A DNA stretch of 64,000 nucleotides from Tubulanus polymorphus (lineage: Eukaryota > Animalia > Nemertea), in NCBI RefSeq assembly GCF_964204645.1, contig NC_134033.1, positions 8,688,655 to 8,752,654 of the forward strand, written 5' to 3'. Positions 1-64,000 of the stretch are shown here, piece by piece (the first letter of the stretch is position 1; each line of letters starts with the position of its first letter). A model generated the notes under the pieces. It searched no databases. It had not been told where the DNA came from and saw only the letters and a program-made list of their open reading frames with translations. The position numbers and the translations under genes were made by a program.

Positions 1-3000
1 CCTATCAGCTTTTGAAAAGAAAAGGGAAATTAAAACCTTGTTGCAATGATTTGCTAAGTTTGCTGCATACGTATGTATGCATACACAATGAATCGTGAAA
101 AATTGGACGAATAACGAAATCTTACTCATAAAATCCAATGCCATTTCAGCGCCAATGTCTAATCCAGCAATCCGCTGATATGGAGTTTTCGCATGAAATA
201 CCTCTCCTCTATTTATATGCGATATAGTTTGTTCAATTTTCCCGTCATTTATTGTGTCTTGATTCCAAAACGATGAAGACAGATAAATTTGTTTTGTTCT
301 GATATCGTAAGCACAGCCAAGATGAACGGCACGTCCCAAAACTGGCTCATCGACCTCTACTAGTTTCTGACGTGATGATATTTCCTACGAGAATAACATC
401 ATTTGGAACGCATAGCAAATATAAACATCATCAGTTATATTTAATTGAAATAGTTCTGGCCTACCTTGATCACTGAAAATATCAACGTCAAAATCACTAG
501 TCTACTTTTCATCTTGATAAACTATAAAACATTATGGAAATGTCTAAAATAAATGTACACGTGTAACTTGTTATCACAATGAAAACCAAATTTCAACATT
601 CTCTCTCCGCCGGCATTTGAACCTGGAACCTGAAGACACCGGGGCACACCCAGATAAATTCCAACTTTAAGGAGTGATGGGTTGCTGAAATATAAATGTT
701 TGAAAAGTGTAAAATCGAAGGAATTTTCATATCGCAGTTAATCTGACACCACGTAGAAAGCGCTGGTGATTACATTATAGAGGCTACACGCTGAATTCAA
801 CACGCTGTTTTATGTCGATATTCATGATATTCAAAGTTTTAAGTTATCCCCGTTTATTTAATATGCCATGCTTTTTTATGCATGATACATTAGTCAGCAG
901 GTGTTATGTGTCTCTTAGAGTGGGAAACACTAATCATCTTAGTAGTCGTGTTTAACTTGCCGGCTACTGCGCTACTGTGCCGATTAAAGGTAAAACCAGA
1001 GCCCCATGGAGCTTAACGCGGCAGCTTCACAAATTATAAAATATGGCCAAAAACAGTCTTTCAATGCATTTCGCATTTGGTATGGCGAGATAATACGTAA
1101 CAGGCTATGATGCCGGGCTGTGTAGAAGTATATGTCGCGAGAAACATTAAAACAGTATAAAAAGGGAGTGTTTCTGTACAGTAAGGAAGGGTCGTGGAGG
1201 AGCTAAAGATAAGAGGCTGTAGGTTATGAATGAATGAAGAATTGTATGGAAAGTTGAGGTTAAAGGTCAAGTGCCATCTAAATAGAATATTTTGTATTCT
1301 AAATGTGATATGTGTATAAATGATAAGTGTAATACTTATTTTGATCATAGTAAAGCCATTACTGAGAAATAAGACTTTAAAGTCGGCTATTTTCCCCAGT
1401 TTGCTGTGCACAGTAGGTGCGCGTTTGCTGCGAAAAACCTACGTCGCTGACGTCATTGTAGTCAAACACACATTTCCACGCACGTTGAACCACTGAAGAA
1501 TAACAAACTTTTTGTGCGCTTTATGAATAGCGAAGCTATGGAAAACTAATAGGTTTGATTTAAAACAATGAACCTAGCTTTATTAGATAGATTTTAACAC
1601 AATCCGTGGTGAAATAAGCAGTGTACGTCTGCTATAACCCAACTCATGTCTCTAATCCTGCACCGTATGATCACCATTCGTATCCTTTTAGAAGTTGTTT
1701 CCTAAATTATTTCTACTGTTATACATAACACAACAAACATACAATAGATAGCCAGCAGTAAGTACAGCTGTGAATATAGGGAAGGAATGTGGTTGTTTTG
1801 TAGATTTTTTGACGCCTTATAAAACGTTACCATTATGAAACCTAAACTGTGTTAACCATTCAGCGTCATTTTCAAACAACAACCGTAAATCGATGTGCAA
1901 AACGTCACAGGTCTATGTTTACACATACAAGCTATTTGGCAAAATATTATTGATAAAGTTGTAAAATGGCTTCCTGTGATTATATAATGACCTCTGTTTG
2001 AACGTCAAAATGTTACCATTGCATTGAATATCATGATAAGACGTATTGTAACAGTAAAGGATGTATGATTACATCAGAAGCGGCAGGCATATATAGAAAT
2101 GATAAGTAAATCGAATTATTCGGTTAAATGGCGGATGTATACACGATTTGGAAGTCTGATATAAAAGTCAGACCCTGACATGGGATGCTGGTGGAATGAC
2201 GAAGCTATCTACGATCTGTGTAGGGCCGGTGTGAATTTCATCGGCGGCTACAAGCGGTCAATATAAAAACGTGTAAACATATAATTTCAATGTGATAAAA
2301 CTGCGCAATAAATCGCGAGAGACGAATGAAATATGAGTCCACAATCACAAGTTCGAAAAAGATTTTAAAACATCAAAACTATAAAGAATTTATTAAAAAC
2401 TCGAATTTTCGGTTTTATCCTAAAAACCATTCTCAAGAGTGACTAAAATATGATATTTCACAGTATATATACAAGTAAGAACGACACACACTATTGCACA
2501 TGAAAACTAGGTAATGTTAACCAGAGAGGAAATGTATAGGGACAAAAGTTTATTATGAGGGGAGAAACCAAGGTTACCATTGACACAGGAATTGGAATGG
2601 TAATTTATTAAAGCCGACTCAACTATGTGACGTCGGGTAATACTGTGAGACGGAAAAATTATACGAGAATTATCAAAATCAAATTGATGACCATTGGTAT
2701 CCCAAACGTGGGTAGCCACAGCACTTTGTGGTTTTTGATTAATAATATCTTTCTTATGCTCTTCAATACGAATGCTGAGGGAGCGACCAGTTTCGCCTAT
2801 ATAAAATTTATCACAATCTGAGCAAGGGATTTTATAAACACCGGCATGGGTATTGGGCAGAGTATTATTTTTGGATAAATGACTATAGAGATTTTGTTAT
2901 TATACTTGAATATGATATCAGTGTTACGCGCATTGAGAGTGGGTTTCAATTTGTCTAAACACGGGACATAAGGAACAACAATGCGAGACTTACGTTGAAT

Positions 3001-3039
3001 GTTGTTAGAGCCAACACGGATAAAATTAGGTTTAAGGGA

Positions 3040-3119
3040 TCTTTTAGCTTTACGAAGCGCAAGGTCTTTTAGCTTATCCAGATTACGTCTTAGACCTTGC
3101 GCTTCGTAAAGCTAAAAGA
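3040..3119. repeat. Small perfect inverted repeat (28-bp arms), probable miniature TIR element
   Basis: tcttttagctttacgaagcgcaaggtct (3040-3067) is the exact reverse complement of agaccttgcgcttcgtaaagctaaaaga (3092-3119). Confidence 0.75.
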
Positions 3120-4686
3120 CCATCACAGCAACGAGTGGAGAACCCAACCCAATAACACAATACAACTGCATGGTGATTAATCACACGCGTGTGGGTATTC
3201 CCTATTGACTGAAATAGACACCCTACCTCAGAACGTTAATGCGATTGACGGCCGTAAATCGAAATTTTTTAATTCACTGCTTTTCACTTATTTCACTTAG
3301 GCCTTGATTGTTAAGTAATAACGTGCTTTTTAGATTTCAACATATTTGTATATTAAGCAAATCAGCGTGCATTAAAAATATTCAGACCGGGCGCACATTT
3401 TAAGACACGTCTCAGAGGTTCACTCGCAGAAGAAATAGGCCATCCAAATATTTCCCCCAATCGACAAGTGGAACCTCGCTTATTTCACCTGAATGCTTGC
3501 TTCCGACAGACCAGTTAGATACCTTTTCATTTTATTACAGGTGCGTCAACGTGTATCACATTTATATGTACATGTATGACTTGCACATGTTACGTGGTAA
3601 AAACCACGCGTAGCGACAAGCTATTTTTGCTAAATTAGGGAATTGCATAAACGCGGTTCATTAATCGAGGTTATCGATTTTATTTTACTTCGGGGCTACC
3701 TTTTGACATCAGTGTTGAATTTGCTTTGAAACGAACACAATCATAGAAAGAGAAATAAATGGCTGAATTAGCTGAATGGCTGACTAATGACAATTGACGC
3801 ATTGATTTAATTTAGCATCTATTGTAGCATTCGAACCTGGTTGACGCTCGACTGGTCGGATCGAAAAGCAACCGTCGCGACGCCTGTATAGTTAGTTACG
3901 CAAATATAACAGAAAATACTTTATCGAGAAATTTTATATCAAATTTTATCATCAAAATGTTTGATTAATATATCAAATGACTTCCAACTGCATTAACTTA
4001 TTCTTGGACGAATCAATGCGGCATCTCTCCATAAAAACAATTAAACCCCCTCTGCCATTGGGGGTCATTCAGAAAAATAGGCCTACAGATTTATTTTTCC
4101 ACCCGAACCCTGATATTTGAGGAATTTACTTTGGTAATAAACTATCGGAGATAAATCAAAGTTTGTTCTAATTATCATAAATCCCGCCAGCGAATCTAAA
4201 TTTTACAAAATAAATTTGACTTGAAATTCATTATGGGGAAGCGGGGGTTTCCAAGAACGGCGAATAGCTCTTGTTTAAGATGAAGAACTGATAGAGAAAC
4301 GTGTTTGTTTGAAAACAAAATGGCTGAATTAGTGGCCTTGTAATTGAACGTCAAACCCAGTACACTCTTAGTTACAAGGCCTAACCATTTATCAAACATC
4401 AGCGCCGAACCCGCATACATGTTTGCAGCTCAAGGTTACATAGGCAATTTCTAGTAATATCTACATTAAATTTAGTAATAATCGTTAATATACTGTACTG
4501 TAATATACTGGAATTGTAGATAACTTATATACATGTTAATGCATTGACAAGATTCGAACCTAACATGGCACCATTACGCTAACGTTTAGTGTAATTCAGC
4601 TTCAAACTTAACCACGTATATTCAGTCAATATGAATTGATTTGATCAGGGATTTAGTTTTGCATTCATCAAAAATTTTCATATTAT

Positions 4687-5087
4687 TTTAACAAAACTAA
4701 TTGTTCTAACTCGTCTTTCGGGGAAGCTCCAGCTACGATTAAATCCTGAGTTATGCAACAATGAGAAAGCTAGTAGTTTTCAGCACTAAACGTAGACGAT
4801 TTTATTCTTTAGATTCTCAATCGAGTAGCTTGGGAATTTGCCTGAAAGATGTATCAGGCTCCAAGACTCGTCTCAAACTCAACTGCTGTTCATGGATTTA
4901 CATTCTATTTATATAATACTATAAAAGTTGACAGACATGTTTGAGCACACAATTAATTACAAAACAAACTGTTATCACAGGTGTCGAATTGACAGATGTC
5001 TAACTGATTGTGTGAGTAATAATTAATTAATGGTGAATTAAAACAACAGCGCGATTAAAAGTATACATGTCTATTATTTTTGCTAAA
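4687..5087 (-). repeat. 3' LTR
   Basis: Direct repeat of 6920-7320; termini TTTAGCAAAA...TTTTGTTAAA on the minus strand. Confidence 0.9.
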
Positions 5088-5106
5088 TCCTTCCTTACTA
5101 TCCTTC
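5088..5106 (-). promoter_or_regulatory. Polypurine tract
   Basis: Purine-rich GAAGGATAGTAAGGAAGGA directly abutting the 3' LTR. Confidence 0.65.
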
Positions 5107-5688
5107 AAACTTTTGTCCGCAAAAGCTGAATAGAATATCAACATGTTTCGTAATCACAGTAAAAAGAGTTTTACTAAATTCATTCCTGCCATACACACGT
5201 ATTTTCGTCGTCGTTAAAGTTCACGATATACGGGTTTTCACTGCCCGCTAACTTCAATGGCGTAACTCTGTTCGTTGATGGCGGCAATGTTCTGAGAATG
5301 AATTATATTGCGATTCAGAAAGAGACCGAAATTTACAGTTCCGTTCTCAAATTCTATCGGTGTGGACAACCAGGACAGACATCACACAAGTAAACATGCA
5401 TTGATGAGAATTCTATTAATTTAAAGTCTAGGGAATCGTAATATATTTGTATCAGTCAAATTTAGATTTTATGTCTAAGAGCAGTGGCAACGTAAGACCA
5501 TAGTCTTTGGCTATATTAGTTCATTTCAAATCATCATTTAACCTAAATCGTTGACCTTTTTTAATTTCACAAACTAAAAACATACTTTCAATTTCCAATG
5601 CATAAAATTCCTTAAGCCATGTATCTCGCATTTCGCATTTAAGATCCCTCACTGATGTGTCACCAGGGACGAATATATTCTTTTGCAT

Positions 5689-6807
5689 CTATATTTGGAA
5701 AGGCTCAGAAAATGCTTTAATCATACGTGGACGATTAATCACTGTAACGGGGACGTGGATACCTAGATCCAATCCACTGCCAGTGTCAACCTTGCGAAAA
5801 GGTTTTCTAAATCTACGTTGTGGCCTATAGCTAGCCAGGTCCCACGACGCAATTTGTTCCGGTTCTACCTGCTGAGATTTTGGATTTAAGCTGGCCGAGT
5901 TATTTTTAGTATTATCCAAATGCTCAGCTAAGACAGTACATTCTGATATTTTGACCGGATTAACAAACATGCGCTCTCTCTCCAAGATTGTTAACTTGTT
6001 TTTAAGATTTTCGTTATCTTCTGACAATTGGTCACTAGCCTTTTTGATGCTCTGTTTATGTTGTTCGTTTTTACTGATTTGCCTTTTTAACTGTTCTATT
6101 TTACATATTTGTTCTGTATTTTGCGATCGCCACTTCTCTAGTTCAAAATTCAATTCGGTTATTTCTTGACTCAGAGTGGTTTTGTTAGCTTTAAGCTGTT
6201 CCACTATTACTTTGGTGTCAGATAATTGATTTGCTAATTTGTCAGTATCAATTTTGGCTTTGGCTACAATACCTTCCTTATGTTTCTGTTCGAGTCTAAA
6301 TGCCAAATTTTCAGATTCTAATTCCTCGTTAATAATTTGCAAAATTTTCATATCTCGTTTAAATTTAAAAATTTCATTTCTGTAATTTTGGTGACTAGAG
6401 TTAACCTCTACGAACATTGCAGTTCCTAATGAATTAAAGGGCATTTGGCGAGCTATGAATTTTCTAAGATTGTATTCTTGAAATCTTATTTTATCTCTTG
6501 ATTTCTGCTTTTCACATTTAATTTTAATTTTAGGTTCGTTTGTTATATTATTTTGAATTGAGCATTTATTATCTATTCGCGTATTCCTGAATCTACAACA
6601 TCGAACGAAATGTCCTATTCGCTTACAAAGATTACACCTAGATATCAATGCATGACACTTGTGTGAATAGACCATATCCCACTTACCACACCGTTCACAT
6701 TTATCATGGAAGTTCTTTGGCACTTGAAAATAAATTCTTTGATGCTGGGTTTTTCCATCATGGTAGTTTCTCCACTCCAATGGCTGGTCGTTGATGAAGA
6801 ACGTCAT
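5689..6807 (-). CDS. Gag-nucleocapsid-like zinc-knuckle protein with long coiled coil (372 aa)
   Basis: CERCGK...H.CHA....CNLCKRIGHFVRCC contains a CX2CX4HX4C knuckle in a Gypsy-like tandem arrangement; about 130 aa of heptad-rich E/K/L/Q sequence follows; intact ORF between PBS and PPT. Confidence 0.8.
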   Translation of the reverse strand: MTFFINDQPLEWRNYHDGKTQHQRIYFQVPKNFHDKCERCGKWDMVYSHKCHALISRCNLCKRIGHFVRCCRFRNTRIDNKCSIQNNITNEPKIKIKCEKQKSRDKIRFQEYNLRKFIARQMPFNSLGTAMFVEVNSSHQNYRNEIFKFKRDMKILQIINEELESENLAFRLEQKHKEGIVAKAKIDTDKLANQLSDTKVIVEQLKANKTTLSQEITELNFELEKWRSQNTEQICKIEQLKRQISKNEQHKQSIKKASDQLSEDNENLKNKLTILERERMFVNPVKISECTVLAEHLDNTKNNSASLNPKSQQVEPEQIASWDLASYRPQRRFRKPFRKVDTGSGLDLGIHVPVTVINRPRMIKAFSEPFQI

Positions 6808-6900
6808 GATTTTCTTATCTCGCTCAGGTGCTGATGACTGTTTATATGCTTCAGATGATTATTGTAGCTGCGTTGTTGACAAATAGGTACCAGTTCTCTG

Positions 6901-6918
6901 CTCACGGGTTCTCCACCA
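6901..6918 (-). promoter_or_regulatory. Primer binding site, probably for tRNA-Ala
   Basis: TGGTGGAGAA lies 1 nt from the LTR end; the plus strand reads TTCTCCACCA, matching the 3' end of eukaryotic tRNA-Ala (..TCTCCA-CCA). Confidence 0.65.
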
Positions 6919-6919
6919 A

Positions 6920-7320
6920 TTTAACAAAACTAATTGTTCTAACTCGTCTTTCGGGGAAGCTCCAGCTACGATTAAATCCTGAGTTATGCAACAATGAGAA
7001 AGCTAGTAGTTTTCAGCACTAAACGTAGACGATTTTATTCTTTAGATTCTCAATCGAGTAGCTTGGGAATTTGCCTGAAAGATGTATCAGGCTCCAAGAC
7101 TCGTCTCAAACTCAACTGCTGTTCGTGGATTTACATTCTATTTATATAATACTATAAAAGTTGACAGACATGTTTGAGCACACAATTAATTACAAAACAA
7201 ACTGTTATCACAGGTGTCGAATTGACAGATGTCTAACTGATTGTGTGAGTAATAATTAATTAATGGTGAATTAAAACAACAGCGCGATTAAAAGTATACA
7301 TGTCTATTATTTTTGCTAAA
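6920..7320 (-). repeat. 5' LTR
   Basis: Direct repeat of 4687-5087, immediately followed (minus strand) by the PBS. Confidence 0.9.
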
Positions 7321-8693
7321 TCATCACACCGCTATTTAAGAACACGATATGTTCTATCGAGAACTAAATCTGGTGAACCGATGCGCTGAACTAAGTAATA
7401 AGATACTACACAACATTCACTATGTCAGTTCGAAAAAATAGTTTTTAAGGAAATATTTCAATATATGTAAGTTCGAGATCTCCGATAATGATAAGCACTA
7501 AATCAATCAATGAATTATAAATTGAATAGGTCCAGATCCCGGGCTGTTGTTTATACTGGAGTTTACGGACTAATAAATCAATAAGATAAATAATGATGGG
7601 CAACAAAAGTATAAGTGATTTCACATGGCAGTAATTCCAGAATTTCAAGTACATACAATTGAACTATTCAATCTAGTCATTCCAAATCTATCACAGCGTT
7701 ATGTTGTATCATTTTGAACCAGTCCACGCGAGTAAGAATCTGATCTTCCTACGACATGACGCGTGATCGGTCAAAGAGCATTTCCCCTTGTCAATCTACC
7801 ATTTCAGAAACCGCATTATTAAACATTCACCGCGTGTATAATGATTATACCAATACTCCACCGTGAAGCCATTTAGCATCGAGTAGGTAAAAAACAATAA
7901 AACCTTCCTGATAATGCGAATACAATGCACATTGTTTTCGCTAGATAGCGCATAGCGCCAGTGCACGCATTGAAATTCGTGCGCCTGTTATTTTACTTTA
8001 GAAAACCATATAGTTATTCAGTTTCAGTCTTTATCGACAAATATAATATTTTGTTCTAGTATATGAGTTAGTTGTCTAATAAGATCATAATAAAGATTAT
8101 TTTGACGAATATGCTCACTTTATCTTACATCAAACATACGTAGTGTAAAAGTATTTTGTAACTGTCTTATTAAAAGAGATTACAGAGAATATCTCACTCA
8201 CCCCAGTTTGGTAACGTGTTGATAGCTAATTCCAGATTGAACTGATACGAATGTCATTTGATGTGGTTAAAGAACGCACCTGCCTGTCATCTTGATATCT
8301 TTGAATATCGACATTCTAGATATCGATCGTATCTACCTTCATGTTGAAAAATGTTTTCGAAAAAAGTTTTGCATTGCCTTCTCGATGTTTCACTTCATAG
8401 CAGCTGTCAAATCGCATTGATCGATTGTTACCAGCGAAAACCAGGTGCTATTTTGCTATTTGAATCGATTACACGAAGAAGAGATTTCCAATGGCACCAC
8501 GGCACATTTATTTTATTGAACAATAGAACACGAAACCAAGTTAACATTTTCTAGAATGAATCCTCCAATCCGGAGTAATACGATTTACAGTCAACTTATT
8601 AATAAATACCCAACTGAACATTAATGAATCAGCATACGTATATTAGGAGATTAAGAAAAAAAACGATTGATTTTGTGTGACGTTTAGATGTTC

Positions 8694-8926
8694 TCATGTC
8701 CAGCATTCTTTAGCGTACCATTGACCAGCCGTAGGTTGCTGCGATTCGCCTATATCTTCATTACCATACCTCAGATAGTATGTTTTCTGGTTATTGGTCA
8801 TATTTGCGAAATAACCAATGCATGTAGATTGCAACGAGCAGATGTTGACAATCATATCCTTTTCATCGAATGGCCCGGTGTATACACCACCTAAATTTAA
8901 AGGACGTCCCTTTTCGATTTGACAAC
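8694..8926 (-). CDS. Toxin-like gene terminal exon: 4-Cys PAN/apple-like module
   Basis: gtttag acceptor; GCQIEKG...ICSLQSTCIGYF...YYLRYG...WYAKECWT-stop; AATAAA about 180 nt downstream (~8510). Confidence 0.75.
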
Positions 8927-11900
8927 CTAAACACAATTCATACTTATGAGCGGTACATCGATTCAGGAAATTGGCTAGATCCTAACATGACCTATTTATA
9001 TTTTTCTGTATTGAATCGTATATCTTTCGAAAATAGCACTCTTAATAAAAGTAATGACCACGTGTGGCATTTACGGTTTTTACACTAATTAAGTTGAACG
9101 CAATAAACACTCACCTTTCAATCGATTCCCAATCGCATTCAGTCCGGAATCTTAAAAAGCGAATGGCAAATTGGATTCGATCTCTAATTGTGATTGTTGC
9201 GTGGAGCGTGTTTATAGAATTTAATTTTCAAGATTCAATTAGTATGAGAATATTTTTGATGAAGTCTCGAATGTGTGAGGGTTAAGCCAAGTTGAGCCAT
9301 GGAGCACAACTTTTGATTTATCTGAGTTAACTTGTCAAATGGAAGAATTATAGGAAAAATGAATGATTGAGGAGGAAGAGAAAAGAAAGAAACTGGCAAT
9401 TTAGAGTCACCGTTTAATGAGTTCATTAAATTATGTTCAGCTAAAGTTCGGTGACATGGACCTTTTCCTCGTAGATATCAGCAAATGATTACCGGGCCAC
9501 TATTTTGGCAAATAAGCCTTACGCGAAGGTAAGGTCAGTACAATAGGATTAGAAAAGGAATTAGGTTCGTACATACCTATAGATTTAAGCTTTCGATCAA
9601 AGTATGGAGCGAGATCGCTTATAACTAACCCAGCCGTTTGTACTATGCGTGTTGGTGAATATTCGCTACTTCCACCATAAATTAATTCCACTACCTAAAA
9701 TATAAAATCGGCATGCGCATGAGCATCCCCAAAGCGGTTCAGGTGATGCTTTATGGCTGTAGTGACCATCTAACTCTGATGAACAGTTGGCAGGAGCAAA
9801 GCATTTACTTCGGATCAATCTGTTTTTCCTCACTCTCAGCAATTAAAATTGGATACGTTGTGTTTTGCTAAACAAAATCTCGTCTAATGTGCAACCAATG
9901 ACATGGCTAGATAGCATACTTCTCCTGAATGGCTATGTTAGCCAACACTTGCACAATCGCCATAGATAAATTGTCTGCGGTTTTTAAAATCCTTCAACGA
10001 AATGAATCAACTAAACATTCAGGGATGTCAAATTGGAAATTAAATACTTATTGTTATTGTTAAGTCGTAAAAAAACACAATGTGAAAGGCACATGATTTC
10101 GCGGCTGCTAATCGAATCAGATGAGAGACGAGAAGATACACAATATCCGTGTATGATGAGGACGAGAGAAATCCCACAATAACGAAGCCAAGATTGAAAA
10201 ATTTATACAAGATCTTGCATAAATATCCTGTTATTTTATTCTGTTCTCAGTTCGCCTGATGATGGCTAACAGTTGTTAGCCGAAACGTCTCTCCTCAAAT
10301 ATAATCATTCTGATATAGAATTTTTCAATCTTGGCTTTGTTTTGTTATTGTGGGATTTCTTTCGTCTAGATGAGAAGACTTCACTCTGATTGGCTTCTTG
10401 GAACGTATACTATTGTGCACTTAGTCACTGTCAAATTGGCCTCAGCATGATGAAACTATAAGCAAGTAATTGCAGAATGTAAAATAATAGAAGCACGGCT
10501 AGTGTACCGTAGTTATCTATCAACAGTATTATGACTATGCTAAATGTTGTTTCAAAATATCACTCGCGGAAGTGGGTCCGGGGGGTTGAAGGCCTCCCGC
10601 GTATTGATCACGACTGCCGAACTATCGATCATTGATACTTGAACTATTGATATTTTTTTACACATAACATGTTTCTATTTCTTTTTCAATCAAAAGTTGT
10701 GATCAAAATATATTCTTATCTATGTATATGGCCACCATTACTAAATCAATAGTTTGAACGTTAGAACGTGTCTAAATCAAAGGGTGGGGTGGGGGTTAAG
10801 AAAGAATTAGACAGTTATTCTAATGAACACAGCTACAGTTAAATTTTGAGATGGTCCCTTACTCTTTTCGCACCCCTCAGCGTGGTTAGGCCAGACTTAT
10901 GGTGATCATTCCCAAATCTTCATAATTATATTCCAGGAACAGTCAACTACTAGGTAAGCCTACAGATGCACGTACGAAACATAAAAACAATCATCTAATG
11001 AATAGTGCGAATTCAATTTCTAAAGGCACCACCGAAATAACTCCATGGTTCACCTTGATTTTTATTTGGTACGTATGTAGTTCCTTCAGACCACTCAGCT
11101 GAAAAGTAGTTGAGGTGCAGGCAACAATCTTCTCAGTTCCTTCAATTATTTCATCGCCATCGATGTCCATTTCTGCGAAGTGAATTCTATATTCGTAATA
11201 CTGACTTTCGTCGTCAATCTCAGCTGGTGCATCCCATTCCAGTGATATAGTTGTTTTGGATTTCCCGGTAACTCGCGGTGTCGAAGATGCAGACGGGGCC
11301 GTGTTCAGCAATAACTCCGCTATCGAACCCTCGGCTTCAACCGATAATGTTGGAGAAATTAATGCTTTTTGCACACGGCACTTGTAATCCGTGTATGCTT
11401 GTAACTTTCCTATAGTTGCACTATTGCTGGTTGTGACAATTGAAGAGACTTCAACTAGCTTATCTGTTAAAAAAACGCGATTAATAGAAACATATAGAAA
11501 TCGAAGTAGACTACACAAATCGATAAAACCAGAACGAATTTAGTAACTATGCGTCCTAGAAAGGGGTTGGGATCTGAAGATTCATACTGAAATTTACACG
11601 GAGAGGGCTCTGTTCAAAACGCACAAAGTCCTACTTTAATCTTTGGGTCAAAACAACTAGAACGTAAAATACGTTGTGTGAGGTTTTCTGTAACGGTCTT
11701 CTATGGCATAGATATTCAGTCAAACTTTGAAATGAAACATCAAATTTACCCGTCACACTTTCATATTTTACTCGTCAAACTTTCATTTTTACCCGTCAAA
11801 CTTTCATTTTTCGCCCATCAAACCTAAACATCGAATTCGCAACATAAAATGCTCGTTAAAATATCCTTTTATTTTACATATTCGGACAAAACAAAATCGC

Positions 11901-14900
11901 TATCGTAGGTATACGTCAAGACGTTATCATCGTTTTTACCCGTCAAACGCATCATAATTACTCGTCAAAAACATCGTTTTTACCCGTCAAACACATCGTT
12001 TTTAACCCATCAAATAACGCATCAAATCATGTATTTGGACGAATATATGGACCTCACTGGATTTGTTTCATAGCCACCGTAAGGAAGATAGATGCCTATG
12101 ACTGCGAATGCAGGGGATGCAGAATTTTACAGGCAACCAGTCTTCGTCATTTGATGCGAAATTTGACGGGTAAAAACGAGATGTTTTCTCCACGGGTAAA
12201 TACAGTATATCGACGATTGCGATTTGACGCGTCAAATGAACATTCAGTTTTGACAGAATATCTACGATAGCGATTTTGACGCGTCAAAACATAGTTAGTT
12301 TTGACAGTCTACGATAGCGAATTGATTTTGTCAGAATATGTGATTTCATATTTGCCGCGTCAAAAACGATGTTATATCATATCATAAAAAACGATGTTTT
12401 GACGAGCATTTTATGTTGAGTTAAACGAGCAAATTCGATGTTTAGTTTTGACGGGTGAAAAATGAAAGTTTCACGAGTAAAATATGCAAGTTTGACGGGT
12501 AAATTTGATGTTTCATTTTGACAGAATATCTACGCCATAGTCTTTCCGGTTTTTATCAAAACGAAATCTAGAGACATTAGTACGAAATTATTAGATTCAT
12601 TTTTTATCCTCCCCGATTCAAGAAAATATATTCGTCAAAACACCTCGCAGTTCAAAGTAAAGAGAACATAGTTGTCTCATCTTTATCTTATTTCGCTCAA
12701 TCATAGGAAGGTGCTCCCTCTTAAAGTATCAGCAAAATGGACAAACTCTTTCAGCGTATTGCATGTTAAGATATCAGTTGCCAATAAAAATGCAAATTGT
12801 AGGCTTTATTTTTTCCAAAGCATTACGGCTACTGAATCTGCCCATTGTTCGTACTTCGTTGGCGCGTCCCTTCAATAACTTACCGAAACATCTAACAACG
12901 TACTCATTCACCCGGTTGTAGTTTGGGTTGGTAACAGCTGGTTCCTCCCACGACAAAACTATTTCAGTCGTTTTGATCCGAGAGGCCACGAGAGATGTCG
13001 GTTCCGAACAAAACGCAGTCTGGATAGGTTTACTTTTTTCGCCCGAAACGGATCGACCAAACTGAGTGACGAACTTGATTTCGAATACGTAAAATGTGGC
13101 AGACCGTAAACCATTAACTCGAAAGACATTATCTCCACCTTCGGCATACAGGAATTCACGTGTGACTCTGCGAGAGATATCATCATCGAATGCCCTAAAG
13201 ACGATTTGACAAGCAATAACTTGATTGTTCGGTCTATTAACTCTAAATGAAACACTTTCGTGATCTTTGCAGTGTGGTACAGGTTTATTTGGAGCACGGG
13301 GAATACCCAAGTACTCAATAGTAATGCCATCGGCAATCGCATCCATTTCAACGGGGCTTGGTGAAGCTTTAGATATCTTCAAAACAAATCCCTTCTCCTC
13401 ATCAGCCGAATTCTCCTCTACGAAACGCACGAATTTTCGCAGCTGGTCCCCGACATGAGCATTTTTCCACGCTTGATTAAACCAGGTGTTTTGTTCCGTG
13501 TAAGCGGTTTTGTTCAAAAATGCATCGGTCGCGTCCATCGGCTGTAGGATGTTCAATTTGAATATCACTATTTTCTTTCGATGGAAGATCGTGGACACGT
13601 CATTAGCCCCTTCATAATCAACGAGCAGTAATTTATCCGTATTGCTAACGTGATCCAGAATAACTTCAATCGCTGAAATCTCTCGCTTTCGTTTCATTAG
13701 AAAGGCAACTACATTTTTGTAGTCAAATGCCGATTTGTTCATTTCCGACAAAAGTTGAACGAGACCTATTTCACTATCTCCAGACTTTATGCCCGGTAGT
13801 ATTGTTTGTAACCTACCCTGTGTCCTTAGCTTATATTGCTCCAGTTCATTTTTTATCTGTGACAAAGCAGCTTTAATTGGATGGAAAAGTTGTGCTGGTT
13901 CTGTTCGTAGGAGACTATTGAGCTTAGCCTCAGTCAACTCTATCTCGTTCAACTTATTCAAAATCATTTTGGTTTGCACCTTCGCAATACGTTTAACTAT
14001 CGGATTTGATTTACTACAAAACCTATTTATAGGTGTTAGATACATGCGGATAATGGACGACTTGTTATAACCAGGAGCAACACCCATCTGGGAAGATATG
14101 GTGCTGTATGCTCGTACTGCGCCATCGAATGATGCTGGTTGTTTCGGTAAAATGAAATCCCCGAACAAGTTCACATCTATACTGTCCCTTAGTTTTTTTT
14201 CTGTTTCAGATACTTTTACACTGGCTTCACCGTGAATGCTGATTCCTGGTATTGATTTCACGGCCACGTGTAAGCTACCAGCAACATCTTGCCGCAATTC
14301 ATCTTTTTTTACGATTCGCGTAAATGACATTGTTGCCGACATTCCATACTCTAAAGAGCTCACAACATGGGTCGGTCCTTTCAAATCGCAATATTTCTCG
14401 TGACCGCTGTCTGGTCCTTTAACAGGTATTGTTTCAATGCGAGTGGTCGCCTCATAAGCTAGGTTGAAATTCTCTTCGTTATCTTCTACTACCTTGTTAC
14501 GGAGGAAATTAGCGTTCCCCGATATTTGAACCAAACCCCCTAATGTGAAAATAGATTACAGTGAGTCGTGGTGAACACTTCTTTTCAATTATATATACAT
14601 ATAATATAATATATATATATATATATATATTGAAAAAGTTACGTTTCTCACCTAAAAATTCGAGCGACAACTCGGCATCAACGGCCATGTGTGACAACCT
14701 TTCATATGCGGTTTTAGCTGCAAAAAATGTCGTTCTCGACGAATACATTGCTTTAGTGAACTTAGCAGAGTTAATTGTTCCGTGTTTCCATAAGAATGTG
14801 GTTAGATAGATATGATTGGTCCTGACGTCAAAGAGGCTACCAAGAATGACGGGTCGCCCCAGAACGAGTTCGTTCATTTCTCTCAAATCTGCACTATTGC

Positions 14901-17900
14901 CTCCTGTTTCACTGTCATTATTATTCGTTTTACCATTTGAACGTCGTCGACGCAATGAGTCAGTACCTGTACACTCACTTTCATATGAATCGTAGCTTTG
15001 GCGTTCCGGGCAGTAAGCTTTTTCATAAAATCTAGTTGCAGTGTTACACCTATAATACCAATCTTCGTCTGCACTAGCAGCGAATGAATTTATTCCGTGT
15101 ACACAATCTACAAACGAATTTACAAAATTAACCGCATTGAACTGAATTCATACATCAACCTTTTCCTTTCTATACAATATTGGAAATCTAGTCAACTAAC
15201 CTATCTCTCCAACAAACATATCTTCGACATCCGGTTCACTGATCTGTAATATGAAACATCAATCGTGTAGGTTGTCGAATAAACACTATCATCCGTGTAA
15301 ACTGTTGATAAATGAAAAAAATCCCACACTTCGAATTTAAAATTATACGATCAAATTTATTATTACGAAACCACAACGTTTCGGCTGTTGACTAACAGCT
15401 ATCATCAGGTGGAATGACCAGAAAAACAAGTAACAAAGCATATAAACTCACAGGATCTAAAATAGAAGCAGTGTGTCAAAACTAACGACAAACAGACCAA
15501 GCAATAAAACATCAAGGGGTACCGTAGAAACCACAGCAATTCTAAACAGTTCAGAGTAATTACAAATTATGTAACTACTTGATGAAAGTCCACTTCACTT
15601 AGTTACATAATCTGTTTTTACCGGTGGTGGTGATGGTTAATGTGATGCTGGATGTAATCGTAGTCGACCAGTCGTCTAGTTATTCAGTCACCCAGTCCCC
15701 CAATCAGTCGACCTGTTCTCTCTTCAACCAAGATAACGTTTCGCCTGTGAACAGCTTTCAAATCAGGTCAAAATGAAGAATCGAATCAGTTAATACATGG
15801 AATATGTCTCAATGCTTTTGCATCATTACCCCGAACTTCCAATGAACGGGTCTCTGGACGCGAGGCATTAAATAGCCGCTGTCCAGTGTCAACGAAGTCG
15901 CACACCATCCCGATTTCCACCCACGCTAATCATGAGAAGTGACGGTTGGCCGTTGAGTCGAGTTCAAGAACAGTTAATAGATGCGTCTTAAAATAAGATT
16001 GCATGTGACACGATCTTTGATAACATTAGAATTATGTAAAATTATTGGAGAATTTTGCTTACTTAATTTTTGATTCATGAATCAAACATTGAATCACAGA
16101 TTCAGGGTTTGTCGTTCTTTTTCCAATCTTCGCTATTTCCAAATCAAATTAGCCTGATTTATTGGGTCTGATTTTCGGCATTCGTATCATCTCCTGTCCT
16201 AATATTGGTTTCTTATTCATTTCGACTTTTATGTACTTAATTTGACAGACCTTGGCATAAAAAAATGTTTACACTATTCTGATGGCCATCAATATTGAAT
16301 TGTTTTGTTTATCGTTGTTTGTTTGAAAAAATCAAATTCGCTATGATTTGAAACACAATTTACATGCAATTTCATAATGAATTAAGTCCCACATCAACAT
16401 CAATTGTCCTCAAAATTTCGTTTGTTGATTTTCCTGGTTATGAAATGATTAAAAAATGGGTGGTATTTCACAGTTAATTAGGAACAGTTAGATTTACGGA
16501 CGAATCATGAAAGGCTAATATCTGGTGTGTTGAAATACACCTCCATTTCGTACCGTTCAAGGGCAATAAGGAAATCGTCATCTTATCATTAAAGAGGGTG
16601 AAGTTAAAGTGCGGTGAGACGCTACTTCGAGTCGGCCAGCCAACTTTGTGTCGCAGTTTTTTGATAGATATAAAATATGATCAGTCGATGGGTCAATTGA
16701 AAAATATTAAGTATACTCGTTAATTATGACTCGAATACATGGTGTGAACCAGAAGTTTCAGGACTATAATTGAAATATTTGGATGTATTTGTTTCTCAGA
16801 AATTCAATAATAACCTATCGTAAGGGACTTCAGCTACCGCCTGTTTAAGGCCTCGTACAGCTGCGGGCAAAAAATCTTTCATTCCTCACATAACCGAAGA
16901 TTGGAAAAAATTACCGCTTCATTGGACAATTTTATAACTTCTTTTAAGACTATGACTCTAATAACTTATCTTAACCGATATCGTCCACCAGAATATGATA
17001 TAAGTGTCGCAAGACACCTCAAAATTATCCTTAACAGAATGTGAAACAAAGCTGTGGATTAAACGCTGATCGTCATAATAATTTTACACAAGATGTTTTC
17101 TACTTTAGCTGTGGGAGTATTCAAACCGCCTGTAGGTAACTGTATCTAAGGCAAATGTAGCATGTGATTAATATGTTAATGAGAAAAATAAGGTAACAGA
17201 AGGATGCTCACAAATGTCCCAAGATTGCCCTACCCAACCACATCATGTGTAAATCTACCTTATCGTGCTATTCATGGTAATCACTTTCAAAATGGTTGAC
17301 TGGCAGTAACCATGTGCTACGCACATTGCATGGCATTAATCAAACATGTGGCTGTATAAAATAAGCCCTATCAACCGTAATGAATATGATGCCAATTTCA
17401 TTAAAAAAACGTAGAAACCAATTGAAATGATAGTTTTAAATAGTTGTGTAGATGTAAATTAAAAAGAATTTGCCAGTTTATATCTGATATCAACTACCAT
17501 GCAAAACATGTCTGTAAGGTATAACGGGAATAAATCTCAATGATATCCCATTTCTAATGAGCAGACTTAGAGGTATCGGCGATGATAATGCCATCTAGAT
17601 TACGTTGGATATGGCAACAAATCATTTTGTTTTTTGCGCACACCAGCAACACAATTTGGATTGAAACAAAATACACAAGTGCATATTGATATGCCGGTAC
17701 TGACCTACACCTATATTTATAAGGGTTGGTGCGGTCTGTGCTCTTTAAATTTTTTTGGTATGAAATGAAAGATACTGTCAGCGTGTATGTTTCAGTATCG
17801 ATTTTCTGCCATACGATAAAGTTTAGGTACACTATTTGACCATTTGAGTTTGGACGCTCCGCGTGACGTCACTGCGCGCGATGATCTAAACACACATTTG

Positions 17901-18642
17901 CGAAATGTGAGCATCATCTGTTGCTTAGTGTTTGAATACAGGGACGCGGGTGACCCGAATTCACCTCCTCGTATACCGTATAAAAGGAACCGAAAAAGTT
18001 TCCTAGGTTAATTCGACTCAAATAAACATCATATATGTAAATTCAACCCATCCAAATCAATTCAAGTTAAATAAGAGGGTACAATGTTAAAATGAAAACA
18101 TATCCATGGTTTTCACGCGAGAAGCAAAATAATCAACCCATGATAAAGCACATCCTTGGACGGGTTCTTTCCTATTCATTTATAATCTATTAGGCTACGT
18201 ACGTAATATTCGAACCCTATATTCTAACAGGCTATGTTTGTTCCCACTGGCACTAAGGATTTTTAAGGCACTAAGGATTTTTAAACTCAGGAGTTTGCGA
18301 GAATGTCGTCATTACGTAAATCATCGCCGGTCCAAAAGAAAACATATCATTCAACTAATCTAACAATATCGACTTTTTATACAATTGTATGATGGGCAAA
18401 AGATAAATTAATTCCATTAAATCGTGGTTTACAGTGGCAAAAACCTGTCCTATAGGACGATACATTACCCGAAAACAATAGTCGCTGGTTTATTACAGGT
18501 TTATTACATTTCTCGGTTCTCAATCATTATTGGGCATTAGTAGAATGCACGAGTAGAATGCAATGTGGATAGAGTGCAATCTTACCTTACAGCTGGATAA
18601 AACTGCAAAAGCCAACAGCCACAAACATATTTCGAGAAGCAT
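8694..18642 (-). CDS. Secreted stonustoxin/verrucotoxin-like (MACPF/CDC-fold) protein with chitin-binding-like N-terminus, 3 FN3 domains and C-terminal Cys module; 8 coding exons, about 1002 aa
   Basis: Exons 18642-18586, 15243-15201, 15107-14652, 14539-12884, 11463-11054, 9694-9577, 9150-9115 and 8926-8694 all have GT..AG boundaries and compatible phases, totalling 3009 nt with no internal stop. SNTX-family motifs: LGRPVILGSLFD, FLGGLVQISGNANFL, THVVSSLEYG, IPGISIHGEASV, FGDFILPKQPASFDGAV, KREISAI. Confidence 0.88.
9115..9150 (-). CDS. Toxin-like gene 36-nt exon (DSGLNAIGNRLK)
   Basis: tttttaag acceptor and G|gtgagt donor; symmetric phase 1-1. Confidence 0.65.
9577..9694 (-). CDS. Toxin-like gene exon: last strand of FN3-3 and helical neck
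   Basis: ttttag acceptor; VVELIYGGSSEYSPTRIVQT completes the FN3; G|gtatgt donor. Confidence 0.8.
10160..10368. mobile_element. Penelope-like element remnant (inverted pseudo-LTR pieces) with hammerhead core
   Basis: About 45-bp imperfect inverted repeats (10162-10207 vs 10315-10367) around CTGATGA-TGGCTAACagttGTTAGCC-GAAACGTC at 10256-10289. Confidence 0.55.
11054..11463 (-). CDS. Toxin-like gene exon: FN3-2 end and most of FN3-3
   Basis: ttaacag acceptor; LQAYTDYKCRV, ISLEWDAP, LSGLKELHTYQIKIK are FN3 signatures; AAG|gtgaac donor. Confidence 0.88.
11701..12540. mobile_element. 840-bp foldback non-autonomous DNA transposon in an intron
   Basis: TIRs CTATGGC(A/G)TAGATATTC..; arms made of TTTTACCCGTCAAAC-like subrepeats in opposite orientation; 4-bp TSD TCTT at 11697-11700 and 12541-12544. 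Confidence 0.85.
12884..14539 (-). CDS. Toxin-like gene main exon: SNTX pore-forming and helical domains, thioredoxin-like region, FN3-1, start of FN3-2
   Basis: Core of ORF 12774..14534; cattag acceptor, G|gtaagt donor. Confidence 0.92.
14590..14630. repeat. (TA)n microsatellite in a 112-nt intron
   Basis: Direct reading. Confidence 0.9.
14652..15107 (-). CDS. Toxin-like gene exon: CBM14-like module, RRRR site, start of SNTX domain
   Basis: tttgtag acceptor; CVHG...WYYRC...YCPERQSYDSYESEC, LRRRRS, LGRPVILG; G|gtgag donor. Confidence 0.85.
15201..15243 (-). CDS. Toxin-like gene, 43-nt exon (ISEPDVEDMFVGEI)
   Basis: ttacag acceptor and G|gttagt donor; converts phase 0 to phase 1 as required to join its neighbours. 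Confidence 0.7.
15371..15412 (-). ncRNA. Minimal type I hammerhead ribozyme (Penelope-type)
   Basis: Minus strand CCAC-CTGATGA-TAGCTGTTagtcAACAGCC-GAAACGTT-GTGG: stem I CCAC/GTGG, conserved core, stem II, palindromic ACGT stem III. Confidence 0.75.
18586..18642 (-). CDS. Toxin-like gene, first coding exon (signal peptide MLLEICLWLLAFAVLSSCK)
   Basis: ATG in AAGATG context after a polypyrimidine-CAG acceptor (~18684); hydrophobic core; AAG|gtaag donor. Confidence 0.75.
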
Positions 18643-18915
18643 CTTAATTTTTTCTACAAAATTAACGAGCGTCCTTGGGATACTGTAAGAAAAACAGAAA
18701 GGTTTGTAGTAACATTCACTTTAGGGGCTGTGCTGTCTCTAGTGCCCCTAGCCTCACCTGCGAAAATACGTAAGTGTCACCAACACCTGGAAATTGGTTC
18801 GGCCAAGTAATATTCTTGTCAGATTAACCTTGTATAACCAATCGACTTGCCATAAACCTAGTTTGATTGGTAGGTGTGTCTAGAGGTTCGCTGGCTCAGG
18901 GGAGCTCGAACTTGG

Positions 18916-21900
18916 GCATTCGGGCTCGACACATGAGAGCAGCAACTAGGCCTAATAGATAGTGGACTAGAACTTAAATTCCGTTAACTATTGAGATGAG
19001 TTGGAGTTATTATGTGTGTATTTTCGAATAGGTATGAAGTTTATAGTCATTCAGTGGTTATTTTACTAGGCCTCTCTGTAGGATTTTAAGATGTTTATTA
19101 GTTTTAGTCTGTATTAACTAGCACAATTTTTCCCGTGCAACTATATTTCATCATTTAGTAATAATAACTGTTATTTTCCCTCGAATTACAACACGATTAT
19201 ACATACAAAGTTATATAAAAGAATACAAGGGTACTGTTGTATATAAGTGTCATCATGGGCGCATAGAAAATGTGACGTTTTAGGGTTTTGAATCTATCAA
19301 TTTCTAAATAGAACTTTTTCCTAGTATTACGTCGGTGTATTTCGAATTTTGATCTCAAATAACCGTTGAAAGATGCAGGCAGTAAGGAATTGGCAAATTT
19401 ATAAACGAAAACAGCTAGTTGTAAGTCATTAATATCGCGGAGTTTCAAGATTTTTAAACGTTTGAATATGGGATCTGTATGTGCTAGGTAATTTGAATGA
19501 GAAATTAATCTTACAGCTCTCTTCTGTAATAGTACAAGTGGGTTCAAAATAGTTCCAGAATTTGTACCCCAAATCATATTGCAATATTGGAGATAAGGGT
19601 CAATCATAGAAAAGTATAGAGTCACTAAGGATTTAGATGGTAGTTTATTTTTTATTGTATTTAAAATGCCTATCCTACAGGCATTTTTTTTACTAACCGA
19701 TTTAATATGGTCCTTCCAAGTTAACTTGTCATCAATTTAAACTCCCAAAAATTTGTAACATGGACCTGATTGATTCTTTTACCATCGATGTATAATCTAA
19801 TATTGGCATAATTGACTTTACTAAATACAATAAAAAGGTTTTTTTTACATTCAGTGATAATTTATTGGCACGAAACCAATCAACCAGTTTTGATAGTTCT
19901 GAGTTAAAAGTTTTACATAATTCTTTGATGTTCCAATCACTAAGGAAACAGTTCGTATCATCTGCGAACAAAATGAATTTCAAAATGTTGGAGGCTTTAG
20001 TGCAGTCATTAATGTATAATAGAAATAAAAGTGGTCCTAATATTGATCCTTGAGGGACTCCAGAATGTATACGCAGAGGTTTTGAATTTATATGATCTAA
20101 TTGAACAATTTGGGTCCTGTTACTTAAATAATTCCTGAACCAATTTAGTGGGACACCTTTGATTCCGTAATGACATAATTTTTCTAAAAGAATATCGTGA
20201 TTAACCGTATCAAATGCCTTCGACAAATCTAAAAATATACCAATAGTTTGACGGTTAACATCCATATTAGCTGTAATTTCGTCAGTAATCTTTACTAAAG
20301 CTAAAGTTGTTGAGTGCTTTCTTCTAAATCCAAATTGATTTTGATTTATGAGTGAGAATTTATCACAAAATGAAACCAGGCGATTATGAACTAATTTTTC
20401 AAGAATTTTTGAAAAGCATGGTAATACCGAGATTGGTCGATAATTATCGAACGACGCCGTGTTACCTGTCTTAAAAATGGGGCACACTCGAGCTGTTTTT
20501 AGTTCCTCAGGAATGATTCCAGTTTGGAGACTGCAGTTAAAAATGTGAGCCAACGGAGTTTTTATAATATCAATTACGTCTTTTATAACCTTTATAGAGA
20601 TACCGTCAACACCGATACCTTTTTTACAAGAAAATGATTTGACTATTTCACATATTTCATCAGGATCTGTCAGAAAGAAGAAAACATTTTCACGAGAAGG
20701 ATCCTCTAAATAAACACTGAATTGAGTTTTGAATTTGGTATTGAACTTGCTAGTTTCTGACCAATGTTTACAAAAGAGGAGTTGAATTCATCAGCTATAT
20801 TTTGTTTTCCGGATATTTCGGTATCATTTAAAAGAAAAACATCAGGTAATTTATCTCTACATGATTTTTTCCCAATTACATTATTAATAGTATTCCATGT
20901 TTTTTTCATATCTTTTTTTGCTAATAATGGTTTATGATCGTAGTATTGCTTTTCCGCCTGCCTAAGTAATCTTGTCAGAATGCGTTTATAGGACAGGTAT
21001 CGCTCTTTTTTTCTGTATTATAGGGACTCGAAAAGATTTCTATAAAGACAGTTCTTACGTTTGATTGATTTTAACAAACCACTTGTAAGCCAAGGCTTAA
21101 GATTATTTTTACTAGTAGATTTACAAGTGAAATAAGGGAAACATTCGTTATACAACGCTGAAAATTCAGACTTAAATGAATTATAAGCAAATTGAGGATC
21201 ATAGTTGTTATAAATTGCTGACCAGTAGCAAGCTAGTAGCCGTCTTTCAAATTTTGCCTTATTACGGCAGTTAAAATTCCGGAATTTTGCTGCTAAATTG
21301 CTTTTCGTAGTTACATACTGATCACTCTCAGTAAAAACCGGGAAATGGTCAGAATCTGTACAGAGGATGCCACTAGTAAATACACTAAATCATTACAAAA
21401 AATATTATCAATGACAGTAGCTGAAGTGTTATTTATTCTTGTGGGTTTATTTATCAATGGGAATAATGAATAGGTCGTAATACTGTCGAAGAAAGTTTCA
21501 GTTTGCTTATGGGTACAAAGTTTAAGTAAATCGATATTGAAATCTCCCATAAAATAAACTATTTTGTTTTCATTGTTGATTTTATCTAAGAGTAATTTAA
21601 ATTCATTAGTTAAATCATTTACACTAAGGTCTGGGGGTCTATAGACTATACCGATAATTTTGTTTTTCTGTTTTCCAAAGTCAATTTCAATAAAAAGCGA
21701 TTCAAATATAGATGTATTTCCCGAAAGATCGGTTCTAACTTTGGCTTTCAGCGTACTTTTATAGTAAATAGCTACTCCGCCACCGTGATCCCGACCGACA
21801 TTTGCGCGATCGCGGTTCTTGAATATATTATTGTATCCAGATAAACTATATAATCTGTTATTATCAGCATTGTCCCTGGTCCACGTTTCAGTGAGACCAA

Positions 21901-22160
21901 TGACTGAAAAGTTAGTCTTAATACAATTATTTATATAGGCGTCGAAATTATCGAAATTTTTGCTACAACTTCGTATGTTAAAAGCACATAACGAAAATTT
22001 GTTTTCATGGCGAATAAATGAACTCTCATCATAATATTGACAGTTATTTGTAATGGACATAAATTACACGGTTGTAACAGGCGAATCCATACACGCCAAA
22101 TTTTATATTTTTTGGCTGTTTGTAGATTACTGGGGCTGATATCAGTCGATGATGTCTCGC
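18916..22160 (-). mobile_element. CR1-group (CR1/Crack-like) LINE, ORF2 frameshifted
   Basis: APE endonuclease (NIRS, IGLTETW, GGGVAIY, IVYRPP, GDFNID, PTR...IDNIF; 21311-22060); RT (QFGFR, DLSKAFDTV, GVPQGSILGP, FADDT; 19732-20553); C-terminus (PYLQYC..WG, LQKRAVR; 19197-19625). Confidence 0.9.
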
Positions 22161-22579
22161 TGCGCATATATCATATATAACCATGTATCATTTATATCGT
22201 CCGCATTCGGGCTCGACACCTCAGAGCTCGCAACTAGTAAAACAGCAGACTATATCTTCAGTCTCGTTTTCGTTAACTATTAAGGAATTGGTAACGGGAC
22301 TAAAACTCCGTTAACTCACGTTGCCTCTTACTAGGCACTAGTTTGTGGCAGTCCCTCAAAGACTCCAGTTGCGATAATTAAGTAATCTCGTGAAGCTATA
22401 TTGTAAGATGACCATTCCCAAGTGAGTCGGTAAGACTTCAATAGCGGTCCAAACTGGTTCCCGAAACCAAGCTAGACGAATGCTCCTGCCAAATACAGTA
22501 CAAAGCTACAGAACATATCTCACCGGGGAAAATGTGGACAAATTGAATGGTATTTTATAAATCTCTGTGTTACGTGACA

Positions 22580-23005
22580 TTGCGGTATGCGGTAGGAAAT
22601 CCCTCTAACGCGTAATCTCAAACTCAAGCAGTCAAATATCTGCCATCAGGAAGGACATTTAAAAAGTTCAAACGAAGACTACGATTGCAAATATCGGTCC
22701 TTAACCTCTGATGAAATAGGAAATACATAGCTTTAACATATAATTAGATTTTTCAAAATGAATTAAGTTTTTACACACGCTTAAGATGTGCGGTGCCTTG
22801 TACACATCATCACAATTGTTGCTTTCGAAGAACCCGCCAATTACCAGCAACAATCTGCATTTCACTTCATTTCATAACATATAAATTTAGTTTATCAAGG
22901 AAGGCACTGCAGAGCTTATTGGTATGTTTTAAAAAAGAATGGAAATCATCGCAACAATGGGGACATCGAGGGACCGCCACAAAATGGCACCTAGAAACTT
23001 TGAAT
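22580..23005 (+). repeat. Diverged single arm of the TIR element at 42430-43948
   Basis: Shares cgcaacaatggggac.tcgagggaccgccacaaaatggc.cctagaaact and upstream sequence with 43490-43935. Confidence 0.75.
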
Positions 23006-25659
23006 TGTTTTTCGAGGTTTTCTTCCAGTACCCAACTCGGAATTAACATAGTTTTCTCAGTTAAATCGAATTTGGAGGTTTATTCTGAGTTAGCAACTGG
23101 AATTAAACCTCGAAATGTTATGTCATTAAAATTATATGACCCGGATGCTTCTGGATGAAATATCCCCTGTCCGCGTAGGACCTGAATTGAATTGAATTTC
23201 AACTCTGAAAATGAATCTCTTTCAAACTTGAATCTCACTCATAACCATGTAATATTGTGATTAAATAAAAATCATTTCAAGGTTGAATTGTAACGATTAA
23301 GAAGTGACGGTGAAAATACGTTGCTTTGTCACGTACATTGTATTCCATGACGCAGTTTCACAGAACTCTTAAGAGGTAACTGATTGGAAATAAACTAATT
23401 TCAACTCTGAGTTAACAACGGAAATGGGTTCTATTCTTAGTTGAATATCAACTCAGAAATGTGGACCTGGGCCCAGTTGATAATCATTCTGTTTTGATCA
23501 CTTCCGATCGTTGTTTTGTCGTGTCCTGTGGTGGGGAGTCCGTGCCATCTTTCATCATCATGAAAACGTATTACGAATGTACCGTATTGCATTTGAATTT
23601 ATAATCAAAAATGATGCGGCTATAAATTATGTTTAACTAAGATCTAGATGCAAAAGACACTGCATTTGACTCTGCTCATTCAATTAAACTTAGGATTGTG
23701 ATTCTTGAATTAATTGCGATTCCGATAAACAGCATCTCCGAAATAAATATATATCATTAATGTTGAATTTATAAATTTCCTTACCTGGCTGACTTGCTAC
23801 TATCAAACGTGTCTTTATGTCACAAACCGTCCTCTCAGAATCGTTTTACGCATACAAAGGATAAGAGTCTATTTTCGGCAGAGAGATTTCGCATTAGATG
23901 TAACGTTATTAATTGGTAACTATGTATTGGAATGAATGATGTGGATTTTCAGCCAAATGCAAATCTCGCGCAGCTGCCAGTGTGAAGACAGCTGTGAAAA
24001 ATGACAACTCAATCCAATCGTTATTGCTACCAAGTATCAAAAATAAATACCGATGCTAACATTCAGCGTTTTGGCTATGGCTATAATAGAGTTAATCGAC
24101 AGCGACCCGAGCATCCCTATCAGATTAGGATTAATGTTTTTTTGAATGAAATCGTTTTGGAAGAGAGATTAACGACTGAATAGTAGAACTTCTATTTTCT
24201 TAAACTAAAATCACACTCTCGGAGAGTAAAAATAGTCTTCCTTTTCTTTTCGCATTGAATTGTGAGTAAAATCTAGGGTGGAATTACGCGCGAAGAACAA
24301 TTTTTTTCCTAAAAGACATTTTATTCATATATGATAGTTTGTACTCAAATCAACCTAATAATGAGAATCTACTTGATTTGATAATTTCTTGAACTTAATT
24401 GGGGAAATTGTGATCCGGAGAGACGGCAAGACTTGAACGTGGTTCCCCATCAAAAAACGGATAATGGCAAAAGCCACATTGCATGGAAATCGGAAGTTGC
24501 GAAAGTTAAAACCCGTTTGTTTGAAACGGTACTAGTGTCGACTGTCCTCATCCCGAGTGTTGAATGAACAAAACGGCGAATGGAGCCATCATGTATGCAT
24601 CTCAAATACGTGCTGTGTCTTCAAATGGATACTAGGAATGTACCAATAGCTATTATACGGTTTCTCAATCTCTTGAAATATACATCCTGGCCAATTTCTA
24701 TTCCGCCTGGGCATCAGGCTTTTTACTGTAAGTATACCCCCTTGGGCTCCCCTTTCTCATTTTTCTTCGCTTCAACTTGTTACTATGTAGTAAGTACGTT
24801 TCTTTGATTAATGATGACAATTTTTGTATTTTACTTTTTAGTAAAGACATAAACTGATAATCATGAAATAAATAAAAATAAATAATAAATAAAGGCGAAG
24901 CCCTGTTACCCTGATTATTACAGAGGTATCATCCTAGTAAGCTATCTAATTCATATTTTTCAACAATAAAATTGAACCAGCGTCATATTTGATATTAGTG
25001 AATATATGACACTAAAATAATCTTTACACGATGTTTCACGGCTAACACATGCTCTTTTAAGGACTAATAATGAATAATCGCATAATTTGTTGGAAGTATT
25101 TCACAGACGTTACGCGTAATTGTTTTTCTAATCGTGAAGACCGATTTAATTACTTTGAGAATGGATTTTTTCTAGAACTAGAGGATCAAAGGTACTGTGT
25201 TCTCGTGGTCCAGATTTTTTATGATATTAATGAAAACATATTACATTGTTCAGATATTCTTAAACTCTTTTAATTTGCAGATCTGTTCACCTAGTGCCCT
25301 AGGCACTACGGTGGCACTATGATGAGACTAGAGCCTCAGACAGTGGTAGGCTGGAACAAATACATCAGATTGATTTGCTTTTCCTTAAACTTTAGAGTGA
25401 GATATGGCCGGATATAGTTCTAAAAGATCGACGGATGAAATGTGTATCACTTTCAAAGACTTTTTAATACGACATATTCAATGGAAATCTATGGTAAAGT
25501 TTATTTCATTCAAAAAACGCATATACATGTATTTCACTGTATGAAAACTGTGCGTATTCATAACGTGCGCGCGGCAGTAAATGCATAATGCTGTTACTGT
25601 AGCGCGTGCAGTGTAAGACATGATCTGCCAGCGCGCACTTGCCTCGCGTAAGCGTTAAA

Positions 25660-27174
25660 GAAGGACAATATCTAAAGCAAAACTCTGCTATGAGAAAAGA
25701 TAGCTAAAAAAATTATAAATGCTTTATCTCAAAATGACAGTCTTTTTGGAAGATTCAAATATCATTTGAAACTCGAAACGCAGATACGAATGAGAACTGC
25801 CCAAACTTAGCTGAATTCAAAACTTTTTTTCGCGGAATAATTCAATCTGAATCAAACGATGACATTGATCCTGATCTTTTGCTTCATGAAAATGATACGG
25901 AAACTATTAATATGCCTCACGATCTAGACATCCCCATTACTAGAGATGAAGTTATAAGAGCGATAAGAAATCTAAAAAAGGCAAATCACCGGGTCTTGAT
26001 AATATCCTACCAGAAATGCTTATAACTCCCTCTGAAACCCAAACACCTCTGCTGACCATTTTTTTCAATGTCATCCTTCAATCAGATATTTACCCACAAA
26101 ATTGGAGCAGTGGCTGCATTACACCCATTCATAAGAAAGGGATAACTTCCGACCCAAACAATTATAGAGGTATTACCGTCTTGAGCGGCTTCGGAAAAAT
26201 ATTTTCAATTATTTTGAATACACACATTATACAATGGTTAGAGGCACATCAAGTATTGAATAATGCACAGGCCGGTTTTAGGCCAAATAATGGTACTATA
26301 AATCAATCCTTTGTATTATCTTCAATCATCGACCGCCGTATAAAGAAGAAAATGAAAAATGCGTGTATGGCATTCGTAGATTCTTCTAAGGCCTTCGATT
26401 ATTTGAACCACGACATTCTCTGGAAAAAGATTCTGGAAGCTGGTATCACTGGCAAAGTTTATAACATAATTAAATCTATGTATGCTAACAGCGAATCATG
26501 TGTCAAAAACAATGGGTTCATAACTACCTTTTTCGACTGCACCGTCGGCGTAAGGCAAGGCGATTGTATCTCTCCTGTTCTTTTCAATATCTATATTAAT
26601 GGTATGGAAGAATTTTTTAATAAAAAATGGCCATCCAGGCATTGACTTTAATCTATTCAAACTATATGTCTTGCTTTACGCCGATGATACCGTCATTCTA
26701 GCCCAATCGCACGGAGAATTACAGAATGCACTTGATATTCTGCATGATTATTGTAAAAAGATGAAGCTATCTGTGAATTCTGCAAAGACAAAGACAATGA
26801 AAATTGGGTACCGCAGAAATAACCGTAACCCCATTTTTTGTTTTTATAACGATGTCCTACTGGAAGAGGTGTCAACCTTTCAGTACCTTGGCATTACTAT
26901 ATCAAATAACGGCAAAATGTCTGCTGCAGTCAAGTCGCAGGCCGATCAAAGTACAAGAGCTTGCTTTGGACTCAAGAAGTATTTGCTAAACGCGAGACTC
27001 ATTTCTGGTAAAACCAAGCTTGACATCTTTGATTCATTAGTGAAACCAGTATTAATGTATGGTAGCCCAATCTGGGTATTTGAAAATGTTAGAAATATAG
27101 AATCCGTTCATGTCAAATTCTGTAAATACCTACTCAATGCGCGCGCCACGACACCGAATGTAATGGTCTACGGT
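25660..27174 (+). mobile_element. RTEX/RTE-like LINE fragment (reverse transcriptase), frameshifted and 3'-truncated by a Polinton end
   Basis: GKSPGLD, NYRGIT, QAGFR, AFVD.SKAFD, GVRQGDCISP, LLYADD, YLGI motifs in ORFs 26016-26645 and 26599-27231. Confidence 0.85.
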
Positions 27175-27374
27175 AATAATTGTATATATCTTTGTTCAGG
27201 CACGCTCGAATTTATATTTCATTTTTTATGAACTCGCCCTCTCAACCTTTAACCTGAACCAAGATATATACAATTACTCTAATAATATTCATATAAATGA
27301 ATAACATATCAATGAATAACATATATAAATGAATAACTTCTAAAATCAATTTTAATAAAAAACATGTTATCAAA

Positions 27375-27733
27375 ATGGAGAGTAAACAAGTACACAGTGA
27401 GAACAACAAATCATTCTTAAATAGAATTAAAGATATCAAAAATGCTAAATCAGTAGGTTATAAATTTAAGAAGTTAAATAGACTTACAATTCATAAGAAA
27501 TATTTAATTACAAATATTGATACAGTATTTTATAAATATGGAGATAAGTTAGTTATCCACTTAGAATATGAAGGATTAAAAGGAAATAAATATAAATTTA
27601 TTATATAATATATTTACCAGATAGATTTCATAGATTATCTAGTGAAGATCTAGAAGAATTATGTTCTGGTGATTTCTATTTTATATATAAGGGTAAGAAT
27701 GAAAAAGGGCACCATGATATAGATTTCGAATAA
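27375..27733 (+). pseudogene. Polinton small beta-rich (possible OB-fold/SSB-like) protein, frameshifted
   Basis: KKL...YKYG.K...L...YLPDRF..LS.E.L......IYKGKNEKG.HD; clear homolog of 60333-60659. Confidence 0.6.
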
Positions 27734-27767
27734 GAAAATTAATTTTGATAAAAAATTTGATATTAAA

Positions 27768-30700
27768 ATGGAAGCAAATAAGAAGAACTACTGTCCAACA
27801 TGTAAAATCAATATAGATAAATCTCAAAAAGCAAGGTATAATGAAACTTTAACACTTTTAGAAAATAAATTAAAATTAGAATATAAACATGATATATTAG
27901 AAACTAAATTAGATGAATTAAAGAATGAAAAAGAAATATATAAATGTGATACGTGTAATCAATCATTCAGTGATAAAAGATATTATAAAGAACATTTAAA
28001 ATCTAAAAATCATATAAGAAATATTAATAATGATATCTCAGGTGAAGATTATTTTGATAAAGATAATGATAAGAAACAGAAGACAATTAAAAGAATAGAA
28101 AATAAATTAAAAAGTAAAAGACTATTCATGGAAGATGTTAGAAATTATATTAATTCATTAGATAATAAAAAAGAACTAGAGATAACTGAAGCATTTCAAA
28201 GTGATATAGGACCAGCCGCAATTGAATTTAAATTTTACAAAGGTAAAACACTAAAAAAAATAAAAAAACATTTAGAAAATATGAAAAATATTATAAAAAT
28301 AATTACTGATGGTTAATACCCTAAAATTAGCATATCAGTTAAAGTTAAATTTATAAAATCAGAAGATAAACCAATTTATAATATACATTCCCATTCACAA
28401 CATATTATTTCAAAACAGCATATAGATGATAAATTAAATAAATGTTATAATGAAGTCAAAAATAAGATAGAAGAGAAATATTTTGAAGGATCTGGTTTAA
28501 TATTTGATGAAATAATATTTATGACTTTACATGTTTATAACACAAAATATAATTAGTTTACTGAATCAAAACCGATTGATGAAAATAATTAATCATATTA
28601 TAAAGATGATAATATAAATGGATCAAGTTATATCAAATTACCATTTAAAACTAATGCTGTTATAAATGTACAAAATGAAGATGATAAATGTTTTCTATGG
28701 GCAATTATAAGTTGTTTACACCCAGTTGAAGATTATAATCAACATACTTATAGATTAACACATTATAAACCATTTGAAAATAATTTTAAGATAGATAATT
28801 ATCCTGTTAGAATTAAAAATATCCCAAAAATAGAAAACGATAATAATCTAAAAATAAATGTATTCGATTAAATCAGATTACCAAAAACAAAAGGTAATAA
28901 TATTAAACATTTTACATTAGAACCTTTATCTCTATTTAAAGATTATGATTCAAATAATGTTATAGATATATTATATTATGAGAATCATTATATGTAGATT
29001 AAAAGAATTGATTTATTTTTCAAATCAGAAAACGATTTTGATAACAAAATATATCTATGTAGAAAATGTTTACATAAATTCAGTAATGAAAGTGCCTCAT
29101 TAAATCATAAACAATTATGTGAAAATCATGAATACTGTAAATTAATTTTACCAAATGAAAAAGATGAAATATTAGAATTTAAAAATTATGATTACAAGAA
29201 TAAAGTACCATTTGTAATATATGGAGATTTTGAATCACTAAATAAAGAATTAACTGATCAAGATAGAAAAGAAATATATCATAAAAGAAAGAAATCAAAT
29301 TCTAATGAAAATGATGTAATTGATTATTCAGATCCTCTAATAACAAATACTATTAAAAAGATTCATCAAAGTGCTGCAGCTTTTGGATTATATATAAAAT
29401 CTGATTATCCTGAACTAATTAAAAGTGAGTATTATCCTTATCGAAATGAAAATGTTACCAATCATTTTTGTGACTTGTTAATTGAGTATGAAATAAAATT
29501 TAATGAAAAGTTAAATAAAAATATAGAAATTATAATGACAGAAGAAGATAAAGAAGAATTTGATTTATCAGATAAATGTTATTATTGTGAAAAACTATTT
29601 AATCTAAAAGATAAAAAAGTAAGAGACCATGATCATTTGAATGGAAAGTTTAGAGGCGCGGCACATGAGAATTGTAACTTACAAGCTAAAATAAATTGCC
29701 CATGGGCAAAGTGTGGTTTACCTTGAAAGCTAGAGGTTGTTTGGGGTAAGGGCATTGCTTGAAAAATCTTTTTAATTCGTGACTTCAAAGTTCTTCAACT
29801 CTAAATATTGTATTTTCTCTTTCTTAAAGGATTATTTTGTAGTCAAATAAGACCACCAAAGATATACATTTGTTTACGGTCTACATCCAAAATTTCGTAG
29901 GGTACAGGTAGGCGGGGCATGGAAACTATTTTGTATTTTTGGAGAAATATTTTTCATAATATGAAAAAATATTCAAATAAAATTCATATGATGTCACCTA
30001 TCAGAGGGTGGCTGAATGTATGGCCGCGGAAGCTAAAATACCGGTGCAGTAAGAAATCGGCGTATTAGATCGTTTTAAATCCTGGAATTTACCACTACAA
30101 TATTCAGACCTCGACCTATACCTATAGTTTGCTGCTTAGTATTTTCAGGTCACAAGAAATTACAATTTATTACAAATTCTATCAAACAGAAAACACAGCA
30201 CTCATCTTCTGCTGATGAAATATCAAACGCGCCAGCAAGCAGCATTTCAGTATCACTATAGTAGTGTATACTGTACGCGCGTGTGTTTGTGTCTGCAACA
30301 GTCTAATCTAATGATTTCCGCGCGCACGTGGAGGCCTTGTGTAAGTGAATGTTCGCTTACACTTCAATGTCATCAAATCAATTACCGGGTATTATTAAAA
30401 TGAAACAATACCTATGGCGGATAATAATTACATTATCTCCAGCAATTCGCATTTGAAATTCGCACGTATACGGCACCTAGTCCAATGAAACGTTCGCCAT
30501 TCTATGGCTTTCCCATAATTATTTTAGTAGCGCCAGAATTCCCCGAATATCCCAAAAACAGCCAATCACATTCGCTCGTAGAGACAACGCCCCCCCCCCC
30601 CCCCCAATCGAGGTCATTGCAATTTTATACGCGAGAGCTAAGAATTTTCCCGCCAAAAACAGTTTTTCGTACAATTTTAGCAATGTTGACCATGTCATCG

Positions 30701-31626
30701 ACGGAGGTTCGCCATGTCTTCAATCGCATCGATTATATGTCATTTAAGCCGAGAACCAATGAAACAAATGCTCACATAAAAAACGTACCGCGATTTTACA
30801 TGAATTGGCTCAATGCCAACTTCATATCGCTGACAAAGGTACACCAAAAATTAACTTTGTTCCAGTTATTTCATAATTTATCAGGATATGATGCTCATTT
30901 ATTTATCAAAGAGCTATGCCATAAAATAGAAGAAATCAATAATGAAATAGGAAGATTAAATTCAAATAGATCAAAAGATAAAATACCAACTTATAAATTT
31001 AGAATGTTAAATGTTAGTTAAACATCTGAGAATTATATATCTTTTCAATTTGGGTGTCTAAGATTTATAGATTCATATACATTTTTAAGTAGTTCATTAG
31101 ATAATTTATCAAAATCATTGGTTGATGATGAATTAAAAATATTAAAGCAACATTACCCAAATAATGATGATTTTCAATTAATGAGATATAAAGGAGCAAT
31201 TCCATATTCATTTTATAAATCGCATAATGATTTTAACATAACTGAATTATTAAAAGAACAATTCTATGATGAATTAGAAAATTAATATGTTAAAGATGAA
31301 GTATATAATAGAACAATAAATATTTGGAATCATTTCAAAATAAAAAATGGACAATTAGTATATTTATATTGAAAATCAGATGTATTATTATTAACTGATA
31401 TATTTGAAAGGTTTAGAGATGTAAATCTGAAATATTTTAATATTGATCCATGTAATTGTTATTCTAGTCCAGGTTTAACTTGGGACTTTGGATTAAAATT
31501 TACAGATATAAAAATGGATTTGTTAACAAATATAGATCAATAATTATTATTTGAAAAATCTATAAGAAGAGGAGTTTCAGGTGTATTAGGTGATAGATAT
31601 TTCAATGTAAATGATAATCCTGGATA
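27768..31626 (+). pseudogene. Protein-primed family B DNA polymerase (HNH/EndoVII-insert type) with N-terminal C2H2 fingers; stops, insertion and truncation
   Basis: CDTC..HLKSKNH, FEGSGL, GSSYIKLP, NEDDKCFLWAI, VPFVIYGDFES, VRDHDHLNGKFRGAAHENCNL, FHNLSGYDAHLFIK, RFIDSY, SDV..L.DIFE.FR, YSSPGLTWD. Confidence 0.9.
29691..30845. mobile_element. 1.15-kb unclassified repeat inserted in the pPolB gene
   Basis: Higher GC block; pPolB reads ...CNLQAK | KINFVPV.FHNLSGYD across it (contiguous in the 63340-63410 paralog); its right end resembles 49700-49800. Confidence 0.75.
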
Positions 31627-32895
31627 TAAAAATCCATAGCAGCAAAAACAGTACAAATCTCATTTCTAATGAGTAACATATATTTATTATAGCGAACGTT
31701 TTCGGGAGTTACATTATCCCCTCTTCAGGCATAGCGCAAGTGACTGGATTTACATATCATACTGGTATTTATATAGAATAAGACGAAGCTAATTACAAAC
31801 AATTTCAAATTACTGAGTGACAAGATAATCATAATATAAAGATAACTAATTACACACAATCTAAATTACTGAGTGAAGATATTCGACTAGTGGTTAATTA
31901 TCTAAAAACATTGAGAATGAATCCTGAACCGTATTCGAATAGTTGTTGATTAAGGGAGGGCTGTTGAGTTTTGATAAAAAGTGCTTCTCTAATTTTACAA
32001 TCTAAATCGGAGGAACCTTTATCTAAAATTTTGAAATTCTTTTCGCTAAACGAGACCTGACAGTCACGACAGTTTGATAGATGTTGGCCAATTGCTGAAG
32101 TCTTAAGTTTGTGCTCCTTAACTCTTGTAACTAGGTGTCTTTTTGTTTTACCTATATAGGCAGTGTTTATATCACATAAACAAGTGTATTTGTAGACAAC
32201 CATAGCTTTCAAGGATTTATGAGTCGGACACTTAAGTGAAAAGAAATTCTTAGTGGTTACGAATGAGCATTGAAGGTCTTTTTCGAAATTCGATTTAAAA
32301 AGTTTCTTTAATTTTTGAGCATATAGAATAGACGGGAAACCCACAAACGGTATGGAAATGAAAAGAGAAACTTTACTCTCATCAACGGTTTTAGGCTGGG
32401 TAACGAATTTAGAGTCGAGAAATTTTTTAACACAGTGATCAAAAACATGGCTAGGATAACCATTAAGTTTGAATAATTTCTTAAGAAATCAAATTCTTCC
32501 GAAAGAATGTTCCAAATGCTGCATGTATTGTATGCACGAAAAAGCATCGTGTTGATAAGACCGGTTTTCCATTTTTAAGCACACATTGCATTAAAGTTCA
32601 AAAGTAATCCAGTATTAGAAGCTTTTCTATAGACGCGTGAGATGAAATTAGTACTACCAGTGTTAGCCGGTGCTTGAAAGAGAGTATCTAAAAACGTTCG
32701 CTATAATGAATATATGTTACTCATTAGAAATGAGATTTGTACTGTTTTTGCTGCTATGGATTTTTAATCATGTAGACTCTCTACCCAAGATCTACTTCTA
32801 CTGCGCTAAACAGAGAGCAATATACGTGAAGGATTTCCGCAAATGTGAAAAGCTGTATCTGAAATGGTGTAAACTACGATTAGATATTAATTTTT
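31627..32895 (-). mobile_element. Penelope-like retroelement, 5'-truncated with inverted pseudo-LTR
   Basis: RT C-terminus (FLD..VYRK..TG) and GIY-YIG endonuclease (VVYKYTC...YIGKTKRHLVTRVKEH...EALFIK..PSLN) on minus; 32690-32895 is an inverted copy of the pLTR running into the ORF N-terminus. Confidence 0.9.
31688..31735 (-). ncRNA. Hammerhead ribozyme in Penelope pseudo-LTR
   Basis: CTGAAGA-GGGGATAATGTAACTCCC-GAAAACGTTC core on the minus strand. Confidence 0.65.
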
Positions 32896-35800
32896 TATCT
32901 CTAATCATTATATCATGCGCAAATTTATCAGCTTTAATTTAAGTCTTACGTCTTTAATTTCTCGTATTGCTTTATCAGAAAATATATTTAATTCTTCTAA
33001 TTCTTGATCTGTTGCATCAATTAATCCATTCGGTAAAAGTTTTTCGATTTGAACTCCTCTTGAATTAGGTTTACTAGTTTTGGAAGTTAGATCGTGTTTA
33101 GAAATTTTCTCTGGGTTTAGGTTTGGTTCTGAATATTTAGTAATTGTTTCAAATAATTTAAAAAAATTATTTTTAAATACCAACATGTTTTCAACTCTTT
33201 CTTCTTGTGTAACATTTTCTATTTCATTTTCCTGTAATTTCTGGTACTTCATTTTCAGTATTTATTTTTGAACATGCATTTTTAACAAAAGCATTAGTAT
33301 CAGGTCTTGCTAAATTAGAATTATATGCAGTTTCATTATCATTATCAATATTAGTTTCATTAAATCCAGGTTGTGGTTCATCAGGTATACCAGGCTCATC
33401 AAAAGTACCCATTGGAATATCTTCTCCACCTTTTGCCATTTACATATTAAAGAAAATTAAAATTTAAAATATAATATTCCTCCAATTACAATTCCTATAC
33501 AAGTTATAGCTAATTTAGTATTTTCATGGGATTTATTATCATTATTAGTTTTAATTATTTTATGTTGAATAATATCAGTTTTTATATTTTCTGTAGTATT
33601 GTAATCTTTTATTTTAGAATCATTATTTAATTTAATATTCTTAGTTTTAGTTTCAGTTGATTGAATATGTTTTTTAATTTTAACACCTTCCATTCGTTTT
33701 GGAGCAGTGATAATTTTGTTATTTATATCATTTAAACCAAATGAATTATTTATTGTTGCAGTTTTAATCAAATTATTATAACCAATTATATTTCCCATTT
33801 TTAATATTAAATCATCAGAAATAACCTAATTTATTATTATAGATATTATAAAAGCTATTAGATGGTATGGGAAGTGCGCAATATTGTAAAATAATAAATA
33901 TTTGTAAAATATTTTCAGGACAAGGAAGTGATCTTATTGTTCCAATTTTTGTCCTAAAATCAGAATTATTTATATTTATATTAAATTCATTACAAATTTT
34001 ATAAAACTCTGATTAATTGATATTATTATCTAATTCTTTAAAATATCTAGATCCTGGTAAAGGACACTCTAATTCATTTGATATTAATCTTATTTGAAAA
34101 TAAGTATGAAATCTAAATGAACTTTGAATTAATTCATATTTTGAATTATTTAAATGATCATTTCAACTAATTCCACATCGTGTTGTGGCACAATAAACAG
34201 CAAAATGTAATTGGTTCTGCCAATACTTTATATTGGATTTTAATAACCATTGTTTTTCATCTATCAATTTTTTTAAATTAATTAAATATACATGAAATAT
34301 ATTTATCATCTTTACATTAAAATTATAAGTTTCAGTAACATAAATATCTAAATTAATTAATGAATTTAAAACTTCATTCCTATATGTGATATTTTTATTA
34401 AAATCTATTGCAGGAATATTATATTTAATTGATTTATTATATTGGAACGCTTTTGGGAAACTAATTGCCATTTACATAATAAAAAATTAATAATTTATTA
34501 ATTCTTTTAATAATTTATCTTGTTCTTCAATTGTTATATTACCATTATTAAACTTATTATATAATCTTATGTATTTTTTAATTTATTAATTTCTTTTATA
34601 TTAGATTTTATTTTTTCTTTATTACCTTTTATATTTAATTTTTAACTTATTCCGGTTAAAACACTCGATGATAATCCTAGCACGCCAATTGACATAGCTA
34701 AAGGAGTTAATGGTGAGAATATTGCTAAAATTGTTATCACCGAACTAATTGTAACAGAACCACTAATGATAAGATAATATATAATTTTACTTTTTAAATA
34801 TTTTTATCTTTAAATCATCTTCAAATACTAATTTTTTTTTTCAAAATATAATTTTAATTTAGTTTTATTTATATCATGAGGAATAATATCATTATTATCA
34901 ACTTTATCATCCATTTATTTAGAAATGAAATTACTAATTAGTAAATTTATAAGCAACAAATATAACAATAACAGTTCCACCTAAAATCCAAATTATTTCA
35001 TATTGTTGTTGTTCTTTACTCGGAGTATAATAATCTGATAATTTAGGTTTATATAGATGTAATTTTTCTTTATTTGTTACTGCTTTATAAACTCATTGCA
35101 TCATCGACTGATTGAAAATCTCTATGTGAAATTTTCTGATTATATAATTCTTTATTGATGTAATCCATATAATTTTGTCTTTTTTATCTTTATTTTTCTG
35201 CTGCTTTATTATATTTTTCTAACGCTAAGTTAGGTCTTTTTTGTTCCGATAATGAACCATTTTTATCGATGCGTTTAAATAAATAACCACCACCAGTAAA
35301 TGCTAAAGCGTTAACAATTGCTGATCCTATAATAGTTATAATTGCAGATGCCATTTATTTAGTAAAAAAATTATGCATTTATAAAGGGGGAATATATTTT
35401 TGTTTTTCCAAATAATCAATCGTTAAATTAGATAAAGTAACTGCTTATGTTAATTCTAAAATATCATTTATATCAAATCTATCAACATTAATACTTCCCA
35501 TTCGAAACACTTTTTTAATACCATTGTATAACCAACTGTTCCAACTGATAGTAATGTTCCATTATATAATCCATTTATTATCCACTTATTATCACTCATT
35601 TATTTATTAGAAAAATCACCTTCTTCAAAATATTTAGTTATCTTAGTTATAATTATTTCAAAATTTATAATATGATTAGTTTCATTTTTGTATATTTCAG
35701 TTATTATTTCTTTAATATCATCGATGATAAAATCTTCATCTAATTCATAAAATCTTAAAGATTCTCCAATTAAATCAGTAATCTTTTCCACATTATAAAT
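32896..35800 (-). pseudogene. Cluster of decayed Polinton/adintovirus small and membrane/virion genes (starts at 33439, 34471, 34914, 35354)
   Basis: Head-to-tail AT-rich ORFs; MASAIITIIGSAIVNALAFTGG..EQKR and W.NQLHFAVYCATT.CGIS resemble conserved invertebrate Polinton genes; two have hydrophobic helices. Confidence 0.6.
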
Positions 35801-35972
35801 TTCTTAATTTATTGTTGTTTAATATTCAAATGTTGTTTCATTAGTAAATGCAATATTTTTGATATGTGTAATTACATCATTAATATCAAATTTCATTTCT
35901 TTCTCACGTTTAAAATCAAATCCAAAACATATACTCGGTCCTACTGTAATATTCATTTATATAATGAAAAAA

Positions 35973-36450
35973 TTACTCTCTACATCTTACAACTAATTCA
36001 TAAATTACTGGAAAGTTATTCAAATCAATTAAGTATCCATTATGATTTCTTATTTAAAATTATTAAAAATGTGGAATTCAAGGTTTGAATTCGCATTCTG
36101 ATAAATTATGATTAATTTGTGTTCCAAATTGTTTAACATTTTTAATGGCAGAATATTCAATATACTAGAATTACAAATTGTATCTATAGTTGCTTCGAAT
36201 GTTTTTGTTACTCTCTAAATCTTACAACTAATTCATAAATTACAGGAAAGTTATTCAAATCAATAAAGTATCCATTATGATTTCTTATTTCTAATCTAAA
36301 ATTATTAAAATGTGGAATACAAGGTTTGAATTCGCATTCTGATAAATTATAATTAATTTGTGTTCCAAATTGTTTAATATTTTTAATGGCAGAATATTCA
36401 ATATACTAAAATTACAAATTGTATCTTTAGTTGCTTCGAATGTTTTTGTT
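35973..36450. repeat. Tandem duplication (~237 bp x2) of the penton 3' end
   Basis: 35973-36207 repeats 36208-36450 with scattered substitutions and small indels. Confidence 0.9.
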
Positions 36451-36956
36451 GGATCAAATAAATTACCACAAACATAGAAATGTGTGTAAGGTATTATATT
36501 TGTATAAGTATCAATATTTGAATAATCTTTATCTGGAAGAATTCCAATTAGTTTAGCTAAAGGTTTTCTTACTAGAAATCTATGTTGTTCATTACCTACT
36601 TTTATTCTATTTTAACTATCACTTTTAATAAACTTAATTACAAACTTACCATATGCGCCCATTTTTAAACGAGCTCTTTTATTAATTTCTTGCGCTAATG
36701 TTTCTAAATTATATAATCCTGGTTTTAGATGAAGATGAAACCATCTATTCAAATTTCTAACATGAATTTTAAAAGCTAAATGATCAAGATTTTTATTCGA
36801 TATATTATGAAAAGAATAACATAAACTTACATTTACTAATTTAAAATCAACGCAATTCCTAAATTCTCAATCTAATTGTACTAGTAAATTATGAGATTTA
36901 TAATTTGTAAGTCTTCTTGAATCAACAAATGTTCTATATTCTTTTAATTCACCCAT
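36208..36956 (-). pseudogene. Polinton minor capsid (penton-like) protein with in-frame stops
   Basis: LKPGLYN...IN, LAKLIG, YVCGNLFD, ILNILP and C-terminal LEIRNHNGYFIDLNNFPVIYELVVR match the penton pattern. Confidence 0.65.
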
Positions 36957-37496
36957 TATTTATAACACAAAAAAATTACCTCGAATCACTAAAAATTAAT
37001 TTTAATAAAATTTTTCCTTAATAAATGGAAGAGAAGATACCATGTGAAATTGTGGTGAACTTCAAAGAAAAGTTTGAGAAATCATAGATATATCCACGAA
37101 TTAAATGATAGGTTACATAATTCAAATTAAGTTTGATAATGAAAAAGATTAATTTCTATTTACATATTGATGGACGAATTGGACGAATGGACGAGGGTAC
37201 GACAGTGGGGTCTTATATTCAAATAACCCCTATGTCTTCACAGATTTATCATATTTTATATTTTCAACTAATATATTTTATATTTTCAGCTGATATGATT
37301 TATATTTTATTAAAATAATATTTAAATATAGCATAAAATTGATAAAATAACTTAAAATCAAACTCGCACCGTTTTTTTTAAATTAAAAAACATATGTAAA
37401 TCATATATTATTACACTCGTACACTCGTACAATTCGTACCATTCGTAATTAATAATATTAAGTGTTGTGAAATATGTAATAAAAGATATAAAAATG

Positions 37497-38500
37497 TTAA
37501 TAAATATTATTAATTCTATCTGATAGATAATTTATGTTATCTTTTAATTCAGCGTATGTAATCTTGCAATTATCATAGAATTCTAACAAATGTTTCAAAC
37601 TATAAACTGAAAATGAAACTAATCCTGTAAGCATAATAATTGATTTGATATTCTGTTGATTTTTATAAATAAGGTGAAATATTTCTAATACCTTACTCTC
37701 ACTCATTTTTATAGTTAAAAAATATATAAAATAAATTGAATTAAAAGATGCTGTTTTAATCCTCTCTTATTCTTATTCTTTTAAATGATTAACTTTTTTA
37801 TTGTTATTTTTTCTGTGATTGTTTTCATTTAACTTTTTACTCAATTTCATATTTTCATTCATTAGATCTTTACTGATATTTTCATAGTAGAAGTAAAGTG
37901 CAGCTAATATTAAACGTCCAGCAACTAAATAATGTTTTAAATCACTTTTTCCAATTGGAATGCTGAGACCATCCATTTATTTAAGAAAAATAGTAATTTG
38001 AAATATCTTATTTTGAATATTTAGAGTTGAATTATTATTTTTGAGTTATGATATTTTGATTTAAGATGGTGTGATTTATTGCTTCGAGTATGATATTTTC
38101 CACAATAACATAACGCTTTTTCATTAGGTTCATATTTAGGTGTTTCGATTTTATTGTCTAAGTTACATTGAATTCCAACATCTTTGAATGATTTTTCATT
38201 TGGAATGTCAGGGGTAAATCTTTTTTCTTCTACTCAGAAAAACATTACATAGCATTCTCTGAAAGGGCAATAACGTAAGTGTAAAAATAAAGATTTATGT
38301 GAATTTTCATTATTAAAAAGTGATTGTATTTCATCTGTAATTATTCATTGTTTAACTATTTCATCAAATGTTGTGAATTTCGGAATTATTGTGTTGTATT
38401 TATAATCAAATCTTTGATAAGAATAAAATTTCTAATTGTAAAATATTTTTCTAATTCATTTAAATCGATATCTTTGAACTGTAGTATCTGTTCATTCATT
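37497..38500 (-). CDS. Three small Polinton accessory ORFs (37706-37497, 37976-37773, ~38500-38000 decayed)
   Basis: AT-rich ORFs with TAAA(A)TG starts; the first two have a hydrophobic segment followed by a coiled coil. Confidence 0.5.
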
Positions 38501-38944
38501 TATAAGTAATCTTTTTATCAAAATTGATATTTTCTTCAACTCGTTAATTACTCGTTACTTTTTATATTGAAAATAAGAATTTAACACATATAAATATAAA
38601 TATTCAATGATTTAAATATGAATTATTTCACTCACACTTTACTCACACTTTTTATGTTTAAAATTGATTTTTTATTGCTGAAATCTATATTTGATCTTAT
38701 TTTTCTAGATTATTATGCTAACATTTCACTCTCACTTTTAAAACATGAAATTTATTTCAAAATATATGAAATTCATTTAAATAATGTTCATATATATGAA
38801 TATTTTAAGAGTAATACGGATAATAGTGGTTCATATCAAAGGTTGAATGGGCGAAAAATAAATTCGAGTGTACGAGAATTTATTTTTCGACCTTTCGACC
38901 TTTGGTATTAACACCTATTATCCCTATTACTGCTATTATTATCT

Positions 38945-39900
38945 TTTAGGTCTGCCCAAAGCTTTTTAGGCATTGTTTCGGAATACTTGATTAACATAAA
39001 TCTTGAAAAGCACTTAGCATGATATACAGCTTCTGCCGCAACGAGGTCAATGCACCCATGAAGACGATTTTAAACTTCGAACGCCTATGCATATTCTCTC
39101 TTTTCACAACACTCGAGAAGGTTTCACGTATGGGGAGTGTTGTCACTGATCGTACTTTATCGGTTCTCTCTGGGTGACGAAAATCAACAACAGCAGACTG
39201 TCGGCGTCGTCGGTACGAAGGGGGTGAATTGCACTGTGTAGAGGCAGATAGAATTTTAGCACGAAGGGAATGATTATGATACCTTAACTAGGAATGATTA
39301 CAATATCTTAACTTACCAAACTCCATTAACAGATCCTCCGTGAAACTACTAAGATGTCCTCAGTCATAAAATGAAACGCAAGTAGCATAAATTCGTTATG
39401 TGTATCTTGTATTTATTTCCGTAACTCACTGGGAGTGTGGCATCCACGTATCTCGCTTACTTGATCAGGCTCAACAGACCTTTTTCGATAACAGTCAGTC
39501 ATTGTTCATCATCAAAGCCTGCCTTATAAATAACACAACAGAGCTCTTTAAAGTTCTAATGTGTATCTGAATGTTCTAATGTGTATCTGAATCTTATTCA
39601 CGCACTGGAAAATCGTGCACTTCATGTCACATTAAGTGAGGGGCATTGGTAATGCCTCTTTAATTGGCGTCAAAAGCAAGTCTTTGGAGCTAGCACTTGA
39701 TCCCTTTTGAAATTGCGTTCTTTAGTAGGCATAGATATTGGTTTTATGGTTATATGAACATAATCATCCTGATCAATGTAATCTCGGAACAAGCCTACCT
39801 CCTTACAGTACAATCAATTCGCCTCAGGTGCTATCAGTCCAATAATCCAAATCTTCAGTGCTGAGGTCCTTCTTTGGTCCTGAATAGCCCGTTTATTTTT
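38945..39900 (-). mobile_element. Decayed DNA-transposon coding fragment, probably Academ-type
   Basis: Minus strand 39060-39001 reads HGCIDLVAAEAVYHAKCFSR; upstream CVI...FDDE...V.EKGL.SLIK; many stops and frameshifts. Confidence 0.5.
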
Positions 39901-42429
39901 CAGTTATGAAGACACAAAATTCATACAGCTGTGAAAAATTCTACCCAAATTTGATTATTGCGGATTTTGGAGATGTGAATCTACTGGATTTTTGGGGTCC
40001 TGCTTCGCATTTCGTAATTTCGTAATTTGATTTCCTTTTGTTTCGTAATTCCGCTCCATATTTCGTAATTTCGTGGTTTCTTACTTAAAAAGTACCCCGC
40101 TTTGAAACCTTTAGTACCATTTTCTTCCAGGTAGGACTCGTTTTTTACCTTCAACGCCCTGCCTACTACGTTTAAAATTGTGTATGTGTTTATCGTATAA
40201 TGTTTTAAATTATGCGCATCAAAATATCCAAATTCAAAAGGCCTTCGCCCGATACTTTTTGTGTATGGATGTTACGAGTCATTATCTTTTTTGGGTTTGA
40301 GCGACTAGGTGTGATTTATGTTTGTACCTACTGGATTGGGGGAGAAAGAGCCTTCAGATCACAAGAACCCCCTTCCATTTCCGTTCGATATCTTCGATCC
40401 AATTATCTGCCATGCTGAACTGTTGATCCTCATAGAATGGTCCTGACGGTAACTTTCTGTTAGCTCTTGGTGGCACAAACTGTAACCACCGGATACACAA
40501 CTGATATTTTGTCATTAGGATGGAAATAGGTTTTGGAATTGATATGGCAAGTGTCGTCCATCAGATCCAAGCCATCTGAAACAAGCCATTTGGATGTGCT
40601 GGGAGAAAATGTGCAAAATTTCAATGGATTTTCCCCCAATTTACAAGTCGATGCTTGACATAGTTTCATATATCACAGGGAAAGCCCTTCAGATGGGCAT
40701 CACTTGGAAATCCCTCCAGAAGGGCTTCATTATCAAGAACGGTTCTACCACGTACTTGTAACTCATAGGGAAAACCCATTACGTGGTATATCATCAAGGT
40801 TGAACATCTTTATCAGCTATTTATACGTTATTGCAAATTCAAGAACAAATCGATTATTGTGCTCAAGACTAAAATGTACCTAGTTGATCCGACTGGACCC
40901 ATAGTCCTTTATTTGAAACTATTTGAATTAGAAAGTTTATGATTGGATACGAATGACGGTCCAAAATGGCTGATTAGCTGTAGGCCCCTATTACATGTGT
41001 TCAGTTCCAATGCCTCGCAGCTGATTCCTGTTGGGTGAATTTGAGGGAACTTTGTGAGCGTGAATCACTTCACAAGATTTGGTGTGATTTGGTGCATCTC
41101 TAAACAGGTATTGCGTGAATCATGAATATCCCGGTAGCAAAACAATCGAATAGGGCGGAGATTGAAACTTCATTTGGTCAGAATTGAATAGTTTTTGACG
41201 TATGGCAACTGAGGCGACGTGTATACATTCATTTGCCTGTATGAAATGGCCTTGAATGACATATTTTGGTTGTTACTACTTACATGAATCGATTTTTTTC
41301 ATTTAAGTTAGAAATTAACATAATTAACATAATATGGCCGTAAATATCATTGTTTTCTTGCGTGACTTGAATTCTTAAATTCATACTGATCCGCAGCAAG
41401 ATTCCGTGGAAGCAAAAAAATGTTCGTAATGTTGGTTTCTTGTATGCGTTGGTGTTCTATCTAGGGGTCAGCAAACGATGTAGTAAAAATGCGGAAGTGT
41501 TGTTGATGCTTTAATCTATCGGCACTGACCATAAATCAGCCTTGTGTAAAATAATTCGTTACTAATATCGGTCTGGCAAAGAAATCTGTAAATAAAGCTC
41601 CATTATACACGGTACCATAGTTGGGTTAGTCTGAACGACGGAATTTATAAATAATACGGCTCGTGAAGGTATCACGCTGATCCTTGCTGATATTTCTTAA
41701 AAGGTAAAATCGAAAGTTCTACGTAGGCATTGTTGTTTTGCCGTAAAATAGTGGAATTAGTAAAATTGATAGATAACAAACTATTATAGCAATTATGATA
41801 ATTGAGTTATCTCAAAAGTGAAAATGATCCAATGTATTTACGAATCAAAATTAATAACAAATATCAGTAAAGAGATATTGTATTTGTAAGAATATATTAT
41901 ATTGCCGTAGTGTGAGGAAAAACAAAGTGTAACTCATGGTAAATTTAAGTAATTTGAATGTTATTTAAGTAAACTGTAATAAGAATCGCTTAGGTTTTGG
42001 GGAATCTTTGTGCAATTGTGTTACTACATGTAACTCTCTGAAGTTTCTCTGGATGAATACGTCCGATGGTAACTCACAAACATAGCTGTTCTATCAATGA
42101 TGATAGCCAAGGAGTGAGTAAATCATTCCGCGTCATGACAGGAGGTTGGCAAAAGAAAAGTTAGTTGAGCGAATCAGTTTTTAAAATAATTTTAGATCAT
42201 TCAGCGAATCATTCGGCCTAAATTATTTCGTAACCAAAAACAGAAATGGACGGTCATGACGTTGGATTGCTTGCTCCTTGCCAAAATTGGAAGGCCTGGA
42301 GTAGGAGAATCGGAATTTAAAAAATGCCAGTTCTTTCCTATAAAAGGGGTCCAGAATCTTGGAAGAGCAGACTTGATTCACACTTGACTCGAGACTTCGA
42401 TTCGAGACTTTGATTTCGATTGCATTTCT

Positions 42430-43948
42430 AATAAAGAAGTTTCCAGTTTCTAGGCGCCATTTTGTGGCGGTCCCTCGAGGTCCCCATTGTTGCGATAATT
42501 TGCGCTCATTTTTAAAACATAAGTTTAGATTGAATATCACATAGTTCGGCAGTCCCTTGCTCGATGAACTTAATTTATACACCATTTTAAAGGAAATGAA
42601 ATGCAGATATTTGTTGGCGATTCTTGGAATTTTTGAATGCAACAATTGAGAACAGTGACGATGTGAAACTAAGGACCGCATATCTTAACCGCGCGTAGAA
42701 GAAATCGCAATATTTATTGATTTTGAAATATCTAAGTATATCTTGAAGCTATATTTCCAATTTTCACAGAGCTTAAAGAGGGTTATTTGCAGTTTAAGCC
42801 TGCGTTGAATTTATACTGGTTTGATATCATTAATATTGCTTCTTATGGTTATCGCCATGCAGCCCGTCCAGCCTAGCGCCGATTTTGTGTCCGGTGAAAT
42901 CATGGGCCCAAAACGTTTTAGAGTCCATGGTGAAATGTGCTAGTCAATTTAAACGCTTAGGACATATTTCAACACATATCTCTCTCCGGTAATCCCTCAT
43001 CCTGGGATCATACGACGAATTTACTGAATCTCAACCTTTTTGCTGGAAAACATCGACCAGATAACCTGACTGATATAAAATATCAATATTATATTTAAAG
43101 GGGATCCCCCATTTGATATTCTGTTTTAGGGGCTCAACGTCCAGTTGGGCTACTTAAAGCTGCGCCGCATATTCAAAAATATATAAAAACTTAGATTTTG
43201 TTCTAGTGTCCATCCATGAGTGGAACATTCTGTTGAAAAGCAAATTAGGCTCTCAACTAGGCCACCTATGCAACCAACACAGAACGTCCCCACTCTTACA
43301 AGAAATCCTTCAATTTCCCATCGCTACAAAACTCGAATTCCTCAAAGCACTCAAAGTCCATTTTTAAACATACGAAAATAAAGGTAATATATAACCATAA
43401 GAAGCAATATTAATTATATCAAACCAGTATAAAATCTTATTTTTGCGATTTTTTTTCGTAAATCTCAATGTTCGGTGAAATGGCGGTGCGCAGTGGGAGA
43501 CCCCTTTTGCACGTAATCTCAAACTCAAGCGGGAACAGATCAGTCTTCAGGAAAGATATTCAAAAAAATTCAACGCAGGCTTAAACTGCAAATAACCCTC
43601 TTTAACCTCTGTGAAAATTGGAAATATAGCTTCAAGATATACTTAGATATTTCAAAATCAATAAATATTGCGATTTCTTTTACGCGCGGTTAAGATATGC
43701 GGTCCTTGGTTTCATATCGTTACTGTTCTCAATTGATGCGTTCAAAAAATCCAAGAATTACCAACAAATATCTGCATTTCATTTCCTTTAAAATGGTGTA
43801 TAAATTAAGTTCATCGAGCAAGGGACTGCAGAACTATGTGATATTCAATCTAAACTTATGTTTTAAAAATGAGCGCAAATTATCGCAACAATGGGGACCT
43901 CGAGGGACCGCCACAAAATGGCGCCTAGAAACTGGAAACTTCTTTATT
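42430..43948. mobile_element. 1.5-kb non-autonomous TIR element with ~420-bp near-identical inverted arms (possibly PIF/Harbinger-ISL2EU group)
   Basis: 42430-42850 is the reverse complement of 43390-43948, apart from a ~135-bp indel; termini AATAAAGAAGTTTCCAG. Confidence 0.85.
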
Positions 43949-45482
43949 GGATGACGGTTACCAACAGGCGTGTAGACATTGGAAACATTAGGGAACTAGG
44001 ATTAGAATTGTGTTCTGAGATTCTGAAAGCTGCAATTTATAGAGATCTTGTTAGGGTAGATTAGAATATATTATTTATTTTTATTCAGTCTCGCCATTCT
44101 AATTTTTAATTGGCTTCGTGCACGGCCACGTTCTCTCGCCAGGGACCAATAATCAATACATTTACTATTAACGATCGAAGAGAGAATTGTGATCGGTGTA
44201 TCAATACCCACTATCGCTCCTGTAGGCCGGGATAGAACCTGGGCTTTTAGCCGGATACGACATTCAACGAGTCGGTAGGCGCCTTTGCGTAAAGCCGGCT
44301 CACATCCAACCGCACGCCGCTCCTTCCTGCACTACTTACCTACCGATTTTCAGATTAATTTCTGTAGTTTCCGCAGTTCCAGTCACATGCTTACTATTAA
44401 AACAGGCAGAAAAAACTAGACCCCCCACCCGACAGGATACTGTCTGCAAGGAATTTCATTCTATTCTACAGTGTTCCCCCTCCCTAACCGAAATGAGGAA
44501 CTTACACGCAAAACTGTATTATAGGACATTTCCTAGTTTTGGAGAACTTAAAAAACTATATCTTTATAAGGAATACTCTCTGGAACAAAAACCTGTGTAA
44601 CTATCATAATGTTTTGCCCTCAGCAAATCTTTTTTCTTGGGCAATAAACTGAACTGAACTGAAGTCGCAAATCGCTAATAAACCGAGTTGCGTCGGTAGT
44701 TTGTCGCGGGACGACAAGATTCGCCGCAAAAATGATGATCTAATAGCAAGAAATTTTAATAGACTCGGCCATTCTTCATCAAATTTACCAATTATAGGCA
44801 TTTGAAAAGCATTATGGAAGCAATTCCAACAGAAAACCATTAGAAAAGAACAAGGACTTGGAAAAAAGAAAAGGTTAACCATTTGGTATTTAAGCCGAAC
44901 TAAACTAGTATAAATTGAAGTGCAAATTCTGTCTACTGCGCATCACTTGCTGTGACAAATGACAACCTGTATCGTTAGCACAGTATTTGAACGTCGCAGA
45001 GAGTACTTGAACAAATAATCAATTATTAACCGTACCATTTAAAAATATACAATTGGAGCTCAGAGTATCCAACCAATTACCCTAAATAGAATAGATATAA
45101 CAGGTCAGCTTGTGATTGATCGAATATTAAATGATCTCACGTGGGTGCACGATATTGGCGAGCAAGATCCCTATAATGTCTATTTAGACTTTGTGTGAGA
45201 GGAAAGACACCGAGCGATCTAGCTAATTGGTTTGTACATACCTGACATGCTAGTCACTTTAAAACCTTTGGTATGTACTACCAAAACTGACTAACTGAGG
45301 CTACCCGATGCCCTTTCAAACGGAATGAAAATAGACATGAATTCGCCTTGTACGATAAGCTTGTGAGTCTCTTAAATAAAGGTGTCACAAAAGGGTACCA
45401 AAATCGTTATATATAGTTAATCAATTTGCACATATGCCAGGATGCCGTCGAACTAAGTTGATAATATTACAATGACACATAC

Positions 45483-45623
45483 CGCATTCCACCCATTTTC
45501 CCTGTTCATATACTGCAGTCGTAGCACACCATCCTGTGTGGTAATTAGTGGTTGTACATCTTTCGTAAATCCGACTCTCGTAGATAAACGGGAATATGCA
45601 ATCCTTGCTAGACAAAACCCTTT
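45483..45623 (-). CDS. Exon encoding a fibronectin type II domain
   Basis: CIFPFIYESRIYERCTTTNYHTGWCATTAVYEQGKWVEC fits the FN2 consensus; tttcag acceptor, G|gtatgt donor, 141 nt, phase 1-1. Confidence 0.85.
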
Positions 45624-46554
45624 CTGAAACAAAATCCGGATGAATGTTACGTTATTAGTATAAATCGTTTATACGAAAAATGCAGACAGAAACAAAGATT
45701 CTACGGTTTTTTGTCAGAAGTTCGCAAATCTTAACTAGGACCCCGACTCGAGGGTATATTCGTGAGTCAATCCATCGGACCGGTCCGTTTTTCGTATTCG
45801 GATGATAGCGCAGTCCTTTTTGTAGGTAGGATTTTTATATATTACTGTGAAGTACAGTTACTCCAATGCCGTCGATAAGGCCACACGAAGAATTACCCTA
45901 GTTTCTCAAGACAAAGTCAAATGCCGCCCGCGTAATAAAAATGGCCGTAATAAGAATTAAAAAGCCAAATGCGCTCGCCCGCATCAGCAAAGCATCAATA
46001 TCATCTGTTTTTATAAAAAGTAAAAGCCCGCTCGATCGCATATCTCTGTAAGTGTACGGCTGTGGCTTTTTTTGCGGGCGTTTATGTGCTCATCGTCCAC
46101 GTACTGGTAGTCCACATTTTACAGTGACAACAACTGCGGTATGGTTCGTTTCATCTTACCTCATTTCAAGTAAGCGTGAAGCACTTGTCGGGGATCTTTA
46201 GTTTTAAATTTTGAATTAGTACAAGCCAGTGGATGCGTTTTAACGACATTCTGACACGAAATAACGGAAATAAATACCCAGCATGATTATCGGCATTACT
46301 AAATTACTTTTTTATTCCTATATATAATATCACACTATATAACAGTTTATATTTTCAAATGAAAATATGTGCAGTTAATATTAGTAATATGCAAAATGTG
46401 AACTATGGAGGACCTTACACGAATCAAAGAATTCGGCTGGAGCATCTTCTGGGCTGTGTTGGTTCTCCAACGTTGTCACCAAGAAATCAAATGAAATTAA
46501 ATGTTTGCAGCTAGGTTTTTACGCCTGTGATGCGCGCTTTTATCTCAGTGTCCT

Positions 46555-47340
46555 TAACAACATTCAGGCAAATGTCCCACTTGTCTTTTAACACAGTTAA
46601 AAAAAAAGAAACCATTTCATAATCTTTAATAACATTCAACTTTAATTAACTTTTCTAGAAACACTTTACACTCGCATTAATCGCAATATAGACACACGAC
46701 ACACATGTAAAATCCAAAGCCAGATTATGCATAATGCCTATATTATATTTTGTGTCTGACATCGATTATTTTTGGATATTTCTGTTGATCGCTTGAATAC
46801 GGTACCTCGGTTTGGTCTTTGGACCAGCGAAACCAAGCAGTCTAAATGAACCATCGTTTTTATATCATATTTACAATGCAGCATTAATTCAATTAATTGA
46901 AGGCTTTTAAGTGGTAAAATACGCAGAACTCCTAGATGCGGTCTCATCCGACGCACTACTTCGGGAACAGGCCCGATACACAGGGCACTGGGATCTGCAG
47001 TCAAGATTGATTGATCTTTGCCTACGTTTTTCGTTGCCATTTTCTCGCTGAGAAGTGTCGTTAATTTGTTGAGTGACGATAGCCTTGTCCAACAAAGGGT
47101 ATATCCCCGTGGGAAAATGAAGTTAATGTGAAAATGAAGAATGTCCGTGTTTTTGGAAAAAACCGCGGTTCCGCCATTCCGCGATATGACAACACCGTAG
47201 ATCCAATGCGTACCCATAACAAGGGAGAATACAGCTTTTTTCTCCAGCGCAGTTATTTGCGTGGCTGCCCCTTGATGTTGACCAGTCTGCTGGCTCCATC
47301 GTAGCATTGTCCGCGACACTTTTTGCTACTGAGGTTCAGT
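46555..47340 (-). mobile_element. Possible heavily decayed piggyBac remnant
   Basis: VISRN...ILHF and a Cys-rich C..QCP...ALCIGP tail resemble piggyBac transposase pieces; weak. Confidence 0.3.
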
Positions 47341-47357
47341 CTTTAATAGTAGCAACA

Positions 47358-48398
47358 AGTAATTTGAAATATCTTATTTTGAATATTTAGAGTTGAATTA
47401 TTATTTTTGAGTTATGATATTTTGATTTAAGATGGTGTGATTTATTGCTTCGAGTATAATATTTTCAACAATTACATAACGCTTTTTCATTAGGTTCATA
47501 TTTAGGTGTAACAATTTTATTGCCTAAGTTACATTGAATTCCAACATCTTTGAATGATTTTTCATTTGGAATGTCAGGGGTAAATCTTTTTTCTTCTACT
47601 CTGAAAAACATTACATAGCATTCTCTGAAAGGGCAATAACGTAAGTGTAGAAATAATGTTTTATGTGAATTTTCATTATTAAAAGTGATTGTATTTCATC
47701 TGTAATTATTAAATGTTGATCTATTTCTTCAGATGTTGTGAATTTTGGAATTATTGTATTGAATAAGATTGTATCTTTATCATTCGATAACTCTATAGTT
47801 AGATAATAATTTTTAAATTTCAATTCAGTAATATTTTTCACTTGAAAACGAAAACGTCCAGTTTTAATCAAATCTTTAATAGGAATAAAATTTGTAATTG
47901 TAAAATATTTTTCTAATTCATTTAAATCGATATCTTTGAATTGTAGTATCTGTTCATTCATTTATAAGTAATTTTATTATTGAAATTAATATTTTCTTCA
48001 ACCCGTTAATTACTCGTTATCTTTATATTGAAAATAAGAATTTAACACATATAAATATAAATATTCACTGTTTGAAATATAAATTATTTCACTCACACTT
48101 TACTCATACTTTTTATGTTAAAAATTGATTTTTTATCATTCGAAATCTATATTTGATCTTATTTTTCTAGATTATTATGCTAACATTTCACTCTCACTTT
48201 TAAAACATGAAATTTATTTTAAAATATATGAAATTCATTAAAATAATGTTCATATATATATGAATATTTTAAGAGTAATAGGGAATATGTTGTTTCAAGT
48301 CAAAGGTTGAAGGGTCGGAAAATAAATTCGAGTGTGCGAGAATTTTTTTTTTCGACCTTTCGACCTTTGGCTTGAAACAACATATTCCCTATTACTCT
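47358..48398 (-). mobile_element. Solo 1-kb right end of Polinton family A with terminal hairpin
   Basis: Clearly similar to 37992-38931; ORF 47611-47961 retains ~100 bp missing from the 38.4-kb copy. Confidence 0.9.
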
Positions 48399-49989
48399 GG
48401 TGTGTTGAGATCGAAAGGTGCAAAATATGTTGATTCTTCTATTGGTATAGAAATGATATCATGAACGATCCGTGTTTCAGAAGAACAGGTACTTGACCTA
48501 CTTAATAAACGTTCTGCGGCTACTGACGTTGTATCGCCTAGTTCCCTAAATTATAAGCCTACATCGAATTAAATTTTTGACTTGTTCCAAACTGGCTTCA
48601 AATACTGTGTGGTTTAGTTCGTTCCATAAAAATAGATTTGAAAATATTGTGAATTCGGAAACATGGGATTCGCACTGAAAATAGTCAGTTATCGAGAGTA
48701 AGCATCGAGCATGAGCTAACTGTATATAATAGTCGACGTATAACTGTTACAGAGCCGAGAATTATTGCAGTAGGCGTGGCCACGCGTTGACAACTTTGCA
48801 TGAAGATGAAATATTTGGCGTGGATCAATGACAAGTAGATGCAATGATCAAATGAAAGATTTATTAGCATCCAATATATTAATAATCTGACGTAAATAAT
48901 GTCTTAAGTTTATACTGGACGCATACGTAATCATTTTGTAATTTCATACTTTAGTAATTAACCGTGGCCTTTTCGAAGAAAAATGCCAGAATTTTCGCTT
49001 GAGACATACGTACTGTCGACGTAAACCTTACTAAGACAAGTACTGAGCGCTGTAATAGTTCTTTTACACGGAAGACGAGTTGACAAATAAATTTAAAGGT
49101 AGGGTATGTTAATCAATTCGAATTCATTATTAAAACCCGGAATTAACGAAATCTGGGATACGATGGCAGACTTCAGAAAACGTGCTAACAGTACGTGAAA
49201 AAAGTGAAACATGATCGGGTCCGGCAAATTTTTGGTCCGGCAAAAGCCACCCCTGTCGACCCGGTTCCGCTGGACCTGCAAATACATCCCAAGAGACCAA
49301 CAGGCAACCTCTTATGACCTCTCTAGAGAACTGTTACTCATTCAGACTACACCCTCGAACAAGGAACAAGCAACCGTTACTGGTTCCTGATTCGGTTTTA
49401 CTTGTTTTTGTCCCCAGTTTGATTTTTTAATGTTTTTTTCGCCTCTACCTTCACTTCAAAACCATTACATCGATTCGGCGCAATGGTTTTAGAAACGTCA
49501 CATCGCCTAGTTTTGAATACATAGAAAAAAACCAGCAGACCTCTAGTAACTTCTCCAGACGGCTGTTACTTATTCGTAACCGTTACTTGTTCCCGATTTG
49601 GTGTTACTTGTTACATGGTTCTCGGTTCGCATTTTCAGGGTAGTGTCAATGTCATCACGGAGATTTTGTACGTGATCAAGTGCATCAATCATTTAGGTTC
49701 TAATGCAACAAGACAAGTGCTCACATAAAACCTACCGCAATTTTGCATAATTACTTCAATGCCTACCCAAAAACCGCTAACAAAATAAAAAAGGTAACCC
49801 CCGATTAACATAAGGGAACATAAGTTCATTGGTAGAGACACAAGGGTAGCCGCAAACACATGTAAATAGATACAAAGGTATGGCGCCACTTCAAATCAAG
49901 CAATTCTGCAACCTTGACAAATGATTGGCTATGCAATGTGTAATTGATAGTGTAGTGTAAAATCCCATTCAAGCACTTAGCGTATTTAC

Positions 49990-50044
49990 CTCGAAAGATG
50001 ATATTCAAAATGATGATGCTAATCACATTCATTACTCGAACCAT
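49990..50044 (-). CDS. Probable signal-peptide exon of the FN2 gene (MVRVMNVISIIILNIIFR)
   Basis: ATG plus hydrophobic run, G|gtaaat phase-1 donor compatible with the FN2 exon (joined: ..IIFRERVLS-SKDC). Confidence 0.45.
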
Positions 50045-52299
50045 AGTTTAAATTACGTGTTACAAGTCCCTCCGTCGTAGAAATTTCATTCCTATTAGCA
50101 GTAGTTGCAGAGTTGAGTGAGTCCATGCAGCTACTCGTTACCCTACAAAGCTCTTTAACCCCCAACTCCACAAATCATTACGCACGCTCGATCGATGATT
50201 TGGGTTTTCTGTCCCGGAGGCAAAACAATTATGTCATTCCGTTTATGATTAGAGTTCTCCGCTTCGTCGCAAAAACCCTAGTGTTTTTCCCGCATAAATA
50301 TTGCCCGTTCAGACAGGATGGGAGATTATCTTGAATAACCGGAGGCGAATTTCCATGTTTATGTACTTCGACCGCCGATACACAGCTATATCTATACTTC
50401 GATTAGCCCCTGTTCCGATACTTGACACCAAATTAAAACAGAAATCAAACTGAATCTAAAGCCACAACCGTGGCAGCTTTTAAGCAATGATCAAACCAGT
50501 AAAGTTATTCAAAAAGTCAGGATGTTACTAAAACAATGCCCTATTAGAACGAAGACCGAATGCATTTTGCGGTACTAAAACTATGCATGGCTAAAAAGAA
50601 AACCGAAGACCTATGCACTCTTTAGAAATAATGGGGGCGCTATCTGTGTAATTCAATCACCTCCAATGAGTGTAGGCAATTTACCAGAAATAATCAAACG
50701 CATATGAAGCGTAAAATGGTCGAGTGCATATGTCTTCGTTTCGTAGTGCTTTGTTTTAGTAACACCCACACAGGCAAAACTAAAACTGCAGGACTAAAAC
50801 GAAGACCGAAGACCTATGCACTCATTAGAAACCAATCTCAAACTTGGAAATACAGCTGCAAAGCGGCGGTAACGGGTTTTCCACAAAGCCATTCAGGATG
50901 ATGGGAATTGAAGACAATTTGAATACCGATGCATAGAATAAAATGCATTTACTGATTCGAACCTAATATGCAACCTATGTGTAAACGTCCAATGTGATTC
51001 AGCTTCGAAACCGAACTTACGCAGATGCAATAAATACGAATGTTAATTGATTCGACCTGGCATTTATTTTGGCATTTAAACATTAAGGTATTATCATCAA
51101 GCTTAAAAAATTGATCCGTCTATTAAGAACTCATCTTTACAATCTGCTGAGTCGATAGGTTGAGGAAACTCACAGATAAGAACGTAATAGGATTTGGAAT
51201 AGATTTAAGGAATTAATCTTTTTAGTGAAATATTTGAATTAATGCATATATTGTAGCGTAGATTCAATCAATAGATTATGAATTGATTTGGTCTGGGTTT
51301 CGGGCCCGATGTTTATTTCGGCTTTTATGGATTTCGAATTCTATACTGATTAACAATTTATACCTGCATCATGTGTGTAAATATCACACCTATTCCACTA
51401 GTAACGTGTTCCCTAATAAACGGGACAGTCACTCTTAGTTACCGGTATAAGAAAAATAATGTTCATTCGTTATAGAAATTCATTACCCTTTTGAAAATTC
51501 TATAATAATATTTGTTCTGTCCTAATTTTTATTACTATGGACCAATGATATGCTTTGTAAATATGATGTAATAAGATATATTTGAATTTGAATTAAATTT
51601 GAATATTCTTTTCACTTGTCTTACTTGCACCGATGTGGATACTTCAAAGAACACTAGGGTTATTTTAATATTCTTATGCAGGAAATAATAAACCCAATCA
51701 ATAGGCCCTATTCCCATTGGTATAATTCGTACAGCTGTACCGTACACTTATCAGTCGAGATTGGAGAAATCGGTATACCAAACCTATGTACAGCAAAATG
51801 TACTGGCCTGCATAATGATTTCTAGTATACAAGCCGTGACCACATGGCTGTTTTGGATCTAGGTTTGACTATGAATGTCAGCGGGTCAGACAAGGCCCGC
51901 GCAAAATTTGATCGCATAGCTCAAATCAATTAGCCTTTCTGCGCGTAAATACTTCACCGTATAATTTTGATAACATCGAGTGAATAGTATATTATTCACA
52001 CTGGTCAGTGTCCTCGGCTCCGCGTTATTTAAGCGATGGCGAGCATAAACAACCCTGGTCCTAACCACAGCCCCCACTCCCTACCCTCACCACATATAGT
52101 AATCCCCAACCACACAAATAATCCCCAACTCCACAAATAATCCCCAACCCCACAAAACCCAAAAAAATCATCATCATCACTCCGCAGTAACAGCAATTGG
52201 ATCACCTCTGAAAGAGACCACAGTCGGGACACAGGTAGGGTCCGACACTATGGGGCCTCAATGAGTGAGAGGGGAGGAGGGATGAGGGGAGGACTGAGG

Positions 52300-52420
52300 G
52301 GATGACGTCACACTGGAAGTGACGTAATACCGGGAGTTACGTCATCCAAGATGGCGACAGGAAGTGACAATATCCAAGATGGCGGCTGGAAGTGACGTCA
52401 TCCAAAATGGCGACCGGAAA
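52300..52420. promoter_or_regulatory. Tandem ETS (CCGGAAGT), CRE/ATF (TGACGTCA) and YY1 (CAAGATGGCG) motifs in the Polinton TIR (mirrored at 59455-59555)
   Basis: Repeated ggaagtgacgtcatccaagatggcg units. Confidence 0.7.
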
Positions 52421-53329
52421 TGACGGTTGAAATAGTGGGAAAATTCAAATTCAAATTTTTGGCGGGAAATTCAATTTTTCCGTTTAATCCAAACTAAATT
52501 ATTGGTATGAATAAAATCCCAATTTATTCATTAGATGGTGCCACAATGCGAGATCCTATGCGTGTGTCTGTGTGCGTGCGCGTGTGTAGAGGGAGGGATA
52601 CAGGGGGAGTATCATGGGGTTTAAAATCAGTTTAAAATTTGCCCAGCTATCACAGACGGAATCCAGTTATTTTGGGCAGTTTTGAAGACGCTTCAATGTA
52701 ATGTCTTGATATTTGGGTTACACATGCATCTACCCTAGACACATCTTCAGCCCAAAAACTGGCCCTGTCAGTATCAAGATGGCCGACTGGCAGCCATTGT
52801 TGTTTGCCAAAATCAGCACTTTTTACACGTTTTTGAACTTTTTGAGGGAAATTTTGAAGACACTTTGATCAATTACCTCGATCTTTTGTATATATTTGAA
52901 TCCCCCAAGGGCCCATAAGCATAACAAAAATTGGGTCGATCGGACTCAAGATGGCCGTCCTATGACATTTTTAGTGTCCAAAAATGTCGATATATTTTGC
53001 CGTCGTCTTATTTTCATTTTGACCGATTTTTCCCCACAGTTCGCATCCCCATGGCTTTTTTAATCGTATCTTCTTCGAGCTGGATACCCGCCTCTCTTTC
53101 TAAATAGTCCGAAATGAATTTATCCTTCTGTTTGCGCGACATATCTTAAGCCGGCCAGCCACTAGCTTCGGTTTTAACATGTATGTAATCCCCGAATAAA
53201 CCCGTTTCATTAGTCAACCAAGTCCGAATTTCATATATATCTACTATCTTATAACCAAGTTACACTGCTTTTTCTACCTCTTAAGTTACCCAGGTGCCCG
53301 TTATCGAACGTTTATCGAACTGCGGCTAT

Positions 53330-53810
53330 CAATGGTACGCAACTCGTTAAATGCTGATATAGATTTATCTAGGCCAATGTATTCTTGATCCATTTTAGTT
53401 TGCACCAACGACATGTGTAAAATATCATCATTGTTGCTTCCACGAATTTAATTTTCCTAGTAAATCAACTCGCCTTTATCATTCCATTCCAAAATTCCTA
53501 GATTATCTTCAAAAAATGCACATAGGGATTTGTATGTTCCTAAATCTTAACGGTAACCGATCAATTATTTTCTGTGTAGTATGTTTGCCCAAGATTTCTT
53601 CAATATCGTGTGTCGTTTGGTTAACGTCCTTTTCTGCAGATGATTTATACATTACTTGCTGTAATAACTGATAATACTTTAAGTATTTGAGATCGTCGGG
53701 TAATTTTTTATCCGCTAGAGGGTTGTAGGTAGCGGGTGTTTCTTTTTCTCGTCGACGCTCTTGACTGGCGAAAAAAGCTTGTATCGAGGGTAAAATGGAA
53801 TCGGATGAAA
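53330..53810 (-). pseudogene. Conserved Polinton hypothetical gene, decayed
   Basis: L.D..LPDDLK...Y.QLLQ and DDKGELI....IRGSN.DD pattern. Confidence 0.5.
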
Positions 53811-53813
53811 TGA

Positions 53814-54176
53814 TTAACTTTTCAACGTTCTACGAGCTGTTGCCTTATCTACTATTCGGTTTGCGGCGTTCGTTAAAACTGACGTCAGGATAGGCTTCAA
53901 AAAAGGTAATGAAATGAATGGTAGAAATCCACCTTTTTGCGAATTTATTCCATGTTTATGTTTAATGGCTATCGAATTTTTGGCCAGCATACGAACGTAA
54001 CGCTTATGTTGTTTTAACACGCGTTTATCTTTGTCGCCATGTTTTATATTCCCGGCTAAACTGTTTTTGGATATCTCGCATACGCACTTGATTAAGTCTG
54101 ACGGCGCCGATTCTATCAACTCTTGACGTTGTTTTTTATTACATTTACCCAATACGTGTAAATGATGTACATATTT
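53814..54176 (-). CDS. Polinton basic core-like protein with protease-site motif GGFL; 5' end interrupted by Penelope
   Basis: LIKCVCEISKNSLAGNI...QKGGFLPFI is a typical Polinton small gene. Confidence 0.65.
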   Translation of the reverse strand, partial: KYVHHLHVLGKCNKKQRQELIESAPSDLIKCVCEISKNSLAGNIKHGDKDKRVLKQHKRYVRMLAKNSIAIKHKHGINSQKGGFLPFISLPFLKPILTSVLTNAANRIVDKATARRTLKS

Positions 54177-54748
54177 AGATCTTGGGTAGAGAGTCTAGAT
54201 AATTAAAAATCCATAGCAGCAAAAACAGTACAAATCTCATTTCTAATGAGTAACATATATTTATTATAGCGAACGTTTTCGGGAGTTACATTATCCCCTC
54301 TTCAGGCATAGCGCAAGTGATTAAATTTACATATCATACTGGTATTTATATAGAATAAGACGAAGCTAATTACAAACAATTTCAAATTACTGAGTGACAA
54401 GATAATCATAATATAAAGATACCTAATTACACACAATCTAAATTACTGAGTGAAGATATTTGACTAGTGGTTAATTATCTAAAAACATTGAGGATGAATC
54501 CTGAACCGTGTTCGAATAGTTGTTGATTAAGGGAGGGCTGTTGAGTTTTGATAAAAAGTGCTTCTCTTATTTTACAATCTAAATCGGAGGAACCTTTATC
54601 TAAAATTTTGAAATTCTTTTCGCTAAACGAGACCTGACAGTCACGACAGTTTGATAGATGTTGGCCAATTGCTGAAGTCTTAAGTTTGTGCACCTTAACT
54701 CTTGTTACTAGGTGTCTTTTTGTTTTACCTATATAGGCAGTGTTTATA
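54177..54748 (-). mobile_element. Second copy of the same Penelope family (GIY-YIG end plus pLTR with hammerhead at ~54265-54312)
   Basis: Nearly identical to 31627-32170. Confidence 0.9.
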
Positions 54749-55169
54749 TTGTGATATGATTGTGTATATATACATCAATAAAAGTAGTTCCAAGTATGGT
54801 GGTCGTTCTTGTCATGTGTTTTTGTTATCTGACGCTCTGACAGTCGAATATATTTCAAGTCCTGATATCGGAGGACATCATAACATGGTGGCAGCGGAAA
54901 CAATAGACGCCAGAGATCATCCGAAACGCAGTAAGTCATCTTGCCGAGACTTATGTACGCCATAATTGTCGTAGATGTAGTTGGTTAAACTGTTAACTTC
55001 GAATATCGGATGTCATCGATTGCTGCTTGCTATTTCGCAAAGGGCGGGAAAGTAATGACTTTGACTGTCACACATTTGGGTATTAAGTTTTTGGACACGT
55101 TAAATTTTCTACAAATGAAACTTGTTAAATTACCCGAAACACTAGGTATTTCGGAAGTGGAAAAGGATA

Positions 55170-56580
55170 TTTTCTGTCTTACTATGTTTTCAGTATATGA
55201 TAATGAAGCAATTCTGAGCGCGTTATACTCATAGGAACACAGTAAAACTATATATTTTCTGTTTCAGGACTACTTACTCTATCTAAAAAGATATAATTTT
55301 TAAAGATTTTGGTTGTCTGAAGTCAGATGGGGGTCCCCTGAGGGTCACTCAAATAAGGAAAACTCAGGAAAAATAGAAATCAGGGAGAAACTAACTATAA
55401 CTCTCCATTTTATCGACGATAGGTCTATTGTTGATCACTGGGAAAAGATTTAGGGTCATCGGATCATTTTGGGGTCAATTCCTCGGGGTCAACGAAAGGT
55501 CAAAAGAGGCCAATTTTTTTGTATTTTCCCATTTCTCAGTCAATATGTCCTCTCTGGCCTCCTCTAATGCTGAGTATCCTCTCATGAGCTTAAATAAAGT
55601 ATTTCTCGAGGTGTCTTTGAATATTAGGGGGTCTTTATTACCCCCCCCCCCCCATTCATTCAAAGTTTCAAGTACATTCAAAGTTTGTTCCATGATTGTG
55701 GAATAGTATTGATAGTTATTACAACGTAGTAGTTATTGAATAGTTGATCAGTTGTTCTTGTAATCGTTTTCAGTGTGGTACCGGTTGAAGCATTCGCCGT
55801 GGCGCAGACCACGTCGATCACTGCAAGTGCCGCAATAGAACTTTGTTTGTTTGCGCATGCCCCCCAGCAGGGAAGTCGGAGCAAACTTTGGACGACTTAG
55901 GCTTCGGCCATCAGACGATGAAATTTGCTGTCTAACCTCTCGAGAGGTGGGCCAAGTGACGGGCGGCTGCGTTGCACATCGATGGCAACTTCGGGAACCA
56001 GCTTCTCGACGAGACTTTCTCTGAAGTGCAATGCTGCTGGTCGTTATTCAATTTCCAGAGGATATACGCATTCGTAACGGATGCCTCGAACACCCAGAAG
56101 AAAACCTTTTTCCACCATTTGATGGATTTTCGCGCGCTTTCATAGTATTTGTTATACTGGTCATGGAGATCCACGTCAGACAATCGGCACTTCGTCTCGC
56201 TCGTCGCTTTTGCTAAAGGTCGAAATTAACGGATACTAGGTGTTTTTCTTGCCAATTTAGAAGCAACACATTTTCATTCCGACGCGCTAAGATTTCGCCA
56301 CGTTGGTGACGACGAACTGTGATTGCATGGGGCAATCCAACAAGATTGTCCCGGTGTAGTGACAACCATTTTCTTATAACTTTTCGGCGAGCTGCAGGCT
56401 GATGTACAGCCGACTGCAATAAATATTGTGTCCGCGGCCGAAAAAACGGTCTCGAAATATCCATCACAACCTGCGCGGTTTTTGACAGTCCAGGTTCGAC
56501 AACGACGTTGTCATCTCTGCCGACGTATAGGACACCAATAGGACACCGCATATACATAATACAAATTATCACCGCTAGTT
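55170..56580 (-). mobile_element. piggyBac (PGBD4-like) transposon remnant
   Basis: YVGRD..LSKTAQVVMD, W.EK..V, D.HDQ...YY...RKSIKWWKKVFFW.....VTNAYILW and a C-terminal Cys-rich tail across frames. Confidence 0.8.
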
Positions 56581-56619
56581 AGCGTCATTCGTAATTAGTC
56601 ATTAACTTTCGAATTCAAG

Positions 56620-57052
56620 TAGTTCAAAACGTAAAGCAAACCTTCAGCACGGCAGAGGACTGGACCGAAGATGATCTAGAAACGAAATTGGTAGAATTAT
56701 GGTGTAAGCGACCATCTTCATATAATGTCGTTAGCACGTTGTATTCGTAACAGAATCAGAAAGATCAAAGTCTTAAAGAAATAGCTTTTCTAATAGAAAT
56801 AGATTTCCCAATAATTCAAAATAATTCAAATTTATTCTCAAAATGCTTATCACGTGACCATTTGAGCCGTTGCAGTTGCTAGTCATCGCAACCGACATAA
56901 GCAAGGAAGCATGGGAGGATCTCGTATCCCGCTAGTCGGCCTCAGTTGCTGCGAATCGGAGCACAGTCGACATAAGCTGGGCTGCGATCGCGGTTGCTCT
57001 CAGTTGCGTCGGTAGGAGTCGGAAGGCGTCGCGTTGTTGACATAAGCCAGCC
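56620..57052 (+). mobile_element. PIF/Harbinger remnant with MADF/Myb-like fragment and right terminus
   Basis: WTEDDLETKLVELWCKRP..YNV.S..Y...NQK...LKEIA; repeated gacataagc ending ...AAGCCAGCC. Confidence 0.5.
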
Positions 57053-57391
57053 ATTATCGTCGGCCTGCCGAGGGTCCAAAATGGAATATTACGGCATTTC
57101 TAACATCTGTTGAAAATTTCAAATAAAACTCTGAAAATAATTAGCCGTATCAGTGCATAGAAATAGTAAATCTATCTACGTTTATTAGTTGTTTACAGCG
57201 TTATTTTTATTGCTATTGTAATTTCCTATAATTTCAATTTACGCATCATAAATCCAAAGTATAAAATTGTGAATGAAGGAAAAGAAAAATAAAAACAAAC
57301 AGACAAAAAATATGTGCAATAAAAGAAAAAACAAGAAAAGATGAGAGAGAGGTAATACAGTATTTAATATATGCATACAATATTCTTTAGG

Positions 57392-58052
57392 GGTGAACGG
57401 AAAGAATGGCCAAGGAAAAAAATGGCCAAGGAAAAAATAGATAGATTACATAGAAAACTAACCATCATTTTATTGACATACAAGAAATCAAATGCATTGC
57501 TGTTTTGAAATGTCACTTTCTGAGATTATTAGACCTATTCCTAGATTAGTTTACTAGGTAAATTTATGATGAGCATCTCACTTCGATGTTATCAGACACT
57601 ACACCAGTTTGCTATATAAATTACCACACAATTTCAATGCACTTACCTTTGATAAGACAGTCTGTGCCCTAATAGCTTACTTAGATATTTTGAAATATTA
57701 ATTTAGTTAATTTATTAAGTTTAAGTTTATCACTATTGAGTTTATCCATTGCCAACTAGCATGATAGTTCTTTATATATTCATTATATGTAATGAAATTA
57801 AATGTAAGTTCATCAAATTTCTGAACTCATTAAACCGATTTTAATTGTTTTCAGCCCCATGAAAAATAAATGATCTCATTAAATTGAAAGCTTAATGTTT
57901 ATTACCATTGTCAGTAGTTCTCATAAATTTTCCTTGGCCTTTATATCGTGGCCATTTTTTCCTTGGCCATTTCTTCCAAGGCAAATACCTTGACAATTCT
58001 TTCCTCGGCCATTTTTTTCCTGGCCATTTTTTCCTTGGCCTTTTTTTCCTTC
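57392..58052. mobile_element. MuDR/Rehavkus-like non-autonomous element with 15-mer subterminal arrays
   Basis: aatggccaaggaaaa repeats on the left, ttttccttggccatt repeats on the right; ATTCTTTAGG duplicated at both flanks (57382-57391, 58053-58062). Confidence 0.65.
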
Positions 58053-58167
58053 ATTCTTTAGGTGATATTTACAAGCCCATAATATCGCGATATTTAAGAA
58101 GATTGGTTTATTGGGATTAATTAGTAAAGAATTACCTAGTGTTTCAGGTAATTTAGCAAGTTTCATT

Positions 58168-59452
58168 TTCTACCAATGAAACTTGCTAAATTACCTGAAA
58201 CACTAGGTATTCCGGAATTGGAAAAAGGATATTTTCCGTATAAATTCTGCACTCGCGAAAATATTGATTACATCGGACCTATTCCCGCTACAGAATACTA
58301 CAATCCCGACGGTCTTAGTTCGAGCGAGAGGGCCTATTTAAAAAAGTGGCATAGCGATCGTCAGTCGGAAAATTTCATTTTTGTGATGCAACGCGAGTTG
58401 GTCGAATACTGTCGTTCGGATGTGGATATTCTGATGCATTCGGTCATAAATTTTCAACATCAATTCTTTGCTCTTTCGGCCGTTGATCCATTTCGTAATA
58501 GCATCACTATAGCGTTGGCGTGCAATGTGGTGTTACGAACAAACTTTTTGAAACCAACAACAATTATAGGGTTAATCCCTCCGGGCAGTTATAAGCCTAA
58601 TGCAAAATTTTCCAAGATGGCAATTAACTTGTTGAAATGTGTGTCCACAACGAACGACATTAGAGTCCAACACGCGTTGAACGGCGGCGAAGTATCGATT
58701 GACCGCTTTAAAGTAGACGGTTATCACGCCGAATCTAACACCGTGCACGAATTTCACGGTTGTATATATCACGGATGCCCGAAGTGTTTTAAAAATCCGG
58801 ATTTGATATGTCCGGTACGACCCGATCGTAAATTTGGCGAATTATATCAGGTTAGAAAAATCTTCCAAAATTAGGGCTTTGGGGTACAATTTGTTGGAAT
58901 TTTGGGAACACGAATATCGTGAGTTGGTTAAAGAAAACCACGCATTTGCAGATTTTGTCAAGAAATCTGATATGCTCGAACCGTTAAAACCACGTGCGTA
59001 TTTTTCGGAGGTCATACGAACGCGATAAAAATATATCGCAAAGCCGAGGGTGAAGACAAAATTAAGGACATCGACATATGCTCGTAGTACCCGTATGTCA
59101 ACATTCGTTGCAGTTATCCGATCGGTCATCCGAGTATTGTGATCTCGAAAATTATTATGGGTTGATCAAGTGTAAGGTTTTACCGCCTCGGGGTTTATAT
59201 CTACCCGTGCTTCCGTATAGATCGGATGGGATATTGACTTTTCCATTCTGTCGAACGTGCACTAATGAAAGCAATCAGCGCGAAAAGTGTCATCATTCGG
59301 CTGATGAACGTTCGATAACGGGCACCTGGGTAACTTAAGAGGTACAAAAAGCAATAAAACTTGGTTAAAAGATATAAGATATATAATTTGGAATTGGGAG
59401 ACTAATGAAACGCGTCTATTCGAGGATAACATAGTAAAATTCCTCAAAGTTA
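58168..59452 (+). pseudogene. Protein-primed DNA polymerase B with VSR-like nuclease insert, frameshifted
   Basis: KGYFPYKF...YIGPIP, YCRSDVDIL, HALNGGE...VDGY...EFHGCIYHGCPKCF, WEHE, YP, GLIKCKVLPPRGLYLPVLP, GTWVT. Confidence 0.9.
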
Positions 59453-60332
59453 AAGGATGACGTCACTTCTGGCTGCCATCTTGGATTACGTCACTTCCGG
59501 TCGCCGTCTTTGATGACGTCACTTCCGGTATAACGTCACTTCCGGTGTGATGTCATCTCCTCCTCCCCCTCACCCCTCCTCCCTCTCACTCATTGAGGCC
59601 CATAGTGTCGGACCCTAACTACTAAAGTATCCCTTTAAGAACAGGATGTCCTTTTGAACTCCCTCGGAAAACCCATCTCGCTTATCAGGCGTTTGTTGCC
59701 GCTCGACTGAAGCCTCATCCGGTGACTACTTTAGTTGGAGGCAAAAGCGCCCTGGCAAAGGGGGAGGATGGGGAAATGTCACTTACCGGTACTTTCCGAA
59801 CTTCGCTTACCGAAAAAGACCGATCGTGGACAAATTGATTGATATATGTCTCAGTAAAAATGTCCGATAAATCCCGTGACTCCCGTAGGCTACAGAAATA
59901 TAAACATAGGTACCAAGGTAAATTGTATGTGAGAGTGAGTCAAAATCACTTAATTCGTCAATTGGATAAATCGTTACTTTTGAGCCGGTCCCAAAAGTGG
60001 CGATCAAAGCGAGGTCGACTGATAAAGGTACAGGACAAGCATAGATGGGCCTTCCAACTAAATCAATTTTTTGAATATATCTAATAACCCGCGCATCGCC
60101 AGTGCCGTTTGAGGTTTTCTGGATCAATATTGAAAGGGCTTAGAAAAATTTATCAAGAAATGTAGCTAATCCAACAAATTCATTCGCATTTTACAGGCAG
60201 TAAAACGGGGTACCGTACCTGCTTCAATAAAAAACGTCATTGATATTAGTAATTGGAAAAGTGGGGTTTCAGATCAGAGGGCGCGAGGGCGATACATCAC
60301 TCATCACCACAAGTAACTTTTTCCCGTAATAA

Positions 60333-60659
60333 ATGGGAGATAGAAAAGCATTCTTAGCAACAATAAATAACAGAATAAAATCAGCAAAAAAACAATTTGA
60401 AATAAAAAAGTTAGTCGATTTTACAGAAGAAATTGAACACAAAATATTGAAATTAGAAAAGATAAAAACTAAATATGGTGAGAAAGTATCAGCATATTTA
60501 AGTTACTGTAATGTAAGTACATCGCGAGAATTTAGATTATTTTTACCTGATAAATGGGTTGCATTGAGTACAGAGGAATTAAAAGATTTCGAAGGATTTA
60601 AAATAATCTATCATGGGAAGAATGAAGACGGGTTTCATGATTTAGAGATTGTTGATTAA
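60333..60659 (+). CDS. Polinton small beta-rich (possible SSB-like) protein, 108 aa
   Basis: Intact ORF, KKL.D...TKYG.KV...FLPDKW...IIYHGKNEDGFHD; homolog of 27375-27733. Confidence 0.7.
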   Translation: MGDRKAFLATINNRIKSAKKQFEIKKLVDFTEEIEHKILKLEKIKTKYGEKVSAYLSYCNVSTSREFRLFLPDKWVALSTEELKDFEGFKIIYHGKNEDGFHDLEIVD

Positions 60660-60705
60660 ATTTTAAAAAAAATAAAACACTAAAAAAAATTAAGAAATAA
60701 AAATA

Positions 60706-61313
60706 ATGAATATCAAGAATCCGAAATGACTTATCTCAATGATTTTATGTTAGAACAGCCAACATATACAACGTATAAAAAAATTGTTAGAAAATATAAA
60801 ACTCGTAAAACTATGGTAAGTTATGTAGATCAACAGTGGCAAGGAGATTTAATTGATATGAAAAATTGTTAAGAAAGATAATGATGATTATTGGTGGTTA
60901 TTGAATATAATTGATGTTTTAAGTCGTTATGTATGGAGCTTCCCACTTTATAGAAAAGATGCTGCACAAACATCATTAGTTTAAAAAAAATTTCCTTCGG
61001 ATGATAAACTAAAACCAGAAAAAAATACAATTTGATGATGGAAAAGAATTTGATAATTCATCTGTTCATGAAACCTATCGACGCTAGAAAACCTGAAAAT
61101 GCTGAAATTGTTTGGAATAATTTATATGGAGCATTTCTTGTAGATGATTTTGGTGAACCTAAATTTATAGTTGGTCAAAATGTTAGAATTTCTAAGTATA
61201 AAAAGATATTTGACAAAGGATACGATCGTAATTTTACTAGATAAATATATTAACTAAAAAAGGTAATAACAACAAAACCATATGTCTATAAATTAGAAGA
61301 TTTAGATGGTGAA
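60706..61313 (+). pseudogene. Polinton retroviral-like (rve) integrase, frameshifted, internally deleted, 3'-interrupted
   Basis: QQWQGDLIDM, IDVLSRYVW..PL, Q.DDGKEF, MKP.D, KF.VGQNVRISK.K..F.KGY..NFT, YKLEDLDGE. Confidence 0.85.
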
Positions 61314-61397
61314 AGTAATTGGAAGATGGCGTTTTCAGGCCAGAGTACGAGAGTACTAAACACCACTCATCACCACAAGTAATTTTTTTTCTAATAA

Positions 61398-64000
61398 ATG
61401 GGAGAGAGTGAGTTCCAACTAGAAAACAATAATGTCAATAAAAATCAATATTATTGTCAATATTGTAAAAAATACATCGATAAATCTAATAAAACTAAAC
61501 ATGAAAAATCTTCAAATCATATAAAAAATGTAATAGATTTTGAAACTCCAGAAAATTCCAATGAAAGAAAAGAAAGATTAGAAAATATGAATGTGGATGA
61601 AATAAAATGTGAAGTTTGTAATGAATTTATAGTAAAAAGGAATTATAATAGACATCTCGAATCACAAAAACATTATAAAAATTTGAGTAATAATGTTTTA
61701 GGATTAGAATATTTTGATAATAAACCTCAACAAGTAAAAGAATCAACTTCAAAAACTAAATCCATTTCAAATAAACCTTACATGGAAAATGTTAGAAATT
61801 ATATTGATTCACTAGAAATAAAAGATACAATTGAAATCTTAGAAACATTACATAGTAAAATTGGTCCTGCAGCTATTATATTTAGATTCTTTAAAGGTAC
61901 AACAATAGAAGATTATAGTAAATTTAATGAAATAATAGAAAAAATACTAGATTTGATAACAGATGTTGAATATCCAAAAATTAGTATCTCTGGGAAAGTA
62001 AGTTTTATAAAGTCAGAAGAAAAAATGGATTATAATATTCAAACACACTCTGAAGAAATAATTTCAAAAACACAAATAAAAGAGAAGTTAGAAAAAATAT
62101 TTAATGAATTTAAACGTCATATTGAAGAAAGATATTTTGAGGGTTCTGGCTTAACATTGAATGAAATTATATATTTAGATTTAAATGTTTATAATACAAA
62201 AAGAAATAAAACATCAAAAAGTAATAAAATGTTTAAAAATGATTCAAACTTTATAACAGAAAAAGATATGAAAGCATCAAGTTATATCAAATTACCATTT
62301 ATAACAAAAGCAGTAATAAATATTCAAAATGAAGATAATAAATGTTTTCTATGGTCAATTATTAGTTGCTTACATCCAACAGAAGAACATGTTTATAGAA
62401 TAACAGATTACCAGAAATATGAAACATTATATAAAATTGATCAATATCCAGTAACTATAAAAATGATTCCTAAAATAGAAAAAGTTAATAATTTAAAAAT
62501 AAATGTATTCGAATTAATGCAATTACCAAAGACAAAAGGTGAAAATATTAAAGATTATACATTGGAAGCTTTATATTTAACTGAATATTATGATGATGAA
62601 AATGCTATAGATTTGTTATATTACAAAAAAGATGAAAATGAACATTATATGTGGTTAAAACAAATTGATTTATTCTTTAGAACAGAAAGTGATTTTAACA
62701 GCCATAGAATTTATCTATGTAGAAAATGTTTATCTAAATTTAGAACTGAGAATACATTATTAAAACATAAAGAATTATGTGATAATAAAGATTTTTGTAA
62801 ATTAATAATGCCAACAGAAAAAGATTATAAATTGAAATTTACTAATCATAAATTTAAAAATATTGTTCCATTTGTAATATATGGGGATTTTGAATCATTG
62901 AATAAAGAATTAACTGATCAAGATAGAAAAGAAATATATAACAAAAAGCAATTATTAAAATCAATGGATAAAGGAAGTGAATTAAATGAAGACATAATAC
63001 AAGACCCACCAATTATAAATACAATTAAAAAAGTTCATCAAAGAGCTGCTGCTTATGGAATTTATATAAAATCAAATTATCCCGAATTATATGAAAGTCA
63101 ATATATTTCTTTTAGAGGTGAAAATGTAGTTAATGATTTTTGTGATAAAATGATTGAATTAGAAAGTGATTTTGCAAAATTATTGAATACAAATAAAGAA
63201 ATAATTATGACAGAAGAAGATGAAATTGATTTTAATTATGCAACTCATTGTTGTTACTGTGAAAAACGTTTTTATTCATTTGATAAAAAAGTAAGAGACC
63301 ATGATCATTTGAATGGAAAGTTTAGAGGCGCTGCACATGAGAATTGTAATTTACAAGCCAAAAAAGTAAATTTTGTCCCCATTATATTTCACAATTTATC
63401 GGGGTATGATACCCATCTATTTATAAAACAGTTATGCTATAAAATAGAAGAAATTAATAATGAAATAGAAATATTAAATTCAAATAGATTAAAAGATAAC
63501 AAAGTATCAACTTATAAATTTAAAATACTAGCTAAAACATCTGAAAATTATATTTCATTCCAATTTGGGTGTTTAAGATTTATAGATTCATATAGATTTC
63601 TAGCAAGTTCATTAGATAATTTAGCAAAAAGTTTAGTTGATAATGATTTTAAAATAACTCAACATTATTATCAAAATGAACAAGATTTTAAATTATTAAG
63701 ATATAAAGGAGCGATTCCATATTCTTTCTATAAAAATCATAATGATTTTAAAATAACAGAATTATTAAAAGATCAATTTTATGATAAATTAAAAGAGGAG
63801 TATGTGAAAGATGAAGTGTTTAATAGAACATTAAATATTTGGAACCATTTTAAGATGAAAAATCATGGTGAATTAGTTGATTTATATTTAAAATCAGATG
63901 TTATGATATTGGCTGACATATTTGAAAAATTTAGAGAAGTTAATTTGAATCATTTTAATGTTGATCCTTGTTATTGCTACTCTAGTCCTGGTTTAACCTG
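61398..64000 (+). CDS. Protein-primed DNA polymerase B (C2H2 fingers, HNH/EndoVII insert), apparently open and running off the window end
   Basis: ATG 61398 is in frame with DPCYCYSSPGLT at the window end; same motifs as 27768-31626; the ORF track lists no stop-terminated ORF here, consistent with an uninterrupted frame of more than 860 codons. Confidence 0.88.
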   Translation, partial: MGESEFQLENNNVNKNQYYCQYCKKYIDKSNKTKHEKSSNHIKNVIDFETPENSNERKERLENMNVDEIKCEVCNEFIVKRNYNRHLESQKHYKNLSNNVLGLEYFDNKPQQVKESTSKTKSISNKPYMENVRNYIDSLEIKDTIEILETLHSKIGPAAIIFRFFKGTTIEDYSKFNEIIEKILDLITDVEYPKISISGKVSFIKSEEKMDYNIQTHSEEIISKTQIKEKLEKIFNEFKRHIEERYFEGSGLTLNEIIYLDLNVYNTKRNKTSKSNKMFKNDSNFITEKDMKASSYIKLPFITKAVINIQNEDNKCFLWSIISCLHPTEEHVYRITDYQKYETLYKIDQYPVTIKMIPKIEKVNNLKINVFELMQLPKTKGENIKDYTLEALYLTEYYDDENAIDLLYYKKDENEHYMWLKQIDLFFRTESDFNSHRIYLCRKCLSKFRTENTLLKHKELCDNKDFCKLIMPTEKDYKLKFTNHKFKNIVPFVIYGDFESLNKELTDQDRKEIYNKKQLLKSMDKGSELNEDIIQDPPIINTIKKVHQRAAAYGIYIKSNYPELYESQYISFRGENVVNDFCDKMIELESDFAKLLNTNKEIIMTEEDEIDFNYATHCCYCEKRFYSFDKKVRDHDHLNGKFRGAAHENCNLQAKKVNFVPIIFHNLSGYDTHLFIKQLCYKIEEINNEIEILNSNRLKDNKVSTYKFKILAKTSENYISFQFGCLRFIDSYRFLASSLDNLAKSLVDNDFKITQHYYQNEQDFKLLRYKGAIPYSFYKNHNDFKITELLKDQFYDKLKEEYVKDEVFNRTLNIWNHFKMKNHGELVDLYLKSDVMILADIFEKFREVNLNHFNVDPCYCYSSPGLT

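Follow-up and report, generated by a model that had tools for sequence, protein, structure and literature searches.

In vaccinia virus, late promoters carry TAAATG over the start codon and a T ten bases upstream (PMC11980589), and intermediate promoters are described as an AT-rich core, a 12-bp spacer and a TAAA that is recognized by the core of the polymerase (PMC12917281). Precedents for promoter sharing are found in mavirus and EMALE, Gezel-14T, Sputnik and the transpovirons (10.1101/068312, 10.1101/2022.07.28.501842, PMC11788076). In addition, PLVs have been found in entomopoxvirus occlusion bodies (Barth et al. 2024, PMC11296320). The standing of animal Polintons, as autonomous viruses, as transposons or as satellites, is debated, and a promoter signature allows this to be addressed gene by gene. 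Mavericks/Polintons are usually regarded as host-transcribed. A literature search that covered the top 20 matches per query, with subscription journals outside its coverage, returned no report of TAAAT-type promoters in animal Polintons.

We analyzed the gene starts of Polinton elements in a stretch of 64,000 nucleotides (the window), in which an earlier note had seen promoters of the vaccinia late type. We conclude that the start signals of Polintons A and C and their relatives are probably promoters for the RNA polymerase of a helper large DNA virus (Nucleocytoviricota) and not for host RNA polymerase II. The elements and their main parts are as follows.

27173..38934, no strand assigned, Polinton A; decayed, at about 0.23 GC, and interrupted by two later insertions; ends approximate, placed from hairpins
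27177..27275, no strand assigned, left terminal palindrome (hairpin) of A; z -5.7; matches the right end inverted
27768..31626, plus strand, remnant of pPolB (protein-primed DNA polymerase); broken by an insertion at 29690-30847 (joint 29689-30847), ending abruptly at 31627
38810..38931, no strand assigned, right terminal palindrome (hairpin) of A; z -10.6
47358..48398, no strand assigned, second copy of the right end of A; TAAATG start at 47961 and near-perfect terminal palindrome at 48272-48398 (z -16.8)
52250..59600, no strand assigned, Polinton B remnant, the contrast element; PF03175 polymerase piece, no T-run/TAAATG site
60684..61316, plus strand, rve integrase of element C, broken; profile match E 5e-21

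Polinton/Maverick features were present, namely a protein-primed family B polymerase, an rve integrase (in C and in the clade member L002, where it is intact) and terminal inverted repeats. A minor capsid remnant was also found. The terminal inverted repeats of A had arms at 27273-27339 and 38749-38815 (76%), and no target-site duplication was visible by eye at its ends, which are decayed. Major capsid, ATPase, protease and integrase were not detected in copy A; profiles for the first three, built from fetched loci, gave no match in the window, which may reflect deletion or divergence. No major capsid was recovered for the clade as a whole. Copy A is a broken relic. Element C begins at 60290 and runs past the window end (60290-64000+), and its polymerase frame had 1237 protein matches, including insect Polinton-type polymerases at 32-35%. 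Many diverged copies of the element are present in the host, with 11,313 contigs aligned; the four runs used consist of contigs of unrecorded kind, which show neither transcript starts nor levels.

ORF1 of A had homologs in L004 and L005, and the gene at 38499 on the minus strand was related to a 223-aa ORF of L006. On the minus strand, 34471-33457 is a single, broken gene; the proteins of its family are 420-450 aa long and are predicted to have a membrane anchor at the C-terminus. The start at 34471 aligned with the first Met of the protein P0125, and an ATG at 33798 was rejected as a gene start, being inside this gene. The minus-strand gene at 34914 is a SLATT-like remnant with two membrane helices (weak Pfam match, E 0.048). 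The minor capsid (penton) remnant was identified by a local profile match (E 2.6e-6 at 36672-36842), as a homolog search with it gave no match. The 441-aa family was considered as a possible divergent major capsid and rejected: the predicted model (pLDDT 89) was mainly helical with a C-terminal helix, it had no clear match in PDB, viral or wide structure searches (best Z 3.8), and an Atlas search gave no usable match.

Two designs were seen upstream of the gene starts. In the T-run type, which is vaccinia-late-like, a T-run lies 6-8 nt upstream of TAAAT; in the core type, which is intermediate-like, an AATAAA-type core lies 11-13 nt upstream. The core design had been overlooked in the earlier note. 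The start signals are as follows.

27350..27377, plus strand, ORF1 of A; core type with AATAAA, 11 nt and CAAAATG, the initiator being imperfect in copy A
27743..27770, plus strand, pPolB of A; core type with GATAAA, 11 nt and TAAAATG
33437..33459, minus strand, gene 33439; T-rich with TAAATG (T3, 6 nt)
34469..34489, minus strand, gene 34471; T-run type (T6, 6 nt)
34912..34934, minus strand, SLATT-like remnant 34914; interrupted T-run, TAAATG
35352..35373, minus strand, gene 35354; T-run type (T7, 6 nt)
35597..35617, minus strand, gene 35599; T-run type, within the tail of the upstream gene
35954..35975, minus strand, gene 35956; T-run type
36954..36978, minus strand, penton 36956; T-run type with T7, 6 nt, TAAAT and then AATG
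37000..37027, plus strand, start +37025; both designs, with an AATAAA core, 12 nt containing T5, and TAAATG
37974..37990, minus strand, gene 37976; T-run type (T5, 6 nt)
38497..38523, minus strand, gene 38499; core type with GATAAA, 11 nt and TAAATG
60313..60335, plus strand, ORF1 of element C; T-run type
61376..61400, plus strand, pPolB of element C; T-run type, its reading frame staying open for 867 aa, up to the window end

Each gene carried one signal. The six sites that had been quoted in the earlier note (33439, 34471, 35354, 36956, +37025 and 37976) read as claimed, and in each of them 6 nt separate the T-run from TAAAT. The four near variants named there (34914, 38499, which was given as 38500, 60333 and 61398) all exist, but at 38499 a T-run is missing at this spacing, and the site is of the core type. 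A strict 6-nt spacer held at 6 of 14 starts, whereas a range of 6-8 nt accommodated 9 of 14. Further starts were added at 35956, 35599, +27768, +27375 and 47961. Among loose ends of other copies, the penton start had TAAAT but an A-rich upstream sequence.

An initiator, TAAATG or a one-step variant, was present at 13 of the 14 gene starts of A and C compared with 47 of 516 other ATGs, although six of the 14 (33439, 35354, 35599, 35956, 37025 and 37976) were chosen with the motif in view and are without homology support; among the eight starts backed by homologs or an intact ORF, seven had the initiator. TAAATG or TAAATAATG occurred at 12/14. The T-run design preceded 9 of the 14 starts and 5 of the 516 other ATGs, and the core design 4/14 and 1/516, the latter being a loose test as the intermediate core has no strict consensus; either design was found at 12/14 and 6/516. 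T at -10 was seen in 9 of 12 initiator starts versus 11 of 39 other initiators. A weight matrix built from 14 starts of relatives alone ranked the window starts with an AUC of 0.92 (0.76 without the last four positions), and +37025, which diverges from the penton gene, ranked first among 530 ATGs. Within 36957-37027, all five differences common to contigs of other copies fell outside the 38 motif positions (p 0.018, for a single stretch with motif limits set by the analyst).

Elements A and C have a GC content of 0.20-0.25, and the motif might be a by-product of AT richness; TAAATG alone was mildly enriched (24 versus 17.1 expected, with 16 of 500 4-mer shuffles reaching 24). However, the motif with its spacing, as put forward in the earlier note, was enriched over a composition-matched background: T4-N6-TAAATG occurred five times in 32795-38790 versus 0.37 expected, a count reached in 0/500 shuffles (dinucleotide and 4-mer), and T4-N6..8-TAAATG gave 19 matches over the window, some overlapping at one site, versus 4.1 expected (0/100 shuffles). 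The polymerase coding region served as a same-composition control. Moreover, AT-rich control Polinton loci (GC at most 0.30) had TAAATG at just 4 of 78 starts, whereas the related locus L006 keeps the motif at GC 0.44. We give this reading almost no credence, as it is already refuted by the shuffles and controls.

The motif and both designs were conserved in relatives. In six related loci, L001-L006, a motif-blind ORF call found TAAATG at 14 of 17 starts compared with 33 of 528 in other Polinton loci. These loci and the window polymerase formed one clade (FastTree 0.996) in a polymerase tree from which exact duplicates and loci with polymerase pieces shorter than 350 aa or matches shorter than 300 aa were excluded. 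The core design was common in L002-L006. The pPolB start was of the core type in A, L004, L005 and L006 and of the T-run type in C and L001; as a counterpoint to the promoter reading, there is no clean correspondence between design and gene class. Looser ATG-proximal TAAA starts were seen in other clades of aquatic Polintons (L014, L020, L029, L076, L091 and L222), indicating that the trait does not depend on a single helper. Overall, about 60 fetched loci split into those with AT-rich TAAA starts and those with none. Scans of viral contigs with the protein queries P0001 and P0122 and with alignment A2 found no relative, and a scan with alignment A1 found 14 distant loci, none in the clade.

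Host RNA polymerase II could read these genes if the motif were a compact AT-rich core promoter or an A-rich translation context, with AATAAA doubling as the poly(A) signal of an upstream gene. Many diverged copies of the element lie integrated in nuclear DNA, AATAAA lies within the core and often within the initiator, and adintovirus transcripts have been reported in fish tissues with no helper named (PMC8502044). That the core contains this poly(A) word, and that TAAA is frequent in AT-rich DNA, are counterpoints to our own reading. Nevertheless, T occupied position -3 at 11 of the 14 window starts and at 16 of the 17 starts of L001-L006, whereas A was found there at 289 of 528 starts of other Polintons. 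Translation starts generally prefer a purine at -3. AATAAA cores also precede first genes and divergent pairs that have no upstream gene (L005, L006), gaps between genes are just 3-29 nt, and the starts of L044, L056, L030 and L082 show neither an AT rise nor TAAA. In L006, a palindromic signal of 32 nt has an ATG at each end, the two being divergent, and this is too short to hold a Pol II promoter together with a leader. We therefore regard transcription by Pol II as unlikely.

Polinton B had been proposed in the earlier note as an internal contrast with Pol II motifs. Its end repeats contain ETS-, CRE- and YY1-like words (3/4/3 in the left repeat and 3/4/1 in the right), compared with 0 in the ends of A. 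They are located in terminal repeats, however, and no intact gene start is available in B for comparison.

The sequence TAAATG might also fuse a stop to the following start, allowing termination-reinitiation, or serve polycistronic messages as a trans-splice acceptor. At 35599, the only such case, TAA is the stop of the upstream gene; the T-run often directly follows an upstream stop, and L004 has a tandem stop ahead of pPolB. In contrast, TAA was the stop of an upstream ORF of at least 100 aa at 0 of 14 TAAATG starts of L001-L006, and the initiator also occurred at divergent starts. As for trans-splicing, AG occurred within the last 10 nt at 0/14 window starts versus 174/516 other ATGs. We consider both versions highly improbable.

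Alternatively, the family may bring its own pox-like polymerase, or a partner element residing in the cytoplasm may supply one, with no outside virus involved. Yeast protein-primed elements use a TAAAN initiator, slippage poly(A) leaders and a polymerase of their own (PMC6211774), and the clade is known from partial members, none of which shows the central part of the genome in full. Against this, no RNA polymerase match was obtained among the ORF pieces scanned, the contigs of relatives (3.8-7.2 kb) contained no RNA polymerase, and Polintons of 15-20 kb have little room for one, as in the gene lists of L081 and L222. We judge this arrangement to be rather improbable.

The reading as promoters for a large DNA virus, which we consider the most probable, gained independent support from the relatives, the GC-rich control, the anti-Kozak T at -3 and the bidirectional site. 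On this reading, the TAAA(T) that is fused to the ATG and preceded, at about one helical turn, by a T-run or an A-rich core would be read by the multi-subunit polymerase of a co-infecting virus. By analogy with vaccinia work, transcription would start inside AAA, with slippage supplying a leader of poly(A), and the message would thus never include the T at -3. By analogy with mavirus, integrated copies would remain silent until a helper infects, and would then be expressed, replicated and packaged. The many diverged host copies require entry into the germ line, and this is harder to envisage for an element that depends on a helper. A role in antiviral defence, as raised in the earlier note, is speculative.

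Regarding the helper family, a pox-like virus would account for about half of the likelihood given to a large DNA virus and other orders for the rest. The earlier note had favored a pox-like helper; vaccinia late promoters do match the T-run design, but core-plus-TAAATG also occurs in the contig of a giant virus that is not a poxvirus, and a check of 78 ORF pieces (from A, the second copy of A, C and the relatives) revealed no poxvirus-type gene. The giant virus contig, G001, carries Rpb2 and capsid genes and belongs to an icosahedral, iridovirus-like virus; nothing links it to the Polinton host. TAAATG was present at 6 of the 10 starts seen there, all from L230 and L231, as L232 gave no ORF starts; L230 was fetched by the motif itself, and excluding that start leaves 5/9. 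The core design had 12 matches in G001 compared with 2 in the reversed control, whereas the T-run design had 6 compared with 8. In a scan of viral contigs with the T-run pattern, 7 of 120 among the matches listed open a frame of at least 60 aa, which looks like chance.

Tentatively, and with more doubt than confidence, we suggest that a clade of animal Polintons comprises endogenous hyperparasites of a pox-like virus, that their intermediate- and late-type promoters are a borrowed cascade, and that the start sequence may sort Polintons into helper- and host-transcribed ones and predict large DNA viruses of their hosts. The signature predicts transcript starts, poly(A) leaders and expression dependent on a large DNA virus. 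If this is true, virophage-type biology would extend from protists to animal germ lines and would point to an unseen host virus; in addition, the split in start context is a cheap way of sorting whole Polinton collections.

Compared with vaccinia, the T-run signals share with late promoters TAAAT(G) over the start codon, a T-tract 5-8 nt upstream and T at -10, and the core signals share with intermediate promoters an AT-rich core, a spacer of about 12 nt and TAAA (PMC11980589, PMC12917281, PMC5294985). Unlike the promoters of vaccinia, these putative ones lie on an integrated Polinton in which no RNA polymerase was detected, and are not arranged strictly by gene class. The likeness to mavirus-type systems is that of a small element, integrating or episomal, with the promoter of a large virus imitated at its gene starts, mavirus copies being silent until the helper infects; those systems have protist hosts, known helpers and the motifs AAAATTGA, TATATA or the CroV late motif, whereas A has a likely animal host and a TAAAT-type signal. 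The PLVs of entomopoxviruses are likewise animal Polinton-like elements proposed as poxvirus hyperparasites, one being integrated in a beetle genome; their link to the virus is co-sequencing from occlusion bodies, two have no detected integrase and two have a primase-helicase, and the words promoter, motif and transcription are absent from the main text of that report (PMC11296320). Yeast pGKL1/2 resemble A in being protein-primed with a TAAA initiator, and have slippage poly(A) leaders, but they differ in having their own polymerase, being cytoplasmic and non-integrating, and having no capsid (PMC6211774). Finally, the Maverick/Polinton 'adintoviruses' share pPolB, rve integrase, minor capsid and terminal inverted repeats ending AG...CT (PMC8502044, PMC10328495). 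Unlike typical Mavericks/Polintons, the clade of A has palindromic termini and initiators fused to the ATG.

The window is rich in repeats (GC approximately 0.36) and includes remnants of LINE reverse transcriptases; we infer that the host is an animal. A 522-aa ORF (12774-14342, minus strand), a host gene of a toxin-like family, carries a stonustoxin helical domain; its fibronectin III match is weak. Two stretches with a GC of 0.20-0.25 are Polintons A and C:

About 27173-38934: Polinton A, AT-rich
From about 60290 beyond the window end: Polinton C, AT-rich
47358-48398: second copy of the right end of A

Polinton A contains ORF1, a protein-primed polymerase that is broken and carries two insertions, and, on the minus strand, a series of genes, one of which is a minor capsid remnant. 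C also has ORF1, together with an rve integrase that is broken and a polymerase frame that is open. Profiles matched no major capsid, ATPase or protease anywhere in the window, and A is unable to act alone. Contigs from four public runs, 85-99% alike, covered A fully, indicating many diverged copies of its family. Both ends of A, that of the second copy and that of relative L005 are palindromes (27177-27275, 38810-38931, 48272-48398 and L005:174-462) with possible hairpins of 100-290 nt; in relative L006, a palindrome (656-1025) separates two genes, an arrangement resembling the junction of a circle or concatemer. About 240 nt are tandemly duplicated in the 3' portion of the penton gene (35973-36450). 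A retroelement-like insertion, presumably of GIY-YIG/Penelope look, is shared by A (31627-32794) and Polinton B (54176-54750), 98% alike over 300 nt. An element with 386-nt inverted repeats (97%) occupies 42427-43951, with a related partial copy at 22553-22999. The Polinton protein family of 420-450 aa (33457-34471, minus strand; P0125) has 689 relatives and a confident model with a C-terminal membrane-like helix; it showed no clear fold match and no Pfam family.

The start signal of A and C is a real feature. The earlier note had described a poxvirus-late layout (T-run, 6-nt spacer, TAAAT(G)); its six start sites and four near variants were all present, and we found the signal at five further starts. 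An initiator fused to the start codon (TAAATG, TAAATAATG or TAAAATG) occurred at 13 of 14 scored starts, compared with 47/516 other ATGs. The T-run layout held at nine of the 14 (at least 4 T ending before TAAAT; 5/516 other ATGs), with a spacer of 6-8 nt instead of 6. A second, core design (RATAAA 11-13 nt before TAAAT) was present at 4/14 starts versus 1/516, one start bearing both. As six of the 14 starts were picked with the motif in view, p-values are inflated; seven of the eight starts with homology or ORF support bear the initiator. In C, a 40-nt block with the signal is repeated before ORF1 (60299-60340) and the polymerase (61364-61405), which suggests a duplicated promoter cassette.

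We retrieved 109 loci by scanning with a polymerase alignment. L001-L006 (L002-L004 being one element) clustered with the window polymerase (support 0.996). Under a motif-blind ORF call, TAAATG stood at 14/17 of their starts, versus 33/528 in other loci; the three exceptions were two truncated polymerase frames and one integrase. L006 has a GC of 0.44, and its gene starts are nevertheless AT-rich; two divergent genes there share a 32-nt palindromic signal with ATG at either end. That the signal is a by-product of composition is thus extremely improbable: AT-rich other loci had TAAATG at only 4/78 starts, and enrichment over shuffled background was confirmed without using gene starts (5 observed versus 0.37 expected, reached by 0/500 shuffles); a second shuffle test agreed. 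When a matrix derived from 14 starts of the relatives was used to rank window starts, the AUC was 0.92, or 0.76 using upstream positions alone; three window starts scored poorly (ranks 96, 100 and 312 of 530). Within 36957-37027, common differences in other genomic copies avoided motif positions (5/5, p 0.018), a weak sign of selection.

A translational or splice signal is very unlikely, since the TAA was an upstream stop in none of 14 relatives' starts (one case in the window) and AG was found at none of the 14 window starts. T at -3 was present in 11/14 window and 16/17 relatives' starts and is rare among other Polintons. Messages with ordinary leaders seldom have such a T; slippage at the initiator, giving a poly(A) leader, would explain it. 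Poly(A) leaders arise by slippage on a TAAA initiator in vaccinia and yeast virus-like elements (PMC6211774). Polinton B, proposed as an internal contrast, carries Pol II-type words and no T-run/TAAATG sites; however, the words are confined to terminal repeats, and the contrast is real but indirect. Transcription of A and C by host Pol II appeared unlikely. Still less probable was a polymerase of their own or from a resident partner. We favor a promoter at each gene: each would probably be transcribed from its own promoter by the polymerase of a helper Nucleocytoviricota virus. The antiviral role suggested in the earlier note gained no support from this analysis.

The two designs are not strictly sorted by gene function, the polymerase gene having either one. 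Other aquatic Polinton clades had TAAA starts of a looser form, preceded by AT-rich DNA (for example L076, 8/8; L020, 9/13; L222, 8/11). The fetched Polintons were of two kinds, with (L014, L020, L029, L076, L091, L222) or without such starts (L030, L044, L056, L082, and others among the fetched loci), and the trait is present in more than one polymerase clade. Polinton polymerase contigs within 15 loci of prokaryotic genome bins (L215-L229) are most likely binning contamination.

An L006-type pattern scan gave a single match, the 130-kb viral contig G001, which encodes Rpb2 and an icosahedral-type capsid gene; the best solved matches of the capsid were 7yjl and 6ojn, which we take to be a marseillevirus and an iridovirus. 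In G001, TAAATG stood at 6/10 starts seen versus 30/679 other ATGs, and the core design occurred 12 times versus 2 in the control, indicating that this design is not pox-specific; the T-run design was not enriched (6 versus 8). As in L006, divergent genes of this uncultured giant virus, which is iridovirus-like, are separated by a short bidirectional TAAATG promoter (L230:3934-3963, L230:4991-5031). No poxvirus polymerase subunit matched among 78 ORF pieces. Of the pox-like helper proposed earlier, the T-run part still fits poxviruses best, whereas the core part is also found in a non-pox virus.

In protists, small elements are known to share promoters with giant viruses, and protist virophage promoters are treated in 10.64898/2026.07.28.741278 and PMC10328495. 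Of the papers listed by our literature search, with bioRxiv supplements (a possible site of motif analyses) outside its scope, none dealt with promoters of this kind in animal Polintons. The word "promoter" was absent from the searched text of PMC8502044, 10.64898/2026.10.13.758929, 10.1101/2024.03.23.586382 and 10.1101/2025.04.19.649669; poxvirus-associated PLVs are described in PMC11296320, the accessible text of which includes no promoter analysis.

In vaccinia late promoters, TAAATG spans the start codon, and ten bases upstream stands a T accompanied by further T (PMC11980589, PMC5294985); the T-run design of A and C fits poxviruses best. In vaccinia intermediate promoters, a 12-bp spacer separates an AT-rich core from TAAA, which is read by the polymerase core (PMC12917281). 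Integrated mavirus copies are silent until infection (10.1101/068312); by analogy, the integrated Polinton copies may be silent until helper infection, a proposal in line with both Gezel-14T and transpovirons.
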